A DNA stretch of 64,000 nucleotides from Bacteroidota bacterium. Its GTDB lineage: Bacteria; Bacteroidota; Bacteroidia; Flavobacteriales_F; PHOS-HE28. The stretch spans positions 8,391-72,390 of the forward strand of contig JAFEAI010000244.1 of NCBI GenBank assembly GCA_018266475.1, read 5' to 3'. This document shows positions 1 to 64,000 of the stretch, piece after piece (within the stretch, counting starts at the first letter, position 1; every line of letters begins with the position of its first letter). The notes under the pieces are model-generated. The model searched no databases. It saw nothing but the letters and a program-made list of their open reading frames with translations, and was not told where the DNA came from. A program made the position numbers and the translations under genes.

Positions 1-1
1 C

Positions 2-3000
2 ATGCTAACACCACTCGGCAATCGTACAGGAAACATCTTCGACCTCCTTCTCCCGCACCTTCAATCCTCCCCTTCGGCCCCGGCGATCACGGCAGGTGGC
101 ACCACCCTCTCCCGGGCCCAGATTGCCGCACAGGTATCCTGCATGGCCGGGCACCTGCACAAGCACGGTTTGGCACCGGGCCAAACCGTGGCCATCTGTC
201 TGGACCGCTCCCCGGAGCTGATCATCGCCGTGCTGGGCATCGTACAGGCCGGGGCGGCATACGTGCCCATCGACCCCGCATATCCTGTTGAGCGGATCGC
301 CGGCATGCTTGAAGATGCCAAGCCCCCGGTGGTGATCACCAGCAAGGAGCACCGGCACCTCTTCACAGGCACGGCGGCCAAAGTGCTGCTGATCGAGGAT
401 ATCGACCTCCTCACCCTCCCCCCCCTCTCCCAGGGAGAGTGGGCGCCCTGTCCTGCGACACCCGACGACCTGCTGTACGTGCTGTTCACCAGCGGCAGCA
501 CCGGCCGCCCCAAGGGCGTGGCCATGCACCACGCACCGCTCACCAACCTGATCCAATGGCAGCTGCGCACCAGTGTGTGCGGCGAGGGTGATCGCACCCT
601 GCAGTTCGCACCCATCAGTTTTGACGTGAGCTTCCAGGAGATCTTCACCACCTTCGCACAAGGCGGCACGCTGGTGCTGATCACCGATGAGGACCGCCTG
701 AACAGCACCCAGCTCCTGCGGAAGATCATCGCCGAGAAGATCAACCGAATCATCGTTCCCTTCGTGGCGCTGCAGTACTTGGCCGAAGCCGTGGAGCGTA
801 CCGGCGAAGTGCCTTCCACATTGAAAGAGGTTTTCACCAGCGGTGAGCAATTGAAGATCACCCCCGCGATCATCAACCTCTTCAAGCAACTGCCCGGTGT
901 GCGCTTCTGCAACCAGTATGGCCCCACCGAAGGCCACGTGGTGAGCGAGCTTGAGCTAAAAGGCGATCCATCCACCTGGCCCGCGCTGCCCAACATCGGC
1001 AAGGCCATCGACAACGTGAAGCTGCTCGTGCTTGATGAGCAGATGAAGCCGGTGAAGAAGGGTGAGGAAGGCGAGCTCTACCTCGGTGGTGCGTGCGTGG
1101 CCAAAGGCTACATCGGCCGTGATGACCTGACGGCGGAACGCTTCCTGGCGGATCCGTTCGTAAAGCCACCCTTCGGCTCCGCTCAGGGCAGGCTTTACAA
1201 GACCGGCGACCGCGCGGCGGAGCTGCCCAACGGCGAGATCGACTACAAGGGCCGCATCGATGGCCAAGTGAAGGTGCGCGGCTACCGCATTGAGCTGGGC
1301 GAAGTGGAAGTAGCCATGGAGAAACACCGTGCGGTGGAACAAGCCGTGGCCAACGTGCGGGAGGACCGTCCCGGATTGAAACGGCTGATCGGCTACTATG
1401 TGGCGAAGCAGGACGTGAGCGTGAACGAGCTGCGCAAGCACCTCGCTTCCCTCCTACCCGACTACATGGTGCCCTCGGCCTTCGTGGCGGTGAAAGAACT
1501 ACCGCGCACGCCAAGCGGCAAGATCGATCGCAAGGCCCTGCCCGCCCCCGATGTAAAACGCCCTGAATTGGACGTTGCGTTCGCCGCACCGCAAAGCGCC
1601 GTGCAGAAGACGCTCGCCAACGTGTGGGCCGATCTGCTCGGCATCGACCGCGTGGGCATCGACGACAACTTCTTCGACCTCGGCGGCAACTCACTGCTGA
1701 GCATCCAATGCGTGGCGCAGCTGGAAGGCCATGGTCTGAAACTGCCGATCGTGAAACTGTACCAGCATCCGACGGTGCGCGCGTGCGCGGCGTTCTTGGA
1801 AGACGATACGAACGCCGTATCGCCCGCCGAGATGGCGAAAGCCCGCGTAGGGGCGAGACATGTCTCGCCCGAAAAGCGGGACATCGCCATCATCGGCATG
1901 AGCGGCCGCTTCCCCGGTGCTGCCAACGTAGAGGAGCTATGGCTGAACCTGCTGGCCAAGAAGAACAGCATCAGCCGCTGGACGGCCGACGAGATCGACC
2001 CGAGCGTGCCCGCCGAGCTGCGCAACGACCCCGATTACGTGAAGGCGCGCGGCGTGATCGCCGACGCCGACAAGTTCGACGCGGGCTTTTTCGGCGTGAA
2101 CCCCAAGGTGGCCGCACTGATGGATCCACAACAGCGGGTATTCCTCGAAACGGCCTGGGCCGCGCTGGAGGATGCCGCATACGATCCCGCGCAATTCGCT
2201 GGCCTCATTGGCGTGTACGCCGGCATGGGCAACAACACCTATTACACGCGGAACGTCATCGGCCATCCCGAGCTCATCGAGCAAGTGGGCGATTTCCAGG
2301 TGATGACGGCCAACGAAAAGGACTACATCGCCACTCGGCTTGCGTTCGAGTTCGACCTGCGCGGACCCGCGATCAGCATGAACACCGCGTGCAGCACCTC
2401 GCTGGTAGCGATCGCACAAGCCTTCCAGGCCCTGCGCGCCGGCGAATGCGACATGGCGCTGGCCGGCGGCATCGCCATCACCGCGCCGATCAACAGCGGC
2501 ATCGTGTACAACGAGGGCGGCATGTACAGCCCCGACGGCAGCACGCGCACCTTCGATGCCGAGGGAAAGGGCACCAGCTTCAGCGATGGCGTGGGCATCA
2601 TCGTATTGAAGAGGCTGGATGATGCGATCCGCGACAACGACCACATCTACGCCACGATCAAAGGCGCCGCGCTGAACAACGACGGCAGCGACAAGGCCAG
2701 CTTCACCGCGCCCAGCGTGCGCGGGCAGGCCGAAGTGATCGCTATGGCACAGGCCGATGCAGGGGTGTCGCCGGATCAGATCAGCTACGTGGAAGCGCAC
2801 GGCACGGCCACGCCGCTTGGTGATCCCATTGAGGTGGAGGCGCTGACGTTGGCGTTCCGATCAGAAAATCAGAAAATCAGAAAATCAGAAAATGGAAATG
2901 CGCCACATTGCACCATCGGCTCCATCAAGAGCAACATCGGCCACCTTACCGCCGCCGCCGGTGCCGCAGGGGTGATCAAGACCGCACTCGCATTGCAGCA

Positions 3001-6000
3001 GGAGCAGATCCCTGCGAGCATAGGCTATGAAAAGCCGAACCCCGCGATCGACTTCGCGAACTCGCCGTTCCGCGTGGCGCAGGACAACATCGCCTGGCCG
3101 CGCACCGACGCACCGCGCATGGCGGGGGTGAGCAGCTTCGGCGTGGGCGGCACCAACGCGCACGTGATCATGGCGGAGCCGCCGGTGCTGGCAGCATCCG
3201 GCGCATCGCGCAGCAAGCAACTGTTCTTCCTCAGCGCAAAGAGCAAGACCAGCTTGGATGCCATGACGGAGAATTTCCGCCAGTGGCTTGCAGCGCACCC
3301 TGATGCTTCCCTTGCCGACGCCGCATACACGCTGCAAGTGGGCCGCCGTCACTTCAAACACCGCCGGTTGATCGTAGGTGGAAGTCACGGTGAAGTGATC
3401 GACGCGATCGCGAACAAGGACGCGCAGCTGATCGGCACACGCGAACTGCACGAGGCCGCACCGGGCGTGGTGTTCATGTTCCCCGGCCAAGGCTCGCAGT
3501 ATGTACACATGGGCCGCGACCTCTGCGAAAGCGAGCCGGTCTTCAAGCAGCATTTCGATCACTGCTGCGAGCTCTTCGGCAAGGAACTCGGCACCGATCT
3601 GAAGGCCATCATCTTCCCGAAAGCGGGTGAAGAAGAAAAGGCCGCCGGGCAACTGAAGCAGACCATCTACACGCAGGCTTCGCTTTTCACCATGCACTAC
3701 AGCCTGGCGAAACTGTGGATGTACTGGGGCATCACGCCCGATGCGATGATGGGCCACAGCATCGGCGAGTTCGCTGCGGCTTGTCTCGCTGGTGTGTTCT
3801 CATTGGAAGATGCCGTGAAGCTGGTGGCCAACCGCGGCCGCATGATGCAGGAACTGCCCGGCGGCAGCATGCTCAGCGTGCGCGCGACGGAGGAGGATGT
3901 AGCGAAGAAACTTCCCGCTGGCTGCTCGATCGCCGCCAACAATGGCACGCAATTGTGCGTGGCCAGCGGTCCGCATGAGGCGATCGCGAAGCTGCAAGCC
4001 GAACTGGAGAAAGAGGGCATCACGTGCAAGCTGCTCGTGACCAGCCACGCCTTCCACAGCCCGATGATGGACGCCATGGTGGCGCCGTACAAGAAGGTGG
4101 TGGAAAGCGTGAAGCTGAATGCGCCGCGCATTCCGATCATCAGCACGGTGACCGCCCAATGGCTGAAGGACGACGAGGCCGTATCACCCAAATACTGGAG
4201 CGACCACCTGCGTGCCACCGTGCGATTTGCACAAGCGGTGAAGTTCGCGTGGGACGATGCGAACAGGGTAATGCTGGAGGTAGGCCCGCGCACCACGGCC
4301 ACCACGCTGGCCCGCCAGCAAAGCAGCGATGCAAAGAAGCAAGCGGCGGTCCCTTCATTGGGCGATTCCGCAGGCAACGGCAACGAACTGGCGCAACTGC
4401 TGAAAGCCGTGGGCGGCCTGTGGCAGAGCGGCGTGCTGATCGACTGGAAGAAATTCCATGAGCGCGAGGAGCGCAGGCGGATCAGCTTGCCGACCTATGC
4501 TTTTGAACGGGTACGGCATTGGGTGGAACCGGTGGCCTTGCAGGGCGTAAATAGACATGATGGACGCGAATTGCCGTCCATCGCGTCCATTCCAGCGCCG
4601 CACACAGATGCGGGCCTTTCTCCCAAGGACCAACTGATCGCGCAGATCAAACATCTTCTGGAGGAAAGCTCCGGCCTGGAACTCGCCGAAGCCAGCAACG
4701 AGGAGACTTTCCTGGAGATGGGCCTCGACTCGCTCTTCCTCACGCAGGTGGCCACCTCGCTGAGCAAAAAGTTCGGCGTGAAGATCAGCTTTCGGCAGTT
4801 GAACGAGGAGCTGCCGAACCTGGAGAAATTGGCGGAACACTTTTTAGCGAATGGGGTGGGATCAGTTGTCAGTTCACAGTTGTCGGTTGTCAGTGCCCGG
4901 ACAACGGACAACCAACAACCAACAACTGCCTCCGCCCTCGAAGACGCCCCTGAACTGAAGAAAGCCTTCGGTGCCCAGGCGCGCATCAGCAAGGAAAAGG
5001 CGGACGACTTCACGCCGCAACAGCGCGCCTGGTTCACCGACTTCGTGAAGCGCTACACGGCCAAGACCGCCAAGAGCAAGGCTTTCACGCAGGAGAACAG
5101 GAAACCGATGGCCGACCCGCGCGTGGTCACAGGCTTCAAGCCGCAAACCAAGGAACTCACTTACCAGGTGGTGGTGGACCGCAGCAAGGGCTGCCACCTG
5201 TGGGACATCGACGGCAACGAGTATGTGGACATCCTCAGCGGCTTCGGCTCGTCGATGTTCGGCTATATGCCCGACTTCATCAAGGAAGCGTGCCACGACC
5301 AGCTTGAAAAGGGCACGGAGATCGGGCCCATGCACCCGCTTGCAGCGGAAGTATCGAAGTTGCTGTGCGAACTCACCGGAGCCGAGCGCGCGGCCGTTTG
5401 CAACACCGGCAGCGAGGCCGTGCTGGGCGCCATGCGCATGGCCCGCACGGTGACGGGCCGCAGCCTGATCATCTCCTTCAGCGGCAGCTACCACGGCATC
5501 AACGACGAGGTGATCCTCCGCGGCAGCAAAAGCCACAAGAGCTACCCCGGCGCGCCCGGCATCATGCCCGAGGCCGTGCATAACATGCTGGTGCTGGACT
5601 ACGGCACGCCCGAAAGCCTGGAGATCATCAAGCAGCACTGCCACGAAGCCGCCGCCGTGCTGGTGGAACCCGTGCAGAGCCGCCGCATGGAGTTCCGCCC
5701 CGTTGATTTCCTGCGCGAGGTGCGCCGCATCACGAAAGAGCACGGCACCGCGTTGATCTTCGATGAAGTGATCACCGGCTTCCGCATGCACCCGAACGGC
5801 GCACAGGGCCTCTTCGGCATCAAAGCCGACATCGGCACCTACGGCAAGGTGATCGGCGGTGGCATGCCCATCGGCGCCATGATCGGCAGCCGCCCGTGGA
5901 TGGACGCGCTGGACGGCGGCGATTGGCGCTTCGGCGACGACAGCGTGCCCGAAGCCGGAGTGACCTACTTCGCAGGCACGTTCGTGCGCCATCCGTTGAC

Positions 6001-6547
6001 GCTCGCCGCCATGAAGGCCTCACTGCTGTACATGAAACGTGAAGGCCCCGCCTTGCAGGAACGGCTCAACGGGCTCACCCAAGGCATGGTGGAACGCGCC
6101 AATGCGCTCTTCGACCGCTACCAGCTTCCGTACCGCTGGGTACACTTCGGCAGCGCATTCAAGACCAAGTACGACGAAAGCGTCAACTACACCGAGTTCT
6201 TCTTCATGCTGATGCGCCTGCATGGCGTGCATGTGCTGGACTTCCCGCACTTCCTCACCACGGCGCACACGGAAGCGGACGTGGAATTCATCCTCACCGC
6301 CCTGGAGAACACCTGCAAGGAATTGCGCAACAGCGGCTTCATGCCGGAGCGCACCTATCCCCTGGCCGTGGTCAACAGCACCTTGAACGGGCACGCCTTC
6401 AAGCCAAGTGAACTGGTGGTAGAGGCCAGTGAACCGCCCGTGCCCGGCGCCCGCCTGGGCCGTACGCAGGAAGGCGAGCCCGGCTGGTTTGTTCCCGACC
6501 GTGAGCGGCCGGGAAAATTCATTCAACTCGTGGAGCACGGACAATGA
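2..6547 (+). CDS. Hybrid NRPS-PKS megasynthase, 5'-truncated at window start. Domain order: A (partial) - PCP - KS - AT - ACP - class III PLP aminotransferase (AMT). No KR/DH/ER seen.
   Basis: ORF has no start codon at the window edge. A-domain cores LYVLFTSGSTGRPKGV (A3), NQYGPTE (A5), YKTGDRAAELPNGEIDYKGRIDGQVKVRGYRIELGEVE (A7/A8). PCP FFDLGGNSL (~nt 1665-1697). KS DIAIIGMSGRFPG, DTACSTSL (Cys codon ~2391), HGTATPLGDP. AT GHSIGEF (~3751-3771). ACP LGLDSLFLTQV (~4722-4742). C-terminal ~530 aa aminotransferase-III-like (DGNEYVDILSGFGSSMFGY, YGKVIGGGMPIGA with PLP-Lys candidate ~5845). Confidence 0.9.
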   Translation: MLTPLGNRTGNIFDLLLPHLQSSPSAPAITAGGTTLSRAQIAAQVSCMAGHLHKHGLAPGQTVAICLDRSPELIIAVLGIVQAGAAYVPIDPAYPVERIAGMLEDAKPPVVITSKEHRHLFTGTAAKVLLIEDIDLLTLPPLSQGEWAPCPATPDDLLYVLFTSGSTGRPKGVAMHHAPLTNLIQWQLRTSVCGEGDRTLQFAPISFDVSFQEIFTTFAQGGTLVLITDEDRLNSTQLLRKIIAEKINRIIVPFVALQYLAEAVERTGEVPSTLKEVFTSGEQLKITPAIINLFKQLPGVRFCNQYGPTEGHVVSELELKGDPSTWPALPNIGKAIDNVKLLVLDEQMKPVKKGEEGELYLGGACVAKGYIGRDDLTAERFLADPFVKPPFGSAQGRLYKTGDRAAELPNGEIDYKGRIDGQVKVRGYRIELGEVEVAMEKHRAVEQAVANVREDRPGLKRLIGYYVAKQDVSVNELRKHLASLLPDYMVPSAFVAVKELPRTPSGKIDRKALPAPDVKRPELDVAFAAPQSAVQKTLANVWADLLGIDRVGIDDNFFDLGGNSLLSIQCVAQLEGHGLKLPIVKLYQHPTVRACAAFLEDDTNAVSPAEMAKARVGARHVSPEKRDIAIIGMSGRFPGAANVEELWLNLLAKKNSISRWTADEIDPSVPAELRNDPDYVKARGVIADADKFDAGFFGVNPKVAALMDPQQRVFLETAWAALEDAAYDPAQFAGLIGVYAGMGNNTYYTRNVIGHPELIEQVGDFQVMTANEKDYIATRLAFEFDLRGPAISMNTACSTSLVAIAQAFQALRAGECDMALAGGIAITAPINSGIVYNEGGMYSPDGSTRTFDAEGKGTSFSDGVGIIVLKRLDDAIRDNDHIYATIKGAALNNDGSDKASFTAPSVRGQAEVIAMAQADAGVSPDQISYVEAHGTATPLGDPIEVEALTLAFRSENQKIRKSENGNAPHCTIGSIKSNIGHLTAAAGAAGVIKTALALQQEQIPASIGYEKPNPAIDFANSPFRVAQDNIAWPRTDAPRMAGVSSFGVGGTNAHVIMAEPPVLAASGASRSKQLFFLSAKSKTSLDAMTENFRQWLAAHPDASLADAAYTLQVGRRHFKHRRLIVGGSHGEVIDAIANKDAQLIGTRELHEAAPGVVFMFPGQGSQYVHMGRDLCESEPVFKQHFDHCCELFGKELGTDLKAIIFPKAGEEEKAAGQLKQTIYTQASLFTMHYSLAKLWMYWGITPDAMMGHSIGEFAAACLAGVFSLEDAVKLVANRGRMMQELPGGSMLSVRATEEDVAKKLPAGCSIAANNGTQLCVASGPHEAIAKLQAELEKEGITCKLLVTSHAFHSPMMDAMVAPYKKVVESVKLNAPRIPIISTVTAQWLKDDEAVSPKYWSDHLRATVRFAQAVKFAWDDANRVMLEVGPRTTATTLARQQSSDAKKQAAVPSLGDSAGNGNELAQLLKAVGGLWQSGVLIDWKKFHEREERRRISLPTYAFERVRHWVEPVALQGVNRHDGRELPSIASIPAPHTDAGLSPKDQLIAQIKHLLEESSGLELAEASNEETFLEMGLDSLFLTQVATSLSKKFGVKISFRQLNEELPNLEKLAEHFLANGVGSVVSSQLSVVSARTTDNQQPTTASALEDAPELKKAFGAQARISKEKADDFTPQQRAWFTDFVKRYTAKTAKSKAFTQENRKPMADPRVVTGFKPQTKELTYQVVVDRSKGCHLWDIDGNEYVDILSGFGSSMFGYMPDFIKEACHDQLEKGTEIGPMHPLAAEVSKLLCELTGAERAAVCNTGSEAVLGAMRMARTVTGRSLIISFSGSYHGINDEVILRGSKSHKSYPGAPGIMPEAVHNMLVLDYGTPESLEIIKQHCHEAAAVLVEPVQSRRMEFRPVDFLREVRRITKEHGTALIFDEVITGFRMHPNGAQGLFGIKADIGTYGKVIGGGMPIGAMIGSRPWMDALDGGDWRFGDDSVPEAGVTYFAGTFVRHPLTLAAMKASLLYMKREGPALQERLNGLTQGMVERANALFDRYQLPYRWVHFGSAFKTKYDESVNYTEFFFMLMRLHGVHVLDFPHFLTTAHTEADVEFILTALENTCKELRNSGFMPERTYPLAVVNSTLNGHAFKPSELVVEASEPPVPGARLGRTQEGEPGWFVPDRERPGKFIQLVEHGQ
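4862..4928. repeat. In-frame palindromic heptamer-repeat block (AGTTGTC/GGTTGTC units then reverse complement GACAACGGACAACCAACAACCAACAACTG) inside the NRPS-PKS ACP-AMT linker; encodes SQLSVVSARTTDNQQPTT.
   Basis: Direct reading: cagttgtcagttcacagttgtcggttgtcagtgcccggacaacggacaaccaacaaccaacaactg. Same heptamer family as the arrays at 32796-32892 and 35461-35480. Confidence 0.7.
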
Positions 6548-6584
6548 CCCCGGGCTTCCGTTTTACTCCCACCGCAGCGTGACC

Positions 6585-9500
6585 ATGGAAAAGTTCATCC
6601 CGGAAACCACCGCCGTGCCTGTTGCCCATGATCCGTTCAGCGGCCCCGCCATCCAGCGGACCATCCCCACCACGGAATCGCAGATGGAGGTGTTTGCCGC
6701 CTCGGAGATGGGCAACGAGGCCAATTGCGCATACGTGGAAAGCATTTCGCTGGTGCTCACGGGCAAGCTGGTACAACCGGCCCTGGAAACGGCGCTTCAG
6801 GACCTGACCGCGCGCCACGAAAGCCTGCGCAGCACCATCAGTCCCAACGGCATGCGCATGGTGGTGCTCGAACGGATGACCCTCCCCACCCCGTTCGAAG
6901 ACCTCTCCGGCATTGATGAACCGGCCCGGCGCTCGCGCATGGAGCAGCTTGCCGAAGAGGACATGCGCCGGCCTTTCGACCTGGTGAGCGGCCCATTGTT
7001 CAGGGTATCCCTCACCAAGATCGCACCCGACCGGCACGTGCTGCGCCTGAGCGGCCACCACGCCGTGCTGGACGGGTGGAGCCTCGGCATCCTGATGGCC
7101 GAGATCAGCGCCCTCTACAATGCGCGCTTGGCCGGCACCGCACCGGCCCTTCCTGCGGCGGATCCGTTCAGCCGCTACGTGCGGGAAACCATTGCGTTTT
7201 CCAAGAGCAGTGCGCAGGCCGCCGTAGAGCAATACTGGACCGGACTGTACAGGGATTCCGTGCCGCGCCTGGACCTGCCCACGGACCGGCCGCGGCCGGT
7301 GCCCAAAACCTTCAACGGCCACCGCCTGGACCTTGCGATGGACCGGGAACTTGTGCGCGGCCTGAGATCCGTGGCCACGCGCAACGGCGCAAGCTTCGTC
7401 ACCACCCTGCTTTGCGCATTCGAACTGCTGCTGCACAAGCTCACCGGCCAGCACGAAATTGTGACCGGGCTGCCTGCGGCAGGCCAAAGCGACCTGGGCA
7501 TGAAGCACCTGGTGGGGCACTGTGTAAACCTGCTCGCCCTGCGCAGCCGGATCGATGACGAAGAATCCTTCGACCAATACCTGAAGCAGCGCCGCACCGA
7601 GGTGCTCGATGCCTTCGACCACCAGAAGTACACCTTCGGGACGCTGCTGCAAAAACTGAAGGTGCCGCGGGAGCCGGGCCGCATTCCACTGGTGCCCGCC
7701 GTGTTCAACATCGACATGAACATGGACGACGGGGTGTCCTTCACCGGGCTGGCACACCGCTTCGTGAGCAACCCCAGGCACTACGAAAACTTCGAGCTTT
7801 TCCTGAACGCCACCGGGCAGGGCGACGACCTGGTGCTGGAATGGAGCTATAACACGGACCTCTTCGACAAAGCGACCATCCGCAGTTGGATGGACCAGCT
7901 ATCCACCCTGGTGCGGCGGATCGGCGGCAACAGCGCCCTGCCGATCGGCGCCCTGTTGGGCGAGGAAGAACCTTCCGCCCATAAAATGCCTTTGCCCGAA
8001 TGGCACGGCACCGCCACGGACATCCCGCGCGGAACCAGCATCGGCGCATTGTTCGACGAAGTGGCCGCCGCACACCTCGCAAGCCCCGCGCTAGTAGCAC
8101 CGGACGGCGAATGGAGCTACGCGAAATTGCACGACCGTACACTGTCCATGGCATCGGCACTGCTGGCGGCAGGCGTAAAACCCGGCGACCCGGTGGGCCT
8201 GTGCACCGACCGTTGCGCGGACATGGTTGCGGCCATGCTTGCCATCCTGCGCTGCGGTGCCGCCTTTGTGCCCTTCGACCCCGCCTACCCCGCCGACCGC
8301 CTGGAGTACATGTTGCAGGACACGGGCATCCGCGTGCTGATCACGCAACGGCACCTTTCGGCGGCCTTGCCCAGGCATGATGCACGCACCTTGTTCGTGG
8401 AAGACCTGCACGGTGCCGAAGCCCCGCAGCCCGCCGCCGGCGGCCCTGATTCACCGGCGTACATCATGTACACCTCCGGTTCCACGGGCAAGCCCAAGGG
8501 CGTGGTGGTGCCGCACCGCGCCGTGATCCGCCTGGTGCGCAACCAGAACTTCCTGCCCTTCGGACCCGACCTCACCTTTCTGCAACTTTCCAATATCTCC
8601 TTTGACGCCTCCACACTGGAGCTATGGGGAGCGCTCCTGAACGGGGCACGGCTTGTGCTGCAACCCCAGCAGAAGCCAACCCTGCAGGAGGTCATCGACA
8701 CCATCCACAAGCACCGTGTGACCACGGTATGGTTCACCGCGGGCCTGTTCAACCTGATGGTGGACGAGCACCTGGAACAATTGCACGGCCTCAGGCACAT
8801 CCTGGCCGGCGGCGATGCGCTCAGCGTGCCCCACGTAAAGCGTGCCCTGCGCACCTTGGGGCCAGGCATACTGATCAACGGGTACGGCCCCACAGAGAAC
8901 ACCACCTTCACCTGCTGCCATGCCATAAATGATTTGCAGGCCCTGCAAACCCGCGTGCCCATCGGCAAACCCATCGCGAACACCACGGCCTACATCCTGG
9001 GCCCCGACATGCAGCCGGTGGCCATAGGGGAGAAAGGCGAACTGTACACCGGTGGCGAAGGCGTTGCCCTGGGGTACTGGCAGCAGCCGGAACTGACCGC
9101 CGCGCAATTCATTCCGGACCCGTTCAGCAAGCATCCGAACGCCAAGCTCTACCGCACGGGCGACCAGGTGCGGTGGCTGCCCGACGGCACCATCGACTTC
9201 CTGGGCCGCGGCGACGGCCAGGTGAAGGTGCGCGGATTCCGCGTGGAGCTCGGCGAGATCGAGAACGCCATCAGCGCGGTGGCTGGCGTGAAGGACCGCG
9301 TGGTGGTTGCGCGCAACGACGGGCCCGGGGAAAAACAACTGGCGGCCTACTTGGTGCCGGCACAGCATGCGGGCGACGGTGACGCCCAGGAAGCACTGAT
9401 CAAGCAAGTGCGCGACCACCTGCGCCAAACCTTGCCGGACCACATGGTGCCTTCGGCCTTCGTGATCCTTGCCGAGCTGCCGCTTACCGCAAACGGAAAG

Positions 9501-10535
9501 GTGGACAAACGGGCATTGCCGATTCCTGAACACCGGTCGCAGACCTTGGCGGCGGGCCATGTGGCACCGCGGAACGACAAGGAGGAACGCATCGCGGAGA
9601 TCTGGGGCCAGCTGCTGAACGCACCCGGAATCGGCGTACACGACAACTTCTTCGACCTTGGCGGCCATTCCCTGATCGGCATCCAGCTGCTGGCGCGCGT
9701 GGAGGAGCAGTTCGGCAAACGCCTGCCACTGAACTCCCTGTTCCAGGCGCCCACCGTGGCGGCATTCGCCAAATTGGTACACAGCAAGAACGCCGCCAGC
9801 GGCCTGAAAAACCTGGCCGCCCTGCAACCTGAAGGCACGCGCACGGCCTTCTTCTGCGTGCATGGCGATGAACTGAACCACCACATCATGCGCCACCTCG
9901 GCAAGGACCAGCCCTTCTTCGCCTTCTTCCACCAAGGAGAGAACGGGCAGCGGTTTGAGCACTTCACGGTGGAGGACATTGCCGCGCACTACATGCACGA
10001 ACTGCTTACGGTGCAGCCCGAAGGGCCTTTCCTGCTCGGCGGATATTCCTTCGGCGGGATCGTGGCGTACGAAATGGCCCAGCAGCTCACCAAGGCCGGG
10101 CATGAAGTGCCCTTCCTTGCCTTGTTCGACATGCCCGCGCCGGAATTGTTCGTGCAGAGCATGCGCAGCGAGCGCAAACTGCACGAACCCGTACGGGACG
10201 TGGTGGTCCGCTGGCTCGCAAAACGCGCGTTCGCCAAGGGGCGCATCCGCTCGCCGCGCCTGCAGCACTACTACATCATCGACAACTACAACAAGGCCAT
10301 CCAGGCGTACCGGCCAAAGCCGTACGGCGGGCCTGTCACGGTGTTCAAGGCCTCGGGAACCACAGGCCCGGACGACCTCGGCTGGGCCAAGCTGGTAACA
10401 GGCCCGTTGGACGCCCGCGTATTGCCGGGCGACCACTACAGCCTGATCAGGGAACCCGGGGTTGCGCGCTTAGTGAAGGAACTGGGCGCAGCCATCGACC
10501 GCTCCACCCTGCGGCATGCGGTGGAGGCCGTATAA
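6585..10535 (+). CDS. NRPS termination module: C - A - PCP - TE.
   Basis: ATG at 6585 (MEKFIPETT...), 38 nt after the upstream stop. The ORF-track start at 6429 lies inside the previous gene. C-domain HHAVLDGWS (~7058). A-domain [74 protein letters not shown] (~9647). TE GYSFGG (~10040). Confidence 0.9.
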   Translation: [1316 protein letters not shown]

Positions 10536-10537
10536 CC

Positions 10538-11287
10538 ATGCCCAGCCCCCGGACGCTCACCATACACTGCGCAGCTGCCGTACACGCCCGCACTGAACAC
10601 CCGCCACCGGGCGCGCCGGACAGCGCAGAAGCGTGGGTGTACTTCGGCAGCATCAGCTCCCTGGCGGCAAGAAGCGCGCACTTCCTTTCCCTGCTCGATG
10701 CCGAGGAGCTGGCACGCGCGGACCGCTTCCGGTTTGCCCAGGACCGTGAGCGCTTCATTGCGGGGCACGGGCTGCTGCGGGAGCTTCTGGGCCAACAACT
10801 TCACCGGCACCCCAAGGACCTGGTGCTGCTGCGCGGGGAATTCGGAAAACCCTTTCTGGAAGGAGGCCCGCTGCACTTCAACCTCAGCGACACCAAGGAT
10901 GCCGTCCTGGTGGCCTTCTCGCGGCAACCGATCGGTGCGGACATTGAAACGATCAACCGCCACACGGACCATGCCGCCGTGGCCAACCATTACTTCACGC
11001 CGGCGGAAGTGCGCAGCATCGCCACCGCCGTGGATGCCAAACGCAGGTTCCTGGAACTGTGGACGCGCAAGGAAGCCGTGCTGAAGGCCTGCGGCGTGGG
11101 CCTGATGGACGACCTGCAGAGCTTGGAGGTGAACGGGCCAACGAACTTGATGACGATCACCCACCCCGAATTCGTGCGGATGGCGGCGCCTGCATACTAC
11201 GTGCGGACCCTGCTGGCCGGCACGGACCACTTCATCAGCGTGGCCACGGCACAGGCGGTCCACTCGGTGCGGCTTTTCACCGCATAG
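10538..11287 (+). CDS. Sfp-type 4'-phosphopantetheinyl transferase.
   Basis: ATG 3 nt after the NRPS stop. Motifs GKPFL, FNLSDTKDAVLVAFSRQPIGADIE, WTRKEAVLKACGVG (W/FxxKEA..K PPTase signature). Position immediately downstream of the TE-ending NRPS. Confidence 0.8.
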   Translation: MPSPRTLTIHCAAAVHARTEHPPPGAPDSAEAWVYFGSISSLAARSAHFLSLLDAEELARADRFRFAQDRERFIAGHGLLRELLGQQLHRHPKDLVLLRGEFGKPFLEGGPLHFNLSDTKDAVLVAFSRQPIGADIETINRHTDHAAVANHYFTPAEVRSIATAVDAKRRFLELWTRKEAVLKACGVGLMDDLQSLEVNGPTNLMTITHPEFVRMAAPAYYVRTLLAGTDHFISVATAQAVHSVRLFTA

Positions 11288-11297
11288 GACGGCGGGC

Positions 11298-12794
11298 CTA
11301 CTCCTCCGCGCCAAAGAAGCGCGGGTGGAAATTCAGCAGATAGAGCTTTTCGCTGGCCCGCGTCACGGCGGTGTACAACCACCGCACGTATTCGCGGCCG
11401 ATCATTTCCTCCGTGACGTAGCCTTGGTCCACGAACACGCTTTTCCATTGGCCGCCCTGTGCCTTGTGGCACGTGACGGCATAGGCGTACTTCACCTGCA
11501 GCGCATTGATGTACGGGTCCTTCCTGAACAGCCTGAACCGCTCGCTCCTGGCCTGCGCGCCAAGATCGGCGAGCACATCCTGCGCCAACTGCTTCATGCG
11601 GGCGCCGGGCAGTGCAGGGCCTTCACCCGCCAGCACGTCGAGGATCACCTTCACCTCCAGTTCGCGGTCCGCAAGGCCGTCCCACCATCCGATGGAAAGG
11701 TCCGCAAACCGCAATCCGTACCGCTCCTCGGTGCGCCGCACGCGCAACACGGTGACCTGCTCCCCGTTTGCGATCAGGGAAAACGGCCCGGCCCCTGCAT
11801 CCTGTTCCTGCGCGGCCCAGAAGTAATTGTTCTTCACCACCATCAGCCGGTCGTTGGCCTCCAGCTCCTCCTCGAAGCCGTGGATCCTTGCGCGCACCTG
11901 CTGGCTGTACTGGTAAGCGCGCTTGTTGCTGCGGCAGATCAGGCACACCTCCTCGTCGCCATGCCTGGCGTACGCTTCCTCCAGGGCGTCCTGCAGGTCG
12001 GCGCCCTCCACGCGCACCACATCCCTATAACCCGTGATGAACTGCGGCACCACCGCCCCCGCCGCTGGTGCATGCCCCTCCTCCTCCTCCGGCATCAGGG
12101 CCAACGTTTCCCGCAGTGCGGTAGCGTTCGCCAGGATGCCCGATGCCTCCGCCTGGCGCACCACATCGGTAAGTTCCACGCTGCCGGCCAGCAGGCCCTG
12201 CGCCGCCAGGTCCTTCAGGTCCAGCGCCGGGCTGTGCGCGCTGCCCACGGGCGGCAGCTGGGCCGGGTCGCCGATCAACAGCAGCTTGTTTCCCGCAGCC
12301 GAGAACACATGCTCGAAAAGGTCGGCGAGAAGGTCCCGCTCAAACGCTCCGGTCCCCTTGCCGATCATGCTGGCCTCATCCACCACGAACAGGGCGCCCT
12401 TGTCGCGGTTGGGCGCCACCGACATGCCCGCGAAGCCGTCCCCGGCCTCCGCCGCCATGCGGTAGATGCGGCGGTGTACGGTGCTTGCCGCGGCACCGGC
12501 GTATGCACTGAGCACCTTGGCGGCGCGCCCGGTGGGGGCCAGCAGCACCACCGGGCGGCGCGCTTCCTTCAGCACCTTCACCAAGGCCCCCACCAAGGTG
12601 GTCTTGCCCGTGCCGGCATATCCCTTCAGCACCAGCGTGGCATTGGCTTTTTCCGTGGAAAGCAACCGCACCAGGGCGTGTATGGCACGCTGCTGGCCTG
12701 CGGTTGGGGCATGCCCCAACCGTTCGGTGAGGCGGGCTGCGAGGTCGTGCATGGCGCGAAGTTCGGCTGCATTGGCGCACGGCATGCCCGCCAT
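11298..12794 (-). CDS. RecD/TraA-family superfamily-1 DNA helicase (AAA_30 + UvrD_C_2 type).
   Basis: Walker A LKGYAGTGKTTL. C-terminal AYAVTCHKAQGGQWKSVFVD motif typical of RecD-like helicases. Start taken at the ATG giving MAGMPCANAAELRAM. The longer ORF (to 12959) overlaps the divergent neighbour. Confidence 0.75.
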   Translation of the reverse strand: MAGMPCANAAELRAMHDLAARLTERLGHAPTAGQQRAIHALVRLLSTEKANATLVLKGYAGTGKTTLVGALVKVLKEARRPVVLLAPTGRAAKVLSAYAGAAASTVHRRIYRMAAEAGDGFAGMSVAPNRDKGALFVVDEASMIGKGTGAFERDLLADLFEHVFSAAGNKLLLIGDPAQLPPVGSAHSPALDLKDLAAQGLLAGSVELTDVVRQAEASGILANATALRETLALMPEEEEGHAPAAGAVVPQFITGYRDVVRVEGADLQDALEEAYARHGDEEVCLICRSNKRAYQYSQQVRARIHGFEEELEANDRLMVVKNNYFWAAQEQDAGAGPFSLIANGEQVTVLRVRRTEERYGLRFADLSIGWWDGLADRELEVKVILDVLAGEGPALPGARMKQLAQDVLADLGAQARSERFRLFRKDPYINALQVKYAYAVTCHKAQGGQWKSVFVDQGYVTEEMIGREYVRWLYTAVTRASEKLYLLNFHPRFFGAEE

Positions 12795-12820
12795 GCCGTC
12801 TTTCGGTAGTTCCTTTGCAG

Positions 12821-13630
12821 ATGGCCATGACGAAGACCGAGCTTTTTCATCCGCGCTACACGCCCGGGGCCGAGCGCACCTGGCATTTGGCCTGCTGGCT
12901 GGCGCCCGGCCTGCAGGCGTGGTGCGTGCATGAGCGCTCCAGCGGCCTGCTGATGGCATTGGTCGCGGGGGATGGCGACCTGTTGCCCTTGGCCGACAAA
13001 CTGCCCGCCGTGCCGGCCAGCACCTCCTTCACCGCCATGCCCGAAGTGAGCACATTGGTGCCGCAAAGCGCATTGGAGCCCGGCACGGAGATGCAGCACT
13101 TGAAGCTGGTACACGGCACCGTGCCCACGGGCCTGCTTCGCGACGAGCCCATCGGCACCCTGGGCGCACAGTGCATCTACCTGCATGATGAGCTCGTGGA
13201 ACGCAAGCTCCTTGAACGTTTTCCGGGGGCGCGCCCGCTACCGCTGCAGGCCACCCTGGTACACCATGCGCTTTCGCATGCAACTACCGGCGCACTGGCG
13301 GTGGTGTTCCGCACCTCCACCCGGCTGGACCTGGTGATCGCGGACCAGGGGCGGCTGCTGCTGAGCAACACCTTTTTCGCCACCACGCCGGAGGATGTGC
13401 TCTACTATACGCTCTTCTGCGTGAAGCAGTGCGGCCTGCGCCCCGACGGGATGGTGCTGCGCGCCGGCGGCACACACCTCACCGCCACCGAGGAGCATGT
13501 GCTTTCCTCCTATTTCCCCAATGGGCCCGTGCCCACCACCGGTTCCAAGGACCCGGCACTGGCGGAGCTGCGCATACCCGACGCGCACCACTGGACGGGC
13601 CTGACCGAACAATTCCGATGCGCATCGTAG
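12821..13630 (+). CDS. Hypothetical protein, length and context consistent with Bacteroidota DUF3822 family (unverified).
   Basis: ATG at 12821 (MAMTKTELF...); the track start at 12815 is TTG. ~270 aa, sits immediately upstream of rsmD-coaD. Family call is from memory of gene neighbourhoods only. Confidence 0.4.
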   Translation: MAMTKTELFHPRYTPGAERTWHLACWLAPGLQAWCVHERSSGLLMALVAGDGDLLPLADKLPAVPASTSFTAMPEVSTLVPQSALEPGTEMQHLKLVHGTVPTGLLRDEPIGTLGAQCIYLHDELVERKLLERFPGARPLPLQATLVHHALSHATTGALAVVFRTSTRLDLVIADQGRLLLSNTFFATTPEDVLYYTLFCVKQCGLRPDGMVLRAGGTHLTATEEHVLSSYFPNGPVPTTGSKDPALAELRIPDAHHWTGLTEQFRCAS

Positions 13631-14166
13631 CCGGCCGCTTCAAGGGCAAGCGGATCCATCCGCCCAAGGAGATCACGGCGCGGCCTACCACCGATTTCGC
13701 CAAGGAGGCCCTGTTCAACATCCTGCAACATTCCATCCCCTTGGAGGACATCCGCGTGCTCGACCTGTTCGCAGGGGCCGGCGGCATCTCCCTGGAATTC
13801 ATCAGCCGCGGCGCCGCGGAGGTGATCGGCGTGGAGCAGGACGGCACGCTGCACAAGCACCTGCAGCGCACGGCCCGCGAACTGGGCATCACCAATTGGC
13901 ACTTGGTGAAGGCGGATGTCTTCCAGTACATGGCCGCCGCCCGCGGCCCCTTCGACGTGGTGTTCGCAGACCCGCCCTTCCACATGCCCGGCACCGAACG
14001 ACTGCCGGCGCTGGTGCGCGAGGCCGGATTGCTCGCGCCCGGGGGGCTGCTGGTGATCGAGCACTACAAGGCCCTCGACCTCAGCGCGGATCCCTGGTTC
14101 GATAGTTGCCGCAAGTACAGCAACATCCATTTCAGCTTCTTCACACCAAGCACGGAAACAACATGA
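13618..14166 (+). CDS. rsmD: 16S rRNA (guanine966-N2)-methyltransferase RsmD.
   Basis: MRIVAGRFKGKRIHPPKEITARPTTDFAKEALFNIL matches the RsmD N-terminus. DLFAGAGGISLEF SAM-binding motif, DPPF motif (VVFADPPFH). Internal ATG at 13618 of the track ORF 13429..14166. Confidence 0.8.
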   Translation: MRIVAGRFKGKRIHPPKEITARPTTDFAKEALFNILQHSIPLEDIRVLDLFAGAGGISLEFISRGAAEVIGVEQDGTLHKHLQRTARELGITNWHLVKADVFQYMAAARGPFDVVFADPPFHMPGTERLPALVREAGLLAPGGLLVIEHYKALDLSADPWFDSCRKYSNIHFSFFTPSTETT

Positions 14167-14633
14167 ACAGCACAGCCAGCGCCAAGGTTGCCGTCTTCCC
14201 CGGTTCATTCGACCCGGTGACCGCAGGCCACGTGAGCATTGTGGAACGCGCCCTGCCCCTGTTCCACCGCGTGGTGGTGGCCGTGGGCGTGAACAGCAGC
14301 AAGCGCTACATGTTCCCGCTGGAGCAGCGCCTGGAGTGGCTGCGCAGCACCTTCCGGGATGAACCCAAGGTGGAGGTGATCGCCTTTGAGGGCCTCACCG
14401 CGGACCTCTGCCTGAGGCTCTCGGCACACTACATCGTGCGCGGGCTGCGCAACAGCACCGACCACGGCTTCGAACGCAGCATCGCCCTGATGAACCATGC
14501 CTTGCGCGGCGTGGAGACCATCTTCCTCCCCGCCCTGCCCGAACATGCACACATCAGCAGCACCATCGTGCGCGAACTGATGGCCAATAACGCCGACGTT
14601 TCCGCGTTCGTGCCTGCGGCGGTGCGCCCATGA
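14163..14633 (+). CDS. coaD: Pantetheine-phosphate adenylyltransferase.
   Basis: KVAVFPGSFDPVTAGHVSIVERA (PPAT T/HxGH motif). ATGA overlap with the rsmD stop. Confidence 0.9.
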   Translation: MNSTASAKVAVFPGSFDPVTAGHVSIVERALPLFHRVVVAVGVNSSKRYMFPLEQRLEWLRSTFRDEPKVEVIAFEGLTADLCLRLSAHYIVRGLRNSTDHGFERSIALMNHALRGVETIFLPALPEHAHISSTIVRELMANNADVSAFVPAAVRP

Positions 14634-16150
14634 TCCGAGCTATCCTTTCCTGCCTTGCCGCACTCTCCGGCATGCTGCTGGGCGCGGCCCCCGTGCAATT
14701 GCACATCAAGGCGACAGCCTACCCCCGGCAGCAGGCCACCCTGTACCGGTACATGGACCTGTTCACCCAGCGGACGGAAGCCATTGCCGAAGGATGGACC
14801 GACGCGAACGGCGCGGTGCAGCTCACCGCCGAGGTGGACGGCACCCAAAAAGCCCGCCTCCGCATCGGGAAGGTGGCGGCCGACCTGTGGTTGCGCGAAG
14901 GAGCCTACCACATTGAAATGCCTGCGGCCCCAACGGACCAGCCGCCCGGCATCAACGGCACAGCCCGCGTGCAGCCCACCTTCACCGACCTTGATCCGCT
15001 GGACATAAACGCCCTGGTCGCCGACCTGAACACCCGGCTGGACGCCTTTCTGGCCGCCGGCCTTGCCACGGACCGCAATACCGGCATGGACGCCCTGGCC
15101 AAGGCCCGCAAGGACGGCACCGCGCTAAAGCCGGACACTTCAAAAACAGCAGACCGGCCCCTGCTCTCCCCCACCTGGAACGAAGCCCGCACCGACACCT
15201 TCGCCCGGAAGCTGCGCAAGTTCTATGCAGCCGTGCCCGATCCCTGGTTCCAGGCCGACCTGGAATACGGTATCGCCGGGCTGTACTTAGGCCCCCAGAC
15301 CAGGGACCGCGACCTGTACGACCATTTCCTCAAGGGCAAGCCCGTGCTGTACGGCGTACCTGAATACGTCCGCTTCTTCACCTCCCTGTTCAAGGACCCG
15401 TTGCTGGGCGGCCCCTTCCGCACCCGTCCGGACGACGTGCTGCGCTTCATCCGGGAAGGCAGCACCGACAGCCTGAAAGCACTTTTGGCCGCGAACGACC
15501 TGCTGAAGGAAGACCGGCTGAACGAGCTCGCCCTGCTCTACGACCTGTACACCAACCAGGGCAATGCCCTTTTCGACCGCGACGGGATCATCCGGGTGAT
15601 CGGCGATGTGCAGGACCGCTCGCGCTACCCCGAACACCGGTTGATCGCCGCCGACATGCTGTGGGACCTCACCGCCATGATGGGCGGCACACTGCTGCCC
15701 CCAATGGAACTCACCCGGCCCGACGGAAATGCCATGCACCTGGACAGCCTGCTGCAAGGCCCTTCCTGCCTGCTGGTGGTAAAACCCGGAAACCCCTACA
15801 CGGACCAGGAACTCGCCGCCCTGGCCCAGCTCCGCAAGGACTACGGCGGCCATGTGCGCTTTCTGTGCATCGCCCTGGACCGCAGCCCGCAGGAGCTGGG
15901 GGCATGGTTGAAGGCCAACCCCCAATATGGCGGCAGCTGGGCCGTGCCCGCCAACCCGCGCGCACTGCTGGATGATTGGCGCATAAGCAGCGTACCCGCC
16001 GCCTTCCTGCTGGATGGTCGGATCCTGGCCCGCGCGCCCGCGCCCCTGCCCGGCAACGGCCTGGCCGCCGAACTGCACAAGCTGAAAGTGGCCGGCCAGC
16101 GCGCGGACCAGCTCAAGCCGGATCGCGGACAGCCTCCTCCCAGGCGGTGA
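14630..16150 (+). CDS. Hypothetical exported protein with C-terminal thioredoxin/TlpA-like region lacking a CxxC motif.
   Basis: N-terminal signal-like segment MIRAILSCLAALSGMLLGAAPVQL. C-terminal region (LLVVKPGNPYTDQELAALAQLRKDYGGHVRFLCIALDRS...VPAAFLLDGRIL) resembles redoxin/TlpA domains, but no CxxC was found by eye. ATGA overlap with coaD. Confidence 0.5.
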   Translation: MIRAILSCLAALSGMLLGAAPVQLHIKATAYPRQQATLYRYMDLFTQRTEAIAEGWTDANGAVQLTAEVDGTQKARLRIGKVAADLWLREGAYHIEMPAAPTDQPPGINGTARVQPTFTDLDPLDINALVADLNTRLDAFLAAGLATDRNTGMDALAKARKDGTALKPDTSKTADRPLLSPTWNEARTDTFARKLRKFYAAVPDPWFQADLEYGIAGLYLGPQTRDRDLYDHFLKGKPVLYGVPEYVRFFTSLFKDPLLGGPFRTRPDDVLRFIREGSTDSLKALLAANDLLKEDRLNELALLYDLYTNQGNALFDRDGIIRVIGDVQDRSRYPEHRLIAADMLWDLTAMMGGTLLPPMELTRPDGNAMHLDSLLQGPSCLLVVKPGNPYTDQELAALAQLRKDYGGHVRFLCIALDRSPQELGAWLKANPQYGGSWAVPANPRALLDDWRISSVPAAFLLDGRILARAPAPLPGNGLAAELHKLKVAGQRADQLKPDRGQPPPRR

Positions 16151-16751
16151 TCACCGGCAGCAGCGACGGATAGGTGTCCCTGCGCAGCCGGCTGCGGCCT
16201 TCCGCATCCAGCCACTGCACGGCATCAATATCCTCCTCCGCCTGCGCCACCAGCGGCTCCAAGGCATCGCCGTGCATCAGGAACCAGTACGTACACTTCA
16301 GGTGTTGCGCGCCATTGCGCCGGTAGGTGTGCCAGGTTTCACACAGCGGCCCGGCCACCTGAAGGTGCCGCAGCCCGCACTCCTCCCCCACCTCGCGCAG
16401 GGCCGCCTCCTCCCTGCCCTCGCCCGCCTCCATCTTCCCCTTGGGCAGGTCCCAACGGCCCAGGCGGTGGATGCCCAGCAGCCTGCCCGCGCCGTCGGCC
16501 ACCGCCCCGCCCGCCGCCTGCACAAGCAGGTAACCGGCGCGGAACCATGCCCACAGCCGCTCCGGATCTGCCCCGAAGGCATAAAGCCCCCGTAGATCAG
16601 CTTCCTTCACCAGCGTATCACAGGCCAACGCCAGTTCCCCGGGCGATTCCACGCGCAAGGCCAACCAGTTGGCGGGCAATGCGCCAAAATCCGGGATAAA
16701 CCCGATGACCAACTCCTTCCCCTCGATGAACACGGTGTATTTTTGCGGCAT
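16113..16751 (-). CDS. NUDIX hydrolase.
   Basis: Nudix box GKMEAGEGREEAALREVGEECGL. Start ATG giving MPQKYTVFIEG. Upstream part of the track ORF overlaps pyrE on the other strand and is rejected. Confidence 0.75.
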   Translation of the reverse strand: MPQKYTVFIEGKELVIGFIPDFGALPANWLALRVESPGELALACDTLVKEADLRGLYAFGADPERLWAWFRAGYLLVQAAGGAVADGAGRLLGIHRLGRWDLPKGKMEAGEGREEAALREVGEECGLRHLQVAGPLCETWHTYRRNGAQHLKCTYWFLMHGDALEPLVAQAEEDIDAVQWLDAEGRSRLRRDTYPSLLPVITAWEEAVRDPA

Positions 16752-17451
16752 GGACCCCAAGCTTGATCCGGCGCTGAAGATCGCGGAATTTCTATTACGG
16801 ATCAAGGCGGTGCGGCTCGATCCCAAAAACCCCTTCACCTGGGCCAGCGGCTGGAAGAGCCCGATCTACTGCGACAACCGCAAGATCCTCGGCCACCCGG
16901 TGATGCGCACCTACATCCGCCAGCAATTCGTGGAAACCATCACCCGCGAGTTCGGCAAGCCCGACATGATCGCAGGGGTGGCCACCGGCGGCATTGCCCA
17001 CGGCGTACTGGTGGCCCAGGAAATGGGCATTCCCTTCGCCTACGTCCGCAGCTCGGTAAAAGGGCACGGCATGAAGAACACCGTGGAGGGCGACCTTACG
17101 CAAGGGCGCAATGCCGTAGTGGTGGAGGACCTTGTGAGCACCGGCAAGAGCAGCCTGATGGCCGTGGCCTCGCTGCGCGAAGCCGACATTGAGGTAAAGG
17201 GCATGGTGAGCATCTTCACCTACGGGCTGAAGGAAGCCACCGAGGCCTTCGGCAAGGCCAAGGTGCGCCTGCACGCCCTCACCAACTACAACATCCTGCT
17301 GCAGCAGGCCATCGCCGACGGCTACATCGCCGAAAAGGATTTAACCTCGCTGAAGAAGTGGCGCGAAGACCCAGCCAACTGGGCGCCCGAAGCACCTATC
17401 GGAAACGGCACCGCCGCCAAAAAGGCCGCAGTTGAAAAAGCCGCCAAGTGA
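16750..17451 (+). CDS. pyrE: Orotate phosphoribosyltransferase.
   Basis: MDPKLDPALKIAEFLLRIKAVRL... N-terminus aligns with PyrE. PRPP-binding VVVEDLVSTGKS. Start codon shares its AT with the divergent NUDIX start (CATG). Confidence 0.9.
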   Translation: MDPKLDPALKIAEFLLRIKAVRLDPKNPFTWASGWKSPIYCDNRKILGHPVMRTYIRQQFVETITREFGKPDMIAGVATGGIAHGVLVAQEMGIPFAYVRSSVKGHGMKNTVEGDLTQGRNAVVVEDLVSTGKSSLMAVASLREADIEVKGMVSIFTYGLKEATEAFGKAKVRLHALTNYNILLQQAIADGYIAEKDLTSLKKWREDPANWAPEAPIGNGTAAKKAAVEKAAK

Positions 17452-17453
17452 GC

Positions 17454-17855
17454 ATGACCACCATCCAAAGCAAGACCGTGGCCATTGCGCGGCAACCTGC
17501 CGACCTGTATGCCTTCCTGCAGGACATGAACAACTTCCGGCAGCTGCTGCCGGAAGACCGCATCAGCGAATGGAAGAGCGACGGAAAGTCCTGCTCCTTC
17601 AAGGTGCAGGGCGCGGCCACCATCGGGCTGCAACTGGACGGCGGCACGCCCGGCAGCCTAGTGAAGATGAAGAGCACCGACCGCGCGCCCTTCCCCTTCA
17701 CCCTGGATGTACACCTGGAGGAAATGGACGGCCGCACGCAGGCCTACCAGCTTTTCCAGGCCGACCTGAACCCCATTCTGAAAATGATGGTGGAGAAACC
17801 GCTGAAAAACCTCTTCGACCACATCGCGGACAAGATGGTGGCGCTGCACGGATGA
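17454..17855 (+). CDS. Small SRPBCC (START/Bet v1-like) family protein.
   Basis: ~134 aa. ATG at 17454; alternative GTG at 17448 overlaps the pyrE stop. Fold call by sequence character only. Confidence 0.45.
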   Translation: MTTIQSKTVAIARQPADLYAFLQDMNNFRQLLPEDRISEWKSDGKSCSFKVQGAATIGLQLDGGTPGSLVKMKSTDRAPFPFTLDVHLEEMDGRTQAYQLFQADLNPILKMMVEKPLKNLFDHIADKMVALHG

Positions 17856-17874
17856 TGCCGACGGCGTGCGGCAT
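17855..17874 (+). terminator. Stem-loop ATGCCG-acggcgtg-CGGCAT immediately after the stop codon; no U tract.
   Basis: Perfect 6-bp inverted repeat read directly. Confidence 0.3.
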
Positions 17875-17910
17875 GCGCAAATGCCAAATCGATCAATGGG
17901 CCGCAGAGCG

Positions 17911-17924
17911 CTGAACGTGTTCAG
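17911..17924. promoter_or_regulatory. Perfect 14-bp palindrome CTGAACgtGTTCAG, 29 bp upstream of the ABC exporter start; candidate dimeric repressor operator.
   Basis: Read directly; 6-2-6 dyad geometry typical of HTH-dimer operators. Confidence 0.35.
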
Positions 17925-17952
17925 GTGATCTTCACGGTCCAGCACCCGCCAG

Positions 17953-19767
17953 ATGGCATCCGGAAGAAAAGCGGAAAACGAGGCCAAGCCGGCCAAGCTC
18001 TCCAAGGCCGCGCTGCGCAAGTTTTTCCGCGTATTCCGCTACATGCGGCAGCAGCGCGGCCTTTTTGCCCTGGGCATGGGCTGCCTGCTGATGACCAGCC
18101 TGCTCAGCGCCGCCTTTCCCTGGCTCATCGGCAAGCTGATCGATGCCAAGGCCACCACCACCTTTTGGCAGGCGCCCTTGTACGACATGGGCAACGTGCA
18201 TTCCATCCTGAAGCTGCTGCTGGTGGTGTTCGCCGCGCAGGCCTTCTTCGGGTTCTGGCGCATCTGGAGCTTCGGCTCGGTGACCGAGAACGCGCTGACG
18301 CATTTGCGCCGCGACACCTACGCGCACGTGCTGCGGTTGCCGATGAGCTTCTTCGCACAGCGCCGCGTGGGCGAGCTCAACAGCCGCATCAGCGCGGACG
18401 TGGCCCTGCTGCAGGACACCTTCACCACCGTGCTGGCCGAGTTCCTGCGGCAGTTCGTGGTGATCACGGTGTGCATTGCCGCACTGGCCTACCTGAGCCC
18501 GCAACTGATGCTCACCATGCTGGCCACACTGCCCGTGGTGATGCTGGTGGCCGTGTTCTTCGGCCGCTTCATCCGCCGCCTCAGCAAGCAGGTGCAGGAC
18601 CGCATCGCCGAAAGCAACGTGATCGTGGACGAAACCCTGCAGGGCATCCAGAGCGTGAAGGCCTTCAGCAACGAAGGCTACGAGACGCACCGCTACGGCA
18701 ACGCCGTGCTCGCCGCGCGCAAGCTGGCACTCACCGCACTGCGCTGGCGCGGCGGCTTCGTCAGCTTCATCATCTTCGGCATGTTCAGCGTGATCGTGTT
18801 CGTGGTGTACCGCGCGGCACTGCTGAAGGATGCCGGGCTGATGACCATGGGCGGCATCACCTCCTTCGTGGCCTTCAGCATCATGATCGGCGCCAGCATC
18901 GCCGGCATTCCCGAGCAGGTGACCTCCCTGCTGAAAGCCGTGGGCGCCACCGAACGCCTGATGGACCTGCACGACGAGGCCGTGGAACCCATCCACCTCG
19001 GCCCCAAGCTGGAGCCGCTGGACCTGCGCGGCAGGATCGAATTCCGCGACGTGGAGTTCCACTATGCCTCGCGCCCCGACCTCACCGTGCTGCACCACGT
19101 GGCATTCACTGCGGAACCGGGCCAGCGCATCGCCCTGGTGGGGCCCAGCGGCGCGGGCAAGAGCACCATTGCCTCATTGGTGCTGCGCTTTTACGACCCC
19201 GTGGGCGGCACCGTGCTGATCGATGGCAAGGATGCCCGCGACTACCCGCTCACGGCCTTGCGCGACCGCATGGCCATCGTGCCGCAGGAGGTGCTGCTGT
19301 TCGGCGGCTCCATCCAGGAGAACATCGCCTACGGCAAGCCCGATGCCACCCTGCAACAGATCGAGGAGGCCGCCCGCAAGGCCAATGCGCATGAGTTCAT
19401 CGCCCGCTTCCCGCAAGGGTACGGCACCGTGGTGGGCGAGCGCGGCGTGCAGCTCAGCGGCGGCCAGCGCCAACGCATCGCCATTGCACGGGCCGTGCTG
19501 AAAAACCCCGCCATCCTGATCCTGGACGAAGCCACCAGCGCGCTGGACAGCGAAAGCGAGCGCCTGGTGCAGGAAGCACTGGACCAGCTGATGAAGGGCC
19601 GCACCAGCATTGTGATCGCACACCGCCTGAGCACCATCCGCAACGCCGACCGCATTCTGGTGCTGGACAAGGGCACCGTGGTGGAAAGCGGCACCCACGA
19701 CGAGCTGATCGCGGACGCCCATGGGCTGTACCACAGCCTGAGCAGCCTGCAGTTGGAGCGCGCGTGA
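17953..19767 (+). CDS. ABC transporter, fused permease/ATP-binding protein (MsbA/lipid-exporter type).
   Basis: Six-TM N-terminal half. Walker A GPSGAGKSTI, signature LSGGQRQRIAIARAVL, Walker B ILILDEATSALD. Confidence 0.85.
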   Translation: MASGRKAENEAKPAKLSKAALRKFFRVFRYMRQQRGLFALGMGCLLMTSLLSAAFPWLIGKLIDAKATTTFWQAPLYDMGNVHSILKLLLVVFAAQAFFGFWRIWSFGSVTENALTHLRRDTYAHVLRLPMSFFAQRRVGELNSRISADVALLQDTFTTVLAEFLRQFVVITVCIAALAYLSPQLMLTMLATLPVVMLVAVFFGRFIRRLSKQVQDRIAESNVIVDETLQGIQSVKAFSNEGYETHRYGNAVLAARKLALTALRWRGGFVSFIIFGMFSVIVFVVYRAALLKDAGLMTMGGITSFVAFSIMIGASIAGIPEQVTSLLKAVGATERLMDLHDEAVEPIHLGPKLEPLDLRGRIEFRDVEFHYASRPDLTVLHHVAFTAEPGQRIALVGPSGAGKSTIASLVLRFYDPVGGTVLIDGKDARDYPLTALRDRMAIVPQEVLLFGGSIQENIAYGKPDATLQQIEEAARKANAHEFIARFPQGYGTVVGERGVQLSGGQRQRIAIARAVLKNPAILILDEATSALDSESERLVQEALDQLMKGRTSIVIAHRLSTIRNADRILVLDKGTVVESGTHDELIADAHGLYHSLSSLQLERA

Positions 19768-19846
19768 ACAGGGGTGCTGCGCCATCGGGGGGCAGGGCAG
19801 ACGCATCAAAAACCAAGCGATCAAAACATCGGCGTGAAAATCAAGG

Positions 19847-19955
19847 ATTTGAAGTTGGCCCTTCGGCTCCGCTCAGGGCAGTTCATGTTTATCATCCAGT
19901 CACTAACGAAACATTGCCCTGCGAAGCCGCTCCTCGGCCTCGCCCGAAGGGCCAA
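19847..19955. repeat. Intergenic inverted-repeat element: outer 10-bp IR GGCCCTTCGG / CCGAAGGGCC, inner CAGGGCA / TGCCCTG, AT-rich 45-nt loop, T6 run 19 nt downstream (19974-19979). Contains the 23-mer also found in the NRPS CDS.
   Basis: Direct reading of both arms. Lies in the 340-bp gap between the ABC exporter and the next gene. Confidence 0.45.
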
Positions 19956-20108
19956 CCAAGTACAGCATCGTGTTTTTTCAAGCATGGTGGGCATTCCTGT
20001 CCGTGATGCTATACTGGCTTGGCCAATTTGATGCGTTTGCCCTGCATCCGAGGTACAACCAATCGGCAAGTCGGCTTATGTTTAGGACCTTCCCCCAGCA
20101 CCGTATCC

Positions 20109-20651
20109 ATGAGGTCCTTGTTCCTTCCTGCCGCCCTCTCCATGCTGGTATCGTCCTTCACGTGCCAGGCACAGAACACGCCAACTTCCCAGGCGCATGG
20201 CTCTGACCTGTACGTCTATGGAACGGTAAAAACCTATGAAGAGCGCGATTCATTGCCCGGCGCTTCCATAGCAGTGTGCATTCCTGGCACAGATGGCAAC
20301 CTTGTGGTGATGAACACCAATCATCGCGGCCGGTACGCGATCGAGCTCAACAGGGACCATGTCTACCGCTTGTCCTTTTCGGCACCCGGGCGCGTGGGAA
20401 AATCCGTACTGATCGACGCGACCAACATCCCTGATTCCATTTGGGGCGAAGGATTTGCCATGAGCATCGATATCACCCTGTTCAAGGAAGACCCACGCAT
20501 TGATTTTTCAATCCTGAAGGAGGACATCGGCCGCGCACGCTACGATGCCGCGCAGGGTATGATCGCCTGGGACCTGGCATATACCGAACGGATCCGGCAG
20601 CAATTCGCGGAGTTGATGGACCGCTACAATGCCTCCCGCGGCGACAGGTGA
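20109..20651 (+). CDS. Secreted protein with carboxypeptidase-regulatory-like (CarbopepD_reg-type) beta-sandwich region.
   Basis: Signal peptide MRSLFLPAALSMLVSSFTCQAQ. VYGTVKTYEERDSLPGASIAV...NTNHRGRYAIEL pattern. Confidence 0.5.
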   Translation: MRSLFLPAALSMLVSSFTCQAQNTPTSQAHGSDLYVYGTVKTYEERDSLPGASIAVCIPGTDGNLVVMNTNHRGRYAIELNRDHVYRLSFSAPGRVGKSVLIDATNIPDSIWGEGFAMSIDITLFKEDPRIDFSILKEDIGRARYDAAQGMIAWDLAYTERIRQQFAELMDRYNASRGDR

Positions 20652-20658
20652 ACACGGT

Positions 20659-21273
20659 TCAGCATTCCACCTCCACCACCTTCTTGGTGGCAAAGAACTC
20701 CTCGGTGAAAAAGGCGGCCAGTGCATTCACCTGGTAGCGCTGCCGCACGGGCCGCAGCTCATCGGCAAGGTCGCCGCCCTTCAGGTAGAACAGCTTGCCA
20801 TGGCCTTTCGGCACCAGGTGCCCGGCCATGCGCAAAAACTCCGGCAGCGTGGTAACGGCCCGGCTGACCATGTGATCGTACTTCTGCTTGTGGTCTTCGC
20901 TGCGCACCTGCTCCGCCGTGCAGTTCGCGAGGCCCAGCGCACCGGCCACGTTGCGCACGGCGGCGATCTTCTTGCCGATGCTGTCGATGCCGTGGAACTT
21001 GCTATCGGGAAACAGGATGGCCAGCGGCACCAGTGGGAATCCGCCGCCCGTGCCCACGTCCACGATGCGTGAGCCGCGCGGGAATGAGACCACTTTGGCG
21101 ATGCCAAGTGAGTGCAGCACATGCCGCTCGTACAGGTGTTCGATGTCCTTGCGGGAGATGAGGTTCACCCGTTCGTTCTGTTCGCGGTAGAGCGCGCCCA
21201 ACGCGGCAAAGCGCTCAAGCTGTTGCGGCGACAATTCCGGAAAGTACCGGAGGATCAGGTCCACGCCTTCCAT
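20659..21273 (-). CDS. rsmG: 16S rRNA (guanine527-N7)-methyltransferase RsmG (GidB).
   Basis: IVDVGTGGGFPLVPLAILFPDSKFHGIDSIGKK and full-length RsmG-like sequence. Confidence 0.85.
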   Translation of the reverse strand: MEGVDLILRYFPELSPQQLERFAALGALYREQNERVNLISRKDIEHLYERHVLHSLGIAKVVSFPRGSRIVDVGTGGGFPLVPLAILFPDSKFHGIDSIGKKIAAVRNVAGALGLANCTAEQVRSEDHKQKYDHMVSRAVTTLPEFLRMAGHLVPKGHGKLFYLKGGDLADELRPVRQRYQVNALAAFFTEEFFATKKVVEVEC

Positions 21274-21312
21274 GGCAGCAGGTGCGTTCACGCGTGTTGC
21301 CCTGCACGTTGG

Positions 21313-21924
21313 TCAGATGTGGTCCTTGCGCGTGTCCAGCAGGTTCTCCAGGAACTCCCGCGCGCGGAACAGCTGTGCCTTCACGGTGCCCAGCGGCAGG
21401 TTCAGCTCGTCGGCGATCTCCTCGTAGCTGTACTCCTTGTAGTAGCGCAGCTCCACCAGCGTCCTGTACCGGGGCTTGAGCTTGTCCACCACTTCGCGCA
21501 TCACCTCGCTCTTCTGGTCCTTGATCACGGCTTCCGAGGGATCCAATCCGTGGCCCTTGAGCTCGATGTGCATCTCATCGCCATCCTGCATGCCGATGGG
21601 ATTGTCGATGCTGAGCATCTTCTTCTTCTTCTGCTTGCGGATCCAATCGATGCAGTTGTTGGATGCGATCTTGAACAGCCACGTGCTGAAGGCGTAATTG
21701 GGCGTGTACTGGTGCAGCCGATGGAAGGCCTTGCCGAAGGCCTCGATGGTGAGGTCGTCGGCATCGTCCTTGTTGTTGATCATCTTCAGCAGCATGAAGT
21801 AGACCGAATCGCGGTAGCGGGACATCAGCTCGGCGTAGGCCTTCTGGTCCTTCTTGTCCACCGCGCGCCGCACGAGGTTGAGGTCGTACACGGCCTTCTC
21901 GGACAGGTTTTGGTTCACTTCCAT
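21313..21924 (-). CDS. RNA polymerase sigma-70 family factor (ECF-type).
   Basis: Region 2 (DDADDLTIEAFGKAFHRLHQY, FSTWLFKIASNNCIDWIRKQ) and region 4 (YSYEEIADELNLPLGTVKAQLFRAREFLEN). Start ATG giving MEVNQNL. Confidence 0.8.
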   Translation of the reverse strand: MEVNQNLSEKAVYDLNLVRRAVDKKDQKAYAELMSRYRDSVYFMLLKMINNKDDADDLTIEAFGKAFHRLHQYTPNYAFSTWLFKIASNNCIDWIRKQKKKKMLSIDNPIGMQDGDEMHIELKGHGLDPSEAVIKDQKSEVMREVVDKLKPRYRTLVELRYYKEYSYEEIADELNLPLGTVKAQLFRAREFLENLLDTRKDHI

Positions 21925-23018
21925 CGGGAGGGCTTGATGATGAGCGTGCTGAGGTAAATGCAGGGGTCCAAAAATAGGAACAGCCATTCCAGGGGCAGGG
22001 CCAGCCACACGATGCCGCCTGCGCCCAGCCTGCGCATGGCCAGCATGCCGATGGGCAGGAAGAGCAGCAGCTCCAGGGCAAGGCCGATGCACGCGGCCTC
22101 CATGCGCCCGGTGAGGAGCAGGAACACGATGGCCGCCCAGAGCACGATGCGCGCCGCAGGCAGCAACGTAAGCAGCAGCTGGTGGCCGAAGCGGTAGAAG
22201 CGGGCCGTGGTGTAATGCCTGCGCTTGCGGCGGAACCAGGTGCCCAGGTCGGGCGTGGCGCGGGTGGTCATGTAGCTGCGGGGATCGGCCACGGCGGCCG
22301 TGTTGCCCGCACGCGCCACCTCGTTGATGAACAGGTCATCGTCGCCGCTCATCAGCTGCCGGTGCCGGTGCTGGCCCTTGGCCCCGAAAAAGAGGTCGTT
22401 TGTGAATGCCATGTTGCGCCCCACGCCCATGTAGGGGAAGCCGGCCTGCGCGAAGCTGACGTACTGCACCGCCTTGGTGTAGCCGTCGTAGCGTTCCAGC
22501 AGGTTGGTGAGCCCGGGCTTGTGCGCGTAGGGGCTGTGGCCGATCACGATCTGCTTGCCGTTATTGAAGCCTGCGGCCATCAGGCTAAGCCAATCACTGC
22601 CCGCCGGCAGGCAATCGGCATCGGTGACCAGCACGTGGGGATACTTGGCGCTGCGCACGCCCACGCCCAGGGCCAGCTTCTTGCCGTAGCTGAACTTCTC
22701 GTCCGCCTGGATGTTCACCGGCTTCAACCGCGGGTGCAACGGCTTCATCCATTGCAGCACCTCCCAGGTATCGTCCTCGCTGCGGTCGTTCACCACCACC
22801 AGCTCAAACTCGCGGTGGTCCTGCTCCAGCAACAGCGGGATCAACCGTTGCAGCGCGGCGCTCTCATTGCGGGCGCACACCACCACGCTTACCGGCAGCT
22901 CGCGATCGGGCGCGGATTCCTGCTTGCGGAAGGCAAGCCTGCTGAAGATGGCGAAATGGAAGAAGGCCAGCACCAGCAGGGCGGCGGCCATGAGGTAAAT
23001 GACAAGGGAAGCGATCAA
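21915..23018 (-). CDS. Membrane-anchored family-2 glycosyltransferase.
   Basis: PVSVVVCARNESAALQRLIPLLLEQDHREFELVVVNDRSED plus D-x-D region (VLVTDADC) and flanking TM segments. Track start 23018 is TTG; first ATG at 22991. Confidence 0.7.
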   Translation of the reverse strand: MIASLVIYLMAAALLVLAFFHFAIFSRLAFRKQESAPDRELPVSVVVCARNESAALQRLIPLLLEQDHREFELVVVNDRSEDDTWEVLQWMKPLHPRLKPVNIQADEKFSYGKKLALGVGVRSAKYPHVLVTDADCLPAGSDWLSLMAAGFNNGKQIVIGHSPYAHKPGLTNLLERYDGYTKAVQYVSFAQAGFPYMGVGRNMAFTNDLFFGAKGQHRHRQLMSGDDDLFINEVARAGNTAAVADPRSYMTTRATPDLGTWFRRKRRHYTTARFYRFGHQLLLTLLPAARIVLWAAIVFLLLTGRMEAACIGLALELLLFLPIGMLAMRRLGAGGIVWLALPLEWLFLFLDPCIYLSTLIIKPSRWK

Positions 23019-23158
23019 AGCCGGAGCGCCGCAGCGCGGAAATGGTACGGGGCGAAGCTATCCGGAGGCCGGGATCCGGAAGCCGGTGCCTATGGCCAGT
23101 TATGAACAACGCCGGGGTGGATGCCGGGCCGCGCGCGGATGGCGATCTTCGCGCCCCG

Positions 23159-24295
23159 ATGGAATTCAAGCTGCTGACCACCGACCCCAAGAGCAAGGCC
23201 CGCGCAGGCGAGTTGCACACCGCGCACGGCGTGGTACCCACCCCCATCTTCATGCCCGTTGGGACGCTTGGCGGGGTGAAGGCCGTGCATGTGCGTGAAC
23301 TGAAGCAGGACGTGAAGGCCTCCATCATGCTCAGCAACACCTACCACCTGTACCTGCGCCCCGGCACCGAGGTGCTCGAGCACGCCGGCGGGCTCCACAA
23401 GTTCAACGGGTGGAGCGGGCCAATCCTCACCGACAGCGGCGGCTTCCAGGTGCATTCGCTCAGCGACATCCGCAAGATCACCGAGGAAGGCGTGAAGTTC
23501 CAAAGCCATATCGACGGCAGCCGCCACCTCTTTACCCCCGAAGGCGTGATGGACATCCAGCGCAGCATCGGTGCCGACATCATCATGGCCTTCGACGAGT
23601 GTACGCCCTGGCCATGCCCGGTGGAGTATGCCACGGACAGCATGCACCGCACCCACCGCTGGCTGGACCGCTGCCTGGGCCGATTCAACGCCACGGAGCC
23701 GAAGTACGGATATGCGCAGGCCCTCTTTCCCATCGTGCAGGGCAGCACCTTCCCCGAGCTCCGCAGGCAGAGCGCGGAGTATATCGCGCAGAAAGGCACG
23801 TACGGCAATGCCATCGGCGGCCTGAGCGTGGGCGAACCTGAGGAGGAGATGTACGCCATGGCCGATCTCTGTTGCGACATCCTGCCCAAGGACCGCCCCC
23901 GCTACCTGATGGGCGTGGGCACCCCGTGGAACTTGCTGGAGAACATGGCCGTGGGCGTGGACATGTTCGACTGCGTGATGCCCACACGCAACGGCCGCAA
24001 CGGCATGCTCTTCACCCGGGAAGGCGTGGTTCAGATCAAGAACAAGGTGTGGGCCGACGAACACTCGCCGCTGGACCCGCACGGCACCAGCTTCGTGGAC
24101 AGTGCATACAGCAAGGCCTTCGTGCGCCACCTGTTCGTTACCAACGAGCTGCTCGGCCTGCAGATCGCCAGCCTGCACAACCTCGCTTTCTATGTAGCAC
24201 TGATGACCGAGGCACGCGAGCATATCCTGGAGGGCACATTTTCCGAATGGAAAGCCAAGATGCTGCCGAAGTTGAAGACGCGGATCACCGGGTAG
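23159..24295 (+). CDS. tgt: Queuine tRNA-ribosyltransferase.
   Basis: MEFKLLTTDPKSKARAGELHTAHGVVPTPIFMPVGTLGGVK; zinc-site CxCxxC region (DCVMPTRNGRNG). Confidence 0.9.
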   Translation: MEFKLLTTDPKSKARAGELHTAHGVVPTPIFMPVGTLGGVKAVHVRELKQDVKASIMLSNTYHLYLRPGTEVLEHAGGLHKFNGWSGPILTDSGGFQVHSLSDIRKITEEGVKFQSHIDGSRHLFTPEGVMDIQRSIGADIIMAFDECTPWPCPVEYATDSMHRTHRWLDRCLGRFNATEPKYGYAQALFPIVQGSTFPELRRQSAEYIAQKGTYGNAIGGLSVGEPEEEMYAMADLCCDILPKDRPRYLMGVGTPWNLLENMAVGVDMFDCVMPTRNGRNGMLFTREGVVQIKNKVWADEHSPLDPHGTSFVDSAYSKAFVRHLFVTNELLGLQIASLHNLAFYVALMTEAREHILEGTFSEWKAKMLPKLKTRITG

Positions 24296-24460
24296 TTGCG
24301 AGTGTGGGAGTCGGGAGTGCGGGGAGTCGGCAGTCGGGAGCTGGGAGTTGGAAGTCGGCAGTCCGGCAGTCCGGCAGTCTGCAGTCGGCAGTCGGCAGTC
24401 GGCAGTCGGCAGTCGGCAGTCCGGGGAGTCGGCAGTCCGGGAGTCGAACTCACGACTCAA
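24296..24460. repeat. ~18 tandem copies of heptamer GGCAGTC/GGGAGTC (GGNNGTC family), ending in hairpin GAGTCG-aactca-CGACTC (24443-24460).
   Basis: Read directly in the tgt-to-lptF/G intergenic region; produces the artefactual SRQSAVG / PTADCRL repeat ORFs on both strands. Confidence 0.8.
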
Positions 24461-24501
24461 AACTCGGAACGCACGTCCATAAAGAGCGACCTTTGCACCG
24501 C

Positions 24502-25647
24502 ATGCTCAAGACCCTCGACCGGTACATCATCGGGCAGTTCCTGAAGACATTCTTCCTGATCCTTGCGCTGATCATGAGCATCGCCGTGGTGTTCGACATC
24601 AGCGAGAAGACGGAGGATTTCGCCAAGACCTCGGCCAGCCTGCACGAGATCGTGGTGGACTACTACCTCAACTTCATCATTTACTACAGCAACCTGTTCA
24701 GCGGGCTGTTGATCTTCATCGCCGTGCTGCTCTTCACCAGCAAACTTGCCGGGCGCAGCGAAGTGATCGCGGCACTGAGCAGCGGCGTAAGCTTTCCGCG
24801 GTTCGTGCGGCCCTTCTTCATCACCGCCACTATTCTCACCGCACTTTCGCTCTACGTGAACATCTTCCTGCTGCCTTATGCCAACAAGACCAGGCTGGCC
24901 TTTGAGAAGGCGCATATCTGGAGCACCTACAACCTGGAGGAGAAGAACGTGCTGCGCGAGATCGCCCCCGGGGAGATCGTCTATTTCGAGGCGGTGGACA
25001 TGCCGCGGAAGACCGGCTACCGCTTCAGCTTGGAGAAGTGGGAGAACGGCCAGCTGCGCCGCAAGCTGATGAGCGACCGGGCCGTATATGATTCCGTGGC
25101 CGGCCATTGGCAGGTGTTCGATTACATGATCCGCGATATCCCGCCGGAACCCGGCTTCAGGCAACTGGACCAAGGGCTGGACCAGCACGCCATGCCACAA
25201 GGCGAGGTGGTGCAGGAGGAACACCTGGTCCGTGGCACACGGTTGGACACGGTGATCCCGCTGAAGCCTTCCGACCTGGGCCAGCGCTTGGAGGCTGCCG
25301 GGGCACTGGGCCGCACGGAGATCGCCGAGTTCATCCGGGCGGAGAAGGCACGCGGGGGTAGCACCACCGCCTACTACGAGGTGGAGCAGCAGCAGCGCAC
25401 CTCCTACCCCTTCGCCACCTACGTGTTCACGTTGATGGGCGTGGGCATCGCCAGCCGCAAGGTGCGCGGCGGCACCGGCGTACACCTGGTGCTGGGGGTG
25501 CTGCTCTGCCTGCTGTACATCTTCACCATGAAGATGACCACCGTGGCCGCCACCAATTCCGCCTTCAACCCCACGCTTGCCGTGTGGATGCCCAACCTGA
25601 TCTTCGGCCTGATCGGCGTGTGGATCTACTGGAAGGCGCCCAAGTGA
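24502..25647 (+). CDS. LptF/LptG-family (YjgP/YjgQ) LPS export permease.
   Basis: MLKTLDRYIIGQFLKTFFLILALIMSIAVVFDISEKTEDF N-terminus typical of YjgP/YjgQ; six TM segments with a central periplasmic domain. Start is the internal ATG of track ORF 23872..25647. Confidence 0.8.
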   Translation: MLKTLDRYIIGQFLKTFFLILALIMSIAVVFDISEKTEDFAKTSASLHEIVVDYYLNFIIYYSNLFSGLLIFIAVLLFTSKLAGRSEVIAALSSGVSFPRFVRPFFITATILTALSLYVNIFLLPYANKTRLAFEKAHIWSTYNLEEKNVLREIAPGEIVYFEAVDMPRKTGYRFSLEKWENGQLRRKLMSDRAVYDSVAGHWQVFDYMIRDIPPEPGFRQLDQGLDQHAMPQGEVVQEEHLVRGTRLDTVIPLKPSDLGQRLEAAGALGRTEIAEFIRAEKARGGSTTAYYEVEQQQRTSYPFATYVFTLMGVGIASRKVRGGTGVHLVLGVLLCLLYIFTMKMTTVAATNSAFNPTLAVWMPNLIFGLIGVWIYWKAPK

Positions 25648-25854
25648 TACCAACGTGACAAGCAGATCCGTACAACGGACGATCTGCCTGCCTACCGTAG
25701 TGCATGCCGTGCGTACAAGCAAATGGGCGGACATGGGGATGCCTATGTGGCTTCCGGCATTGCCGCCCTGCATGATGAAAGGCCACAGTGCCACCTGCCG
25801 CAGCGCCGCGAAACCGCTATCGGACCAAGTTGCCCGCCACTACGGCATGGGGGC

Positions 25855-26772
25855 CTACCACGCGAACTTTCCGGCGATCGCGCGCAAATCCGCCACAAGG
25901 TTCGCCGGGCGCACGGGTTGCAGGCCCGCCAAGCGCGGATCCCGGGCCACTTCCATGCCCAGCAGGTCCAGGTGCTGGTCCACGAACAGGATCTCCATCC
26001 CCGGATACAGTTCGCGCAGCGCCTCCACCAATTGCAGCACGGACCAAGACTGCTCCACCAGGTCGTAGGTGCCCGCGAGCTCTTGCGGGTTCAACCAGGC
26101 GGCCAGGGCGCCCACCACGCTGTCCACATGGATGAAGGGCCGCTTTTGCTCCCCGCTGCCGCGCACGGTGATGCGGTCCTGGAAGTGCGCCTGGAACACG
26201 AACCGGTTGATCACGGCATCAAACCGCATGCTGCGCCCGTGGCCATATACGTTGCCCGAGCGCAGCACCAGCACCTGCTGGCCGTCCCCCAGGCGCTGCA
26301 TGTGCGCCTCGCCGCGCAACTTGGAATGGCCGTAGGCCGAACGCGGCGAGGGCTTGGTTCCCGAAAGCGCGCTTCCCGCGCCTTGCCCGTACACCGATGC
26401 GCTGCTGAGGTAGGCCACGCGCGCCTTGGGCGCCGCCTCCTCAATGGCGTACACCACTTCGGCGGTGCCCCAGTGGTTCACCTGTTCAAACTGGCTGTGC
26501 CCCGCCTCGGCGAACGGCGTGGTGACCTTCGCCGCCAGGTGGTACACCATGTCGCAACCGGCCAGTTCCTGCAGCAGGCGCCGCGAATCCAGCACATCGC
26601 CTTGCACAAAGCGCACCTTGGCACGCCCCAGCTTAGGCCCGGTGAAGATGCCGGTGTGCCCGCGGTCCAGCAGGTCGTACACCACCAGCTCGCCCACCCG
26701 TTCATCATGCGCAAGGGCTGCACATAGCTCCGCCCCAATGTAGCCGGCACCGCCGGTCACCAGTACTTTCAT
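25855..26772 (-). CDS. NAD-dependent epimerase/dehydratase family protein (SDR).
   Basis: MKVLVTGGAGYIGAEL Rossmann motif; YGHSK catalytic Tyr/Lys pattern. Confidence 0.8.
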   Translation of the reverse strand: MKVLVTGGAGYIGAELCAALAHDERVGELVVYDLLDRGHTGIFTGPKLGRAKVRFVQGDVLDSRRLLQELAGCDMVYHLAAKVTTPFAEAGHSQFEQVNHWGTAEVVYAIEEAAPKARVAYLSSASVYGQGAGSALSGTKPSPRSAYGHSKLRGEAHMQRLGDGQQVLVLRSGNVYGHGRSMRFDAVINRFVFQAHFQDRITVRGSGEQKRPFIHVDSVVGALAAWLNPQELAGTYDLVEQSWSVLQLVEALRELYPGMEILFVDQHLDLLGMEVARDPRLAGLQPVRPANLVADLRAIAGKFAW

Positions 26773-27443
26773 GGTTGCTTGGTCTTTTCCCCGCCCAGGT
26801 CCGTGTTCAGCCCGCACTCGGTCTTCTTCAATCCGTACCAGCGGCTGGTGCGCGGATCGAAGCCTTCCATGGCCTTGCGCGTGTAGGGCATGTCGCCGAT
26901 GCTGATGTAGCCCTCGGCATCCAACGGGTGCGGCGGCAGGTGGTGTTCCTTGATGTAGGCGTGGATCATCTTCGGCGTCCAATCCAGCATGGGGTGGTAG
27001 CGCAGGCACCCGAAGGCCGCGGGCTGCTCCACCTGCATGGCCTTGCGCACCGCGCTCTGGTCCGCCCGCACGCCGTTGATCCATACGTCGTGCCCCGCCA
27101 GCACCCGCTCCATGGGCTGCACCTTGTTCAGGTACGAATCCCGGTCGGGGTCCCAGCTGTACATCAGCATGCCCTCGGCGTTCAGTTGCTGGCTCTTGGG
27201 CACCAGCGGCCTCAGCTGCACAAAGTTCAACCCCAGCAGCTGCTTCAGCGTGTCCCGGTACCGCAGCGTTTCGGGGAAGAGATAACCGGTGTTCACATAG
27301 TACACGGGCACTGCGGGGTCGATGCGCATGAGCATGTGCAGCATCGGAATGCTGTGGCTCTGGAAGCTGGTGCTGGCGAAAAGTTTCTTCCCTTCCGCGC
27401 GGAAGGACAGCACCCGGTCGCGGAACTGCTCGAAGGAGGGCAT
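26769..27443 (-). CDS. cysH: Phosphoadenosine phosphosulfate reductase (thioredoxin-dependent CysH type).
   Basis: PVYYVNTGYLFPETLRYRD (cf. E. coli DTGYLFPETYRF), C-terminal ECGL motif, overall colinearity with CysH. Confidence 0.8.
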   Translation of the reverse strand: MPSFEQFRDRVLSFRAEGKKLFASTSFQSHSIPMLHMLMRIDPAVPVYYVNTGYLFPETLRYRDTLKQLLGLNFVQLRPLVPKSQQLNAEGMLMYSWDPDRDSYLNKVQPMERVLAGHDVWINGVRADQSAVRKAMQVEQPAAFGCLRYHPMLDWTPKMIHAYIKEHHLPPHPLDAEGYISIGDMPYTRKAMEGFDPRTSRWYGLKKTECGLNTDLGGEKTKQP

Positions 27444-27533
27444 GCCGCGAAATAGCGCATCATGCGGCCAGCGGCGACTGACGTTTGGCAGAATTTCACG
27501 GCATGCCCGCACGATGCCGGTACTTTTGCACGC

Positions 27534-28244
27534 ATGTTGGCGGACCGTTTGCTGCACGAGGTGTTCTCGTTCGACCTTTCCAAGGCCAAATTGCCCAAGC
27601 GCATCGGCGTGCTGGACCCTTTCAATGGCGAAGCCAGCGGGCAGGTGCGCCGGAACGTGGAGCGCTTCCACCGCCAGTACTATGCGGACGAACGCTCGCG
27701 CATGCTCATGCTGGGCATCAACCCCGGGCGGTTCGGCGCGGGCAGCACCGGCATCTGCTTTACGGACACCAAGCGCTGCCAGGCGGACCTCGGCATTGCG
27801 GTGGAAGGCCCGCAGACGCACGAGCCCAGCAGCGATTTCTTCTACCGCATGGTGCGCGCCGCCGGCGGACCGGAGGCGTTCTATGGCCGCGTGTACGTGC
27901 AGTCGCTATGCCCGCTGGGCTTCACCGCGAAGGGGAAGAACGGCACCTGGGTGAACCTCAACTACTATGATGACCCCGTGCTGCAGAAGAAGATCACCCC
28001 GCTGATCACAACCTGGGTGCGCGCGCTGATCGCCACCGGCATGCGCACCGACGTGGCCGCCTGCATCGGCGCGGGAAAGAACCTGGCCTTCTTCACCAAG
28101 CTCAACGACAAGCACGGCTTCTTCAAGCGGATCATCCCCCTGGCCCACCCGCGCTTTGTGATGCAGTACAAGTACAAGCAGCTGGACGCCTACGTGGACA
28201 GCTACTTGGCCGCGCTGGAGGAAGCCGCCCCCACGGCCCTGTAA
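27534..28244 (+). CDS. Uracil-DNA glycosylase superfamily protein (Mug/TDG-like GINPG motif).
   Basis: GINPGRFGAGSTGICFTD resembles the Mug active-site motif GINPG. Start ATG at 27534; alternative 27462. Confidence 0.5.
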   Translation: MLADRLLHEVFSFDLSKAKLPKRIGVLDPFNGEASGQVRRNVERFHRQYYADERSRMLMLGINPGRFGAGSTGICFTDTKRCQADLGIAVEGPQTHEPSSDFFYRMVRAAGGPEAFYGRVYVQSLCPLGFTAKGKNGTWVNLNYYDDPVLQKKITPLITTWVRALIATGMRTDVAACIGAGKNLAFFTKLNDKHGFFKRIIPLAHPRFVMQYKYKQLDAYVDSYLAALEEAAPTAL

Positions 28245-28326
28245 CCTGCCCGCCCCCGGTACGGCATTCCAAGGGCCGTGCATCACACCACCCGCACGCT
28301 TCGGCGTACTTCGCCGGGCACCGCGC

Positions 28327-28716
28327 CTATACCGGCTTCCGGAACAGATAGCGCGTAAGGAAGATGCCCGCCTTGTCGTTGCTCTGCACGCCCGTGGTCA
28401 CTTGGTAAAGCTCCCAGCCGTCCGCCGTGTACTTGTTGATGTTGTCCACGATCAGGCGGTCGTTGCTGGCCACGTTCTTGAAGTTGATGCCCGTGAGGCT
28501 GTAAAAGTTCAGCAGGTCCTTGCCCACCTCCTGGCTCTCATCATCGCTCACGATGATGCGCGAGCGCCCCAGGCCGCCGGGCACCACGCTCTCGATGGTG
28601 GAGAACTGGCGGTAGGTGAACTGCGCAGGCTGCGGCATGGGCCGGAAGCTGTAGCCCGCGAAGAGCGCGACCGCGAAACCGGCGCCCAGGAGGGCCGAAC
28701 GAAAATTGGGATTCAT
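28327..28716 (-). CDS. Hypothetical small exported protein.
   Basis: Signal-like N-terminus MNPNFRSALLGAGFAVALFAG; 129 aa; codon usage consistent with neighbours. Confidence 0.4.
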   Translation of the reverse strand: MNPNFRSALLGAGFAVALFAGYSFRPMPQPAQFTYRQFSTIESVVPGGLGRSRIIVSDDESQEVGKDLLNFYSLTGINFKNVASNDRLIVDNINKYTADGWELYQVTTGVQSNDKAGIFLTRYLFRKPV

Positions 28717-28767
28717 CTGTTGGTGTTATTTTGCGTTGGTAACGCGAATTTGCAACAACCATCCAAA

Positions 28768-29208
28768 ATGCACATGAAAATCCGGTTCCTCCCCATGCTC
28801 GCAGCGCTGCTGCTGGGCTTAGGCACTTCCGCCCAGACCAAAGTATCCATCACCCAGGTGCAGGCCGCGGACGGGCAGCACACGCTGCAAGGCAATGATG
28901 CCGTGATCCAGCTGGCCGGTGCCGAAGGCGCGGGCAATACGGCCATCCTGTCCTCGGGCGACGTTTCGGCCACCGTGCATGCCAAGGTGTCCTCCCACAA
29001 CGTGCGCCGCAGCAGCCTGAAGGATTCCGCCGTGAACCTGATCCTGGAGATCAACCTGAAGGCCGGCAAGGACAAGGACAACAAGCGCGTGGAGAAGATC
29101 TTCTACATGGACCAGGCGCGCACCGCCACGGTAAGCCAGAAGTTCAATTTCAAGCAGGGCATCACCATGCGGCCCATCACGCTCACGTTCAACATCGCCA
29201 TTGAATGA
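28768..29208 (+). CDS. Hypothetical small exported protein, translationally coupled to the downstream acyl-CoA ligase.
   Basis: Signal peptide MHMKIRFLPMLAALLLGLGTSAQT; ATGA overlap with the next gene. Confidence 0.45.
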   Translation: MHMKIRFLPMLAALLLGLGTSAQTKVSITQVQAADGQHTLQGNDAVIQLAGAEGAGNTAILSSGDVSATVHAKVSSHNVRRSSLKDSAVNLILEINLKAGKDKDNKRVEKIFYMDQARTATVSQKFNFKQGITMRPITLTFNIAIE

Positions 29209-30971
29209 AGCCCCGCCCTTCGCGCCTGTTCGACCTGCTGGACCTGCAGCTCGCCGAGTTCCCGCAGGAAGTGTGCATCGCCACCAAGGAGCAGGACACC
29301 TGGCGCAACCATTCCACGGCGGACGTGGTGGAGGCCGCCGAACGGCTCGCCATGGGGCTGATGGCACTTGGCGTGAAGCCGGGCGACCGCGTGGCCCTGG
29401 CCAGCGGCAACCGCAGCGAGTGGTGCATCGTGGACCAGGCGGTCCTGCGCATGGGCGCCATCAGCGTGCCCATCTACCCCACCAGCAGCGTGGAGGACTA
29501 CGCCTACATCCTCAACCATGCCGGGGCGCGCGTATTCTTCGCCGGCAACCAGGAGCTTTACGGCAAGGCCGAGGCCGCCGCCGCCAGCGTGCCCGCCCTC
29601 AAGCACATCTACACCTTCGACCGGCTGGACGGGCTGCCCCACTGGACCATGCTCCTTTCACGGGATGAAAGCCTGCGCCCCCTGCTGGAGCAGCACAAGG
29701 CCGCCGTGCGCCAGGGCGACCTGGCCACCATCATCTACACCAGCGGCACCACCGGCAAGCCCAAGGGCGTAATGCTCAGCCATGCCAACATCCTCAGCAA
29801 CGTGGAGGCCAGCGCGGAGCGCCTGCCCGTGGAGCGCGGCTCGCGCTGCATCAGCTTCCTGCCGCTGTGCCACATCTACGAGCGCATGCTGATGTACCTC
29901 TACCAGCGCACCGGCATGAACATCCACTTCGTGGAAACCCTGGACGACCTGGGCGCCAAGATCAAGGAAGTGCGGCCGCACGTGTTCACCGCCGTGCCCC
30001 GCCTGCTGGAGAAGATCTATGAATCCATCCTCACCAAGGGCGAGGCGCTCACCGGCATCAAACGCCAGCTCTTCCTGCTCTCCCTGCAGGTGGGCGAGCA
30101 GTACGACGTGCGCGGAAAAGGCCCCTGGTACGCCTTGAAGCTCGCCTTGATGCGCAAGCTGGTCTTCAGCAAATGGCGCGAGGCCTTGGGCAACGAGGTG
30201 CGCTGCGTGGCCAGCGGCAGCGCCGCGCTCAACCAGCGCCTGTGCCGCATCTACAACGCCGCCGGCGTGCCCGTGATGGAAGGCTACGGCCTTACGGAGA
30301 CCAGCCCCGTGGTGAGCGTGAACGACGCCCGCAACAACGGCCTCCGCTTCGGCAGCGTGGGAAAGCCCATCAGCAACGTGCAGGTGAAGATCGCCGACGA
30401 CGGCGAGATCCTCCTGAAGGGTCCCAACGTGATGATGGGCTACTACAACGACCCGGAGCAGACCGCGCAGGTGCTGGACCCCGACGGATGGCTGCACTCC
30501 GGCGACATCGGCAAGGTGGATGCCGACGGCTTCCTCTTCATCACCGACCGCAAAAAGGAGATCTTCAAGACCAGCGGGGGCAAATACATCGCCCCGCAAG
30601 CCGTGGAAAACCTGCTGCGCTCCTCCCGCTTCATTGAGCAGGCCATGGTGATCGGCGAAAACCACAAGTTCCCCGCTGCGCTCATCGTGCCCAACTTCAC
30701 CTTCCTGAAGGATTATTGCGCCTTGAAGGGGATCCCCTTCAACAACCAAGGCCAAGTGGTGAAGGAAACCCAAGTGGTTGCGCGCATCCAGCAGGAGGTG
30801 GACCGCATCAACCTGGCGCTCGGCCATTGGGAGCAGGTGAAAAAGGTCGCGCTGCTGCCCACGGACTGGAGCATTGACGGCGGCGAATTCACCCCCTCGC
30901 TGAAGCTGCGCCGCAAGCCCATCCTGGCCAAGTACGCGGCCTATGTGGACGCGATCTACAACGAAGCCTGA
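29205..30971 (+). CDS. Long-chain fatty acid--CoA ligase (AMP-dependent synthetase, FadD-like).
   Basis: IIYTSGTTGKPKGVMLSH, GYGLTETSP, C-terminal KTSGGKYIAPQ motif. Confidence 0.8.
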   Translation: MKPRPSRLFDLLDLQLAEFPQEVCIATKEQDTWRNHSTADVVEAAERLAMGLMALGVKPGDRVALASGNRSEWCIVDQAVLRMGAISVPIYPTSSVEDYAYILNHAGARVFFAGNQELYGKAEAAAASVPALKHIYTFDRLDGLPHWTMLLSRDESLRPLLEQHKAAVRQGDLATIIYTSGTTGKPKGVMLSHANILSNVEASAERLPVERGSRCISFLPLCHIYERMLMYLYQRTGMNIHFVETLDDLGAKIKEVRPHVFTAVPRLLEKIYESILTKGEALTGIKRQLFLLSLQVGEQYDVRGKGPWYALKLALMRKLVFSKWREALGNEVRCVASGSAALNQRLCRIYNAAGVPVMEGYGLTETSPVVSVNDARNNGLRFGSVGKPISNVQVKIADDGEILLKGPNVMMGYYNDPEQTAQVLDPDGWLHSGDIGKVDADGFLFITDRKKEIFKTSGGKYIAPQAVENLLRSSRFIEQAMVIGENHKFPAALIVPNFTFLKDYCALKGIPFNNQGQVVKETQVVARIQQEVDRINLALGHWEQVKKVALLPTDWSIDGGEFTPSLKLRRKPILAKYAAYVDAIYNEA

Positions 30972-31011
30972 CCCGCGAAAAGACCAAAGCGACCCAAACC
31001 CGCACACCACC

Positions 31012-31401
31012 ATGCGCCGATCCCTGCTGCTGCTCACCGCCCTTTCCGCCTTGGCCATTGCCTGCAAGAAAGAACCCGGCATCGGCGGCAAGGCCGAGAT
31101 CCGCGGCGTGGTGCTGCGCCAGGACGTGAACGCCTTGGGCATCCCCGTCGGAAATCCATACCCCTACCAGGACACCCGCGTGTTCATCGTGTACGGCGAC
31201 CACGACTTCTACGACGATGACGTGCGCACCGGCCCCGATGGGCTCTTCGTGTTCCGCTGGCTGCGCAAGGGCGACTACACCGTGTACACCTTCGGCGAAT
31301 GCAACTGCCCCGGCAAGAGCGTGTCCATCACACGTTCCGTGCAGGTAAGCGGCAACAAGGACGTGGTAACGGTGCCCACCCTCATCGCGGACAACTTTTG
31401 A
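31012..31401 (+). CDS. Lipoprotein with transthyretin/CarbopepD_reg-like fold.
   Basis: Lipobox LLTALSALAIAC. IRGVVLRQD...DGLFVFRWLRKGDYTVY. Confidence 0.5.
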   Translation: MRRSLLLLTALSALAIACKKEPGIGGKAEIRGVVLRQDVNALGIPVGNPYPYQDTRVFIVYGDHDFYDDDVRTGPDGLFVFRWLRKGDYTVYTFGECNCPGKSVSITRSVQVSGNKDVVTVPTLIADNF

Positions 31402-32120
31402 GCGGATACCGCCATATCGCGGCGATACTGCTCGCATGCGCGCTGTGGCACGGCGCCGCCGCCCAGGAAGAGCCCCGGTCCAGGCCCTTCAACGATGCCC
31501 AGCTCTGGCTCAGCCTCGGCACCGAGTTCAAGCCCTTCCGCAAAAAGGCAGGGCACCTCGGGCAGGCCCGCTTCTTCCGCAACCTGCGCGCCACGGGCGA
31601 ACTGGAATGGCGGCTCAATGACAACGCCACGCACCTCAAGCAGTTCAACATCGATGCAGGCCTCCGCTACCCGCTTGCCGATTTCCTGCGCGCCGGCGCC
31701 CAGTACCGCTATTCCGTCCGCGACAGCTTCCACCCCAACGTGCAGCGCATCGACCTGCAACTGTGGGCCAAGTGGCGCCCGGGCCGCTTCAAGCTGGAGC
31801 ACCGCGCCGAATACGAGCACAGCTTCACCGATGTGCGGAAGTACCGAACTTTGCTCCGCAACAAGCTCTCCGCCACCTACAACATCCCCAACTGGAAACT
31901 GGACCCCACCGTGAGCGCCGAAGCCTTCACCGCACTGCACTACACCGGCACGCGCCTAGTGGGCATGCGGTACGACATCGGCACTGAGCTGGGCCTCGGC
32001 AAAAAGAAAAAAAGCACCATGGCGCTCACCCTGCGGTACGACCGGGAAATGAACGTGAAGGCGCCCAAGTACGCGTGGATACTGGTGGCGGCCATGGAAC
32101 ATGATTTCAGGAAAAAGTGA
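31398..32120 (+). CDS. Putative outer-membrane protein (DUF2490-like), TTG start.
   Basis: No in-frame ATG before conserved sequence. TTG at 31398 overlaps the upstream stop (TTGA) and gives signal peptide M-SGYRHIAAILLACALWHGAAAQ. Alternating-residue beta-strand pattern. Confidence 0.4.
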   Translation: MSGYRHIAAILLACALWHGAAAQEEPRSRPFNDAQLWLSLGTEFKPFRKKAGHLGQARFFRNLRATGELEWRLNDNATHLKQFNIDAGLRYPLADFLRAGAQYRYSVRDSFHPNVQRIDLQLWAKWRPGRFKLEHRAEYEHSFTDVRKYRTLLRNKLSATYNIPNWKLDPTVSAEAFTALHYTGTRLVGMRYDIGTELGLGKKKKSTMALTLRYDREMNVKAPKYAWILVAAMEHDFRKK

Positions 32121-32782
32121 AAAACGCACCCTTCCTCCGCGCCGCCCTCTTCACCGCCATCTTCGCGGTGGCCGTCGCCATCGGATACTTCATCCTCCGC
32201 CCCTCCGGCGAGCTGCCCGTTTACCACCCCTCACAGCTGGACCCGCGCTTAGTGGACGCAGCGGTGCGCGATGTACGCGGCGAGCACCGCATCAAGCCGT
32301 TCCACCTGATCGACCAGAACGGTGACAGCACGTTCCTTTCCACCGTGCAGGGCAAGGTGCTGCTGGCCGACTTCTTCTTCACCTCCTGCGGCACCATCTG
32401 CCCCAAGATGAGCACGCAGATGCAGCGCGTGCAGGAGGCCTTCAAGGAGGACGACCGCGTGATGCTCCTCTCCCACTCCGTTACGCCGGAAACCGATTCC
32501 GTGCCCGTGCTGCATGCCTATGCGCAAAAGTTCGGCGTGGACCACCGCCGCTGGCGCCTGCTCACCGGCGACCGCAAACAGATCTACGACCTGGCCCGCA
32601 CCAGCTACTTCGCCGCCGTGGACGAGGGCGATGGCGGCCCGGATGATTTCGTACACACCGAGAACTTCGTGCTGGTGGACCCCCAAGGGCGTTTGCGCGG
32701 CTTCTATGACGGCACCAAGGCCAAGGAGGCCGACAGGGCCATGGAGGACATGCGGAAGCTGCTGAAGGAAATGGGGCGGTGA
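32117..32782 (+). CDS. SCO1/SenC family copper chaperone/thiol-disulfide protein.
   Basis: CxxxC motif FFFTSCGTICP; thioredoxin-fold length; N-terminal membrane anchor. GTG start overlapping the upstream stop (GTGA). Confidence 0.7.
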   Translation: MKNAPFLRAALFTAIFAVAVAIGYFILRPSGELPVYHPSQLDPRLVDAAVRDVRGEHRIKPFHLIDQNGDSTFLSTVQGKVLLADFFFTSCGTICPKMSTQMQRVQEAFKEDDRVMLLSHSVTPETDSVPVLHAYAQKFGVDHRRWRLLTGDRKQIYDLARTSYFAAVDEGDGGPDDFVHTENFVLVDPQGRLRGFYDGTKAKEADRAMEDMRKLLKEMGR

Positions 32783-32795
32783 ACGGGGACAGGGG

Positions 32796-32892
32796 TGTTG
32801 GTTGTCAGTTGTCGGTTGTCGGTTGTCGGTTGTTGGTTGTTGGTTGTCAGTTGTTGGTTGTCAGTTGTTGGTTGTCAGTTGTCGGTTGTTGG
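32796..32892. repeat. 13 tandem heptamers GTTGTCA/GTTGTCG/GTTGTTG in the convergent intergenic region; last units encode the DUF488 C-terminus (PPTTDN).
   Basis: Direct reading: gttgtcagttgtcggttgtcggttgtcggttgttggttgttggttgtcagttgttggttgtcagttgttggttgtcagttgtcggttgttggggg. Confidence 0.8.
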
Positions 32893-33462
32893 GGGTGCAG
32901 GGCGATCGGGCGACCGCGCAAAGGGAACGGCTGATTCCAAAGGGCCGTAGAGCAGCTTGCCACCCTTCAGGCGCGCCGCACCGGTCCAGGGGTGTTCCTC
33001 CGCCTTCCCCAGGCCCATGATGTGCCATACCCGCCATCCGTCCGCCTTCAGCCTGTCGGCGATCATGGAGCGGTGGCAGCGCCACCACAGCGCCTCGCTG
33101 CACATGATGCAGGTGCGCTGCCCGGCGGCAAGTTCCTTCAGCTCCGCCAGGCCCTGCCCAAAGGCCGGGTCGTTCATCATATAGTCCGCATAGCTGCGGA
33201 AGGCCGGATGCCGCCACACCGTGTTCACCGAATCCTTCAGCACCTTGCGCCTGCCGCCCAGTGCCCGCAGGTGTACGTAGCCGATGCCCGCCGCGGCCAG
33301 TTCCTTCGGCAGCAGTTCCCTGTGCGCCCAGGGCACGTGGCGCGAGCCCGGAAAGCTGCGCACATCGGCCAGCAGCCCGATCTTGAACGCCTTCAGCCAC
33401 TCCAGGAACTCCGGCAATTCATGCACGGAATGCCCGATCGTCCACAACTCCTTCTTCGCCAT
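32875..33462 (-). CDS. DUF488 family protein.
   Basis: MAKKELWTIGHSVHELPEFLEWLKAFKIGLLADVRSFPGSRHVPW typical DUF488 N-terminus. Confidence 0.7.
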   Translation of the reverse strand: MAKKELWTIGHSVHELPEFLEWLKAFKIGLLADVRSFPGSRHVPWAHRELLPKELAAAGIGYVHLRALGGRRKVLKDSVNTVWRHPAFRSYADYMMNDPAFGQGLAELKELAAGQRTCIMCSEALWWRCHRSMIADRLKADGWRVWHIMGLGKAEEHPWTGAARLKGGKLLYGPLESAVPFARSPDRPAPPTTDN

Positions 33463-33558
33463 GATGCCCCAAAGTTCAGCCGGAAAGCCTCCCGTTTTTC
33501 AGCCCGCCTTGCCCGCACCCTGTACCTTCGCGCCCCGCCTGAAGCCCGCATCATCCGC

Positions 33559-35430
33559 ATGAACTGCCTTTCCGTGGAGCGCATCAGCAAGCGCTACGGC
33601 CCCCGCTTGTTGTTCGAGCACATCTCCTTCGGCCTTGAAAAGGGGCAGAAAACAGCCATCGTGGCGCGCAACGGCACTGGCAAGAGCACCTTGCTGAAGT
33701 GCATTGCCGGCCTGGAAACGCCCGACGAAGGCATCATCACCTTCAACAAGGGCCTGCGCACCGGCTACCTGGACCAGAACGTGAGCATGACCAGCAGCCG
33801 CTCGCTCACCGACGAGATGCTGGACCGCGACGACCCGGTGAGCAATGCCATCCGCGCATACGAGCACTTGGCGGCGCGAAATGCCGAGGGCGAGGACATG
33901 CACGCGGCCATCACCAGGCTCACCGAACTGGATGCTTGGGACCATGAGGCCCGCATCAAGCGCCTGCTCTTCCAGTTCGGCCTGCGCGACCTGGAGCAGC
34001 CCGTGAACACCCTGAGCGGGGGCCAGCAAAAGCGATTGGCCATGGCCAAGGTGCTGATGGACATGCCCGACGTGCTGATCCTTGACGAGCCCACCAACCA
34101 CCTGGACCTGGGGATGATCGAGCAGCTGGAGGCCGAGCTTTCCGCGCCGAACGTCACCCTGCTGCTGGTAACGCACGACCGCTGGTTCCTGGACAATGTG
34201 TGCAACGAGATCATCGAGCTGGAGTTCGGCGCCTTCACGCGCTACAAGGGCAACTACAGCTATTACGTGGAAAAGAAGGCCGAGCTGGAAGAGGTGCGCA
34301 ACGCCACCCAGCAGCACCTGCGCGGCCTTATGCGCAGCGAGCTGGAATGGGTGCGCAAGATGCCCCGCGCCCGGGGCACCAAGAGCAAGAGCCGCCTGCA
34401 GGCCTTCGACACCCTGAAGGACCTCGCCGGGCGCAACTACGACCACGGCTCGGTGTCCATCGACATCAAGAGCAGCCGCCTGGGCGGCAAGGTGATCGAG
34501 GCCCGGAACCTCACCAAGAGCCTTGGCACCAAGAAGATCGTGGAGCACTTCAACTACTCCATCAAGGCCGGGGACCGCATCGGCATCGTGGGCCCCAACG
34601 GCGTGGGCAAAAGCACGCTGGTACACCTGCTCACCAAGGAGCTGGAGCCCGATGCGGGCAAGGTCACCATCGGCGACACCGTGGTGCTGGGCGTGTTCGG
34701 CCAGCAGGGCCTGGAACTGAAGGAGGACATGCGCGTGATCGAGGTGGTGCGCGCCATCGCCGAGGAGATCCCCATGAGCAAGGGCCGCACCCTCTCCGCC
34801 TCGCAGCTCCTGGAACGCTTCCTCTTCGACAAGGAGCAGCAGTACCAGTACGCCAGCACCCTCAGCGGCGGTGAACGGCGGCGCCTGCACCTCTGCACCG
34901 TGCTGATGAAGAACCCCAACGTGCTCGTGCTCGATGAACCCACCAACGACCTGGACATCGCCACGCTGAACGCCCTGGAGGACTTCCTCACCGACCTGGA
35001 CATCTGCCTGCTGATCGTGAGCCACGACCGTTTCTTCATGGACAAGCTCTGCACCAAGCTGCTGGTGTTCGAGGGCGATGGCGTGGTGAAGGAATGGGTG
35101 TACACCTACACCGAACTGCGTGAGATGCAGAAGGAACGCGAACGTTCCGCCAAGGAGGTGAAGGACGTGAAGGACGTGAAGGAAGAGCGGCCACGCGCCA
35201 CTTCCAACAAGATGACCTACGGCGAGCGCCTTGAGCTGAAAAAGATCGACAAGGAACTGCCCGCGCTGGAGAAAAAGAAAGAGCAGCTACTGGCCGAAAT
35301 GGCCGCAAAAGCAGCAGACCACCACGCCGTGATGGAGCTGTCGATACAGCTGGAAAAGACCACCTCGGAGATCGAGCGGATCAGCGACCGTTGGCTGGTG
35401 TTGATGGAGAAGCAGGATGCGGAGGGGTAG
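33559..35430 (+). CDS. ABC-F family ATPase (tandem ABC domains, no TM domain).
   Basis: Two Walker A sites (ARNGTGKSTLL, GPNGVGKSTLV), two signatures (LSGGQQKRLAMA, LSGGERRRLHL), C-terminal coiled-coil. Start at the internal ATG giving MNCLSVERISKRYG. Confidence 0.85.
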   Translation: MNCLSVERISKRYGPRLLFEHISFGLEKGQKTAIVARNGTGKSTLLKCIAGLETPDEGIITFNKGLRTGYLDQNVSMTSSRSLTDEMLDRDDPVSNAIRAYEHLAARNAEGEDMHAAITRLTELDAWDHEARIKRLLFQFGLRDLEQPVNTLSGGQQKRLAMAKVLMDMPDVLILDEPTNHLDLGMIEQLEAELSAPNVTLLLVTHDRWFLDNVCNEIIELEFGAFTRYKGNYSYYVEKKAELEEVRNATQQHLRGLMRSELEWVRKMPRARGTKSKSRLQAFDTLKDLAGRNYDHGSVSIDIKSSRLGGKVIEARNLTKSLGTKKIVEHFNYSIKAGDRIGIVGPNGVGKSTLVHLLTKELEPDAGKVTIGDTVVLGVFGQQGLELKEDMRVIEVVRAIAEEIPMSKGRTLSASQLLERFLFDKEQQYQYASTLSGGERRRLHLCTVLMKNPNVLVLDEPTNDLDIATLNALEDFLTDLDICLLIVSHDRFFMDKLCTKLLVFEGDGVVKEWVYTYTELREMQKERERSAKEVKDVKDVKEERPRATSNKMTYGERLELKKIDKELPALEKKKEQLLAEMAAKAADHHAVMELSIQLEKTTSEIERISDRWLVLMEKQDAEG

Positions 35431-35460
35431 GCTGGTGGCTCGTAGTGCCATCGTCGGCAG

Positions 35461-35480
35461 CCCGACGCCCGGCAACCAAC
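35461..35480. repeat. Single CAACCAACAACTG unit (reverse complement of CAGTTGTTGGTTG) next to hairpin CGTCGG-cagc-CCGACG in the convergent gap between ABC-F and rluD.
   Basis: Read directly at 35440-35480. Confidence 0.5.
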
Positions 35481-35496
35481 AACTGGCATCTACAGC

Positions 35497-36603
35497 CTAC
35501 TTCAACTTGTTCGCCTCCTCGGCATCAAATGCCTCCCCCGGCTCGTCCAGCGGGCGGGCGCTGGTATAGGTGCGCCACCGGGCCAGCACCGCCTGCATGT
35601 CCGCAGGCAGCGGGCTTTCAAACCGCATGCGCTTCCCGGTCGCAGGGTGGTCGATGGCCAGCATGGCCGCATGCAGTGCCTGGCGCGGCAGCAGCCGGAA
35701 GCAATTCTCCACGAACTGCTTGTATTTGGAGAATACCGTGCCCTTCAGCACACGGTCGCCGCCATACGCCGCATCATTGAACAGCGGATGGCCGATGTGC
35801 CTCATGTGCGCACGGATCTGGTGCGTGCGGCCCGTTTCCAGCTTGCACTCCACCAAGGTGACATAGGTGAAGCGCTCCAGCACCTTCCAATGCGTGATGG
35901 CGGTTTTGCCCTGTTCCGGGTCGGCGGGCACCGACATCACGGTACGGTCCTTGGGGGAGCGGTCCAGGTTGCCTTCGATGGTGCCCTCATCGGCATCGAA
36001 ATCGCCCCACACCAGCGCCTGGTAGCGGCGGTCGTTGGTGCGCTCAAAGAACTGGCGTGCCAGGTGGGCCATGGCATCCTCGGTCTTGCCCACCACCATT
36101 ACGCCGCTGGTGTCCTTGTCCAGCCGGTGTACCAGGCCGGGCCTTGGCACGGGCTGGTTGGGCGCCGAGGGCAGCTTGCCGAAATGGAACAGCAAGGCGT
36201 TCACCAGCGTGCCCGTCCAATTGCCGTGGCCCGGGTGTACCACCAGGCCCGCCTGCTTGTTGAGCACCAGGATCTGGTCATCCTCGTACAGCACCTCCAG
36301 GGGAATGTCCTCCGGCAGCAGCTCCACCTCCCGCACGGGATGCGGCAGCACCAGGGTCACCACATCCTTGGGCTTCACCTTGTAGCTGGGCTTTTCGGCC
36401 CTGCCGTTCACCAGTACGTTGCCGTTGCGGGCCGCAGCGGCGATGCGTGAACGCGAGGCGCCGCCGATGTGGTCGAAGAGAAATTTATCCAGCCGCACCA
36501 AGCCTTGCCCGGGATCGGCCACCACGCGGTGATGCTCATAGAGCTCCTGCTCGTCGCCCGCATCCTCCGCGGCCCGGCCGGATGTTCCGTTGTCCTTCAC
36601 CAT
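35497..36603 (-). CDS. rluD: 23S rRNA pseudouridine synthase, RluA/RluD family.
   Basis: S4 domain (RLDKFLFDHIGGASRSRIAAAARNGNVLVNG); catalytic HRLDKDTSGVMVVGK. Confidence 0.85.
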   Translation of the reverse strand: MVKDNGTSGRAAEDAGDEQELYEHHRVVADPGQGLVRLDKFLFDHIGGASRSRIAAAARNGNVLVNGRAEKPSYKVKPKDVVTLVLPHPVREVELLPEDIPLEVLYEDDQILVLNKQAGLVVHPGHGNWTGTLVNALLFHFGKLPSAPNQPVPRPGLVHRLDKDTSGVMVVGKTEDAMAHLARQFFERTNDRRYQALVWGDFDADEGTIEGNLDRSPKDRTVMSVPADPEQGKTAITHWKVLERFTYVTLVECKLETGRTHQIRAHMRHIGHPLFNDAAYGGDRVLKGTVFSKYKQFVENCFRLLPRQALHAAMLAIDHPATGKRMRFESPLPADMQAVLARWRTYTSARPLDEPGEAFDAEEANKLK

Positions 36604-38873
36604 CCGTGCTGCACGATCAACCGGCTTTGCCCCAGGCCGGCCCCGTCCGGCGCCGAAATCCGCACGATGTATGCCCCACCGGCCACATCCTGCACGGACA
36701 TGCGGCCGGCATCAGCCCTCCACTCCCGCACCATGCGGCCCATGGGATCGATCAGTTGCACCTTGGCCCCTGCCGGCAGCGGTGCGTCCGGTTTCAGTTG
36801 GAAGGCATCACCTACCGGGTTTGGCCATACCGCGATCCCGCCCGCCGGGGCCTGCGTTTCCTCCACGCCCGCAAAGGGGTCCACGGCCGCCACCATCACC
36901 GGGCGGATCATCCACGAGGCCTGTTGCCCCGACTGTGACCAGCCTTGCCCAACACTGTAGAACATCTTGTTCTGGTTGTTCCGGTTTTTGTCCATGCCCA
37001 CGTTCATCTGCGTGTTGTTGGTCTGCACCCAGCCCACATAGAAGGTGCCGTTCACGGCGATGGTGCTGTCCAGCGGATATTCCATGAAGTTGTCCGGCCC
37101 CCACAACCGGTACTGGGGGCTGCTGAAGGAGATGTTCTGGAAGAGGACCACTTCCGGGTCGAGGCTCTTCCACACGGTGATCAGGAAGGATCCGTTGGGC
37201 GGGTAGTTGTTGGGGGGAGGATTGTACGTGAAGATGGGCGCGAAGTAGATGCGCAGGGCGCGAAGTGAATCCTGCCCTTGGGTATCGAAGCGATAGGCCT
37301 GCTTGCCCCCTGCCACGTTCAGGCTGTACCCGGCCTCGGCCGTGCCGTCGTCGTAGCTGTAGTAGTTGCTGATCTCCTGCCGGTAGCGCATGGTGTCGTT
37401 GTAGGCGCATACGTCCGGCGTGGCGTTGGTCCAGAACTTCACGTTCACAAAGGCTGCGCCGTTGCATCCCGAAAGGTCGTATACCAGCGGGTTGGCGCCG
37501 CTGTTCACCGGGTTCACGGTGTTGAAGTTGCTGTATGCGTTGTTGCTGATGTTGTTGCCGTAGCCGTTGCGCGCGGCGGTCCACCCGCAGCCGGAGTTCA
37601 CCTCGTAGCCCCAGGTGATGAACTTGTCCTGCGTGTCGTTGTTGCGCTGCACCACGTTCACCTGCTGGGCCATGTAGCTTGCCGGCGATGCGGTGAACTT
37701 GGCGAAGGGCACCGAGGTGAACGTTTGCAGCAGGCCGGCCTCCTGGTACACGAAGGCCACATCCTTCAGCACCGTGTCGGTGTAGGTGCGGTTGCGGTCC
37801 AGCCTGACATAATCCACGTGCCACTGGTCCACCATGCCGCCGAGGGTGGCGTCGTTGGTGAAGCGCATGCGGAAGCCGTCCTTGAGGAACTTGGGGTCCT
37901 TGATGGGCACCATCACCTGCCGGAAGCGGTCCGGCGGCGCGGTGCCGGGAAGGCCCCACACGCGGTACCATGCCTGCTCCTGGGCGGCCCAGAGGTCCAG
38001 GTGCAGGCTGTCCTCGGCATGGGCCAGCACGTCGCCGCTAAGGCCGATGGGCTCGCAGAAGAAGCTCAGGTACACGCTGTCACCCGGCGCATAGGCCAGG
38101 TTGATGGGCACTGAAGTGAGCTTGTCCGCAGGGCCGTTCGTGTTGGGGCTGAGCGGCAGGTAGGGGTAGCCCGTGCGGTCCATGCCGTCGAACGTGACCA
38201 CACCGATGGTGGGCGGCAATACCGGGAAGGTGTTGTTCACGTAGGCATCATCGTCCTCCCAGAGGATCCAGGGCCGCAGGCTGTTGTCCGGGTTGATATA
38301 GCTGCGCGGGTCCGGGTCCACGGTATACACCAGCATGGAATCCTGCCGGATATCGGGGTCCAGTGCCAAGGTGTCGGGCCCGCTTCCGCCCACGGTGTCG
38401 ATGATGGTATAGGGCGGCCACAGGTACCTGCTTTGCTCGGTGGGCGGGTAGTCGGCCAGGTTGCGCACCACCACCACCACCGCAGGATTGGGCACCTGCG
38501 TGATCGTGAGCTCGCCGTTGCTGGTGTCCACCGTGATGTGGTACGAGGTGTCCTGCAGAAAGGCCATGCCGGCCGTGCTGGTGCCGCCCACCACCAACCG
38601 GTAGATGGTTTCGGCGTAGTGAACGTTCGCATCCCCGCTCACGGCGTTCAGGTGGCGGGTGCGGTCCACCGAGAAATCGTCGATCACGGGCAGGGTTTGC
38701 CCCGCGTTCTGGTAGAGGAAGATCTCATTGGGTCCGCCAGCCTTTTCCAGTTTCGGCGGATTGTCCGGCCGGGGCACCATGCCCAGCGGGCTGATGATCT
38801 CCTGCGCGCGAAGCCCCGTGGCCAGCAACATGGCGGGAAGCAGCAGCGCACGGAGGATTCGGATGCTTGGCAT
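36597..38873 (-). CDS. Large T9SS-secreted protein of unknown function (Por C-terminal sorting domain).
   Basis: Signal peptide MPSIRILRALLLPAMLLATGLRAQE. C-terminal WPNPVGDAF...GAYIVRISAPDG...LIVQHGW matches the Por_Secre_tail pattern. 7-bp overlap with the rluD start. Confidence 0.7.
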   Translation of the reverse strand: MPSIRILRALLLPAMLLATGLRAQEIISPLGMVPRPDNPPKLEKAGGPNEIFLYQNAGQTLPVIDDFSVDRTRHLNAVSGDANVHYAETIYRLVVGGTSTAGMAFLQDTSYHITVDTSNGELTITQVPNPAVVVVVRNLADYPPTEQSRYLWPPYTIIDTVGGSGPDTLALDPDIRQDSMLVYTVDPDPRSYINPDNSLRPWILWEDDDAYVNNTFPVLPPTIGVVTFDGMDRTGYPYLPLSPNTNGPADKLTSVPINLAYAPGDSVYLSFFCEPIGLSGDVLAHAEDSLHLDLWAAQEQAWYRVWGLPGTAPPDRFRQVMVPIKDPKFLKDGFRMRFTNDATLGGMVDQWHVDYVRLDRNRTYTDTVLKDVAFVYQEAGLLQTFTSVPFAKFTASPASYMAQQVNVVQRNNDTQDKFITWGYEVNSGCGWTAARNGYGNNISNNAYSNFNTVNPVNSGANPLVYDLSGCNGAAFVNVKFWTNATPDVCAYNDTMRYRQEISNYYSYDDGTAEAGYSLNVAGGKQAYRFDTQGQDSLRALRIYFAPIFTYNPPPNNYPPNGSFLITVWKSLDPEVVLFQNISFSSPQYRLWGPDNFMEYPLDSTIAVNGTFYVGWVQTNNTQMNVGMDKNRNNQNKMFYSVGQGWSQSGQQASWMIRPVMVAAVDPFAGVEETQAPAGGIAVWPNPVGDAFQLKPDAPLPAGAKVQLIDPMGRMVREWRADAGRMSVQDVAGGAYIVRISAPDGAGLGQSRLIVQHGW

Positions 38874-38886
38874 GTGTCGGTTGTTG

Positions 38887-39720
38887 TCAGGGCGCGGTGA
38901 GGGTGCTGTCCATGGTGAGCCACACGTCCACCATGCCGCCGGGCCTGATCGTTTCCGCAGGCCCTGCTTGGGGGAACTGGCGCACCACGGTTGCCAACGC
39001 AGTATCGCAGCCGCTATTGCCGCAGCCCTTCACCTCCACCACCATGCCCAGGTTCAGCGAAGCCATGCCCAGCACAGCTTTCATTTCCGAGAAGCCCATT
39101 CCGCGCAGGTCGGGCACGGGCACGCCTTCGCCCCCTTCCCCCTGGCCCAGCACCAAGGTGATGGATTCCCCTTTGCGGATCCTGCTTTCCGCCGTTATCG
39201 GCTGCCCCTTGTACAACTGGGCCACCACGCAATCCAGGCAGGGATCGGGGCGGTATTCCAGCGCGGCCAGCTTCAGCCCCAGGATCTCCATCACGCTGAT
39301 CGCCTGGCGCTTGCTCAGGTTCACCAGGTCCGGCATGTTCAGCATTTTCGGCTGCGTGGCGTTCATCACCAAGTAGATGGTCCGGTCAGGCTTCACGTAC
39401 TGCCCCGCCTTCGGGTCCTGGTCCACCACGGTGCCCTTGGGCGCCTCATCGGTGTATACCGAATCGATCACCTCGGCCCGAAGGTCCAGTGCTTCCAGTG
39501 CTTGTGCGGCCGCATCAAAGTGCAGGGCCTTCAGCTCGGGCACTTCCACCTTTACATCATGGCGCGTATAGGCGCCCGCCCAAAGCCAGGCCGCCAAGAT
39601 CAGTGCTGCCGCCAGCACCAGCGGTCCCGCGATCAGGAAAAGGCGTCTTCCGGCCGTCATGCGCTGCCTGTGGCCATTGGGGCCGTTTTTTGGCAAGGCG
39701 CGAATATACTCCCCCGCCAT
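38887..39720 (-). CDS. PASTA-domain protein (N-terminal TM anchor, three PASTA-like repeats).
   Basis: Repeated ...VPDLxGM...A...L...GL... PASTA-like units. Alternative ATG start at 39660 (MTAGRRLFLIAG...). Confidence 0.65.
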   Translation of the reverse strand: MAGEYIRALPKNGPNGHRQRMTAGRRLFLIAGPLVLAAALILAAWLWAGAYTRHDVKVEVPELKALHFDAAAQALEALDLRAEVIDSVYTDEAPKGTVVDQDPKAGQYVKPDRTIYLVMNATQPKMLNMPDLVNLSKRQAISVMEILGLKLAALEYRPDPCLDCVVAQLYKGQPITAESRIRKGESITLVLGQGEGGEGVPVPDLRGMGFSEMKAVLGMASLNLGMVVEVKGCGNSGCDTALATVVRQFPQAGPAETIRPGGMVDVWLTMDSTLTAP

Positions 39721-39736
39721 CGGGCATCATCAACAG

Positions 39737-39965
39737 GACAGGGCTATAGCCTCTTAACACTGCGCCTGGCGGCGCATATCCAATACTTGTACGAACCACG
39801 GATCCACACGGATGGACACGGATCGCGAACCTCTCCGGGCATCGGGCTCAAAGTTGTGGCCCACTTCCCCCATCGCGCACTTATCCGTGTTTATCTGCGT
39901 CCATCCGTGGTTGGGAAATCGGAAAAATCGCGACCGCAGGGCGCGCAAGAGGCGATAGCCCTGTC
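39737..39965. repeat. 229-bp nested inverted-repeat element. Outer 19-bp IR GACAGGGCTATAGCCTCTT / AAGAGGCGATAGCCCTGTC (18/19). Inner arms 39796-39825 and 39881-39910 each carry two CACGGAT / ATCCGTG heptamers.
   Basis: Direct reading of both strands. Sits between the divergent PASTA gene and ddl. Confidence 0.5.
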
Positions 39966-40051
39966 AACAGGGTGCCGTTGGCACTTCCGGCGTGATCATT
40001 CCCGCAGTGCCCGCATCCCGCCAAACCTTTGGGCACATTCCTGCTCCCTCC

Positions 40052-41056
40052 ATGCCACTGCCCCTTGTCGCCATTTTCCGCGGCGGATATACCGGCGAGT
40101 CCGTCATCAGCCAAAAAAGCGCGCAGACCATGATGGACGCCATCGACACCTCCCGGTTCGATGCCGCTTTCGTTTCCGTAACCCCGGACGGCTGGGCCTG
40201 CCAGCGGGCCGATGGAGGCAATCTCCCGTTCGACCGCGGCCTCTTCACCGCCGACCGCGGCCACGGACCGGAACCCTTCGCCGCAGCACTGATCGCCATC
40301 CACGGCACCCCGGGCGAAGACGGCAAGCTACAGGGCTATTTGGACATGCTGGGCGTGCCCTACCAGACCGGCGGCGTGCTGAACATGGCCCTCACCATGA
40401 GCAAATACGGCACTACGGCCTTGCTCCGCCAGCTCGGCTTTCCCGTGGCCGCCTCCATCCGCGTACACCGCCACCAGCACGATGCCGCACAGCGCATCCT
40501 GGCGGAAGTGGGCCTGCCCTGCTTCGTGAAGCCGGACAACAGCGGCAGCAGCCTCGGCATCAGCAAGGTGAAAACCGGCGGGGAGCTTGGTCCCGCACTG
40601 GAAAAAGCATTCACGGAAGATACCTTGGTGATGTGCGAACGCGCCGTGAAAGGCCGCGAGCTCACCTGCGGCGTGATGGACCTGGGCGGAAAGACGCGCG
40701 CCCTGCCCGTGTGCGAGATCCGCACCACCCACGAGTTCTTCGACTATGAGGCCAAGTACCACGCCGCCGACACCCAGGAGCTTGTGCCCGCGCCCATTCC
40801 GGATGAGGTGGCCGCGGTGGTGCAGCAGCGTTCCGAGGCCATCTTCCAAGCCCTCAACTGCCATGGCCTGGTGCGCATAGACCACTTTTGGCTGGAAGGA
40901 CAAGGCGACGGCAAGGAGGTGGTCACCATTGAGGTAAACACGGTGCCGGGCTTCACGCCCGTGAGCATCTATCCGCGCATGCTGAAGGCCGCGGGAATGC
41001 CGGTGGAAGAGGCGGTGAACGGGTTGGTGGAGGGGATGGTTCAGCGGCAGGGTTGA
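40052..41056 (+). CDS. ddl: D-alanine--D-alanine ligase.
   Basis: ATP-grasp fold with CFVKPDNSGSSLGISKV and C-terminal NTVPGFTPVSIYPRM motifs. Start at the internal ATG giving MPLPLVAIFRGGYTGE. Confidence 0.9.
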   Translation: MPLPLVAIFRGGYTGESVISQKSAQTMMDAIDTSRFDAAFVSVTPDGWACQRADGGNLPFDRGLFTADRGHGPEPFAAALIAIHGTPGEDGKLQGYLDMLGVPYQTGGVLNMALTMSKYGTTALLRQLGFPVAASIRVHRHQHDAAQRILAEVGLPCFVKPDNSGSSLGISKVKTGGELGPALEKAFTEDTLVMCERAVKGRELTCGVMDLGGKTRALPVCEIRTTHEFFDYEAKYHAADTQELVPAPIPDEVAAVVQQRSEAIFQALNCHGLVRIDHFWLEGQGDGKEVVTIEVNTVPGFTPVSIYPRMLKAAGMPVEEAVNGLVEGMVQRQG

Positions 41057-41327
41057 CCACTGTGGGATGGCCCGGCCAGGCCGTGGCTGTTGCCACCTGT
41101 GTGCGGCAGGCCATCGGCATGCAATCCCCCTATTTCAACTGCGGACAGATGTACAGATGCCCTATCCGTTCAATCGGCCAATTGGGCATGGCCAACCGGT
41201 TCATAGATTTGGCTCCTGCACGCTTTGGCCACGCGGAACCTCCCGGCCATTCACATTGGAGAGGGGTATTGCAGCCAACCCCATGGATTGAGTTCCCTCC
41301 GGCATCGCTTTGAATTTGAACTCGAAA

Positions 41328-42800
41328 ATGAGCAACGAAGCATCCGGCCGCCAGGAGGCACCTGACCATCAAGCTCCGCGTCTCAACCCGTGGTGGCTCG
41401 TCCCGCTGTTCCTTGGGGCCCTGGCCGAGGCCATGCTTTTCTCGCACCTTATTGCCTGCGCCAACCCCGAGCTGCGGCCCGGCATTCTGGCCACTGTGGG
41501 CGGGGACACCCAATCCTATCTGCTGCCCATGGACCACCTGGTCGATGAAGGGCAGTATTACACGCTCAACATGCAGGGCGAAAAGACCTTGGCAGGCCGC
41601 ATGCCGTATTATGCCGTTCCATATCTCCTGCTTCGTTTGGCGGGCCTGCCGGCCGCCGATATCATGGCGGTGCTCCAGGCAGCCCTTTTCGCACTTGCCC
41701 TTTGGGCGCTCGCGGACCTGCTGGTGCGGGAAACACGATCCCGTTGGTGCGGCTATCTGTTCATGCTCGCAGGCGGGCTTTCGGGGCATTTTACGTCCTA
41801 CCTGCCCGCCATACTTCCGGATGCCATTGGCGCATCGCTTGCCGCATTGGCCATGCACCGGTTCTGGCTCACCGAAAAGCGCGACCGTGCAAGCGACCGC
41901 TGGTTGCTCGGCGGCATTTTGGCCGCCCTGATCCTGGTGAAACCCTATTTCGCCCCATTGATCGCACTGATCCCGCTCCGTTGGCTGTACAAAAGCCGCA
42001 ACCTCCGGCAAACTGCGGCCCGGTCGGTCATCCTGGCAACCCCGTTATTGATCATGCTTGCGCCATGGTGGATCCGCAACGCCCTGGTCATGGGCCGCTT
42101 TTTTCCGTTCCAGCAGGACATGTACGCCGGCTATGGCTACTCAAGCACCGAGTTGCGCAGCCGCAGCTTTGCGCAGGCGGCCGGTGAGGATGGCGTGGTC
42201 TGGTGGGATCCATATAGCATGGCCAGCTGCATGCGGCTGGACCCACAACCGCCTTCACGCTATACCTGGCCGGAATACTTCAAGGACGGAACCGTCGCGG
42301 GTTTCAATCAAGTGGTGGCCGCCTACAAGACGTTCCAGGCAGCCCCTACTCCCGAACATGCCGCTACCGCAGAAGCCTTGATGGACTCCGTGCAGAATGC
42401 CTACATACAGCAATATCCCCTGCATTACTATGTTACCAACCACTTCAATGCGCTGCCCCGGCTATTGTTCCATAGCGGATCCGCCAACCTTCCGGTGCAT
42501 GCGTCAAATCCTTGCTACGGCTCTTGGCAGTTCCTGCTCAAGCTAGCCGCCAGCCTGGCCTACTGGGCTTCATTGGCCGGTCTGCTGCTGGGGATTGCAT
42601 GGGCCTTTGCAGACCGCGCCGCCAATCTGTGGTTGTGGCTGGTGGTGCCCTTGTATCTGGCGCTCTTCTTCTCCTTAGTAGTGGTGGCCCCGGAATGGCG
42701 GTATTTCTCGGGCGCCTTCCTGATCGACCTTTGGTTGTTGTTCCGCATCGCACCTCCAGCCCTGCTGAAGGTCAAGGCGCGGCTTGCAAAAAGGACCTGA
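41328..42800 (+). CDS. Polytopic membrane protein resembling GT-C glycosyltransferases (ArnT/PMT/GT39-83-like), uncertain.
   Basis: ~12 predicted TM segments with loops between early helices, 490 aa. Adjacent to the ArnC-like/WecE-like/WecD-like genes. Family not verified. Confidence 0.4.
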   Translation: MSNEASGRQEAPDHQAPRLNPWWLVPLFLGALAEAMLFSHLIACANPELRPGILATVGGDTQSYLLPMDHLVDEGQYYTLNMQGEKTLAGRMPYYAVPYLLLRLAGLPAADIMAVLQAALFALALWALADLLVRETRSRWCGYLFMLAGGLSGHFTSYLPAILPDAIGASLAALAMHRFWLTEKRDRASDRWLLGGILAALILVKPYFAPLIALIPLRWLYKSRNLRQTAARSVILATPLLIMLAPWWIRNALVMGRFFPFQQDMYAGYGYSSTELRSRSFAQAAGEDGVVWWDPYSMASCMRLDPQPPSRYTWPEYFKDGTVAGFNQVVAAYKTFQAAPTPEHAATAEALMDSVQNAYIQQYPLHYYVTNHFNALPRLLFHSGSANLPVHASNPCYGSWQFLLKLAASLAYWASLAGLLLGIAWAFADRAANLWLWLVVPLYLALFFSLVVVAPEWRYFSGAFLIDLWLLFRIAPPALLKVKARLAKRT

Positions 42801-43905
42801 CCGCACCGGTTATTTGTTCCACTTGGCCGGTTTGCAAGGCTGCGAACAGGGGCAGCCGCAACAGGCGGTCGCTGTACAGGTCGCTCATGGGCAGGTCGCG
42901 TCCATCGTGCTTGTGTGCGTAAAACGGTGACTTGTGCAGGGATTGGTAATGGAATACCGCCATGATACCGCGCTCCCGCAGGTATTGCACCAGCGCGGTA
43001 CGTTCCTCCAGCGACCTGCAAAGAATGTGGAAGAGGTGGCCATTGCAGGTGGCATAGCCTGGCAGGAACGGGCCGCCCAATCGGCCTTGGCGGAACAGGT
43101 CCACCAAGCCTTCGGCATAAGCGTTCCAATTGGCGATCCGCCGTGCCTGTATCGCATCGATCCCCTCCAACTGGGCAAGCAGGAAGGCGGCATTGATCTC
43201 CGACGGCAGGTAGGAGGAACCGACGTCCACCCAATTGTACTTGGCCACTTCACCGCGCCAGAAGGCCGCCCTGTTGGTTCCCTTCTCCCAGATCACCTCC
43301 GCCCGCGCAGCCATGGAGGGGTCATTCACCACCAAGGCTCCACCCTCACCGCATTGCACGTTCTTGGTTTCATGGAATGAGAAGGTGCCCAAGTGGCCGA
43401 TCCCGCCCAGCGGCCTTCCCTTATAGCGCGATTCAATGGCTTGTGCCGCATCCTCCACCACCTTCAACCCATGCGCACCGGCAATGGCCATGATCTTGTC
43501 CATGTCGCAGGCCACTCCGGCATAATGTACCGCCACAATGGCCTTGGTGCGCGGTGTGATCAGCTCCTCCACACCTTCTTCATCCATCCCCGGATGGTCC
43601 TTCCGGCTATCGACGAAAATGATCTTGGCCCCGCGCAGCACAAACGCATTTGCCGTGCTTACGAACGTATAGGAGGGCATGATCACTTCATCCCCCGGCT
43701 GTATGTCCAGCAGCAATGCACACATCTCCAAGGCATCGGTGCAGGAGGTGGTGAGCAGCACGCGCTGAAAACCGTACCTCTTCTCCATCCAGGCCTGGCA
43801 CCGTTGCGTGAACTGGCCGTTGCCGGAAAGCTTGTTGCGCTGCACCGCTTCATTTACGTAGCGATACTCATTGCCGGTGAGGTAGGGAACATTGAAGTCG
43901 ATCAT
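42772..43905 (-). CDS. DegT/DnrJ/EryC1/StrS-family sugar aminotransferase (WecE/ArnB-like).
   Basis: MIDFNVPYLTGNEYRYVNEAV N-terminus; PLP-Lys region FSFHETKNVQCGEGGALVVND. Confidence 0.85.
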   Translation of the reverse strand: MIDFNVPYLTGNEYRYVNEAVQRNKLSGNGQFTQRCQAWMEKRYGFQRVLLTTSCTDALEMCALLLDIQPGDEVIMPSYTFVSTANAFVLRGAKIIFVDSRKDHPGMDEEGVEELITPRTKAIVAVHYAGVACDMDKIMAIAGAHGLKVVEDAAQAIESRYKGRPLGGIGHLGTFSFHETKNVQCGEGGALVVNDPSMAARAEVIWEKGTNRAAFWRGEVAKYNWVDVGSSYLPSEINAAFLLAQLEGIDAIQARRIANWNAYAEGLVDLFRQGRLGGPFLPGYATCNGHLFHILCRSLEERTALVQYLRERGIMAVFHYQSLHKSPFYAHKHDGRDLPMSDLYSDRLLRLPLFAALQTGQVEQITGAVRSFLQAAP

Positions 43906-44072
43906 GGAAGTTGCGATGGTCACTTTGCACCGTGCCCGGGGAACCCATCCCCGGCGAAGATCGGAACTGCCACGCCAACACATGGCAGAACGTCGGGCGA
44001 AACCGACAAGCGAAGGTGGCGGATGGCCCTTTCGGCCCACTTCACCGCGCCCGGAGCATGGAAGGGCCCCAT

Positions 44073-44804
44073 CTACCTGCCGTTGGGAAAAAGATGGTAT
44101 ACATCAATTACCTCAATGATGTGAAAACCCTTCTTTCCATAGAAACGCATCGCATCCACATTCTCAGCCTGGGTAGGCACCTGTAATGTCCACACTTCCC
44201 GGCCAGCAAGGTATTGGAACACCTGGCCAAGCAGCTTGCCCCCAATGCCCTCACCCTGATGCCCCGGGGATACTGAAAGCAAGCCGATCCTGCCCACGCC
44301 GTCATTCACTGAAACCGTGATGAGGCCGACCAATGCCCCATCCATCTTGTACACGAACACCTCATCCGCCAATTCACGCTTCACCGACCGCGCCAGCCAG
44401 GTTTCATACATCGCCCGGTATTGCCCATCGCTGATCCCCGGGTCAACCTTGAAGCGTGAGTGCGCGCCACAGATATATGCCAGCTCCATGAGTTCCGTGA
44501 TCCGGGCTTCACCTGTGTACGGCGCAATGCTCGGGTCATGTGCCAGGGGGGCTGGCGGCACCTTCCGTTCAAACAGCACCGTGGAAGGCATCTTACGCCC
44601 ACCATGTCGTTCCAACATCTTCGGGTCCACCAATTCGCCCCCCGGGGCGAACAAATAGATCATGCCATAGCCGTCTTTCACGGCATTGCGCAATCCTGCG
44701 CCCAACCACGCCCGGTCGTGTCCCCCTGGCAGGCGGATGCGGCCTGTCCGGCGACCAAAATGTTCACTGTCCCAAGCCAGATGTTCCACTACGTACATGG
44801 TCAT
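44073..44804 (-). CDS. GNAT-fold acetyltransferase, candidate dTDP-4-amino-4,6-dideoxy-sugar N-acetyltransferase (WecD-like).
   Basis: GNAT motif region GLLSVSPGHQGEGIGGKLLGQ...AENVDAMRFYGKKGF; 243 aa; flanked by the WecE-like and ArnC-like genes. Confidence 0.5.
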   Translation of the reverse strand: MTMYVVEHLAWDSEHFGRRTGRIRLPGGHDRAWLGAGLRNAVKDGYGMIYLFAPGGELVDPKMLERHGGRKMPSTVLFERKVPPAPLAHDPSIAPYTGEARITELMELAYICGAHSRFKVDPGISDGQYRAMYETWLARSVKRELADEVFVYKMDGALVGLITVSVNDGVGRIGLLSVSPGHQGEGIGGKLLGQVFQYLAGREVWTLQVPTQAENVDAMRFYGKKGFHIIEVIDVYHLFPNGR

Positions 44805-45721
44805 TCATTCAGGACCTTGTCCACAATGTACACGGGCCGGCTCTTCACCTTTTCGAATACCTTGCCCAAGTACAACCCCAATACCCCAAGAATGAAAATG
44901 GCCAACCCGCTAAAAAACCAGATGGAAAGAATGAGGCTTGCGTAACCAAGTACAAGTATCTCCCCGCGCAAGTACTTGACCAGGAAGTATCCTCCCATTA
45001 TGAAAGCCGCGGCGGAAATGAACAAGCCCAACCGTACGGTTAGGCGCAATGGCTTATCCGAAAAGGCTATGATATTATTGAAAGCGAGGTCCAACATTTT
45101 TGACCACGTATAAGACGACCCCCCTTCCGGGCGGGCAGCATGCTCCACATCCACCGTGGCCCGCTTGAACCCCACCCATTGGCTCATGGTAGGAAAAAAG
45201 CGGATCTGATCTCCCATGGATAGAATGGCCTGGATCACCCGTTGGTGGTAGATTCCGAAGTTGGCAACGCTGGGATCTTGCGTGCTATCGGTCAAATAGC
45301 TGAACAGGCTGTAAAACACCCTTGAACTTATCCGCTTAAACCAGCCGTCCATTCTTACCGAGCGGCGTGCCAACACAAGGTCATTTCCTTCCAACGCCTT
45401 GGCCAATAGCCCCGGTATCTCTTCCGGCTTGTCTTGAAGATCGCAGTCCATGACCACCACCCAAGCTCCCCTTGCCGCCGCCAGACCTGCCGTGATGGCA
45501 TAATGCTGGCCGAAGTTTCTGCTCAACTTAATTCCCTTTACACGTGGATGTTCCCCACAGATCCGTTCAATTGCCGCCCAAGAACCGTCGGGGCTTCCGT
45601 CCTCCACCAGGATAACCTCATATTCATCGGTTACCAACCTCACACTTCGATTGATCCGCGCCACAAGCTCCGTAACCAAGTTTTCCGCCCGGTATACCGG
45701 GCTCACGACAGATAAGTACAT
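44801..45721 (-). CDS. Polyprenol-phosphate glycosyltransferase (GT2, ArnC/GtrB-like) with C-terminal TM helices.
   Basis: MYLSVVSPVYRAENLV...EVILVEDGSPDGS...DCDLQD and two C-terminal TM segments. Confidence 0.8.
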   Translation of the reverse strand: MYLSVVSPVYRAENLVTELVARINRSVRLVTDEYEVILVEDGSPDGSWAAIERICGEHPRVKGIKLSRNFGQHYAITAGLAAARGAWVVVMDCDLQDKPEEIPGLLAKALEGNDLVLARRSVRMDGWFKRISSRVFYSLFSYLTDSTQDPSVANFGIYHQRVIQAILSMGDQIRFFPTMSQWVGFKRATVDVEHAARPEGGSSYTWSKMLDLAFNNIIAFSDKPLRLTVRLGLFISAAAFIMGGYFLVKYLRGEILVLGYASLILSIWFFSGLAIFILGVLGLYLGKVFEKVKSRPVYIVDKVLNE

Positions 45722-46174
45722 CGAATCAACAGAGTTGGGTGCGTCCTGCGCAGGTGATGACCGTTGTGCTGTTCAGTTACGTGCATGCAGGACAACTGGA
45801 CGGGGAGCGCAATCGCGATTACGAGCCGTCGCCTTCATTTTCCGGGCTGATCGAACATGCTTCACCGTGCCAAACTAAGCCGCTGAACGGAAGTTCCAAC
45901 CAAGCCCCCATGGAATGGCTCCGACAGATTGCCCAATTTCTTCTCCACCGCAACTGCGAGCTGATCCAGGAACCGCCCCCGCCCCACTCGTTCGTGAAGA
46001 TCGGCCACGGGCTTCCATGCCACTCGGCCAAGGGCTGTACACGCTTTGGGGCATGATCGGAAATTACCAACGGGAGCCCCGGAACGAATGGCCTGCCATA
46101 GCAAGCCGCTAGGCATGCCGAACGACTTGTACTTGGCGGATTCGATTCATCTTGCTTGTGGCCTGCAAAGTAAG

Positions 46175-46750
46175 TCACCGCTCCGCCAAAAACCGCACCA
46201 GCTTCCACACCGCATGCCCCCGGTGGCTGATGGCATTCTTATGCACGTTGTCCAGCTCCGCAAAGGTGAGGTCGCTCATTTCCGGAAGAAAAACGGGATC
46301 ATAGCCGAATCCGTTTGTGCCACGAAGCTCCGTGGTGATGGTCCCGCGCACTTCACCCTCGAATACATGCTCGCCACCGCTATCCACATAGGCGATCACC
46401 GTGCGGAAACGGGCACGCCGGTCCGCCGTGCCCTCCAATTCGTGCAGCAGCTTGGCCATGTTGGCCCGGTCATTCTTTTGCGGACCCGCGTAAAATGCCG
46501 TATCCACGCCCGGCGCACCGTTCAGTGCCTGCACCTCCAGTCCCGAATCATCGGCGATGCACGGCAGGCCGGTGCGCGCAAAGGCGAAGCGCGCCTTCTG
46601 CAGGGCGTTCTCCGCAAAGGTGTGGCCGGTTTCGGGAAGGTCGGTGGGAAGGCCCGCGCCCTGCAAGGTGAGCAGCTCCATGCCGGAGGGCAGCAACTTC
46701 CGCAGCTCGGCGAGCTTGCCAGGATTGCCGGTGCAAAGAAGAAGGCGCAT
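46175..46750 (-). CDS. rdgB: Non-canonical purine NTP pyrophosphatase (RdgB/HAM1).
   Basis: MRLLLCTGNPGKLAELRKLL, FGYDPVF, typical Ham1 layout. Confidence 0.85.
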   Translation of the reverse strand: MRLLLCTGNPGKLAELRKLLPSGMELLTLQGAGLPTDLPETGHTFAENALQKARFAFARTGLPCIADDSGLEVQALNGAPGVDTAFYAGPQKNDRANMAKLLHELEGTADRRARFRTVIAYVDSGGEHVFEGEVRGTITTELRGTNGFGYDPVFLPEMSDLTFAELDNVHKNAISHRGHAVWKLVRFLAER

Positions 46751-47110
46751 GCGGCAAAGATGAGGGCCGCATCCGATGCATCCGCTTTTATGCGCCTTCC
46801 CATACGTCGCACACCGCATCTCCTGCCTTGGCCGCAGGTCATGTGAGTTGCGAAGACCCTCAATTCATAAAATGATGCAACGCAGATTCCGCTTGCCAAC
46901 ATCCAAGGCCGCCATGTACATTTGCGGGGCCGTTGCCTCCAGGTATTGAAAATAGAGAGGCGCGTGCAACCCGTGAGGAACTCCTGCAACCAGCTGTGCC
47001 GCATGTCGAAGGCCGACTCCATCAAGGGTTTGGCGGACGCCTCAGGCACCGTGTTGCGGTAGCGCGCCAGCCAGCAAGGCCGCCCCTCCACCGTAACATC
47101 CCAAAACTCC

Positions 47111-48889
47111 ATGCCGAACAGCGCGCGGAAGAGGATACTGTATATAGCCGAAGGGCAACTGCCCGCAAGCGACCCGTTCAATAAGCAGATCCAAGCTGCC
47201 GGCGGGGTGAACGACTTCTTCTTCATTTCCATGGGAGACCGCTCCATCACAGGGCCGGGAGCGGATGCAGGGCCTGCCGGCGCCGGCCCTTCGCGCCGTG
47301 CTTCACTCCAGCTCCCGCCCAACGCCGCCCAAGGAAAAGTGGATGCCATGCTGCACCGCCAATTGCGGCTGTGGGGAGCCCCTTTTGACCTGGTACACCT
47401 GCAGGACCTCACGCCGGCCACACTGGCCATTGCCACAAGCAAGCACTTGCAAGGCATTCCTAAGGTGCTTTCGGTTCATGGCGCACCAGCAGGCCCGGTG
47501 ATGCCCATGTTGCCTCAGCACGCTGGGTCCTTCAACCTGGAACCCTGGCTGAAGGCGGCCGGGATCGTTCACGTGCTTGCCGCATCGCCTCAACTAAAGG
47601 AACTTCTGATCGCCAAATTCGGGGTTCCGGCGGAAAAACTTCGCACCATGCCCGGAACCGCCACCGGGGACCAGGCCGGCTGGTTGCCGGGAATCTATCT
47701 TGAAACCTTGATGACCAGCGGAAAACTCCCCGGGGAAAGGCCGTACCGCCAATGCACCCATTGCGTACTGGACACCAACGATGACAAGTTCATCCAGTTT
47801 GATGAGGCCGGAGTGTGTACCTACTGTCACTGGTACCAACGTGAGGACCCGCGCAACATGTTCAAGGGAAAGGACCGGGAAAAGATGCTTGCCGACCTGG
47901 TGGCCCGCATCAAACGGGAACGCAAGCACCCCAAATACGACTGCATTGCCGGCGTGAGCGGCGGCGTGGACAGTTCCTACACTGCGCTGAAACTGAAGGA
48001 GCTCGGCCTTACCCCGTTGCTGGTACACTTGGACAACGGCTACAATTCGGAGGTCTCCAACAGCAACGTGCAACGCATGGTGGAGCACCTCGGGTTCGAC
48101 CTGCACAACCATGCCCCCGACTGGGAAGAATTCAAGAACATCCAACTGGCTTTCCTGCGCGCCTCGGTGATGGACATTGAACTGGTGACCGACCATGCCA
48201 TGGTGGCCTACCTCTTCAACCTTGCGGCCAAGCTCGACATCAAGTTCATCATCTCCGGGCACAACTTCGCTACCGAAGGCATCCTTCCCGAAGGCTGGTA
48301 CCAGGACAAAATGGACCTGCTGAACATCCGCGCCATTGCCCGCCGCTTCGGTGGTGTCCGCTTGCACCACCTGCCCCGCCTCAGCTACTGGCGGCGCCAA
48401 TACCTCTATCTTTTCAAGGGCTTCGAAGGGGTGAAGTTGCTGAACTATCTGGATTACGACACCGTGAAGGCCAAAGAGGAGATCATCGCCAAATTGGGTT
48501 GGAAGGACTACGGTGCCAAGCATACCGAATCCATCTTCACCCGGTTCTACCAGAACTACATCCTGCCCACCAAGTTCCACATCGACAAACGCAAGGCGCA
48601 CCTGGCCACGCTGATCTGCTCGGGCACCATGGACCGCCAAACGGCCCTCAACGAACTGGCCAAGCCGCCATACACACCGGAGGAATTCAAGGCCGACCTC
48701 GAATTTGTGACCGGAAAGCTCGGGATCACGGTGGACGAGTTCAACGCCATGATGAAGGCGCCCATCCGTGACCACCTGGAGTTCCCCTCGTACATCACGC
48801 GGCACTACCGCTGGGAAAGGGAATGGGCGCCGCGCCTGAGGCCGCTGACCCGCCTGGTAAAGCGCGTGGTGATCAGGCAGCAGGCATAA
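47111..48889 (+). CDS. N-acetyl-sugar amidotransferase (WbpG/WbuX-type PP-loop ATPase; domain from ~47711) fused in-frame to an N-terminal GT4-N-like domain (47111-47710).
   Basis: Amidotransferase part: zinc-ribbon CTHCVLDTNDDKFIQFDEAGVCTYCHWY and PP-loop GVSGGVDSSY. N-terminal part: KRILYIAEGQL..., SVHGAPAG..., VHVLAASPQLKELLIAKFGVPAEKL resemble the N-terminal half of GT1/GT4 enzymes without the C-terminal EX7E half. An internal ATG at 47711 could be the true amidotransferase start. Confidence 0.65.
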   Translation: MPNSARKRILYIAEGQLPASDPFNKQIQAAGGVNDFFFISMGDRSITGPGADAGPAGAGPSRRASLQLPPNAAQGKVDAMLHRQLRLWGAPFDLVHLQDLTPATLAIATSKHLQGIPKVLSVHGAPAGPVMPMLPQHAGSFNLEPWLKAAGIVHVLAASPQLKELLIAKFGVPAEKLRTMPGTATGDQAGWLPGIYLETLMTSGKLPGERPYRQCTHCVLDTNDDKFIQFDEAGVCTYCHWYQREDPRNMFKGKDREKMLADLVARIKRERKHPKYDCIAGVSGGVDSSYTALKLKELGLTPLLVHLDNGYNSEVSNSNVQRMVEHLGFDLHNHAPDWEEFKNIQLAFLRASVMDIELVTDHAMVAYLFNLAAKLDIKFIISGHNFATEGILPEGWYQDKMDLLNIRAIARRFGGVRLHHLPRLSYWRRQYLYLFKGFEGVKLLNYLDYDTVKAKEEIIAKLGWKDYGAKHTESIFTRFYQNYILPTKFHIDKRKAHLATLICSGTMDRQTALNELAKPPYTPEEFKADLEFVTGKLGITVDEFNAMMKAPIRDHLEFPSYITRHYRWEREWAPRLRPLTRLVKRVVIRQQA

Positions 48890-48939
48890 CCGGTTCCAGG
48901 CCTTTGGAGCCTATCGCGCCAAATGGGCGCGGCATCCAC

Positions 48940-49079
48940 TATTGAGTCGGCACAAAATGATTGACGATTCGACCTTGTGAAATTTCCTTGATGATCTGGC
49001 GAGGGGCTTCGGCTCCGCTCAGCCCAGTGTATCTGATTACTTTGCAGACAACCGTCAACTATTCAAGGCCGACTCAATA
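48940..49079. repeat. Intergenic IR element: 12-bp IR TATTGAGTCGGC / GCCGACTCAATA flanking a 16-nt core CTTCGGCTCCGCTCAG (49007-49022) shared with 1169-1191 and 19849-19871. Followed by GNRA hairpin ATGCGCC-gcaa-GGCGCAT (49199-49216).
   Basis: Direct reading; in the 393-bp gap upstream of the FkbM gene. Confidence 0.4.
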
Positions 49080-49282
49080 TCCACAACCGCAGATGCCCCC
49101 CGGTGCCTGCCGGAGGAACGCAGATGGCCTGGCTGAAAAACCGGGATGAAGCACTTTTCCTTGATCCGTATGGATCCGTGGTTCAAGTCCGTTTGCGAAT
49201 GCGCCGCAAGGCGCATGCATAAAACCCGATTGCCCTGACCTGGTTTTACTGCCACGCCTGGTGGCGAGGTAACTTTGCCCGG

Positions 49283-50176
49283 ATGGCCACCTCCCCCGCC
49301 CGGTCCGCCGCCCGCAGCTTGTACGCGGCCTTGCCCTTCAAGCAGCCCTTGTTCCAATTGGTCCGCCGCCTGGTCCCGCCGTTGCCGGAACGCCTCTACC
49401 GCCACCTCCACTTCAAAGGCGTGATCACCGTGGACATCTCTCCTGCGGAGCGCTTCCGCATCCGCCACCACGGCTATATGATCGAGAACGAGCTGTTCTG
49501 GCGGGGGCTTTCGGGCTGGGAAAAGATCTCCATGGAACTGTGGATCCGTCTTTGCCGCCGGTCAAAGGTAATCCTGGACATCGGCGCAAACACCGGCGTG
49601 TACGCCTTGGCCGCTAAGGCCGTAAACCCCGGCGCGGAGGTAATTGCCGTGGAACCCGTGGCCCGGATCTACGACAAGCTGGTCGACAACATCGGGCTCA
49701 ACGAAGGCACCGTGAAGGCCGTACATGCCGCCGCCACCAGCCACACCGGCACGGTGGTCCTGTATGACCAGCCCCAAAGCGAACACGTGCTCTCGGTTTC
49801 GCTGAACCCCGAATGGAACAAGGAAAGCCCGGCGCTAAGGCCCGTGGAAGTTCCCGCGTACACCGTGGCCGACCTCTTGGCCAAGCACGGCAACACCTTC
49901 GTGGACCTGCTGAAGATCGATGTGGAAACGCACGAGGCCGAGGTGCTGCGGGGGTTCCGCGAGATCCTGCTGCGGGACAAGCCCGCCATGCTCATCGAAC
50001 TGCTTAACGGGCAGGTGGCTGCCGAGGTGGGCACCCTGCTGGAGGGCCTGGGCTATGAATACTACAACATTGACGATGTGTCCTGGCCGCCTGCACGGGC
50101 CAATGTACTGGCCCAAAGCGGGCATTTCAACTTCCTCGTGTGCCAGCCCGCAACCGCGCGGGCCATCGGCCTGTGA
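49283..50176 (+). CDS. FkbM-family SAM-dependent methyltransferase.
   Basis: ILDIGANTGVYAL motif and downstream LKIDVETHE motif typical of FkbM methyltransferases. Confidence 0.75.
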   Translation: MATSPARSAARSLYAALPFKQPLFQLVRRLVPPLPERLYRHLHFKGVITVDISPAERFRIRHHGYMIENELFWRGLSGWEKISMELWIRLCRRSKVILDIGANTGVYALAAKAVNPGAEVIAVEPVARIYDKLVDNIGLNEGTVKAVHAAATSHTGTVVLYDQPQSEHVLSVSLNPEWNKESPALRPVEVPAYTVADLLAKHGNTFVDLLKIDVETHEAEVLRGFREILLRDKPAMLIELLNGQVAAEVGTLLEGLGYEYYNIDDVSWPPARANVLAQSGHFNFLVCQPATARAIGL

Positions 50177-50197
50177 CCAGTTGCCGCATTCCGCTCC

Positions 50198-51289
50198 ATG
50201 CGCCTGGAAAATCGGACCATCCTCATTACCTCCAACGAACCCTGGGGCGATGTGTGGTATTCCAAACACAACTATGCGAACGAGCTCGCGAAGGACAACG
50301 ATGTGATCTTCATTGACCCACCCGGGCGCTGGCGCCCCGCAGCGTTGGCCGGTGCGGCGCCAGTGCTCCTGCCCATCTCACCGCAGCTCCATGTACTCCG
50401 GTACCGCAATGTGCTGCCGGCGTTGAACATGGCCTTGTTCCGGCTGAACAACCGCATTGTATCCAGGGCCATACGCATGCTACTGCGTAGCACGGGCCGC
50501 AAAGAAAACCTGCTGCTCGCATTCGACCCCTTCCGGCTTGTTGACCCCGCGCAGCTGGACGCGGAGCGCTCCGCGTTCTTCGCTGTGGATGCCCACGTAA
50601 TGACCACCCTGGGCGAGCGGTGCATCTATCGCAACGTGGACAAGATCATCAACATCTCCCCCGCACTCAACGAACGGTACCTACCCTTTGGCAAACCCAT
50701 GCTCACCCTGGACCATGCCATACCCGCAGACCAGTTCGGCACCAAGCCCAAACCTACGGGCCATGCGGGCCACGGCCTGTTTGTGGGCAACCTGGACGCA
50801 CGCCTGGACCTTCCCTTCATCCGGCGCATGGCGGAAACGTTCCCCAACGTGCCCTTTGTCTTTATCGGCCCCTATGCGCTGCATGGCCGGCCGGAGGCCG
50901 ACCTCCTCTTCCGGAGCGGTGCTTTCAGGAACGTACACCACCACGATTCCGTTCCCTTTAAGGAACTGGGCGGGTACATCGCCGATGCCAGCTTCTGCCT
51001 GGCACCCTTGAATGTCCAGGACCCGCGCAATGCCATCTCGCACCACAAGATCTTCCACTACCTGGCGTTGGGAAAGCCCGTCTTCAGCCCTGTTTTCTCA
51101 GCATACCTCCCCATCGCCGATCTGCTGTACATGAACAACGATGCGGATGCGCTGCTGGCGCAGTTGGCGGAATTCCTGCGGCAGGGGGAAGCACCGGAGC
51201 TTACCGCCAAGCGCATTTCCTTTGCGCGCACCCGGACGTACGACCATAACCTAGCGGCGATCGCCAACTTCCTGCTCGCGCCGAAATGA
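50198..51289 (+). CDS. Glycosyltransferase, TuaH-like (GT1/GT4 fold), paralog 1.
   Basis: N-terminus ILITSNEPWGDVWYSKHNYANELAK. ~45% identical by eye to the downstream paralog. Confidence 0.5.
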   Translation: MRLENRTILITSNEPWGDVWYSKHNYANELAKDNDVIFIDPPGRWRPAALAGAAPVLLPISPQLHVLRYRNVLPALNMALFRLNNRIVSRAIRMLLRSTGRKENLLLAFDPFRLVDPAQLDAERSAFFAVDAHVMTTLGERCIYRNVDKIINISPALNERYLPFGKPMLTLDHAIPADQFGTKPKPTGHAGHGLFVGNLDARLDLPFIRRMAETFPNVPFVFIGPYALHGRPEADLLFRSGAFRNVHHHDSVPFKELGGYIADASFCLAPLNVQDPRNAISHHKIFHYLALGKPVFSPVFSAYLPIADLLYMNNDADALLAQLAEFLRQGEAPELTAKRISFARTRTYDHNLAAIANFLLAPK

Positions 51290-51353
51290 GGCACTCCGAC
51301 CCATCCATGCGCCGCACCAGTGCATGGCATTGCCCCCCGAACTGCCCCCGCGC

Positions 51354-52445
51354 ATGAAGCTCGAGGGCTTGAACATCCTGATCACCTCCAACGAACCTTG
51401 GGGTGAAGTGTGGTTCTCCAAGCACCATTACGCCAATGAGCTGGCCAAGCACAACCAGGTGGTGTTCGTAAACCCTACGGCACCTTGGAGGCCGGGCATG
51501 ATCGGAGGGGCGGGCGTTTCCCTGCAGCGCGTGCAGCAAAACCTGCATGTGCTCAACTACCGCAACCTGCTGCCGGCCTTTCATGACCTGCCCTTCTCCC
51601 TGAACAACGCCTTTGTCTCCCGTGCCATCCGGAATGCGCTGCACACCAAGAACCTGGTGCCGGACATTTACATAGCCTTCGACCCTTCACGCCTGTACAA
51701 CCCGAAGCTGTTGGGGGCCAAGCGTTCCGTGTTCTTCGCCGTGGATGATTACGCCATGACCATCCGGGGAGAATGCTTCATCTTCCCCAACGTGGACCGC
51801 TTCATCACCTTGTCGGAATCGTTCAACCGCACGTACGCCCCATACAACAAGCCCATCCTCACCATCAGCCATGCCATCGCCGCTGAGGCGTTCCAGGCCG
51901 AACCTGCACGTTTCGGTGTTACCGAATACGGACTGTACATCGGCACCATGGACCGCAGGCTTGACCTGGAGCTGATCCGCAGCCTGGTCACAGACCAACC
52001 ACACACCCCCTTCGTGTTCGTGGGCCCGTATGCGCTCGAAGGCAGCCAGGCCGCAAATGAACTCTTCCGGCAAGGGAAGTACCCCAACGTACACCTTGTG
52101 GGCACCGTACCCTCGCGCAACTTGGCGGCCTACATTGCCGGTGCCCGCTTCTGCCTGGCCCCCATGGACATCAAGTTGCACGGAAACAGCATATCGCACC
52201 ACAAGATCTTCCAGTACCTCGCCTTAGGCAAGCCCGTGTTCTCCACCACCTTCACTGAATATGCGCCCATAGCGCAATTGCTGTACATGAGCAACGATGA
52301 GGCCACCACCCGCGCACGCCTTGGCCGATTCCTTGCCGCAGGAGAACCGGAAGATCTTCCAACGGATCGCATCGCCTTCGCCCGTACCAAAACGTATGAT
52401 GCGCTACTGGTTGAAATAGGTGATTTCCTGGACGTGCGGGCCTGA
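51354..52445 (+). CDS. Glycosyltransferase, TuaH-like, paralog 2 (tandem duplicate).
   Basis: ILITSNEPWGEVWFSKHHYANELAK; colinear with 50198..51289. Start chosen by alignment with the paralog (MKLEGLN). Confidence 0.5.
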   Translation: MKLEGLNILITSNEPWGEVWFSKHHYANELAKHNQVVFVNPTAPWRPGMIGGAGVSLQRVQQNLHVLNYRNLLPAFHDLPFSLNNAFVSRAIRNALHTKNLVPDIYIAFDPSRLYNPKLLGAKRSVFFAVDDYAMTIRGECFIFPNVDRFITLSESFNRTYAPYNKPILTISHAIAAEAFQAEPARFGVTEYGLYIGTMDRRLDLELIRSLVTDQPHTPFVFVGPYALEGSQAANELFRQGKYPNVHLVGTVPSRNLAAYIAGARFCLAPMDIKLHGNSISHHKIFQYLALGKPVFSTTFTEYAPIAQLLYMSNDEATTRARLGRFLAAGEPEDLPTDRIAFARTKTYDALLVEIGDFLDVRA

Positions 52446-52562
52446 CCATGCGGCTATCTTTGGCACTGGCCGTTTCCTCGGGTGCAGGATGGGTCCGCAA
52501 CCACCATTCCCTTCCACGCCAGGCCCGTAAAACTGCGTTCAAATAGGCCACCGCCCAAGCTG

Positions 52563-53699
52563 ATGCAAAAGCAGATCCACGTGATGCACACCTTCGCCAA
52601 TAACGACGGCGTGCCCTACATCACTTGGTTCATGGAGCGTGCGCAGCGCGAACAGACCGTGCGCTTTTCCTTCCTGCTCCTGTGTCCGCAGCGCCCAAAA
52701 ATGCTGGAGGAGATCGAACGCTTCGGATTTTCCGGCACCTGGGTGCGGTTTGACCACCGCAAACGCAAGCGCAGCATGCTGCTGGCCCTGCCCCAAATGT
52801 GGTGGCACATGGTGAAGCACCGCCCCGACATTGTGCATGGCCATCTCTTTGACGACAGCCTGCCGGCCATGCTGGCCGCCCGGTTGGCCGGAATCCGTGC
52901 GCGCTTCATCACCCGGCAGGACACCGGGTACCACCTTTACTACGCGCCCAAATGGATTTTCCTGGACCGCTTGATCACCCGCTTGGCCACGCGCGTGGTG
53001 GCGGTTTCAGGCCAGGCCAAGCAACTGATGGTGCAGCACGAGCACGCCCCGCAGGACAAGATCGCCGTGGTACACCACGGCATCAGCACCGCGCCCTACG
53101 CTACGGACCACGCCGCCGAAGTGGACGCGTTGAAAAAGAAGTATGCCCTCCAACATGCCTTTCCCATTGTAGGAACCGTGGCACGGCTGATCGAGTGGAA
53201 GGGATACCGGCACATCATAGAGGCAGCAAGCATTTTGGTGAAAAACCATCCCCGCATCCACTTGCTGTTCTGCGGCACGGGCCCGCAGGAAGCTGAGCTG
53301 CGGGCACTGGTGGCCACGCATCGCCTTGAGGCCCATATCACATTTACCGGTTGGGTGGAACGGTCATCCATGCCCGCACTGCACAGCACCTTCGATGTTT
53401 ACCTGCACGCAGCGGACCACGAACCATTCGGCTTTGTGCTCGCAGAGGCCATGATGGCAGGCACACCGGTAGTGTCCACCCGTACGGGAGGCATTGCGGA
53501 CGTTGCGGAGGACGGGCGGTCGGTGATCTTCGTACCGGAGCGCAGCGGGCCTGCCCTGGCGGAAGGCGTGATACGGGCACTGCGCACCGGCCTTGAAGGC
53601 ATCGGTGCCAAAGGGAAGGAGGTTGCCCTCCGCGCATTTACGTTTGACACCATGTGGAAGGGCTACCTGCACGAATATGAAAAGGCCATCACCGGTTGA
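52563..53699 (+). CDS. Family-4 (GT1 clan) glycosyltransferase.
   Basis: C-terminal EX7E-type region (DVYLHAADHEPFGFVLAEAMMAGTPVVST). Confidence 0.8.
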   Translation: MQKQIHVMHTFANNDGVPYITWFMERAQREQTVRFSFLLLCPQRPKMLEEIERFGFSGTWVRFDHRKRKRSMLLALPQMWWHMVKHRPDIVHGHLFDDSLPAMLAARLAGIRARFITRQDTGYHLYYAPKWIFLDRLITRLATRVVAVSGQAKQLMVQHEHAPQDKIAVVHHGISTAPYATDHAAEVDALKKKYALQHAFPIVGTVARLIEWKGYRHIIEAASILVKNHPRIHLLFCGTGPQEAELRALVATHRLEAHITFTGWVERSSMPALHSTFDVYLHAADHEPFGFVLAEAMMAGTPVVSTRTGGIADVAEDGRSVIFVPERSGPALAEGVIRALRTGLEGIGAKGKEVALRAFTFDTMWKGYLHEYEKAITG

Positions 53700-53851
53700 C
53701 CTGCTTTGGCAATGACCCGCACGGCAATCAACCGGCGCACAGCCGGACAACACGCCAGTCTGGCCCGCGCCCTTGGCATACACTGGGCGGCGGCACACCC
53801 CCGCCCAGCAGCCTGGACCTGCCTATCCATGCACACGCAACCACCAAGCGC

Positions 53852-54775
53852 ATGAACCCGCCCGAGGTCAGCGTGATCATCCCCGCCTACAATGCGGAAC
53901 CGTGGCTCGCCGCTGCCGTGGCCTCCGTGCAGGCCCAAACGTTCACCAACTGGGAACTGATCATCGTGAACGACGGCTCGACGGACGGAACCATCCTTGC
54001 GGCACACACCTTCGGGGATCCGCGCATCCGCGTGGTGGACCAGGCCAACGCCGGGGTGAGCGCAGCGCGCAATGCGGGGATCGCCGCCGCACGCGGGCAC
54101 TTCGTCGCCTTTCTGGATGCCGACGATGCCCTTGGCAGCAACAACTTGGAGGTCATGCTGGCCTGCCTGAGGGAACAAGGCGGCGAATGGGTGTTCGGCG
54201 ACATCCTCCATTGCGACGAGCACCTGCAGCCCACTGGGCAAGTTGCGGCCGGAGCCGACCACGACCACCTGCGCATCCTGCTGCTCCAAGAACGCCATGC
54301 GGTGCCCGGCGCGGGCAGCAACATGCTGGTTTCGCGCAACTGCCTCGGCTCCGATGTGCGCTTCGATGAGCACCTTTCCAACGCCGCAGACCAGGATTTC
54401 ACCATGCAGCTCGCCATGCGCTATCCCGGGCGACGCGTCCCCAATGCCTTCACCTTGTACCGCAACGCGCCCGCCAGCATGAGCAAAAGCGTACCGCTCT
54501 TCCAGCGGGACCATCTGCGGTTGTTCCGCAATGCCCGCGAGCGCGGATTGCTGGACAACCCTCTGCTGCGCAGAAGATGCATGGCCAACGTGTACTGGTC
54601 CATCGGGGGCAGCTGGTGGCTTTTGGCCGGTGAGCACCTGCGCGCGCTGCCCTGGTTTTTCCGGGCTTTCCTGCTCGCCCCGAGGGTGATTGTCCGCCCG
54701 GTGCGCAAGCGGATCGGGCCCATGGCCAAGCACAAAGCCACCTCAACCACCAAACCGGCGCCCGCAGCCCAATAG
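53852..54775 (+). CDS. Family-2 glycosyltransferase.
   Basis: VSVIIPAYNAEPWLAAAVASVQAQTFTNWELIIVNDGSTDGT; DxD motif FLDADD. Confidence 0.8.
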   Translation: MNPPEVSVIIPAYNAEPWLAAAVASVQAQTFTNWELIIVNDGSTDGTILAAHTFGDPRIRVVDQANAGVSAARNAGIAAARGHFVAFLDADDALGSNNLEVMLACLREQGGEWVFGDILHCDEHLQPTGQVAAGADHDHLRILLLQERHAVPGAGSNMLVSRNCLGSDVRFDEHLSNAADQDFTMQLAMRYPGRRVPNAFTLYRNAPASMSKSVPLFQRDHLRLFRNARERGLLDNPLLRRRCMANVYWSIGGSWWLLAGEHLRALPWFFRAFLLAPRVIVRPVRKRIGPMAKHKATSTTKPAPAAQ

Positions 54776-54785
54776 CCCTGTCACC

Positions 54786-56129
54786 GTGAGCCTCAAACGC
54801 GGCATCATCTCCACCTTCTTCGTCCAGGCCCCCACCTTGATGATGTACTTCGTGTCCAGCATGTGCATGACGCGCATCCTGGGCAATGAGGGCCGGGGTG
54901 CCTACGCATTGCTGCAGAACCAGGTGTCGCTGCTGGCCATGCTCTTCGGGCTTAGCCTTTCATTGGGCATCACTTATTTCACCACCAGGAACAATGGCGA
55001 CCCCTCGCAGGTTGTGCGCGTGGCCGCAACCGGCTTCCTCTTCAACCTGGTCGGCGTAGGCGCCGCATTGCTGTTCATCTTCCACAGCTCCGGCGCAAGC
55101 GCGGTCTTCCTGCCTGCGGAGGGCCGCCATTGGGGATACCTGCTCTACCTGTTGCTCTGCATTCTGGCCGGGCAGGTGAACGGCTGGATCAGCGCGATAC
55201 TGCTGAGCCTGAAGAAATTCCGCACCTTGAACCAACTGGGGTTTCTTGCGTCGGCACTGAATGCCGTTGGCTTCTCCATCCTCTATTTTGCACGGGCGCA
55301 CATCGGCCCCGGCCACGGGCTGCCCATGGTGCTCGCCATCAGCCTGGGGGCCATCCTGCTTATGACCACCGTATGGTGCATGGTGTATGTGCGCGTGGTG
55401 GGCATCATGCCCGTGCCTACCTGGGACTGGGCCGTGCTGCGCCCTTTTCTGGCCTTTGTGCTGATCAGTTACGTAAGCGACTTGATCAACCTGATCAACT
55501 ACCGCTTTGACGTGTGGGTGGTGGGCACCAGTGCCGGCACGGCGCAGCTCGGGCTGTATGCCGTGGCCGTGGGCCTTGGCCAGTTGTTCTTCTACATCCC
55601 CGAGCCCTTCTCCCGGGTGGTACAGCCTTACCTGTACGGTGATTCAGGGCCTGCCATGATCGAAAAATACAAGGTGATCACCCGCCTGAACTTTACTACC
55701 GTGGCCGTGCTGTGCCTGGCGCTGGGCCTTACCGCCTCATGGGTGATCCCGCTGCTGTACGGCAATGCCTTCCTGGATGCTGCGGCACCACTGTATTGGC
55801 TCCTGCCCGGCATTGTGTTTGTGAGCAGTTCAAAGCTGGTAACCCCGTTAGTGGTGCAAGGCGGCCTGATCCGGTATTACCTCTATGCCACCAGCGCGGC
55901 CGCGGTCATTACCGTGGTGCTGGACCTGCTCCTGGTGCCTGCCTGGGGAATCCGGGGGGCAGCCTTGGCCAGCACCATCGCCTATGCCGCATTGTTGATC
56001 TTCCAATCTGCCGCCGTTCGCTACAAAATGGGGATCAAGGTGAGCGACATGTTCCTGATCAAGAATTCCGATGCGGTTAAGTTGCGTCTCTTCCTCAAAG
56101 ACCGGTTGTCCGCTCTCCGATCAGTATGA
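54786..56129 (+). CDS. wzx: Wzx-type oligosaccharide flippase (polysaccharide biosynthesis protein family), GTG start.
   Basis: 12+ TM helices; N-terminus SLKRGIISTFFVQAPTLMMYFVSSMCMTRILGNEGRGAYAL typical of Wzx/RfbX. GTG at 54786 is the first start after the upstream stop. Confidence 0.65.
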   Translation: MSLKRGIISTFFVQAPTLMMYFVSSMCMTRILGNEGRGAYALLQNQVSLLAMLFGLSLSLGITYFTTRNNGDPSQVVRVAATGFLFNLVGVGAALLFIFHSSGASAVFLPAEGRHWGYLLYLLLCILAGQVNGWISAILLSLKKFRTLNQLGFLASALNAVGFSILYFARAHIGPGHGLPMVLAISLGAILLMTTVWCMVYVRVVGIMPVPTWDWAVLRPFLAFVLISYVSDLINLINYRFDVWVVGTSAGTAQLGLYAVAVGLGQLFFYIPEPFSRVVQPYLYGDSGPAMIEKYKVITRLNFTTVAVLCLALGLTASWVIPLLYGNAFLDAAAPLYWLLPGIVFVSSSKLVTPLVVQGGLIRYYLYATSAAAVITVVLDLLLVPAWGIRGAALASTIAYAALLIFQSAAVRYKMGIKVSDMFLIKNSDAVKLRLFLKDRLSALRSV

Positions 56130-56986
56130 ACTATCCGAGCAACAGCTTTCCACCTCCCCTGTCCATTGGGCGGCCGCTGGTTTCCATCATCATGCCGTGC
56201 CGCAATGCCGCGCCTTTTGTGGAGGCCTGCATCCGCTCGGTGCTCGCACAATCTTGGGACAACTGGGAATTGCTGGTCATCGACAACGGATCCTCCGACG
56301 GAAGCAGGGCGATCATTGCCGCCTTCAACGACCCTAGGATAATTGTGCTGGATGAGCCTGAAAAGGGCGTTTCCCGCGCACGCAACCGGGGGCTGGAGCG
56401 CATGCGCGGGGAGTACTTCTGCTTTCTTGATGCGGATGACATCCTTCCGGTCCATTCGATCCGCCTGCGGCTCGGCCTGTTCCGGCGATACCCCGACGCA
56501 CGATTTGCCGACGGTGCCATGCAGTCCTTCAACACGCATACGGGCGCAGTGGAATGGGTACGGTCACCCTGGCTGAACGGGATGCCGTTCGATGCACTGA
56601 TGCGCATGGACGGATCGTGCTTCGTGGGCAATACGTGGATGGTGAAGCGCATGCCTGGCAAGCAATACCGCTTGCCGGAGCACATGGACCATTCGGAGGA
56701 CCATGCGTTCTACTTCAGCATCAGCCGGGAAGGGCGCTATGCGAGCACCGCCCGCGTAGTGCTCCAATACAGGAAGGGCCATACCTCTGCAAACAGCGAC
56801 CCGCTGGACGGCCATAAGGGGTACATCGCGCTTTTCAGGCATATCCGCGCGTTGTCACCGCCCCCCTCCGATGCCCAATTGGCCAACGCCTGGGCGCATT
56901 TGCGGCGCATCATGTTCAAGGACCTCGTGAAGGCCGGCCGCCCGTGGCGCGCCCTGGCCATGTGGGCCAAGCGACAGCCCGCGTAG
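56126..56986 (+). CDS. Family-2 glycosyltransferase.
   Basis: VSIIMPCRNAAPFVEACIRSVLAQSWDNWELLVIDNGSSDGS; FLDADD. ATGA overlap with wzx. Confidence 0.8.
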   Translation: MNYPSNSFPPPLSIGRPLVSIIMPCRNAAPFVEACIRSVLAQSWDNWELLVIDNGSSDGSRAIIAAFNDPRIIVLDEPEKGVSRARNRGLERMRGEYFCFLDADDILPVHSIRLRLGLFRRYPDARFADGAMQSFNTHTGAVEWVRSPWLNGMPFDALMRMDGSCFVGNTWMVKRMPGKQYRLPEHMDHSEDHAFYFSISREGRYASTARVVLQYRKGHTSANSDPLDGHKGYIALFRHIRALSPPPSDAQLANAWAHLRRIMFKDLVKAGRPWRALAMWAKRQPA

Positions 56987-56989
56987 CGC

Positions 56990-58246
56990 CTACCCCGCTG
57001 CGCCATAAAGGTCACGATACACTTGTTCCGCAATGCGGAAGCTGCGGTACCGCTCCGCTATCGCACGGATCCGGGCCTGCAATTGCGGCCGGTCCTCGTT
57101 CTTCAGCACCTGGTCCATGTCATGCACGGCCTGTTCATAGCCTGCCCGGTCCAAGGTGTGGATCACGCTCCCGATCGCATGGGAAGCGATCAGGTCCGAA
57201 TCATCGGAAATGCCTGGCGTGATCATTACGGGCAGGCCCGCCGCCCAATACTCCCCGTCCTTGATGGGCGTGCAAAAGCGCTTGGTGGGCACGGGCTTCA
57301 CCGGTGTGATGGCCCAATCGGCCATGGCCAGGAATTCCGGTACCTCCTGCGGCTTCGCCCATTGCACGGTGAACATGCCCGGGGGCAGGCCGGCCCCCAG
57401 CATGTAAGGGGCAAGTTCCTCCGCCGTGTGCGAGGTGAGCAGCAACACATGGAACTTTTCTCCCCAATGGTCGCGCGCCGCACGGAACAGGTCGAACACT
57501 TCCTGGCCGAGGTAGATGCCGCCGAACTTGCCCGCGTAAACGGCCACCAGCTTACCCTGCAAGCCCGGCGGCCTGGATGCCCCCCCTTCGCCATTCCGCT
57601 GAGCGGCAAACCTGGCCAGGTCCACGCATGCAGGCTTTACGTAAAAGTGCTGCGGCACCATGCCGTAACGCTGCTTGGCGTATTCGCGCATGCCGCTGGC
57701 TGCTGCCACCACTGCGGCGGCCCGCCGCGTTTGCAGGCGTTCAAAGAGGAACAATATCCGGAAGGCAACACCACCCTTGCGCCAGGTACCGTTCTCCACC
57801 ATGGCCTCGGCATGCGGCTCATAGCTGTCCACCACCAAGGGCCGGCGGCTGAGAACGGACACCAAATAACCCAGCATGCCCGCCGGTGTACACCACGCAT
57901 GCACCACATCGATCCGGTGCTTCTCCACGATGCCGCGCAAGGCCATCACCAGTGATGGCAGCGCGACCATGCCCCGCATGCCGAACGGCCGGTACGGGAA
58001 GGAATGGTGCAAAATGCCGGCCTCCCCATCAATTGTACTTCCTTTCCGCTGCTCCTTGTCCAGGGTAACCAAGTGTATGCGGCTGCCCCGCGGCAATATC
58101 CCCAAGATCTGGCGCAGGTACGGCAAGGTGTAGTTCACCACCAAGGGATCCCCCTGGTCCCAGTACGTGATCACCAGCAATTTGAGCGCTCCTCCTCCGT
58201 AGCCGCCCTTTTGCCAAGGCAACTTGTCCGCCACCTTCCCGCTCAT
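56990..58246 (-). CDS. Family-4/GT1 glycosyltransferase (inverted relative to the surrounding cluster).
   Basis: GT-B layout with C-terminal motif region (ITPVKPVPTKRFCTPIKDGEYWAAGLPVMITPG). Confidence 0.7.
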   Translation of the reverse strand: MSGKVADKLPWQKGGYGGGALKLLVITYWDQGDPLVVNYTLPYLRQILGILPRGSRIHLVTLDKEQRKGSTIDGEAGILHHSFPYRPFGMRGMVALPSLVMALRGIVEKHRIDVVHAWCTPAGMLGYLVSVLSRRPLVVDSYEPHAEAMVENGTWRKGGVAFRILFLFERLQTRRAAAVVAAASGMREYAKQRYGMVPQHFYVKPACVDLARFAAQRNGEGGASRPPGLQGKLVAVYAGKFGGIYLGQEVFDLFRAARDHWGEKFHVLLLTSHTAEELAPYMLGAGLPPGMFTVQWAKPQEVPEFLAMADWAITPVKPVPTKRFCTPIKDGEYWAAGLPVMITPGISDDSDLIASHAIGSVIHTLDRAGYEQAVHDMDQVLKNEDRPQLQARIRAIAERYRSFRIAEQVYRDLYGAAG

Positions 58247-59703
58247 CCGTTGCCTGCCTTGTGCCCTTGCTGCCCCGCTGCCATGGCAGCCGGGGGCACC
58301 CTGTACTTCGTAAGATCAAAATGCACACCCTTCCGGCGCGCCTGCTCCCGCTCCTTGTGCAGGTACAACACGATGAAAAGGCTGCTGATGTAGAATGGCA
58401 CCATCGGTATCTTGAACCTGACCAGCGCACCGAAATTCGGCGTGGTAATGCCTACCACGAAGGCGAAGAGCAGGGCAAAGGTCATGGACATCATCAGCAA
58501 GGGGTTCGATGCGATCGCGCGGAAAAAGAACCGCAGCCCCGCCTTTGCCAGTACATAGATGGTAAGGACCAGCACAAAAAGATTCTCCAATCCGCTTAAC
58601 GCAGTAACCGCATTTCTCGTCTCCCACAGGTAGGGCCTGAAGAGCGCCGCATTTGTGGCGATGGGGAACTTGCCAAGCACTCCGGTCCATGTCCCGTCAA
58701 ATTCACCGATATCGAACTTGTTTGACCCGTATGCGTCATTGGATGAAAGATCACTCTGAATGTTCTGAATGTTGCCCAGGGCATCATCCAGGGCGAATTT
58801 GTCAAACATGTCGCCCATGCGGGAAAGAATGAAAATGGAGAGCGACACCAGCACAAGGGCGAGCAATGGAATGAGCACGAACCGCACCAGTATGTTCCGC
58901 AAGCGCACCACGCGCATGTACAGCAGCCAGAGCAGCGTGGCGGGTAAGAGCACCATGAAGATGTAGGGTTTGATCTTGATCATCACCGCAGCACAGAACA
59001 CGATGAGCACGGTGCGGCTTACAACGTTTCTGCGCTTGAAGAACACCTCATCCACCGCATATACCCAACCACATGCGGCGCTGAAAGTGAAGGTGTCCTT
59101 CATGATCCCGGACCCCCAGAATATCGCTGACGGCATGAAGAGGAACCCGATGGCCAACTGGCCCGTCAATTGTGGAAAATAACTGACAAATGTCCGGTAG
59201 CACGCCCAGATTCCCGCAAAGGAGAACGTCGCCATGATCAAGGAACTCAACAAATAACTATTGAAGGTCACCGTCGATAGCAGCGCACTGATTCGCACCG
59301 CCTGGAATGTCCTCCCGTCCGTGAACACATAGGACCAAGGCAGAATGCTCTGTGCAGAGTACTGGTTCAGGGCCCGCGCCGAATTATCCCCAAGGAATAC
59401 CTGCCTGAAGTATTCCACTGGATCAATGAGCAGCATTTTATTCATGGCAACGCCCGAATAAAAATAGGAAATCGTATCACCATTTTTATAGTAATAAAAA
59501 TAAATCAACGCAAAGAAAACAGCTCCAACTATTTTGGCCAAAAATCCAGATATAAAATATTTATATTCAGGATGCAACTTTATATTCATTTTCTTCTTCC
59601 TTCCATAATACAAATACATAGCCATTACATACAATACGCCCAGCATATACTCCCATGGCTCAATGCCCACCTCACCGTGATATTCCAACAGGATCAGCAG
59701 CAT
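58243..59703 (-). CDS. Polytopic membrane protein, Wzy-like O-antigen polymerase candidate; 5' third strongly AT-rich.
   Basis: ~10-12 TM helices with a large periplasmic loop (SRMGDMFDKFALDDALGNIQNIQSDLSSNDAYGSNKFDIGEFDG...). GC ~28% over 59461-59640 versus ~65% locally. Confidence 0.45.
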   Translation of the reverse strand: MLLILLEYHGEVGIEPWEYMLGVLYVMAMYLYYGRKKKMNIKLHPEYKYFISGFLAKIVGAVFFALIYFYYYKNGDTISYFYSGVAMNKMLLIDPVEYFRQVFLGDNSARALNQYSAQSILPWSYVFTDGRTFQAVRISALLSTVTFNSYLLSSLIMATFSFAGIWACYRTFVSYFPQLTGQLAIGFLFMPSAIFWGSGIMKDTFTFSAACGWVYAVDEVFFKRRNVVSRTVLIVFCAAVMIKIKPYIFMVLLPATLLWLLYMRVVRLRNILVRFVLIPLLALVLVSLSIFILSRMGDMFDKFALDDALGNIQNIQSDLSSNDAYGSNKFDIGEFDGTWTGVLGKFPIATNAALFRPYLWETRNAVTALSGLENLFVLVLTIYVLAKAGLRFFFRAIASNPLLMMSMTFALLFAFVVGITTPNFGALVRFKIPMVPFYISSLFIVLYLHKEREQARRKGVHFDLTKYRVPPAAMAAGQQGHKAGNG

Positions 59704-59932
59704 TACACCTCCGGCATCAATTTCCCGTACCTCATACCTTCCGCGTCATTTGCCATTGGCATCCCAAAACTACAGCTCAGCAAGAAACGGGCGTTTTGAC
59801 CGGCCACGTGGCAAACCCCGCCTCCCTGCACTTCCCCGGTCTGGTGGAACGCCATCCTGACCCCGCCTGATCCCTGGAAGATTCCCCGAACCCCGGCTGC
59901 CATGCAGGGATGCACCGCTACCTTCGCAGGCC

Positions 59933-60811
59933 ATGCCAGCCACCACCGCCCGACCGTGCCCGCTTTGCGGTGCATCCAGCCATTCCCAAGTCCGGCATTT
60001 TGCGAGGCATCACCTGGTGGAATGCCGACGGTGCCGCATGGTGTACACGGCCTGGGAACCCACGGCCGGCGAGCTGCAAGCCTACTACAACAACTATCCG
60101 GTTACTTCGGAAACATCGCCCATCACGCTGCTCCGCTACGATGAGCTGCTGGCGCGGTTCGCCAAGTACAGGAAGGCCGGCCATCTGCTGGACGCCGGAT
60201 GCGGCAGCGGGCACTTCCTGGCCCGTGCAATGGCACGCGGATGGAAGGTGCATGGCACCGAGTTCGGTGATGCGCAAATTGCGGAATGCCGTGCAAAAGG
60301 CATCCCCATGTCGAAGGCCCAGGTGGACCCGTCGGCCATACCGCCCGGCGGCTTTGACGTCGTTTGCTCCTTCGAGGTGATCGAGCATGTAACCCACCCG
60401 CAAAAGGAACTTGACCAGTTGCTGGCGGTGCTCCGGCCCGGCGGACTGCTGTACATGACCACCCCGAATTTCAACTGCCTGGCCCGGCGATGGGCCCCGG
60501 AAACCTGGAACGTGGTGAGCTACCCCGAGCACTTGAACTACTTCACGCCCCGCACACTGCACAAGCTGCTGCGCTCCAAAGGCATGCGACGGGCATGGTT
60601 GGAGACCACAGGGTTCAGCGTTTCACGCTGGAAGACCGGCACAAGTGAATCCGCAGCGGTGCGCATGAACGCACAGCAAAGCCAGGAAGCACTGCGTGAA
60701 AAGATGGAACGCTCCTGGTACTTGAACAAGGGCAAGCACATGGCCAATGCCCTGTTGACCGCCAGCGGCCTGGGCGATAGCATGAAGGCCGCGTATGCGA
60801 AGCCGTCCTGA
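59933..60811 (+). CDS. Class I SAM-dependent methyltransferase with N-terminal Cys4 zinc ribbon.
   Basis: CPLCG...CRRC. SAM motif LLDAGCGSGHFL; VVCSFEVIEHV. Confidence 0.7.
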   Translation: MPATTARPCPLCGASSHSQVRHFARHHLVECRRCRMVYTAWEPTAGELQAYYNNYPVTSETSPITLLRYDELLARFAKYRKAGHLLDAGCGSGHFLARAMARGWKVHGTEFGDAQIAECRAKGIPMSKAQVDPSAIPPGGFDVVCSFEVIEHVTHPQKELDQLLAVLRPGGLLYMTTPNFNCLARRWAPETWNVVSYPEHLNYFTPRTLHKLLRSKGMRRAWLETTGFSVSRWKTGTSESAAVRMNAQQSQEALREKMERSWYLNKGKHMANALLTASGLGDSMKAAYAKPS

Positions 60812-60892
60812 AGACCGCCAAATGATGCTCCTGCTTTCTCGTCCCTGATCATGGAGGCACCTCACGGAACCACGGTTGCCCAAGGGCCGGCA

Positions 60893-61849
60893 ATGACATC
60901 CGCCGCCAAGCGCATTCTGACCTTCCTGCTCCTGGCGGCCGCCGTGTACATCGCCGCAGTGGCCGCATTGGCCAACATAAAGCCCAACGGCAGCCCGTTG
61001 ATCTACCGTACGGCCAGCTACTACATCTGGCCCGGCGGCACCACGTGGATGCAATTCCATGAATTTGCCCCGCACCGGCGGTATGATGCGGTGATCGTGG
61101 GTTCATCACACGCCTACCGCGGCTATGACCCGGCCGTGTTCGCCCAACGCGGCTTCCGCGTGTTCAACCTGGGTTCCAGCTCGCAAACGCCGCTGAACAG
61201 CTATTGGCTGATCCGCGCATTCTTGGACAGCACGAACGCCCCGCTGGTGATCTTCGATGCCTACGATACCGCCGCTGCCATCTCCGGCTTTGAGAGCACC
61301 ATGGACCTTGGCCAAAACCAGCCCAGCAACGAGGCGGCCATCGGCATGGCCTGGTCGCAACGCGACCTCCGCATGGTGAACATGTTGGCCGTGCGTTTCC
61401 TGGCCGACCGGTCCACGCCATTTTCCACCAACCCAGAATACATGGGTTCGGGATTCACCCCGCACTTGGACAGTATAAAGACCGATGCGCCGCCGGATGG
61501 CGGTGTGCCTGCCCACCTGCTGGCCAGGCAGAAATACTTCATCGGGCAGTGCATCGACCTCTGCGAAGAGCGTGGCATAGCGCTGGTATTCACCTCACAC
61601 TTTGCCCGGGCCAACCTGCGCGGGCGGTTCCACGACCCGATGGTACACTTCATGGACAGCCTGCACACCGCGCGGGGAATCCGCTTCCTGGATTTCACCC
61701 GCTTGCCCGGCATCGACGACCGCAACTGGTTTGCGGACGCCAACCACCTGAACCTCGCCGGCGCACGGATCTTTACAGGGCAATTGGTGGATTCACTGGT
61801 TTCCCTGGGCTATCTCCATCCCGGCACCTCCGCGGAACCCTTCAAATAG
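60893..61849 (+). CDS. Membrane-anchored SGNH/DltD/AlgX-like protein (possible polysaccharide O-acylation accessory), uncertain.
   Basis: N-terminal TM anchor (ILTFLLLAAAVYIAAVAALA). VIVGSSHAYRG and FNLGSSSQTP blocks reminiscent of SGNH/DltD-type proteins. Not verified. Confidence 0.35.
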   Translation: MTSAAKRILTFLLLAAAVYIAAVAALANIKPNGSPLIYRTASYYIWPGGTTWMQFHEFAPHRRYDAVIVGSSHAYRGYDPAVFAQRGFRVFNLGSSSQTPLNSYWLIRAFLDSTNAPLVIFDAYDTAAAISGFESTMDLGQNQPSNEAAIGMAWSQRDLRMVNMLAVRFLADRSTPFSTNPEYMGSGFTPHLDSIKTDAPPDGGVPAHLLARQKYFIGQCIDLCEERGIALVFTSHFARANLRGRFHDPMVHFMDSLHTARGIRFLDFTRLPGIDDRNWFADANHLNLAGARIFTGQLVDSLVSLGYLHPGTSAEPFK

Positions 61850-61871
61850 CCCGTTCCGCAGAAGCCCCCCA

Positions 61872-62336
61872 TCACCCATGATGGTACCCCGTCCCCTTCA
61901 AAATAGCCTCCGCCCGGTACAGCTGCTCAGCAAAGAGCACGCGGACCAACTGGTGCGGAAACACCATCGGTGAAAGGGACAACACCAGATCGGCACGGTG
62001 GCGCACGGCATCCGTAAGGCCGTAGGCACCTCCAATGATGAAGGCGAGGTCGCGCACGCCCTGGTCACGCCAGCTGCCAAGCTGTGCGGCGAAGGCGGGG
62101 CTGGTGAGGAGCTTGCCGCGCTCATCAAGCACCACCACCTTTTCGCCGGGTTTCAGCGCGGCCAGGATGCGGTCGCTTTCGGTGCGTTGCTGCCATCCGG
62201 GTTCCCCGCGCCCGGCATCGGGCAGCACCACCTCCTCCACCGGCACCGTGCGCCGGATGCGGGCCAGGTAATGCACCAGGCCTTCGGCCACGAATCCGCG
62301 CTCGGTGCGCCCTACCAGGATCAACCGGTACCTCAT
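61872..62336 (-). CDS. rlmH: 23S rRNA (pseudouridine1915-N3)-methyltransferase RlmH.
   Basis: MRYRLILVGRTERGFVAEG...FIIGGAYGLTDAV...HQLVRVLFAEQLYRA colinear with E. coli RlmH. Confidence 0.85.
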   Translation of the reverse strand: MRYRLILVGRTERGFVAEGLVHYLARIRRTVPVEEVVLPDAGRGEPGWQQRTESDRILAALKPGEKVVVLDERGKLLTSPAFAAQLGSWRDQGVRDLAFIIGGAYGLTDAVRHRADLVLSLSPMVFPHQLVRVLFAEQLYRAEAILKGTGYHHG

Positions 62337-62494
62337 GCCCCTGCGGCTTTCTGAAGGCGCACCCGGCCACGGCGGCCATCCGCGACCGGGGCGCGCAGCG
62401 CCCGCGCCCCCAGTTCTTCGCTTTGTCCGCTTGTTGGTAACTCCCGCAGCATCACCGTGCAAATGTGGCCCGTTCTTTGCAAACTTGCATTCCC

Positions 62495-62908
62495 ATGCGA
62501 CACACGTTCCTCATCAGGCTTCTTTTTCCCTTGGCCGCCCTGCTGGCCTTTACCGGTGCCAAGGCACAAAGCGAAGTGAAGGCCCAGGTGGTTTCCGCCA
62601 TCGGCGCGGGCAATTCCGCAGCGCTTGCGAAGTACCTCGTGCCCAATGTGGACATGACCCTGCCCTCGGCAAGCGATTACTACAGCAAGGCACAGGCCGA
62701 GCAGATGCTCCGCAAGTTCTTTGATGAGCACCCGCCCAAGGGGCTGGCCATTGAGCACGAAGGGAACAACCGGGGCGGCGACAGCTACTACATCGGCAAC
62801 CTGGCCACCGCCAACGGCGATTTCAGGGTCACCTTCTTCCTGAAGAAGTCCGACGACGGCTTCCAGGTGAAGCAACTGCGCATTGAACCCGGAAAAGCCG
62901 ACCGCTGA
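62495..62908 (+). CDS. Hypothetical small secreted protein (possibly DUF4783-like).
   Basis: Signal peptide MRHTFLIRLLFPLAALLAFTGAKAQ. 1-nt overlap of its stop with the nadC start. Confidence 0.4.
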   Translation: MRHTFLIRLLFPLAALLAFTGAKAQSEVKAQVVSAIGAGNSAALAKYLVPNVDMTLPSASDYYSKAQAEQMLRKFFDEHPPKGLAIEHEGNNRGGDSYYIGNLATANGDFRVTFFLKKSDDGFQVKQLRIEPGKADR

Positions 62909-63753
62909 TGCTGCCAGAGGGGACCGGAGAGCTCATCCAGCGCGCCTTTGCCGAGGACGTGGGCAGCGGCGACCACACCTCGTTGGCCACCATTCCCGCC
63001 GATGCCAAGGGGGCCGCGCACCTGCTGGTGAAGGCCCCCGGCATACTGGCCGGCGTGGAACTGGCTGCGGCCGTATGCGGCCAGGTGGACGAACGCCTGC
63101 ATTTGCGCCCCCTGCTGATGGATGGCGCACATGTGGCCCCCAGCGATGTGGCCTTCACCCTCACCGGCCCTTCGCGAAGCATCCTGCTGGCCGAGCGGGT
63201 GCTGCTGAACTTCATGCAGCGCATGAGCGGCATCGCCACGCTGACGCGCGCCTTCGTGGATGCCGTGGAAGGCACCAAATGCCGCGTGCTGGACACCCGC
63301 AAGACCACGCCGGGGCTGCGCACCATCGAAAAGTGGGCCGTGCGCATCGGCGGCGGCATGAACCACCGCATGGGGTTGTACGACATGATGATGATAAAGG
63401 ACAACCACGCGGATTTCGCGGGCGGCATTCCCCAAGCCATCCAGCGGGCCCTGGCCTACCAGCAGGCGCACGCCATGGCCATCCCCATCGAGGTGGAAAC
63501 GCGCAACCTCGCTGAAGTGGAGCAAGTGCTCACCACCGGCGGCGTGCAGCGCATCATGCTGGACAACTTCAGCACCACCGAGCTCCGCCAGGCCGTGCAG
63601 CTGATCCAAGGCCGCTACGAAACCGAGGCCAGCGGCGGCATCACGCTGGATACCGCCAGGTCCTACGCGGCCTGCGGCGTGGATTTCATCTCCGTGGGCG
63701 CATTGACGCATTCCGTGCCCGGCCTGGACCTCAGCCTTAAAGCCATGGGCTGA
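62908..63753 (+). CDS. nadC: Nicotinate-nucleotide pyrophosphorylase (quinolinate phosphoribosyltransferase).
   Basis: Full-length colinearity with NadC (LDTRKTTPGLR, MIKDNH, SGGI). Confidence 0.9.
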   Translation: MLPEGTGELIQRAFAEDVGSGDHTSLATIPADAKGAAHLLVKAPGILAGVELAAAVCGQVDERLHLRPLLMDGAHVAPSDVAFTLTGPSRSILLAERVLLNFMQRMSGIATLTRAFVDAVEGTKCRVLDTRKTTPGLRTIEKWAVRIGGGMNHRMGLYDMMMIKDNHADFAGGIPQAIQRALAYQQAHAMAIPIEVETRNLAEVEQVLTTGGVQRIMLDNFSTTELRQAVQLIQGRYETEASGGITLDTARSYAACGVDFISVGALTHSVPGLDLSLKAMG

Positions 63754-64000
63754 TGGCCGCGCGGCTACTGCGGAAGATCCTGTTCTCACGCACGGTCCGC
63801 AGGACCATCGGGGCGTTGCAACGCATCGTGCTGCCGGGCTTCGGCGGGTTCAGCGTGTACCACATCTCCCGCTTCTTTTTCCACGCCCTCTTCAACGGCA
63901 ACCTGGTGGACCGCGCCGCCGCCATCAGCTTCCGCCTGTTCACCGCCCTCTTCCCCGCGATCATCGTGCTGCTCACCCTGATCCCCTTCATCCCCGTGCC
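63753..64000 (+). CDS. YihY/BrkB-family membrane protein, 3'-truncated at window end.
   Basis: MAARLLRKILFSRTVRRTIGALQRIVLPGFGGFSVYHISRFFFHALFNGNLVDRAAAISFRLFTALFPAIIVLLTLIPF matches the YihY N-terminus. ATG overlaps the nadC stop (TGATG). Confidence 0.6.
   Translation, partial: MAARLLRKILFSRTVRRTIGALQRIVLPGFGGFSVYHISRFFFHALFNGNLVDRAAAISFRLFTALFPAIIVLLTLIPFIPV

Follow-up and report, generated by a model that had tools for sequence, protein, structure and literature searches.

The DNA analysed here, referred to as the window, is a stretch of 64,000 nucleotides from an uncultured high-GC Flavobacteriales bacterium. Its first 11.3 kb carry three genes on the forward strand, separated by gaps of 37 nt (gene 1/gene 2) and 2 nt (gene 2/gene 3). 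No promoter-like or same-strand terminator-like sites were found in the operon interior by the promoter/terminator scan, and promoter, terminator, tRNA and Rfam scans returned nothing of note. A preliminary description had proposed the domain order A-PCP-KS-AT-ACP-AMT, then C-A-PCP-TE, then an Sfp-type PPTase, in a high-GC Bacteroidota host. The host assignment holds, and the domain order is borne out by Pfam analysis, which together with motif searches gave the following features.

2-6547, + strand: gene 1, hybrid NRPS-PKS of 2181 aa, A-PCP-KS-AT-ACP-AMT plus C-terminal tail, one continuous ORF (Pfam)
62-1522, + strand: A1 adenylation domain, aa 21-507 (Pfam, TIGR01733), code DVQIFSQVVK, proline-like
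1610-1798, + strand: PCP1, aa 537-599 (Pfam), serine in GGNSL, aa 561-565
1877-3028, + strand: KS, aa 626-1009 (Pfam), Cys/His/His triad in TACSTS, EAHGTAT and NIGHL
3470-4363, + strand: AT, aa 1157-1454 (Pfam Acyl_transf_1, 1.5e-53), GHSIG and HAFH, malonyl-type
4634-4846, + strand: ACP, about aa 1545-1615, limits approximate (second Pfam PP-binding stretch), Ser1577 in GLDSL (nt 4721-4735)
4997-6349, + strand: AMT of MycA type, aa 1666-2116 (PDB 6KFM/6KFU, 1e-122), PLP Lys1949 in TYGKVIGGG (nt 5837-5863)
6434-6529, + strand: conserved C-terminal motif PPVPGARLGR...GWFVPD...PGKFIQL, aa 2145-2176 of gene 1 (motif conservation)
6585-10535, + strand: gene 2, NRPS module C-A-PCP-TE, 1316 aa (Pfam; 1316 aa also in a Logan contig gene call)
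6654-7949, + strand: C domain (Pfam Condensation, 1.6e-83), HHAVLDG at nt 7056-7076, of the clade following AMT domains
8052-9500, + strand: A2 adenylation domain (Pfam AMP-binding, 1e-87), code DALWLGGTFK
9585-9779, + strand: PCP2 (Pfam PP-binding), GGHSL
9912-10472, + strand: thioesterase domain (Pfam, 3.6e-24), GYSFGG
10538-11287, + strand: gene 3, Sfp-type 4'-phosphopantetheinyl transferase, 249 aa (Pfam ACPS and AASDHPPT_N)

All catalytic motifs of the three-gene line are intact. In gene 1, the Pfam matches to A1 comprise AMP-binding (aa 21-370, 2e-71) and AMP-binding_C (aa 434-507), two stretches match PP-binding, the strongest being aa 537-599, and the KS is recovered by both ketoacyl-synt halves (N 8e-68, C 2e-38) together with KS-AT linker families. 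Active-site motifs of KS, AT and ACP are kept in 113-119 of 119 orthologues. The AT, whose specificity had been singled out for checking, reads as malonyl-specific from its HAFH motif, which is present in all 119. The proposed in-line class-III aminotransferase is likewise supported: Aminotran_3 (PF00202) covers aa 1721-2078 (1.2e-47), HemL-like NCBIfam models match at 1e-70, and identity to the solved MycA AMT domain (6KFM, 6KFU) is 50-55% (E 1e-122) with the PLP lysine, Lys1949, aligned. The lysine motif occurs in 119/119 orthologues. As expected from the preliminary description, no KR was found in gene 1 by Pfam at E<=0.01, nor DH or ER, and the gap between AT and ACP measures just ~90 aa; the beta-keto group should thus stay available to the AMT. 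The A-PCP portion lies within the continuous ORF from nt 2 to 6547.

The same description had taken the locus for the tail of a cluster cut by the window, with upstream modules feeding the A-PCP-KS module and a loading module to be sought further 5'. The ORF does open at window nt 2, and from the window alone truncation would be conceivable. The region 5' of gene 1 lies outside the window; its sequence was taken from relatives and from L087, a contig with 98% identity. In L087 an in-frame TAA lies 60 nt 5' of the gene 1 ATG, and no other start codon was found between the two. The 119 gene 1 orthologues are of like length (about 2160 aa, range 1977-2203 aa), and the start of most of them falls no more than about 10 residues from the window ATG; stop-to-stop ORFs in 30 loci begin 15-100 nt 5' of the common N-terminus. 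An alternative start at Met48, chosen by the gene callers on Logan contigs, was rejected; it would delete an A1 core motif, and nearly all orthologues begin near residue 1. For gene 2, the start was corrected to nt 6585, not earlier.

No C domain precedes A1, and in 26 related genomes the 5' neighbour of the operon is a divergent, unrelated gene for a secreted TSP3/T9SS protein. In almost all relatives no NRPS/PKS domains were found within 10 kb upstream; two relatives, L020 and L047, have an additional C-A-T-TE gene ~6 kb upstream of the cassette, which speaks for a longer line. The same three-gene cassette also occurs as a freestanding unit in Mucilaginibacter and a Bacteroidia MAG. We therefore consider it highly improbable that the window shows the end of a larger assembly line; with a real gene 1 start and no upstream feed, the line consists of two modules.

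On the 3' side the operon is followed by housekeeping genes encoding a PIF1-like helicase (opposite strand), DUF3822, RsmD and CoaD. An ABC exporter at nt 17953-19767 was not assigned to the cluster because of its distance (6.7 kb) and the intervening housekeeping genes. A look for conserved tailoring, transport or regulatory genes beside the cassette found none, whether in Flavobacteriales, in Mucilaginibacter or in the Bacteroidia MAG. Across the uncultured Flavobacteriales lineage the operon is held at one chromosomal position, gene 1 being nearly invariant and the second amino acid differing among relatives. This lineage is abundant and mostly seen in metagenomes. Overall, we think it likely that nt 2-11287 constitute a complete, self-contained three-gene operon encoding a two-module, proline-primed NRPS-PKS-AMT line with its own PPTase, acting by the route set out below.

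The nature of the starter unit depends on A1. The line follows the KS-AT-ACP-AMT-C logic of MycA and has a homologous AMT, and on this basis A1 might be imagined as a fatty-acyl-AMP ligase of an iturin/mycosubtilin-type lipopeptide starter, giving a beta-amino fatty acyl peptide. However, A1 scores 399 bits against the 317-bit cutoff of TIGR01733, the curated amino-acid adenylation model, has Asp235, Lys517 and a full NRPS-type code, and finds its leading PDB matches among the A domains of NRPSs (LgrA and TycB, for example), including the proline-activating TycB1. Further, a single additional amino acid follows here, compared with seven in iturins. By these features A1 is of the amino-acid type and not a fatty-acyl ligase, in agreement with the amino-acid priming first suggested for this line, and the chance of a lipopeptide product appears next to negligible.

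The A1 code DVQIFSQVVK resembles the proline code and suggests a proline-type imino acid as the probable substrate. Compared with DVQLIAHVVK, the canonical proline code (of the type DVQ(L/F)IAHVVK), it is identical at 6 of 10 positions and conservatively changed at the other four (278 I, 299 F, 301 S, 322 Q). The retained D-V-Q (235, 236, 239) and V-V-K (330, 331, 517) make up the proline signature, and the nearest relatives of the same architecture outside the lineage (Bacteroidia MAG, Bacteriovorax) have canonical proline codes (DVQFIAHVTK, DVQFTAHVVK or DVQFLAHVVK). With four of ten positions differing, A1 could instead load a proline analogue or something else, for example pipecolate, a substituted proline, azetidine-2-carboxylate or an unrelated residue, with the logic of the line unchanged. 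The deviating code is fixed in the lineage, being DVQIFSQVVK in 109 of 119 orthologues and DVQFFSQVVK in 9; the Mucilaginibacter homologue has the unrelated code DAVNIAMVAK, and codes for Val, Thr or Ser occur in other members of the A-T-KS-AT-T-AMT family. Given the proline signature and the codes of the nearest relatives, and with no gene for synthesis of a non-standard imino acid found in or beside the operon, a different substrate seems unlikely, and we proceed with proline.

Gene 2 begins 37 nt downstream of gene 1 and opens with a C domain. Its identity to C domains following an AMT in cis is 37-45%, compared with 25-32% to other C domains of the same proteins, in line with the hand-off to a C-A-PCP-TE module proposed earlier. 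The A2 code DALWLGGTFK, of which positions 330 and 331 were taken by hand from the NGYGPTENTTF motif, reads as valine. The C-terminal motif of gene 1, in the form PPVPGARLGR..W(F/Y)..PGK, recurs among the best 150 AMT representatives: 62 carry it, and in 58 of these 62 it lies ~30 aa from the C-terminus, marking split systems. It is probably the peptide through which gene 1 protein docks to that of gene 2. Gene 3 matches PF01648 (5e-17) and PF22624 (8.5e-9), and the NCBIfam HetI-like model at 104 bits, under its equivalog cutoff, so the assignment as an Sfp-type PPTase, already made in the preliminary description, is at family level only.

These features suggest the following route. The PPTase would prime the three carrier domains, after which A1 would adenylate the proline-type imino acid and load it onto PCP1. 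Judging by domain order and motifs, the KS is then expected to join prolyl-S-PCP with AT-loaded malonyl-S-ACP, giving 3-oxo-3-(pyrrolidin-2-yl)propanoyl-S-ACP. By analogy to MycA, the AMT would act on the carrier-bound chain and replace its beta-keto with a beta-amino group; the homology of the domain is evident, and the chemistry is carried over from MycA. The outcome would be a vicinal diamine, comprising the ring nitrogen and a primary amine on the adjacent carbon, so that the beta,gamma-diamino logic of the preliminary description is retained in the predicted product. The C-terminal peptide of gene 1 would dock to the gene 2 protein, whose C domain would couple the chain to A2-loaded valine. 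Finally, the TE would free 3-amino-3-(pyrrolidin-2-yl)propanoyl-valine (C12H23N3O3, ~257 Da), which we infer to be the product in linear or cyclised form. Release may be hydrolytic or may give a lactam, e.g. a 7-membered 1,4-diazepane-2,5-dione formed via the beta-amine. The conversion of beta-keto to beta-amino groups on the carrier by MycA and the Stachelhaus reference codes are established knowledge; since no family member has a known product, all steps after carrier priming are predictions.

The same enzymes could also yield a bicyclic product. With neither a C domain nor any other module ahead of A1, the starter would be without N-acyl protection. Its free secondary amine, lying beside a thioester with a beta-keto or beta-amino group, could close a lactam ring prior to transfer, and the resulting pyrrolizidinone would be a different product. 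Attack of the pyrrolidine nitrogen on the ACP thioester would give 1-aminopyrrolizidin-3-one if it took place after transamination and pyrrolizidine-1,3-dione if before; module 2 would then acylate the free amine with valine, or handle only the fraction escaping cyclisation. On chemical reasoning only, a five-membered lactam forms readily from a gamma-amino thioester. Nevertheless, the C domain belongs to a clade whose members receive their chains straight from an AMT module in cis, the docking tail is conserved in split proteins, and the C-A-T-TE partner is kept in every complete relative, all of which argue for normal chain transfer. We consider early cyclisation quite improbable and retain the open-chain transfer to valine as the preferred route.

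The operon belongs to a widespread amino-acid-primed family of A-T-KS-AT-T-AMT plus C-A-T-TE systems, for which no described product was found. The window proteins show the domain order of this family, the A-domain start, the lack of an upstream module and the C-terminal motif. Roughly 76 of the best 150 AMT cluster representatives, or about half, have the A-T-KS-AT-T-AMT layout, and ~35 of these 76 have DVQ..(H/Q)V.K codes. The layout is common in metagenomes, and a Pedobacter heparinus protein (C6XWU5) was tabulated in 2013, so the view that NRPS-PKS-AMT hybrids are not commonly described in high-GC Bacteroidota was overstated. Ten distant AMT cluster representatives are almost all metagenomic proteins. 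Milano et al. 2013 tabulated A-CP-KS-AT-CP-PLP proteins including C6XWU5, for which Nrp-Mal-Gly is predicted (PMC3870968 Table 2). A literature search on proline-primed PKS-AMT systems, vicinal diamines, pyrrolizidines with an aminotransferase domain, and 6KFM/6KFU/6KFR found no relevant characterised system and no product.

We hypothesize, with somewhat less than even confidence, that the products of the operon and its many relatives form a so far undescribed class, small vicinal-diamine pseudo-dipeptides consisting of a proline-derived beta,gamma-diamino acid and a variable hydrophobic amino acid, maybe cyclised to a diazepanedione or aminopyrrolizidinone. If so, the single conserved chromosomal position would suggest a core ecological role, e.g. 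in bestatin-like peptidase inhibition, metal binding or signalling. To our knowledge, in-line AMT domains have been studied almost wholly in fatty-acyl- or polyketide-primed lines (iturins, microcystins, puwainaphycins). The operon would be a minimal, self-sufficient case of the other use of such domains, in which an amino-acid starter, one extension and amination are predicted to give a vicinal diamine. Amino-acid priming is no curiosity, accounting for about half of the best 150 AMT representatives, nearly half of those with proline-type starters. Being small (11.3 kb, three genes) and equipped with its own PPTase, the cassette is well suited to heterologous expression, and the natural variation of module 2 represents a ready set of analogues. 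The conserved tail of gene 1 may additionally serve assembly-line engineering as a portable AMT-to-C docking element.

Among known systems, MycA/ItuA (AL-ACP-KS-AT-ACP-AMT-C-A-PCP) has, like the window, a KR-less KS-AT-ACP-AMT followed by a C domain. Its AMT is a close homologue of the window AMT, and the same beta-keto to beta-amino chemistry on a carrier would be expected by analogy. The two differ in the starter, a fatty-acyl ligase in MycA/ItuA and a proline-type amino-acid A domain here, so that a vicinal diamine is predicted in place of a beta-amino fatty acid. Unlike in MycA/ItuA, the AMT and C domains of the window reside on separate proteins joined by the conserved C-terminal tail, and one NRPS module plus TE, expected to give a pseudo-dipeptide, takes the place of the seven modules making the lipoheptapeptides iturin and mycosubtilin. 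The fatty-acyl ligase/ACP loading and heptapeptide NRPS that define the iturin family are both absent from the window line. McyE/NdaF (KS-AT-CM-ACP-AMT-C-A-PCP-C) similarly places an in-line class-III AMT after a PKS module and before a C domain. McyE holds a mid-position in a long polyketide line, contains a C-methyltransferase and acts on a phenylpropanoid-primed chain, in all of which the window line differs.

The Pedobacter heparinus C6XWU5 type has an identical domain layout and the same two-module cluster in the same phylum (PMC3870968). Depending on the domain, the window protein is only ~41-62% identical to the Sphingobacteriia version, which also has other A1 and A2 codes. The same cassette, with a Gly-type A2, is present at locus L046 of Mucilaginibacter gilvus. 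The proline-primed modules for detoxinine (detoxins/rimosamides) and dolaproine (dolastatin 10) add one malonyl-type unit to a prolyl thioester, as proposed for the window line. In those modules a KR reduces the beta-keto group to give gamma-amino-beta-hydroxy units, and the proline nitrogen carries an acyl group that an upstream module has supplied, whereas in the window line the keto group would be transaminated and proline would be the free N-terminal starter.

Nucleotides 2-11287 hold a complete assembly line of three genes and no more, comprising an NRPS-PKS protein with an in-line aminotransferase (AMT), a single NRPS module and a PPTase:

2-6547, + strand: gene 1, continuous ORF of 2181 aa, Pfam domain order A-PCP-KS-AT-ACP-AMT
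6434-6529 (gene 1 aa 2145-2176): conserved C-terminal motif PPVPGARLGR..G.P.WF.PD...PGK(F/Y), downstream of the AMT domain
6585-10535, + strand: gene 2, 1316 aa, starting 37 nt past the gene 1 stop, Pfam domain order C-A-PCP-TE
10538-11287, + strand: gene 3, 249 aa, starting 2 nt past the gene 2 stop, Sfp-type PPTase (Pfam)

Pfam E-values for these domains range from 1e-9 to 1e-88, NCBIfam is concordant and all catalytic motifs sought are present, so that the domain order first proposed stands in full. Motif inspection showed the catalytic Cys, His and His of the KS, GHSIG and the malonyl-type motif HAFH in the AT, intact serines in all three carrier domains of genes 1 and 2, and the AMT, C and TE motifs TYGKVIGGG, HHAVLDG and GYSFGG. 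A Pfam search detected no reductive domain in the gene 1 PKS module and AT and ACP are only about 90 residues apart, which agrees with the absence of a KR noted earlier and would leave the beta-keto group open to transamination.

Because the window starts one base ahead of the gene 1 ATG, upstream completeness is undecidable from the window alone. A Logan contig 98% identical to it (L087) reaches 2.7 kb farther upstream and contains an in-frame TAA 60 nt 5' of the ATG, with no start codon between the two, and an upstream neighbour on the opposite strand, 357 nt distant. Lengths of the closest 119 database orthologues of gene 1 (77-98% identity) span 1977-2203 aa with a median of 2159, and about 108 of these proteins begin within 10 residues of the window Met1. 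The stop-to-stop frame of about 30 related Flavobacteriales MAG loci opens just 15-100 nt 5' of this common N-terminus. On the upstream side of gene 1, 26 of these loci encode a protein of 1500-2000 aa that is transcribed divergently. No NRPS/PKS domains were found within 10 kb upstream of gene 1 in related loci, except in L020 (3-3500) and L047 (31-4000), where an additional C-A-PCP-TE gene lies about 6 kb upstream. Downstream of the PPTase follow a convergent PIF1-like helicase, DUF3822, RsmD, CoaD and further housekeeping genes, with G+C unchanged across the operon edge. The upstream stop, the shared orthologue starts, the unrelated upstream neighbours, the downstream housekeeping genes and the level G+C therefore indicate a cluster of three genes alone, and not the tail of a longer hybrid line as proposed in the preliminary description. 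The divergent neighbour is a large repetitive secreted protein (L038, 3935-9433, - strand, same position in 26 loci; L087, 2-2317, - strand), carrying in L038 thrombospondin-type-3 repeats and a T9SS C-terminal sorting domain.

Residues 1666-2116 of gene 1 match the solved aminotransferase domain of the mycosubtilin synthase MycA (PDB 6KFM, 6KFR, 6KFU) at E 1e-122, over the entire domain and with the PLP lysines aligned; the next-best matches are free-standing glutamate-1-semialdehyde aminomutases at about 1e-49. The in-line aminotransferase claimed earlier is thus corroborated, and by sequence the domain genuinely belongs to the MycA-type AMT family.

The gene 1 starter adenylation domain (A1) scores 399 bits against a curated "amino acid adenylation domain" model (cutoff 317) and the structures most similar to it are those of NRPS A domains, among them Pro-activating TycB1; a fatty-acyl ligase was rejected on these grounds. 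Specificity codes were read by alignment to GrsA-PheA, the reference sequence giving back the published DAWTIAAICK. The canonical proline code is DVQLIAHVVK, and the A1 code DVQIFSQVVK is identical to it at 6 of 10 positions, the other four changes being conservative. It is fixed within the lineage (109 of 119 orthologues; DVQFFSQVVK in 9), and textbook proline codes (DVQFIAHVTK, DVQFTAHVVK, DVQFLAHVVK) occur in more distant loci of the same architecture from one Bacteroidia MAG and four Bacteriovorax MAGs. The best prediction for the A1 substrate is proline or a close imino-acid analogue. The code of the gene 2 adenylation domain (A2), DALWLGGTFK, reads as valine. With A1 of amino-acid type, a MycA-type AMT and reductive domains undetected, the core logic proposed earlier, namely amino-acid-primed MycA-type beta-amination, is supported at the sequence level.

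The MycA mechanism is established. By analogy, prolyl-S-PCP and malonyl-S-ACP would condense, the AMT would transaminate the carrier-bound beta-keto group to give a 3-amino-3-(pyrrolidin-2-yl)propanoyl chain, the gene 2 module would join this chain to valine and the TE would free the product. Direct hand-off from AMT to C is supported by the C-domain clade and the conserved gene 1 C-terminal motif. The gene 2 C domain shares 37-45% identity with C domains fused straight after an AMT in relatives and only 25-32% with other C domains that those proteins contain. The motif is present in 62 of the best 150 AMT representatives, in 58 of these 62 about 30 residues before the protein end; since this position marks systems with AMT and C on separate proteins, the motif probably serves as a docking peptide, one not described before. 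Release could occur by hydrolysis or as a 7-membered lactam via the beta-amine, or the unprotected ring nitrogen could form a pyrrolizidinone earlier.

Among Flavobacteriales relatives, gene 1 is 80-92% identical, whereas gene 2 and PPTase domains are far less conserved (A2 40-73%, TE 42-68%, PPT 48-61%); comparison of L007-L039 with the window genes gave 70-86% for A1 versus 40-73% for A2, gene 2 and the PPTase (6585-11287) diverging much faster than gene 1. A2 codes also differ between genomes, with Val-like codes, one Gly-like code (DILALGMIWK) and several more, which suggests that the second residue is exchanged naturally. The predicted diamino-acid-forming half is conserved and the second residue variable. 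In L010, L014, L016 and L039 a second thioesterase-like gene follows gene 2, sometimes in the PPTase position.

Other features of the window include:

29205-30971, + strand: free-standing 588-aa AMP-binding enzyme with AMP-binding_C_3, amid housekeeping genes at 18 kb distance from the operon
42772-56986: polysaccharide/O-antigen-type locus with a DegT-family aminotransferase, GNAT, GT2, several GT4/GT1 glycosyltransferases and an FkbM-type methyltransferase

The AMP-binding enzyme looks like an acyl-CoA ligase and lies outside the cluster. G+C of the polysaccharide locus is 0.55-0.60 versus about 0.63. Four ORFs of 293-758 aa had no Pfam match (14630-16150, +; 36597-38873, -; 41130-42011, -; 50198-51289, +), and scans of the full 64 kb (1-64000) found neither tRNA genes nor any Rfam match at gathering threshold.

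The AMT domain and tail, searched against 1.84 billion cluster representatives, gave 2936 matches below 1e-30. Among the best 150, about 76 have the architecture A-T-KS-AT-T-AMT, most stopping just past the tail and some fused to C-A-T-TE; all but two carry amino-acid-type codes, about 35 of Pro type and others of Val, Thr or Ser type. In cultured Mucilaginibacter gilvus and one Bacteroidia MAG the cassette of three genes, PPTase included, occurs by itself among unrelated genes. Nostoc genomes (L062-L084, several of them from lichen MAGs) encode an A-PCP protein with a Val code (DAFWLGGTFK) ahead of a distinct KS-AT-ACP-AMT protein, whose AMT is 57-58% identical to that of the window; this is another AMT system primed by an amino acid, and it apparently lies within larger clusters. 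Gene 1 orthologues all carry generic annotations, and no characterised product of the A-T-KS-AT-T-AMT family was found in the literature searched or in database names. Pedobacter heparinus C6XWU5 has been tabulated as A-CP-KS-AT-CP-PLP with the predicted product Nrp-Mal-Gly (Milano et al. 2013, PMC3870968). Given this listing and the wide spread among representatives, the architecture is widespread and already noticed, and its supposed rarity in high-GC Bacteroidota needs tempering. The operon is a good, compact candidate for expression and, as an amino-acid-primed version of the MycA-type beta-amination module, no surprise in principle.

Follow-up and report, generated by a model that had tools for sequence, protein, structure and literature searches.

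Copies of a hairpin sequence in the window

The DNA analyzed here, referred to as the window, is a stretch of 64,000 nucleotides with a G+C content of 62%. Its longest nontandem repeat is the 23-mer CCCTTCGGCTCCGCTCAGGGCAG, which occurs exactly twice, both times on the + strand, once within the adenylation domain of an NRPS (1169-1191) and once in intergenic DNA (19859-19881). The 16-mer core of this sequence, CTTCGGCTCCGCTCAG, has three matches in the window against 0.04 expected, and the third (49007-49022) is also intergenic. The original prediction had described the match at 1169-1191, a second copy in the same orientation in noncoding DNA, and the 16-nt core at 49007-49022; our search of the window recovered all of these, except that the second copy, given as 19849-19871, was misplaced by 10 nt. 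A chance match had also been judged very unlikely, and the repeat is indeed far beyond chance, with no 23-mer match in any of 100 dinucleotide shuffles of the window. Looser pattern searches revealed no copies in the window beyond these three, and a tRNA/tmRNA scan gave no match. We consider it very probable that the window carries three copies of one hairpin-forming dispersed repeat of approximately 25 to 35 nt, with the 23-mer as its core.

The NRPS copy, delimited by the 23-mer, comparison with orthologues, and folding, occupies positions 1161-1195 (+ strand). It reads AAGCC-A-CCCT[TCGGCTCCGCTC]AGGG-CA-GGCTT, encodes (V)KPPFGSAQGRL, and folds as an extended hairpin (-6.7 kcal/mol, DNA). The reading frame is that of ORF 2..6547, in which the 23-mer region translates as P-F-G-S-A-Q-G-R. 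The peptide PFGSAQG had been predicted correctly, but it had been placed between motifs A7 and A8, whereas it sits in the loop between A6 (GELYLGGACVAKGY) and A7 (YKTGD), in the established motif numbering of A domains. Six residues are missing at this site from 12 of 12 orthologous A domains, and the syntenic relative L203 has 18 nt, GAGGGTGGTGGACGATTG, in place of the 36 nt of the window, with identical flanks. As judged from this comparison, the NRPS copy arose recently and in this lineage, where 36 nt took the place of 18 nt, in frame, within a variable surface loop; it is a replacement rather than a simple insertion. The ORF remains open, and the ancestral Gly-Arg-Leu is now encoded by the tail of the element itself. 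The flanks of the copy (CCACC... and ...GGCAGGCTT) are those of the family consensus described below and are identical to those of Acidobacteria copies, e.g., L001, L003, and L108.

The second copy is a hairpin at 19858-19881 (+ strand; 23-mer search and fold), 92 nt downstream of the stop codon of a + strand gene. It has the stem GCCCT/AGGGC, the loop TCGGCTCCGCTC at 19863-19874, and the 3' tail AG; the family tail GGCAGGCTT of the NRPS copy is missing. This hairpin is the left half of a 103-nt REPIN-like doublet (19854-19956, + strand; inverted repeats I4 and I6 and fold). The right half, at 19915-19956, is a degenerate inverted copy, TGCCCTG...CCGAAGGGCCAAC, and two perfect 13-nt arms (19854-19866 and 19944-19956) join the halves of the doublet. 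The sequence of the right arm is still GCCCTGAGCGTAGCCG in strain L122. The doublet folds at -30.3 kcal/mol (DNA; z = -7.25), and the region 19850-19960 folds very stably as RNA (z = -5.4). Enclosing the doublet is an outer 19-nt inverted repeat (19792-20045; I1, 95% complementary), with arms at 19792-19810 and 20027-20045, which is confined to the species of the window, being found in L205 and absent from the 83-87% relatives L206-L209.

The third copy, found by the 16-mer search and folding, is a hairpin at 49004-49025 (+ strand), 118 nt downstream of the stop codon of a + strand gene. Its loop, at 49009-49020, is the same TCGGCTCCGCTC as in the other two copies, and its stem, GGGCT/AGCCC, differs from theirs by two C-G to G-C swaps, such that pairing is compensated. 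The hairpin lies at the apex of a 140-nt imperfect palindrome (48940-49079; inverted repeat I1) with 30-nt arms that are 77% complementary, a center at approximately 49009.5, and z scores for folding of -3.6 (RNA) and -2.3 (DNA). Strain L213 carries a 56-nt insertion at this site, between TCGGCTCC and GCTC; the insertion bears a second hairpin, nested inside the loop of the first, and is without a gene. Sequence comparison indicates that both intergenic copies are lineage specific and variable between strains: the 19.86-kb copy is present or absent depending on the relative, and neither it nor the 49.0-kb copy occurs in more distant relatives. The larger palindromes around both intergenic copies were not repeated anywhere in the fetched data and so do not form a detectable MITE family.

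A hairpin family present in many bacterial phyla

The exact 23-mer was also found in 17 fetched loci from unrelated organisms, and the match is therefore not specific to the 1169 and 19859 loci. The identity of these two copies follows from both being near-consensus members of one repeat family and does not imply an interaction between the loci. The family is defined by the 12-nt loop TCGGCTCCGCTC (GAGCGGAGCCGA on the opposite strand), which does not vary among hairpins whose genomes range from 32% to 75% GC. The loop is carried on a stem of 4 to 6 bp that is variable in sequence yet complementary, usually followed in GC-rich genomes by the 3' tail GGCAGGC. In alignment A4 and the flank profile, the conserved parts were the loop and the 3' tail (CAGGC or ACCG), and neither contained a conserved 5' flank column. 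The hammerhead core (CUGANGA...GAAA), the tRNA T-arm, and the UUCG tetraloop were considered as explanations of the loop and rejected by inspection.

A scan for the 16-mer, with one genome per species, listed at least 120 loci. The matches listed cover about 15 phyla, including Acidobacteriota, Bacteroidota, Chloroflexota, Cyanobacteriota, Spirochaetota, Nitrospirota, Pseudomonadota, Verrucomicrobiota, Myxococcota, Gemmatimonadota, Planctomycetota, and Bacillota, among others, and they include genomes of 32 to 40% GC. The family is thus present in many bacterial phyla. The listed loci come from part of the collection, and approximately 280 chance 16-mer matches would be expected across the whole of its 596 Gb. 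At least two further complementary pairs extend the stem in 98 of 139 instances, compared with 1 to 20 of 139 for shifted controls. Chance or decay could account for as many as about 30% of the 16-mer matches, those whose stem extends by less than 2 bp. Among 133 distinct sequences, the two flanking pairs are formed in 86 to 87%, with 4 or 5 pair types, and the stem covariation score of 0.42 (0.118 ± 0.013 in shuffled sequences) was reached by 0 of 500 shuffles. Single hairpins of approximately 25 nt, rather than doublets, are the commonest form, and tandem and inverted clusters also occur. Single hairpins are thermodynamically ordinary (z of about -1 to 0).

The window has no Rfam match at the gathering threshold. 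When the window, the two intergenic loci, and 26 loci rich in the hairpin were searched at gathering and permissive thresholds, no Rfam match fell on the hairpins themselves, and the one informative match was Flavo-1 in L044. We found no published description of the element in literature searches. Among PLSDB plasmids there were only four weak matches, one of which falls in a transposase gene located next to a class 1 integron. Several Logan contigs were seen to terminate exactly within the hairpin.

Placement of the element in other genomes

Placement is mostly at the 3' ends of genes. Long ORFs contain 36% of instances compared with 80% of random positions, and the intergenic regions that carry the element are convergent in 18 cases and divergent in 2. 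Orientation relative to transcription shows no bias (24 versus 23). Many intragenic copies were nonetheless verified. A HemN-like enzyme has a 10-aa in-frame insert derived from the element, and further intragenic copies are present in TcdB, AAA_28, DNA methylase, GT2, and CCG/Fer4 proteins. The L044 copy is an insertion into the apical loop of a Flavo-1 match (RF01705) scoring 76.9 bits. No target-site duplication was found, nor was a clean pair of empty and filled sites.

The original prediction had offered, as one of three possibilities, a short dispersed repeat tolerated in frame in one copy. The occurrence of the hairpin family across phyla and the absence of the NRPS copy from all 12 orthologues support this possibility. 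We infer that the element is, or recently was, mobile. It would land preferentially at gene 3' ends and at the tips of hairpins already present, and in coding DNA it would survive only if in frame within a tolerant loop.

Association with small GIY-YIG nuclease genes

All-against-all clustering of the ORFs within 2.5 kb of 139 copies returned a sole recurrent small protein family, GIY-YIG. A GIY-YIG gene lies beside the motif in 6 of the loci listed (at least 120), always within 150 nt, and 6 of 6 match PF01541. These neighboring ORFs are approximately 100 aa long and comprise the domain alone; NCBIfam has no specific model for them. The exact 23-mer adjoins a GIY-YIG gene in L032 and L123, and in L161 and L178 the gene is flanked by direct repeats of doublets of approximately 130 nt. 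In the reciprocal search, 80 GIY-YIG loci contained 54 strict loop matches, where approximately 0.4 were expected, and 52 of the 54 fall within 400 nt of the GIY-YIG gene. The density of hairpins of a wider loop class is 1.28 per kb in the vicinity of the gene and falls to 0.086 per kb at greater distance, an enrichment that is partly confounded by the intergenic preference of the element. Hairpins were present at 34 of the 80 loci, and 46 were without any hairpin of the searched classes. There was no clear correspondence between GIY-YIG protein similarity and loop type (1.5 points of identity; permutation P = 0.08), and tblastn with six GIY-YIG proteins detected no GIY-YIG gene in the 64-kb window.

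On the strength of this association, small nucleases made up of a single GIY-YIG domain may propagate the hairpins in trans; the genes of these nucleases are flanked by hairpin doublets, a relation that we liken to that between REP/REPIN elements and RAYT; we rate this at slightly below an even chance. Plausibly, the extruded hairpin would be cut in a structure-specific manner and then copied as the cut is repaired. Conversely, the nuclease gene could target hairpin arrays instead of moving them.

Alternative explanations

The original prediction had also raised a regulatory RNA, in which a small minus-strand transcript from 19.86 kb (or 49.0 kb) would base-pair with the NRPS mRNA over 23 nt and control it. 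The complementarity is perfect over 23 nt and the predicted RNA fold of 19850-19960 is very stable, but the presence of the 23-mer in 17 unrelated loci means that the identity needs no special explanation, and as the NRPS segment is missing from 12 of 12 orthologues, any regulation of this kind would have to have arisen accidentally and very recently. Moreover, there is no Rfam match, a scan limited to promoters other than the Bacteroidota type found no promoter-like site on the minus strand and no terminator at 19.86 kb, a separate search of that strand for TAnnTTTG found none, and the family has no orientation bias relative to transcription. Neither a minus-strand promoter nor a terminator nor a conserved target, as would be expected of an antisense or trans-acting sRNA, was identified here, and we regard this explanation as highly unlikely. 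The third possibility raised, recombination or gene conversion, is borne out in part, though not in the sense first intended. The intergenic copies do coincide with strain-level rearrangement breakpoints and with insertion/deletion differences. Direct gene conversion or ectopic recombination, with one window copy templated from the other, would also produce an exact 23-nt identity in the same orientation. However, the identity ends at the element, the flanks differ in that the NRPS copy has consensus flanks and the GGCAGGCTT tail and the 19.86-kb copy does not, and the donor could be any family member in the genome, all of which makes templating between the two very unlikely. A chance or compositional artifact of a GC-rich genome, to which the 62% G+C of the window might point, can practically be dismissed: no shuffle yielded even one 23-mer match, the word is also found in genomes of 32 to 40% GC with complementary flanks, and the 16-mer excess, the shifted-control pairing, and the covariation tests refute it. 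The concern that the motif is simply a frequent GC-rich word was well founded as to frequency and mistaken as to cause; the word recurs as a repeat element and not on account of base composition.

Two further explanations concern the family as a whole. The hairpin might be a fixed signal that benefits the host, such as a terminator, an mRNA-stabilizing hairpin, or a site for a host factor, selected or arising convergently in each lineage. Such a signal would fit the strong bias toward 3' ends (18 convergent versus 2 divergent regions), the stem covariation, which implies that the hairpin is maintained, and the conservation of the loop across phyla. It would not fit the copies inside the coding sequences of many unrelated enzymes, the differences in presence between close strains, the copy nested within a loop, the tandem and inverted clusters, or the clustering around one selfish-looking nuclease gene family. 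Nor is the hairpin followed by a T-run or biased in strand relative to transcription; no terminator-like site was found at either intergenic locus, and the loop is 12 nt rather than the 3 to 8 nt of an intrinsic terminator. This explanation is unlikely. Somewhat less so, though still improbable, is the view that solo hairpins and doublets are scars of GIY-YIG cassettes that inserted and were then deleted by recombination between their flanking repeats. Deletion of the gene between direct doublet repeats in L161 or L178 would leave one doublet, and no GIY-YIG gene lies near any window copy. On the other hand, a 500-nt cassette in the NRPS A domain would inactivate the enzyme until its precise in-frame loss, the commonest form is a single hairpin of about 25 nt and not a doublet, and the nested 56-nt insertion in L213 contains no gene.

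Implications

Tentatively, and with doubt outweighing confidence, the hairpins and the ~100-aa GIY-YIG genes that they flank might together constitute a pan-bacterial repeat/nuclease system not described before, which would stand beside REP-RAYT as a second such system with a different nuclease fold. In such a system, a structure-specific GIY-YIG enzyme would recognize the conserved loop of 11 to 12 nt (GAGC-N3-4-YCGA) and spread hairpins of 25 to 35 nt to gene ends, hairpin tips, and, in frame, protein loops. Were this true, the system would be generating small indels in the proteins and structured RNAs of bacteria on a wide scale. Should the family turn out to be mobile and nuclease driven, the constancy of the loop across about 15 phyla, the in-frame copies in genuine enzymes together with the copy at the tip of a known structured RNA, and the clustering around one family of single-domain GIY-YIG genes would all matter to research on bacterial repeats, on the evolution of protein indels, and on metagenome assembly. 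The hairpins also offer a concrete, testable substrate for these GIY-YIG proteins. For the window itself, the analysis removes a tempting but unsupported regulatory story and places a small structural change in the adenylation domain of an NRPS within a single lineage.

Comparison with known systems

One member of the family, the L044 copy, lies inside a Flavo-1 RNA (RF01705), at the apical loop and outside the Rfam consensus; there was no Flavo-1 match in the window. Rickettsia palindromic elements, reportedly described by Ogata et al. in 2000 (Science 290:347), are said to insert in frame into protein-coding genes. Like these and other intragenic small mobile sequences (PMC2229807), the present hairpins are palindromic selfish repeats that lie in frame and are tolerated in surface loops. 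However, Rickettsia palindromic elements are 100 to 150 bp long and are not known outside Rickettsia, whereas the present element is 25 to 35 nt and occurs in about 15 phyla.

The cyanobacterial small dispersed repeats SDR1-8, reportedly described by Elhai et al. in 2008 (Genome Res 18:1484), are said to be 21 to 27 nt in length. Compared by description only, they resemble our element in size, hairpin capacity, nested insertions, and presence in genes and structured RNAs. We know of no mobilizing activity and no associated protein for them. The work of Elhai et al. is cited in PMC5861425 and PMC3116915, and SDRs have been reported only in Nostocaceae (PMC5861425). Of the loci listed here (at least 120), three are cyanobacterial (L006, L042, and L050).

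GIY-YIG enzymes include homing endonucleases (I-TevI and the Seg proteins) and structure-specific nucleases of the Slx1/UPF0213 type. The predicted nucleases encoded beside the hairpins share with them the catalytic domain PF01541 and a selfish, multicopy, patchy distribution. They differ in that their ORFs are approximately 100 aa long, are without a DNA-binding module, and are not in introns.

REP/BIME elements and the REPIN-RAYT system (TnpA-REP, an HUH Y1 transposase) are likewise short, GC-rich, dispersed hairpins, often in inverted doublets (PMC3116915, PMC2817692, PMC3733652). The window element has the form of a REP-type sequence, namely an imperfect palindrome of 20 to 40 nt with many dispersed copies, often as inverted doublets. 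REP elements are extragenic; the present copies are depleted in long ORFs (36% versus 80% of random positions), and many intragenic ones were verified. For both kinds of repeat, gene 3' ends are the main location and there is a tie to a small nuclease gene flanked by repeats, but the associated protein is HUH there and has a GIY-YIG fold here; no cluster of Y1 transposases (RAYT) was present among the ORFs within 2.5 kb of 139 copies. A GTAG or CGTC tetranucleotide is conserved at one terminus of REP palindromes (PMC3733652), and alignment A4 and the flank profile of our family contained no such tag. Conservation in REP resides in the stem and the GTAG/CGTC tag, whereas in the present hairpins it resides in the loop. 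REP sequences are lineage specific, whereas this loop recurs across many phyla, and the present hairpins differ further from REP in that a fair number of them, though a minority, are located within genes and in frame.

Hairpin copies in the window

The 23-mer CCCTTCGGCTCCGCTCAGGGCAG is located on the plus strand at 1169-1191, as originally predicted, and again on the plus strand at 19859-19881, the second coordinate having been set 10 nt too low. Recurrence of the 16-nt core CTTCGGCTCCGCTCAG at 49007-49022 was confirmed. CCCTTCGGCTCCGCTCAGGGCAG is the longest nontandem repeat in the window (62.3% G+C), and no dinucleotide shuffle of the window gave a 23-mer match, in keeping with the claim that a chance match is very unlikely. 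All three copies form hairpins around a common 12-nt loop, TCGGCTCCGCTC. The stem is GCCCT/AGGGC at 19.86 kb; CCCT/AGGG, lengthened by AAGCC/GGCTT, in the nonribosomal peptide synthetase (NRPS) gene; and GGGCT/AGCCC at 49.0 kb, with two compensated C-G to G-C swaps. The 19.86 kb copy, 92 nt 3' of the stop codon of a plus-strand ABC transporter gene, makes up the left side of a 103-nt doublet, with a degenerate inverted copy on the right; perfect 13-nt arms link the two, and the whole doublet folds as DNA with a z of -7.25. The 49.0 kb copy, 118 nt 3' of the stop codon of a plus-strand glycosyltransferase/amidotransferase-like gene, lies at the apex of an imperfect palindrome 140 nt long. By folding, the single window hairpins had no unusual stability by themselves, and the window element sites matched no Rfam family, tRNA, or canonical terminator.

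The NRPS copy

Alignment to solved adenylation (A) domains placed the NRPS copy after core motif A6 and before A7, rather than between A7 and A8 as had been proposed. Within the NRPS ORF (2 to 6547), the 23-mer copy translates as P-F-G-S-A-Q-G-R. Twelve orthologous A domains (78 to 95% identical to that of the window; Flavobacteriales MAGs according to source names) read DPF-[E/I/T]-xGG-R(L/M)Y, and the window reads DPF-VKPPFGSAQG-RLY, a gain of six residues. In a syntenic relative (80.6% identity over 6.3 kb), 18 nt (GAGGGTGGTGGACGATTG) correspond to 36 nt in the window (GTAAAGCCACCCTTCGGCTCCGCTCAGGGCAGGCTT), with both flanks identical; the 36-nt tract folds as an extended hairpin in its own right. 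The element tail GGC AGG CTT restores the ancestral Gly-Arg-Leu through other codons, and the ORF remains open across 2,181 codons despite the element. These data show that the NRPS copy is a recent, lineage-specific in-frame replacement.

In the syntenic relative (L203:9320-16213), gene calling splits the NRPS/PKS genes into many short pieces, probably owing to frameshift errors in a long-read assembly rather than to pseudogenes. The window NRPS ORF also contains about 3.25 tandem copies of the octamer ATCAGAAA (2860-2885) and, at 4877-4926, a 15- to 20-nt stretch akin, in both orientations, to the heptamer repeats of the window. Such heptamers include tandem (GCAGTCG)n at about 24381 (24320-24440) and tandem GTTGTCG/GTTGTTG/GTTGTCA units at about 32800-32890 (32796-32890).

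Intergenic copies in relatives

The 19.86 kb element is also present in a genome with a 98% identical ABC protein, and a strain with an identical ABC protein has the left hairpin of the doublet in common with the window and then diverges. Another 98% relative lacks the element and has a different downstream gene, and 83 to 87% relatives have no hairpin whatever at this site. Two assemblies match the window version of the 49.0 kb site. In one strain, whose downstream genes differ, a 56-nt insertion lies within the 49.0 kb loop, precisely between TCGGCTCC and GCTC, and includes the inverted family member CCTGCTGAGCGGAACCGAAGCAGG; the element is absent from 59% relatives. These observations show that the intergenic copies are lineage specific and polymorphic and that the insertions are recent.

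In an 87% relative (L206:3316-4300; GCA_023957375.1, ACE_NR_BACT18), about 800 extra nt stand in place of the 19.86 kb element at the orthologous position. They include an apparent IS200/RAYT-like remnant (translation ...YFKLHYHIVFGTRNR...) with REP-like hairpins of a different kind (GCTGCGACACCCTTCGGGGTCG and inverted copies) on its flanks. Different repeat systems have thus colonized this one intergenic spot. In the 49.0 kb copy, ...GGGGCTTCGGCTCC is exactly where three Logan short-read contigs (L212, L214, and L215) stop, and another (L121) stops inside the 19.86 kb hairpin, at window position 19874; the element seems to interrupt assembly.

A family across bacteria

An exact 16-mer scan of one genome per species returned at least 120 loci. 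As about 280 chance matches are expected over the whole collection, part of the 16-mer matches must be noise. Among the matches listed, at least two extra complementary pairs outside the 16-mer were formed in 98 of 139 instances, compared with 1 to 20 in shifted controls, and these complementary flanks show that most matches are not noise. Across 133 distinct sequences, the two flanking pairs were formed in 86 to 87%, with C-G, G-C, A-U, and U-A types all represented, and the stem covariation score was equaled by none of 500 shuffles and was well over that of slid controls. The matches listed came from Acidobacteriota, Bacteroidota, Chloroflexota, Cyanobacteriota, Spirochaetota, Nitrospirota, Pseudomonadota, and Verrucomicrobiota, as well as Myxococcota, Gemmatimonadota, Planctomycetota, Bacillota, Zixibacteria, Methylomirabilota, Marinamargulisbacteria, and others; they included cultured isolates, and many of the Bacteroidota matches were from genomes of 32 to 45% GC. 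The conserved 3' tail is GGCAGGC in GC-rich and nnACCG in AT-rich genomes. The element therefore represents a family of dispersed, hairpin-forming repeats whose loop is conserved across phyla.

Tandem arrays of the hairpin were seen at L053:3190-3380 (a Marinicella MAG; period, 34 nt), L096:3950-4050 (64 nt), L013:2480-2530 (25 nt), and L047:4140-4210 (51 nt). A near-copy (25/27 nt) lies in the 3' part of an annotated transposase gene on Trichlorobacter lovleyi plasmid pIAE1 (L210:2501-2527), adjoining qacEdelta1-sul1 of a class 1 integron.

Among the matches listed, 36% of instances fell in stretches of 200 or more codons free of stops, compared with 80% of random positions; despite this depletion, intragenic copies are common and real, with LSGAEG their most frequent translation. 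Compared with a solved homologue, one HemN-like radical SAM enzyme carries 10 additional residues, VGALSGAEVP, and further intragenic copies occur in TcdB-like, AAA_28, DNA methylase (two paralogues), GT2, and CCG/Fer4 proteins. In a Chryseobacterium, a sequence strongly matching Flavo-1 RNA has an element with a 3-bp stem inserted at its apical loop. For listed intergenic copies in genomes below 50% GC, convergent gene pairs outnumbered divergent pairs (18 versus 2), and neither orientation was preferred with respect to the neighboring transcript (24 versus 23). This pattern fits a DNA-level element purged from promoters, not a strand-specific RNA.

Association with GIY-YIG genes

When the ORFs lying up to 2.5 kb from the 139 listed element copies were all clustered, one small family recurred, a protein of about 100 amino acids matching PF01541 (GIY-YIG). 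It was present at six loci among the matches listed, in every case with hairpins no more than 150 nt away on one side or both. Reciprocally, 80 metagenome loci gathered with the GIY-YIG proteins as queries contained 54 strict loop matches (about 0.4 expected), 52 of them no more than 400 nt from the gene. The wider loop class GAG[CT]-N3-5-[CTG]CGA was represented by hairpins in 34 of the 80 loci, at 1.28/kb near the gene versus 0.086/kb farther off; the other 46 loci had no hairpin of the searched classes. The most frequent loops were GAGCTTGTCGA and GAGCCTGTCGA, and protein similarity did not clearly track loop type (P = 0.08). In L161 and L178, a doublet of about 130 nt is repeated in direct orientation on the two sides of the gene. 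In L172 and L176, the cassette and hairpins lie between genes of seeming restriction-modification or ATPase operons. The 64-kb window contains no GIY-YIG gene of this kind. These data show a statistical association of the hairpins with the gene family, compatible either with a nuclease that moves the hairpins or with one that targets them.

Origin of the shared sequence

The original prediction offered a dispersed repeat tolerated in frame, an antisense RNA, or gene conversion. The presence of the same element in many phyla and the recent in-frame replacement in a still-open NRPS ORF bear out the dispersed repeat. An antisense RNA from the intergenic locus would be complementary to the NRPS mRNA, and this complementarity is the one point in its favor; the scan found no promoter-like site on the minus strand at the intergenic copies, the element has no Rfam match, and the balanced orientation among the listed copies (24 versus 23) does not fit a strand-specific RNA. 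Direct conversion of one window copy from the other is unnecessary, since the window's exact 23-mer is found in at least 17 unrelated loci and, given conservation across the family, the identity between the NRPS and 19.86 kb copies is identity to the family consensus; the flanks of the two copies also argue against it. The element may be mobile in trans, with the GIY-YIG protein as the putative agent; extruded hairpins would be cut and then copied by repair.

Relation to known systems

Neither the loop nor the GIY-YIG/hairpin association was found described in Rfam or in the literature, of which coverage was partial, such that an earlier description is possible. The closest analogues are REP/REPIN-RAYT systems, Rickettsia palindromic elements, and cyanobacterial small dispersed repeats. 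REP/REPIN-RAYT shares the logic of the element and GIY-YIG genes but has another nuclease fold and a GTAG tag that the element lacks, and it conserves the stem, whereas the element conserves the loop. Rickettsia palindromic elements likewise insert in frame but are far larger and restricted to one genus. The cyanobacterial repeats (Elhai et al.), likened by description rather than sequence, resemble the element in size and nesting.

Follow-up and report, generated by a model that had tools for sequence, protein, structure and literature searches.

Cyanobacteria have been known since about 1990 to carry tandem arrays with a 7-nt unit. The classical STRR1-3 units differ from the CAACTGA-type unit considered here, and Vioque is said to have found in 1997 that an STRR is tolerated within a functional RNase P RNA gene. 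REP/BIME elements are short, dispersed and foldable, with some copies in convergent gaps, and have a unit of ~20-40 nt that is an imperfect palindrome. Rickettsia palindromic elements (RPE), which Ogata and co-workers reportedly found in 2000 to be inserted in frame in protein genes, are single-copy-type palindromes of 100-150 bp and not 7-nt arrays.

The class of heptamer repeats found in cyanobacteria, sulfur bacteria and Bacteroidetes is known already, and the element in the window (the whole stretch of 64,000 nt that was analysed) belongs to it. Like this element, the cyanobacterial STRR sequences are dispersed 7-bp tandem repeats with a function described as unknown and with the ability to form hairpins between genes, e.g. 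hupS/hupL (PMC2670836), but the host here is a high-G+C 'Flavobacteriales' MAG lineage. Heptamer direct repeats with the unit TAACTGA are present in Beggiatoaceae, Thiocystis, Cyanobacteria and Bacteroidetes (MacGregor 2015, PMC4679880), and Thiocystis and Bacteroidetes are among the carriers of the present family also. TAACTGA is one base from CAACTGA, and the two are mixed within arrays. The TAACTGA repeats are also alike in that they may overlap gene ends and provide stops, that other heptamers are intermixed with them, that strains differ in 7-nt steps, and that 'reverse' copies in ORFs encode S-V-[IV]-S-x-Q-L at the protein periphery (PMC4679880). They are mostly intergenic with 'forward' copies just upstream of start codons (PMC4679880), as is the family described below, whereas the GTTGTC-type copies of the window are not so placed. 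Further differences are the G+C-richer unit, found only as rare pairs in the MacGregor 2015 genome, a far wider spread (Acidobacteriota, Planctomycetota, Chloroflexota and others), 26 inverted pairs here against a single 'indirect repeat' there (PMC4679880), and an in-frame inverted pair in a megasynthase linker that is conserved across species.

As summarised in PMC4679880, heptanucleotides are the commonest class of long simple sequence repeats in prokaryotes (Mrazek et al. 2007), and those repeats share with the present ones the unit of 7, a sporadic phylogeny, a proposed origin by slippage and the rarity in coding DNA of units that are not multiples of 3. In that summary the work is a statistical survey without a CAACTGA-type unit, start-codon polarity or in-frame inverted copies.

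Heptamer arrays of the window

A sequence-only reading had placed heptamer repeats at four loci, and repeats are present at each of them. The features discussed below are:

2..6547, plus strand: host gene of the linker block, a FAAL-ACP-KS-AT-ACP-aminotransferase hybrid PKS/NRPS (Pfam)
4863..4891, plus strand: 5' arm of the linker block, C AGTTGTC AGTTCAC AGTTGTC GGTTGTC, encoding SVVSSQLSVV (register from alignment A4)
4892..4899, plus strand: loop/spacer of the linker block, 8 nt, AGTGCCCG
4900..4928, plus strand: 3' arm of the linker block, GACAACG GACAACC AACAACC AACAACT G, encoding TTDNQQPTT
24296..24460, plus strand: G-rich array between tgt and an lptF/G-like gene, GGGAGTC then GGCAGTC, ~17-18 units including a few 8-nt units
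32796..32892, plus strand: (RGTTGTY)n tandem array in the gap between SCO1 and DUF488, ~13.5 units of GGTTGTC / AGTTGTC / GGTTGTT
32875..33462, minus strand: DUF488 gene (Pfam), C-terminal tail encoded by the array
35437..35497, minus strand: degenerate hairpin in the gap between convergent ABC-F and RluD-like genes
49047..49060, minus strand: possible two-unit remnant AGTTGACGGTTGTC in the intergenic region 48890-49282, weak

Matches to RGTTGTYRGTTGTY with up to 2 mismatches number 25 in the window against 2.76 expected, a count reached in 0 of 100 shuffles, and 20 or 21 of them fall in the three named sites. Within the 64 kb there are three loci and one remnant in which A/G and C/T variants are mixed, and GGCAGTC units are confined, within the window, to the 24.3 kb array. 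The possible remnant at 49047-49060 has a copy of the CTTCGGCTCCGCTCAG module ~25 nt away, and isolated hits like it are about as many as chance predicts. The CCTTCGGCTCCGCTCAGG hairpin module is present in 33+ copies. Searching the literature for the heptamers as literal strings gave only irrelevant primer matches, and the 18-mer module was not found in the literature searched. No match to Rfam 15 was found at gathering score over the whole window, nor at E<=1 over 19760-20030, the window contains no tRNA or tmRNA genes, and a promoter and terminator scan at the sites returned nothing.

The 24.3 kb array is bounded by the tgt stop (24295) and the start of the lptF/G-like gene (24502), and ends in a small GAGTCG-loop-CGACTC hairpin. 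Tandem Repeats Finder gives 16.7 copies of period 7 at 24325-24446, and a degenerate array extends over 24309-24446. Five G3-4 tracts are present in the 5' part (24306-24350), and the remaining units are GGCAGTC with GG only, so that any predicted quadruplex would be confined to the first ~45 nt. Quadruplex-forming heptamers are GGGNATC in Xanthomonas and GGGGA(C/T)T in Nostoc (Rehm et al. 2015, PMC4692102). As far as that account extends, the likeness concerns the 24.3 kb array only, both being G-rich on the sense strand and located between aligned ORFs right after a stop, but the units here are GGGAGTC/GGCAGTC and not GGGNATC, and number 17-18 rather than the favoured four (PMC4692102). An exact look-up of the window Tgt protein gave no match, probably owing to start-codon choice. 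The unit count is the same in a sister strain (98.8% DNA identity to the window; comparison set L297-L306), with one 1-nt indel, showing that not every array is unstable.

The 32.8 kb array lies in a gap on which SCO1 (plus strand, ending at 32782) and DUF488 (minus strand) converge. At 32796-32889 Tandem Repeats Finder counts 13.4 copies of a 7-nt period, and 6.7 copies of a 14-nt period with 91% matches. The minus-strand reading of the array is (Y)GACAAC/CAACAAC, and DUF488 draws its six terminal codons (PPTTDN) and its TGA from it, as had been proposed. In the sister strain the same gap holds ~30 units in three blocks, with embedded palindromic GC-rich modules, against 13 in the window, and DUF488 is longer by 15 aa, ending in ...PPTTDNRQPVLSGAEGPTTDN rather than ...PPTTDN. 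Intergenic arrays are thus quick to change length, and in one case such a change gives DUF488 a different C-terminus, though the difference between 13 and ~30 units could partly reflect repeat collapse in short-read assembly. An assembly or sequencing artefact as the source of the repeats is hardly credible; tandem arrays do break short-read assemblies, and 5 of the 10 sister-strain contigs terminate inside the array, but five separate metagenome assemblies agree exactly on the ~30-unit compound array, and the linker block is found with its reading frame kept in independent assemblies of separate projects (window, L001, L002, L307 and L308). When the array is read as ACAAC-strand RNA, its MFE over 118 nt is only -1.4 kcal/mol, and the array folds no better than shuffles (z +1.2 and +1.4).

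At 35.47 kb a single reverse-complement unit had been recorded beside a hairpin at 35461-35480. Two units, AGTTGTTGGTTGCC, are located there at 35471-35484, and they form the 5' arm of the minus-strand hairpin, which folds at -37.1 kcal/mol (z -3.4; plus strand z -1.3). The hairpin is identical in the sister strain, and its 13-mer CAACCAACAACTG is identical to 4914-4926 in the linker block. As an account of the better antisense folding, a simple strand-biased C-to-T change would fit both hairpins, but not the 32.8 kb array.

The in-frame block of the ACP-aminotransferase linker

In the host gene, called as 2182 aa in the sister strain, Pfam matches place the second ACP at nt 4643-4840 and the aminotransferase (AMT) from nt 5159. 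The segment 4863-4928, directly after the second ACP, is an in-frame inverted pair of 4+4 heptamer units, and 4862-4928 translates in ORF 2..6547 as SVVSSQLSVVSARTTDNQQPTTA. The peptide SVVSSQLSVV...TTDNQQPTT corresponds to the translations tabulated for CAACTGA (QLTTDN- forward, SVVSCQL reverse; MacGregor 2015, PMC4679880), and peptides of the form S-V-[IV]-S-x-Q-L (reverse) or L/Q-[IT]-T-D-N (forward) occur, in a peripheral or interdomain position, in both the linker and the PPTTDN* tail of DUF488. It had been suggested that a hairpin-forming repeat is tolerated in this linker, and the in-frame block between ACP and AMT bears this out. The 'perfect-ish palindrome' claimed for 4862-4928 exists as an inverted pair but is imperfect, with 22 of 29 register positions pairing in a hand count on alignment A4. 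Exact inverted runs are only 6-7 nt, for which reason an inverted-repeat search with seed 8 did not recover the palindrome; Tandem Repeats Finder reports three period-7 rows within 4862-4926.

The block is identical in the 98.8%-identical strain (L307/L308), including the 3' arm, and its length is unchanged between strains whose intergenic array has more than doubled. Comparison across strains, which the earlier reading had recommended, gives equal counts at the linker and tgt-lptF sites and unequal ones at SCO1/DUF488. Intact copies of the block are present in L001 and L002 (flanking protein 86-87% identical) and decayed ones in L004, L313 and L003, and six other close orthologues have unrelated Ala/Gly linkers of similar length. 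Taken together, decayed or missing blocks are those of L003, L004, L313 and L217-L222. Identity over the block among the three intact species is 0.79-0.88, compared with 0.58-0.66 at flanking third codon positions, and 0.61-0.65 against L004; the best conserved part across species is the 3' arm. Orthologues that share the peptide (L001, L002, L307/L308) also share the nucleotide repeat, so the finding that would have counted against the repeat, the same peptide in relatives without nucleotide repetitiveness, was not made.

The loop is 11 nt in orthologues (AGTGGCAGCCG / AGGGGCAGCCC) and 8 nt in the window. The loop sequence GGCAGCC recurs in L001, L002, L313 and at 35457. A conserved loop was considered and rejected, as the loops of inverted pairs in other contigs are unrelated.

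Folded as the sense strand, the block reaches a predicted -33.6 kcal/mol with a z-score of -3.3; for the antisense strand the values are -38.3 kcal/mol and -4.9. Hairpin z-scores range from -3.3 to -6.7 overall. Antisense function was the first reading of the better antisense fold and was not upheld. The idea that translation starts internally, behind the ACAAC arm, was dropped, as there is no in-frame start codon downstream of the block.

A selected RNA or DNA structure, slowing the ribosome for co-translational folding or serving as an mRNA processing site, would account for a block that is conserved like the domain-coding flanks, far above third-position identity, and fixed in length. The sense-strand z-scores of -3.3 to -4.6 and the inner 13-bp stem are consistent with it, the stem being retained in three species with pair exchanges that altered two pairs on both sides (the loop-closing pair from C-G to T-A, and an inter-unit pair that is G.G, G.U or A-U). 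However, the stem is degrading in its outer half (7/29 positions unpaired in the window), folding is better on the antisense than on the mRNA strand, and L004, L313 and most other orthologues have no block. Covariation among the three intact sequences is not significant, 114 of 500 shuffles reaching the observed value, and both exchanged variants are ordinary family units that correction of one arm from the other explains equally well. This explanation is considered doubtful. Conservation of the block could instead come from constraint on the peptide or from recent shared ancestry, with no role at the nucleotide level.

Inverted pairs elsewhere typically lie between the end of one gene and the start of the next, with the ACAAC arm beside the start, which raises the possibility that the block is a relic of gene fusion, a former intergenic hairpin and leader between separate ACP and AMT genes that became coding after stop loss. 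A fusion origin was rejected and is very improbable, since ACP and AMT are fused in every homologue examined, with a linker of similar length, including Verrucomicrobiota-labelled homologues at 64-69% identity. The sole split (L003) is upstream of ACP and not at the linker, and the missing start codon after the block also stands against it.

The block resembles RPE in behaviour only, being a dispersed hairpin-forming repeat that is in frame at a structurally permissive interdomain site, supplies an extra or replacement peptide, and is absent or decayed in some orthologues. Unlike RPE, it shows no sign of recent mobility. Two independent in-frame copies of small repeats occur in one PKS/NRPS gene.

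Distribution and orientation of the family

The arrays are genuine; they are related to one another, dispersed, and present in many phyla. The pattern (GTTGTCR)3GTTGTC was found at no fewer than 120 loci (>=120) in contigs taken from one genome per species, and the matches listed include Cyanobacteria (with GTTGTC(A/G) arrays in Calothrix, Dolichospermum, Microcoleus and Anabaena), Acidobacteriota, Planctomycetota, Bacteroidota, Chloroflexota, Thiocystis, Poribacteria and others. In this genome scan the unit occurs in at least about a dozen named lineages and is not lineage-specific. Culturable carriers include Hymenobacter saemangeumensis JCM 17923, Flavobacterium arsenatis and Salinimicrobium sp. 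WS361. When GTTGTT units are admitted, as (GTTGTYR)3GTTGTY, 92 stretches of viral contigs match. Comparison of Flavobacteriales-labelled loci with the window by blastn gave array-to-array matches only and no synteny. TGATAAC (=TAACTGA) and TGACAAC units are intermixed within single arrays in L107 and L116, and in other phyla GGCAGTT/GGGAGTC units pass straight into GTCAGTT/GGTTGTC units in the same register (L129, L161, L166, L181 and L209), which agrees with the earlier view that the units form one related, dispersed family.

Polarity is strict, in that the strand reading (GACAACY)n faces a start codon a few bases downstream. Among the matches listed, an ORF start, taken heuristically as ATG followed by >=80 open codons, is located <=60 nt downstream in the ACAAC orientation for 56 of 109 arrays and in the opposite orientation for 1 of 109; within ~20 nt the numbers are 37 and 0. 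Inverted arrays are always ordered GTTGTC arm, loop, GACAAC arm (26 pairs, with 0 in the reverse order, among the matches listed). The window GTTGTC-type copies, by comparison, lie in convergent gaps or coding DNA, and none is upstream of a start codon.

Behaviour like that of REP elements had been proposed for the window copies. A REP/BIME-like family would consist of extragenic palindromes located at the 3' ends of genes, which a dedicated transposase spreads and which serve as terminators or stabilise mRNA. REP/BIME sequences are alike in being short, dispersed and foldable with some convergent-gap copies, and two GTTGTC-type sites (32.8 kb and 35.47 kb) are indeed in convergent gaps, the G-rich array begins directly after the tgt stop, two sites can form hairpins, and palindromic GC-rich modules lie inside the sister-strain array. 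However, the basic element is a direct 7-nt array without a fold of its own and not a 20-40 nt palindrome, length changes occur in repeat units as slippage predicts, and arrays across phyla precede start codons in a strictly polar manner. The region 24000-36000 has 8 terminator-like sites, a count below the shuffle mean, and none of them overlaps an array or hairpin. A clearly convergent position is found for 7 of 108 arrays among the matches listed, so that the three window sites at 3' ends or in convergent gaps fall in a minority class, and arrays are not typically placed at gene 3' ends. These comparisons do not support the proposal, and a REP/BIME-like nature is unlikely.

Origin and possible role of the arrays

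The preferred reading, with a probability of about 0.65, is that the arrays belong to the STRR / TAACTGA-type class of simple-sequence repeats with heptanucleotide units, as a G+C-richer version of it (units CAACTGA, CAACCGA and CAACCAA, with GGCAGTC and GGGAGTC related), and that the linker block is an old in-frame inverted pair of such units. Slipped-strand mispairing would expand and contract the arrays in 7-nt steps. In the usual position an array, whose RNA in the ACAAC orientation would be essentially unstructured, may help translation to start, as a leader or spacer, or may be bound by a protein. The window copies lie outside that position (convergent gap, remnant and coding linker), and would be mostly tolerated rather than needed. 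Any function in the window is probably slight, and no direct conclusion on the GTTGTC-type copies of the window follows from the leader role inferred for the family, because these copies are not upstream of start codons. Slippage alone leaves the recurrence of one heptamer across so many phyla unexplained.

Under the same reading, 4863-4928 would represent the in-frame gain of an inverted pair in a shared ancestor of several species, at what appears to be the most permissive place of the gene, the hypervariable stretch directly after ACP. The block would have remained open in frame because GTTGTC units are without stops and the ACAAC arm has C/G variants or is out of frame with TGA, and its length may now be held by selection on the frame. 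The inner 13-bp stem and the 3' arm appear about as conserved as the surrounding coding sequence, which could stem from a modest RNA- or DNA-level role or from concerted correction between arms.

A more ambitious proposal combines several parts and can be put forward only tentatively, and with low probability as a whole, on the basis of arrangement and predicted folding. (GACAACY)n would be a cross-phylum leader free of a Shine-Dalgarno sequence, proposed because of the strict start-codon polarity and near-zero structure, and the inverted form a switch that hides the leader. Repeats, including the CCTTCGGCTCCGCTCAGG module, would repeatedly supply large enzymes with in-frame linker and loop sequence, and the linker copy would be under selection at the nucleotide level.

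For annotation, heptamer arrays break assemblies, lengthen ORF calls and change C-termini. Within one species there is a natural contrast between an array outside genes, which grew more than twofold and changed the end of a protein, and an in-frame copy that is unchanged. Heptamer repeats can be absorbed as a PKS/NRPS interdomain linker and persist across species. The 56-to-1 start-codon bias, seen over about a dozen or more lineages among the matches listed, makes the leader hypothesis testable in culturable carriers.

Heptamer sites in the window

Heptamer units occur at the four positions where the sequence-only reading had placed them, and three of these sites were also recovered by Tandem Repeats Finder.

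Heptamer features of the window
4863-4891, linker block 5' arm: C AGTTGTC AGTTCAC AGTTGTC GGTTGTC
4892-4899, linker block spacer: AGTGCCCG
4900-4928, linker block 3' arm: GACAACG GACAACC AACAACC AACAACT G, four reverse-orientation units
24325-24446, period-7 array of 16.7 copies (Tandem Repeats Finder), with degenerate units from 24309
32796-32889, period-7 array of 13.4 copies, also found as period 14 with 6.7 copies and 91% matches (Tandem Repeats Finder)
35.47 kb, minus strand, two units: AGTTGTTGGTTGCC

Two consecutive RGTTGTY units with no more than 2 mismatches match 25 times in the window (63% G+C) against 2.76 expected by chance, a level reached by 0 of 100 shuffles. All except four or five of the matches fall within the 4.9, 32.8 and 35.5 kb sites, and GGCAGTC-type units are confined in the window to 24.3 kb. 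SCO1 (plus strand, stop at 32782) and a DUF488 gene (minus strand) converge on the gap that holds the 32.8 kb array. As had been proposed, the array writes the end of DUF488, providing on the minus strand both the final six codons (PPTTDN) and the TGA. The first base of the 24.3 kb array directly follows the tgt stop, and ∼40 nt separate its end from an LptF/LptG-type gene. At 35.47 kb, in the gap between convergent ABC-F and RluD-like genes, the reported hairpin is present, but in place of a single unit beside it there are two units that form the 5' arm of the minus-strand hairpin (-37.1 kcal/mol, z -3.4). The plus strand here folds no better than shuffles (z -1.3) because the partner arm pairs via G.U, and both window hairpins, this one and the linker block, fold better on the minus strand. 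No terminator-like site coincides with the 32.8, 24.3 or 35.47 kb site, and no Rfam family or tRNA gene was matched anywhere in the window. Homologues of three window proteins carry the names of 'Flavobacteriales bacterium' or 'Bacteroidetes bacterium' MAGs.

Distribution and polarity of the unit family

The heptamer unit is not private to the lineage of the window. Four GTTGTYR units are found in 92 stretches of viral contigs, and the stricter (GTTGTCR)3GTTGTC is present at 120 or more loci in a one-genome-per-species collection. The matches listed amount to a sample rather than a full census; among their carriers are Calothrix, Dolichospermum, Anabaena, Microcoleus, Moorena, Thiocystis, Endozoicomonas, Hymenobacter, Flavobacterium and Salinimicrobium, as well as MAGs labelled Saprospiraceae, Acidobacteriota, Thermoanaerobaculia, Planctomycetota, Chloroflexota, Poribacteria, Omnitrophota and Latescibacterota. 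The earlier grouping of the two unit types under GGNNGTC is supported by arrays from other phyla in which GGCAGTT/GGGAGTC units pass directly into GTCAGTT/GGTTGTC units in one register (loci L129, Pirellula; L161, Chloroflexota; L166, L181 and L209, Thermoanaerobaculia). Loci L107 and L116 combine TGATAAC (equivalent to TAACTGA) and TGACAAC units within single arrays.

TAACTGA direct repeats have been described in Beggiatoaceae, Thiocystis, Cyanobacteria and five Bacteroidetes (MacGregor 2015, PMC4679880), where most are 'forward' and followed within a few nucleotides by a start codon; some run across stop codons, copies in ORFs at the protein periphery are 'reverse', and no mechanism of spread was evident. 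The same paper lists CAACTGA as a one-base relative with the translations QLTTDN- and SVVSCQL (section 8 table), each of them matching one half of the window's linker peptide. Heptanucleotides are the commonest class of long prokaryotic simple-sequence repeats, for which slippage is the proposed source (Mrazek et al. 2007, as summarised in PMC4679880). Cyanobacterial STRRs are 7-bp repeats able to form hairpins between genes, with a function described as unknown (PMC2670836), and the title of a 1997 paper reports STRRs inside the RNase P RNA gene. A Nostoc preprint describes contiguous heptamers near start codons or promoters, the deletion of which alters a reporter. The published class closest to the G-rich 24.3 kb array is GGGNATC / GGGGA(C/T)T (Rehm et al. 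2015).

Polarity was scored for 109 arrays of at least 4 units, >300 nt from a locus end, drawn from the 120 genome loci listed, by counting an ATG that opens at least 80 codons and starts no more than 60 nt beyond the array. Such an ATG lies downstream in the ACAAC orientation, the strand that reads (GACAACY)n, for 56 of the 109 arrays and in the GTTGT orientation for only 1; within ∼20 nt the counts are 37 and 0. The GTTGT count is a fair control because both flanks of each array were tested alike. By coarser position classes, 55 of 108 arrays are upstream of a start and 7 are clearly in convergent gaps, as is the array of the window, with the remainder by one gene end or unclassified. Among inverted pairs whose arms are no more than 45 nt apart, 26 have the order GTTGTC arm-loop-GACAAC arm and none the reverse, as expected if the ACAAC arm must face a downstream start. 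RNA of the ACAAC strand of the 32.8 kb array is almost unstructured (-1.4 kcal/mol across 118 nt). The REP-like behaviour previously proposed is not supported, as the units are direct 7-mers and not palindromes, and the dominant position of the family, upstream of starts, also differs.

The viral-labelled contig IMGVR_UViG_3300043379_000009 (L009, L027, L047, L066; 42.6 kb, 62% G+C) contains ∼25 GACAAC-type arrays or inverted pairs in ∼31 kb, several of them 4-20 nt upstream of an ATG, and this unusually dense carrier could serve for a per-genome study. In L313, an 85%-identical relative, the gene after PPTase starts 30 nt beyond a (GCCAAAC)4.3 array (12805-12834), another C/A-rich heptamer in a leader position.

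The linker block and its orthologues

The linker block is held in frame by ORF 2..6547 (peptide SVVSSQLSVVSARTTDNQQPTTA), for which Pfam predicts AMP-binding, PP-binding, KS, AT, PP-binding and class-III aminotransferase domains. The second carrier domain (ACP) ends at nt 4840 and the aminotransferase (AMT) match starts at nt 5159, and the block therefore begins seven codons past the ACP. Three short period-7 rows fall within 4862-4926 (Tandem Repeats Finder). The inverted pair of the sequence-only reading is real, but 'perfect-ish' overstates it, as the window has 22 of the 29 register positions paired (hand count, alignment A4 of orthologues); the inner 6+6 bp are perfect except for one G.G. 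RNA folding predicts -33.6 kcal/mol (z -3.3) for the sense strand and a more stable -38.3 kcal/mol (z -4.9) for its antisense.

Past the ACP, close orthologues (protein identity 76-87% over the ACP-AMT alignment) have a stretch of broadly similar length and hypervariable sequence. The inverted block is intact at the DNA level in L001 (GCA_018267065.1) and L002 (GCA_035399445.1), present as a decayed copy in L004, and reduced to fragments in L003 and L313 (AGTGCCGGACAACC; GGTCGACCAGTGGCAGCCG). Six metagenome orthologues have Ala/Gly-rich linkers unrelated to the block, one made of a different 12-nt repeat. Among the window, L001 and L002, block identity is 0.79-0.88, and the flanks are 0.79-0.83 identical overall and 0.58-0.66 at third codon positions; identity of the block to that of L004 is 0.61-0.65, approximately the third-position rate. 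The 3' arm is almost invariant while the outer 5' arm is decaying (alignment A4). The inner stem is a perfect 13 bp in L001, with one G.U in L002 and one G.G in the window, and the loop-closing pair is T-A in L001 and C-G in the other two species. By formal count over these three sequences, two stem pairs have both sides changed, but 114 of 500 shuffles match this covariation, which is therefore only suggestive.

The host gene forms a small cluster (window 2-11287; also L003, L307, L308 and L313) of FAAL-ACP-KS-AT-ACP-AMT, C-A-T-TE and PPTase genes, which is conserved, with 56-74% identity, in >100 'Flavobacteriales' MAG proteins. L003 has its first gene split at a point upstream of the second ACP. 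In L220 (1702-1905) the linker is replaced by another in-frame repeat, roughly (GGTGCAGGAGCA)n, encoding (GA)n, which suggests that this position is generally repeat-prone. The spacer motif GGCAGCC (4892-4899), one base off the GGCAGTC unit, is seen again at 35457-35463 beside the 35.47 kb remnant, in the linker-hairpin loops of L001 and L002 and in the decayed linker of L313. It could represent one unit of the G-rich family or a chance match.

Strain variation and interpretation

Contigs encoding P0121, a 98% identical DUF488 homologue, share 98.8% identity with the window across 20 kb and represent a sister strain. Copy number, which the sequence-only reading had proposed comparing across strains, does differ: the SCO1/DUF488 gap of the sister strain holds ∼19 + 8 + 3 units against 13.4 in the window, in blocks with two hairpin modules of GC-rich sequence, GGTCCCCTGAGCTTGGCCGAAGGGCGGCTCCGCTCAGGACC and GGTCCTTCGGCTCCGCTCAGGACC, between them. 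This compound array is identical across five metagenome assemblies, and five more contigs end within it. The sister-strain DUF488 reads on to ...PPTTDNRQPVLSGAEGPTTDN* and is 15 residues longer. The tgt-lptF array differs by one base and the 35.47 kb site not at all. The sister strain also carries the PKS/NRPS gene, in which the linker block matches the window base for base, with substitutions present a few codons upstream.

Other differences and repeats were also seen. A 5.1 kb segment (41048-46179; G+C down to 0.55) coding for a DegT-type aminotransferase, a GNAT acetyltransferase and a family-2 glycosyltransferase is missing from the 98.8%-identical strain and is probably a strain-variable surface-glycan island. 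An exact 16-mer, CTTCGGCTCCGCTCAG, has three copies in the window (1166-1191, 19856-19881 and 49002-49022), the first two sharing 22 identical nt around it, and the module also breaks up the sister-strain heptamer array (L297). The copy at 1166-1191 is an in-frame 18-nt (6-aa) insertion (DPFVKPPFGSAQGRLYKTGD) directly before the FAAL-domain YxTGD motif, present in the sister strain and missing from orthologues L313 and L003. Exact copies of the 18-mer CCTTCGGCTCCGCTCAGG occur in 33 viral-labelled contig stretches (L314-L346, IMG/VR; G+C 0.40-0.68). The sequences on either side can often pair with each other, so that a conserved 14-nt loop sits on a variable stem. GCAGGC often comes after the 18-mer, and ∼17 of 39 copies fall in long open frames, where they read as FGSAQG or LSGAEG. 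It had no Rfam match, and the string was not found in the literature searched.

The window elements belong to a described class of heptamer simple-sequence repeats and are dispersed, phylogenetically widespread and polar relative to start codons. For at least one intergenic copy, the instability suffices to alter a protein tail between near-identical strains, and the linker copy is old, in frame, length-stable and conserved across three species. The observation of the sequence-only reading thus holds, and its interpretation does in part. Arrays would grow and shrink through slipped-strand mispairing, and in its usual place the ACAAC orientation may serve as an unstructured leader or in protein binding. 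The copies in the window would be mostly tolerated passengers. The linker copy would derive from a single acquisition by a common ancestor of the window, L001, L002, L004 and probably L313, and would afterwards have decayed wherever nothing maintained the block. In its behaviour the linker copy is closer to the in-frame Rickettsia palindromic element than to REP, as a resemblance and not as membership. What stands out is polarity that holds across phyla, stable and unstable copies within one species, and a repeat hairpin absorbed into a megasynthase linker.

Follow-up and report, generated by a model that had tools for sequence, protein, structure and literature searches.

A probable ISAs1-type MITE with a palindromic core of small hairpin repeats in an uncultured Flavobacteriales lineage

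The window, by which we mean the whole 64,000-nt stretch of a Bacteroidota genome analysed here (contig JAFEAI010000244.1), has a GC content of 62.3%, not the 65% against which its features were originally judged. An ABC exporter gene is followed at 19768-20108 by an intergenic gap of 341 bp, one base pair more than had been counted. The initial annotation placed in this gap, at 19847-19979, a candidate small structured RNA or MITE-like element, and the stem-loop on which that proposal was based is real, with coordinates 1-10 nt off. Its outer part is a perfect 13-bp inverted repeat (GTTGGCCCTTCGG, 19854-19866; CCGAAGGGCCAAC, 19944-19956), within which lies the 10-bp repeat that had been assigned to 19847-19856/19946-19955 and that is found at 19857-19866/19944-19953. 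The inner arms, CAGGGCA at 19874-19880 and TGCCCTG at 19915-19921, are as they had been described. The loop between them is indeed AT-rich (35% GC), with a length of 34 nt in place of 45 nt, and a run of six T residues occurs at 19973-19978 instead of 19974-19979. The 23-mer that the left arm was said to have in common with a nonribosomal peptide synthetase (NRPS) gene is present in both (19859-19881 and 1169-1191).

The folding check that had been proposed was favorable: over 146 nt, the z score is -3.9 for the plus strand and -4.6 for the minus strand, with none of 200 shuffled sequences folding as well, and the whole 341-bp gap gives values of -5.7 and -5.2 for its two strands. Since the stem-loop is nested within further inverted repeats (19792-19810/20027-20045, 19 nt, 95%; and 19950-19969/20005-20024), the real unit must be about 250 bp long. 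The stem-loop is a non-random structure, and it is the palindromic core of a larger element; the 133 nt originally delimited are the internal palindrome alone of an element of 252 bp.

That element occupies 19793-20044. Its ends are 18-bp terminal inverted repeats, CAGGGCAGACGCATCAAA on the left and, in reverse complement, CAGGGCAAACGCATCAAA on the right (19793-19810 and 20027-20044), which are complementary at 17 of their 18 positions. It contains no open reading frame and has no coding capacity. The insertion point is 25 bp past the stop codon of the ABC exporter gene and 64 bp ahead of the next gene, and these two neighbors lie on the same strand. The parts of the element and its immediate flanks are as follows.

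19783-19792, no strand: left copy of the target-site duplication, decayed, CATCGGGGGG; 7/10 match to CATCCGAGGT
19793-19810, plus strand: left terminal inverted repeat CAGGGCAGACGCATCAAA; same terminus in the copies L088, L091 and L097, and bounding the elements L104 and L108
19811-19853, plus strand: left subterminal arm, holding GTGAAAATCAAGGATTTGAAG, which is kept in all copies (copy alignment)
19854-19880, plus strand: left arm of the internal 27-bp inverted repeat; 93-100% identity among copies
19881-19914, plus strand: 34-nt AT-rich loop GTTCATGTTTATCATCCAGTCACTAACGAAACAT; reverse-complemented in the CK_MAG-79 copies
19915-19956, plus strand: right internal arm, a lineage-specific variant (copy alignment, fold)
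19957-20026, plus strand: right subterminal arm, with its own hairpin 19950-19969/20005-20024 (copy alignment)
20027-20044, minus strand: right terminal inverted repeat, reverse complement CAGGGCAAACGCATCAAA (inverted-repeat search)
20045-20054, no strand: right copy of the target-site duplication, decayed, CATCCGAGGT; 7/10 match, chance about 0.004-0.01

The core is made of two inverted copies of a hairpin repeat of roughly 22 nt around the 34-nt AT-rich spacer, and its left internal arm includes, at 19861-19876, a 16-mer hairpin motif, CTTCGGCTCCGCTCAG. In the right internal arm, 22 nt (CGAAGCCGCTCCTCGGCCTCGC) stand in place of the canonical AGCGGAG and make a side hairpin; this variant is identical in L097, and a related one is present in a second copy of the element, on contig L003. 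When copies from other genomes are compared with the window, the left part of the element (19793-19853) has 80-84% identity to those in other MAGs and the right part (19957-20044) has 80-87% identity to the other copies. The internal arm and loop are 88-100% conserved as against 80-87% for the outer arms, a figure that is inflated for the loop because the copies were found with a 19-mer taken from it. The core may have some function, with which its somewhat better conservation would be compatible.

The right-arm variant also holds the heptamer GCGAAGC (window 19920-19926), an unusually stable DNA mini-hairpin, which recurs in an insert within the copy L094 (on the reverse strand) and in the interiors of L104 and L108.

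Other copies were sought with the loop 19-mer in a set that holds a single genome for each species. Nine stretches were recovered, many of them at contig ends and all in two MAGs named 'Bacteroidetes bacterium' (SZAS-77/CK_MAG-49 and SZAS AMP-78/CK_MAG-79). They represent at least seven copies, with eight fragments (at least six copies) in CK_MAG-79. Full copies measure 238-240 bp and are collinear with the window over all of 19793-20044; those of the window and of a strain with a 98% identical ABC exporter measure 252 bp. All of them start CAGGGCA(A/G)ACGCATC and finish with its reverse complement, and identity among copies ranges from 80 to 100% within a family that has several members per genome. 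Given on the strand of the window element, perfect 10-bp target-site duplications flank L088 (GGTTTCAGGG) and L091 (GGGTCCTGGA), and a third, TTCATCCAAT, appears when the contig ends L092 and L089 are joined; the flanks of L087 have 8-9 bp in common. The search for target-site duplications, which had been suggested as a test for a MITE, was thus positive, with three perfect 10-bp duplications and a 7/10 match around the window copy. Because the copies align over their full span, with common ends and flanking 10-bp duplications, we regard the unit as a MITE. Terminal inverted repeats, target-site duplications and several dispersed copies bear out the 'MITE-like' half of the original proposal. 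Its known members come from just three or four MAG lineages. Metagenome scans with its left subterminal pattern and with its right-end pattern returned 0 matches each, and neither the MITE nor the related element L104 had a BLAST match among plasmids.

Three contigs from other samples carry an identical ABC exporter gene. Two of them stop within the left arm (...GGCTCCGCTC), and the third agrees with the window as far as CACTAACGA, in the loop, then enters a second copy, about 75% similar, that can be aligned to ~20045 of the window and has a different gene after it. From these contig breaks, and from the one contig that is chimeric with a second copy, the species of the window has at least two copies of the element. 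Contig ends and a chimera at the element are the usual assembly signature of a repeat, and we take them as the mark of a dispersed one.

Gene order around the locus is conserved in relatives, the lineage being an uncultured group of Flavobacteriales. In GCA_027492955.1 (L097), whose ABC exporter gene is 98% identical, the element is found at the same site with five SNPs, two of them in the loop. The corresponding gap is 115 bp long and without the element in GCA_018057455.1 (ABC exporter 86%); in GCA_023957375.1 (L098; ABC exporter 87%) it is 984 bp long, again without the element and with a different insertion. What these last two genomes display is absence and not an exact pre-insertion sequence, as relatives at 86-87% are too diverged to be aligned across the insertion point. 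Since the element is present in the 98% strain and absent from the 86-87% relatives, it appears to be species-specific at this locus and not a conserved regulatory feature.

The orthologous gap of L098 (11816-12799) contains a decayed IS200/RAYT-like open reading frame (MSTYFKLHYHIVFGTRNRVP..., with in-frame stops), flanked by a different family of REP-like hairpins of the type GCGACCC-TTCG-GGGTCG. On another contig (L096, 11822-14396; Logan SRR26671188; ABC exporter 98%), the sequence diverges 5 nt past the stop codon, and a gene for a P-type cation ATPase replaces the MITE and a small CarboxypepD_reg-like gene.

The terminus of the family, CAGGGCA(A/G)ACGCATC(T/A)AA (CAGGGCAGACGCATCTAA), also bounds elements of 337 bp (L104) and 471 bp (L108 and L103) with unrelated interiors. 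The 337-bp element has a perfect 10-bp duplication, CGTCTCAAGC, and the 471-bp element has one with a single mismatch. Such ends recall insertion sequences of the ISAs1 family. ISAzs5 of Azospirillum has the ends CAGGGCTCCGAAGTCG and a 10-bp duplication, TCGCCGCGGG; ISArsp11 has the ends CAGGGCTGATGCAAAGTCG and a 10-bp direct repeat (PMC6305408). In E. coli K-12, the H-repeat around yhhI has the ends CAGGGAAAGATCATCAAAAG and CAGGGCAAGATTACG, and its YhhI product is recognized by the ISAs1 model NF033564 (E = 1e-123). The MITE displays the hallmarks of this family, in that its ends start CAGGGC and its duplication is 10 bp (8-10 bp in ISAs1 elements). On contig L102, from another organism, the terminus CAGGGCAAACGCATCTAAAT lies 10 nt past the stop codon of an open reading frame ending RLRAGWDTDYLEQLLDVLQAA, which is comparable to the C-terminus of the ISAzs5 transposase, KLAGWDTDYLNAILDVNIR. 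The end of the L102 frame, AGWDTDYLEQLLDV, resembles AGWDTDYLNAILDV of ISAzs5, a peptide match to ISAs1 transposases that is weak when taken alone (E about 5); L102 carries only 94 nt of the element, and its 21-aa transposase tail falls outside the NCBIfam ISAs1 profile. No autonomous insertion sequence bearing these ends was recovered at full length, in the copy-bearing genomes or elsewhere.

Because of its CAGGGC ends, its 10-bp duplication, and the L102 terminus beside a transposase-like C-terminus, we assign the MITE to an ISAs1-type transposase. The similarity of its ends to those of ISAs1 elements is evident at the level of sequence; from it we infer which transposase moves the element. 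The stem-loop flagged at the outset is, then, very probably the internal palindrome of a 252-bp ISAs1-type MITE that has no coding capacity. We suggest that a DDE transposase of the ISAs1 family, supplied in trans, would bind the 18-bp terminal inverted repeats and move the element, leaving a 10-bp target-site duplication. The insertion in the window would be old enough for its duplication to have decayed to 7/10 and recent enough to be confined to the species.

The elements L104 (8709-9045), L108 (2319-2789) and L103, which come from two IMG isolate-genome proviruses, also have an internal block, GCCACCTTTGCTCCGCCGGAGCGAAGCGCAGGCGGATGG, in common.

An alternative is that the structure acts as RNA, either as a small regulatory RNA or as a cis-acting structure (a 3'-UTR stabilizer or attenuator) selected at this locus. 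The strong folding of both strands would suit such a role, as would the location between two same-strand genes, 25 nt past a stop codon, and one arm change that keeps a G-U pair in three copies. Equal folding of the two strands, however, is what a DNA palindrome is expected to give. A search of Rfam produced no relevant match at E <= 10 (three chance-level matches, E = 0.66-1.6, lay far below gathering scores), and a scan of the gap for intrinsic terminators detected no terminator-like site. The T6 run lies 17 nt past the stem, inside the loop of another hairpin, that of the right subterminal arm. No -7 box of the Bacteroidetes type was found in the gap on either strand, even when one mismatch was allowed; the sole promoter-like match there is a 9/12 sigma-70 site, to which little weight attaches in Bacteroidota. 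The arms of six canonical cores, a small sample, display four kinds of change, all of them one-sided (A.C, G.T, G.A, A.C) with no double change, so none is compensatory and three break pairs. The element is, moreover, absent from the same gap of relatives and present at unrelated loci with target duplications. With no Rfam match, one-sided arm changes and patchy occurrence at the locus, the 'small structured RNA' half of the original proposal is unsupported. We consider an RNA function of this kind very unlikely, and we find no evidence that the core is a gene, for an sRNA or otherwise.

A different sort of regulatory role is raised by the loop itself, whose orientation varies relative to the rest of the MITE. 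When the outer arms are aligned, the 34-nt loop is reverse-complemented in 8/8 CK_MAG-79 fragments, and it has the opposite orientation in the window, in the second copy of the window's species, in L097 and in L087. The internal repeat is asymmetric close to its outer end, with TTAGCC on the left and TTGGCC on the right, and this difference stays unswapped, which places the breakpoints of the flip inside the 27-bp arms. Both orientations existing relative to the outer arms, and breakpoints falling inside the arms, are what one would expect of an inverton, in which a recombinase flips the loop between the 27-bp inverted repeats and thereby controls neighboring genes. Yet the orientation is uniform within each genome (these being consensus assemblies), both in the eight fragments of the one MAG and in all copies of the window's lineage; the loop contains no promoter motif, and there is no adjacent recombinase gene. 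The 34 bp between the sites also falls far short of the invertible segments that are known, and probably leaves too little room for two duplex sites to synapse. Because the distance is so short for recombinase synapsis, a regulated switch seems unlikely, and we give the inverton almost no credence. A uniform orientation per genome fits instead a single inversion in a master copy before amplification. Recombination or replication template-switching between the 27-bp arms is the most likely cause, and would have flipped the spacer in that master copy of the MITE.

The hairpin motif within the core has a distribution of its own. In the window, the 16-mer CTTCGGCTCCGCTCAG occurs three times, at 1171, 19861 and 49007, and the rest of the element surrounds the MITE copy only. 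The MITE and the NRPS gene have a 23-mer in common because both carry this motif. The two solo copies are the following.

1169-1195, plus strand: solo hairpin motif in the NRPS adenylation domain, CCCTTCGGCTCCGCTCAGGGCAGGCTT, in frame as PFGSAQGRL
49003-49025, plus strand: solo intergenic hairpin motif, GGGG-CTTCGGCTCCGCTCAG-CCC, with a different complementary stem

In the NRPS, the motif lies between DPF and LYKTGD, so that the window reads DPF-VKPPFGSAQGR-LYKTGD; 16 orthologues (76-93% identical) are without it and read DPF-xxGGR-(L/M/S)Y(K/R/Q). DNA alignment with orthologues of about 90% identity gives a net addition of 18 nt, in frame, with GGCAGGCTT in place of GGTCGATTG, which encode the same amino acids (the neighboring Gly-Arg-Leu) by other codons. 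The NRPS 27-mer, CCCTTCGGCTCCGCTCAGGGCAGGCTT, is identical to sequence in the unrelated viral contigs L041 and L051. The intergenic copy lies between a glycosyltransferase gene and a gene for an FkbM methyltransferase, and every contig of the species from other samples that reaches the site has the motif, so no presence/absence polymorphism was seen at 49007.

An orthologous NRPS from another Bacteroidota MAG (P0127) has a different insert, DPFEEQGLSGRAQPRLYKTGD, at exactly the same position in the adenylation domain; its 'LSG' is the translated start of the reverse-complement strand of the hairpin motif (LSGAE). Two Logan contigs start 10 nt upstream of the motif at 49003-49025. In the CK_MAG-79 copy L094, the left internal arm has a 40-nt insertion, TCGGATGTTTTACATCCTTGCGGAGTGCCGCTTCGCTTAT, inside the 16-mer, between GGCTCC and GCTCAG, and this insertion creates a second variant of the motif, CTTCGCTTATGCTCAG.

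Beyond the window, the 16-mer is found in 83 stretches of IMG/VR, of 32-68% GC, as compared with 11 for a reversed-sequence control (about 7.5-fold). It is usually enclosed by 2-9 complementary bases, its flanks forming a mean of 1.9 Watson-Crick pairs as against 0.57 in a control pairing. Among 82 distinct viral instances, 60 fall within open frames 150 or more codons long, and the instances occupy every frame except the one in which the motif reads TGA. Inverted doublets with short spacers occur on L033, L062, L066 and L068, a variant (CTTCGACTACGCTCAGGGCAGGC) lies inside a transposase gene on a Trichlorobacter plasmid, and insertions resembling the hairpin are nested at arm tips within the MITE family: in the right arm of the window copy, in L094 and in the second copy, on L003. 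When the literature was searched for these motif sequences and for their translations, nothing but irrelevant papers came back. We considered a sequencing-adaptor artefact and rejected it, since the flanking stems differ and are complementary; hammerhead and K-turn readings were dropped on the reasoning that the conserved core nucleotides do not fit.

On the reverse strand of L050 (IMGVR_UViG_3300014656_006080; about 4325-4420), a contig of 34% GC, at least five 24-nt units, CTTCGGCTCCGCTCAGCAACCATG, are arrayed in tandem. L039 and L028, which belong to one 20.7-kb contig of 45% GC, together contain seven dispersed copies of the motif.

These distributions bear on whether the core (19854-19956) is a separate mobile unit of the REPIN kind, nested in the MITE or captured by it, with a hairpin that spreads by its own means. 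The excess of viral stretches over the control, the complementarity of the flanks, the tandem 24-nt array on L050 and the inverted doublets would all be in keeping with such a unit, as would the in-frame NRPS patch that close orthologues lack, the hairpin-like variants nested within arms, and the existence of MITEs with related termini (L104 and L108) that do not have the core. The AT-rich loop, by contrast, is found inside the MITE only, and a scan of viral sequences for inverted 12-mer pairs 30-60 nt apart gave 0 matches. Neither of the REP tags, GTAG and CGTC (criteria of PMC3733652), is present in 19854-19956 on either strand, and no RAYT gene is linked to the core. The 64-kb window has just two solo copies, and about 145 kb of related loci have none. 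Direct repeats of at least 7 nt flank just 9 of the 82 viral instances (a modest enrichment over the roughly 2 expected), and the site at 49007 is not polymorphic. We therefore think a self-spreading core rather improbable, and such a core would in any event leave room for the outer element to be a MITE. A related idea has somewhat more to recommend it, and we put it forward tentatively: the 16-nt motif could belong to a cross-phylum family of ultra-small hairpin elements of about 20-30 nt, of which the NRPS loop would be one case and the core of the MITE a doublet.

Recognition of the MITE removes a false candidate sRNA from the annotation and accounts for the breaks at the site in assemblies of this lineage. 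The high-GC Flavobacteriales, a little-studied group known solely as MAGs, gain an ISAs1-type MITE family. The 252-bp MITE is an ordinary kind of mobile DNA, and the observations made alongside it are more interesting than the MITE itself: a loop fixed in opposite orientations in different lineages, a hairpin with complementary flanks in contigs of 32-68% GC, and an in-frame addition of 18 nt to an NRPS. Should the hairpin turn out to move, it would rank with the smallest known mobile sequences and would be a source of small in-frame insertions in proteins.

Like the bacterial MITEs RUP, Correia/NEMIS and Nezha, the element is about 250 bp long, intergenic and strongly folded, with terminal repeats, target duplications and no open reading frame. 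It differs from them in that a small hairpin repeat makes up its interior, a nearly perfect 27-bp palindrome, in a loop orientation that varies by lineage, and in that the genomes holding it yielded no autonomous partner. We know of no described ISAs1-derived MITE.

The core, in turn, is like REPINs, the REP doublets moved by RAYT transposases, in consisting of two short imperfect palindromes, inverted and separated by a short spacer, that form a larger hairpin (PMC3116915, PMC3733652). REPs are also known inside open reading frames (PMC3733652). The core differs from REPINs in its low copy number and in that no linked RAYT gene was found; REP families are usually species- or genus-specific, whereas the 16-nt motif occurs in contigs of 32-68% GC. 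A further likeness is to the small dispersed repeats (SDRs) of the Nostocaceae, reportedly described by Elhai et al. in 2008 as 21-27 nt hairpin repeats found as single units, in tandem, or nested in each other and in MITEs. Two later papers that cite this work call them short mobile elements (PMC3116915, PMC5861425), and in the second of these they are reported in Nostocaceae only (PMC5861425). The hairpin motif is found both in Bacteroidota and in phage contigs, and variants of it occur on plasmids from other phyla; its likeness to SDRs is one of concept, drawn from descriptions of SDRs and not from their sequences. On present comparison, the motif resembles REPs in open reading frames and SDRs and would not be identified with either. 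Rickettsia palindromic elements (RPEs) are about 100-150 bp long, as against a net insertion of 18 nt here. They are palindromic repeats that lie in frame in functional protein-coding genes (PMC3733652), and it is this in-frame manner of insertion that they have in common with the hairpin in the NRPS adenylation domain.
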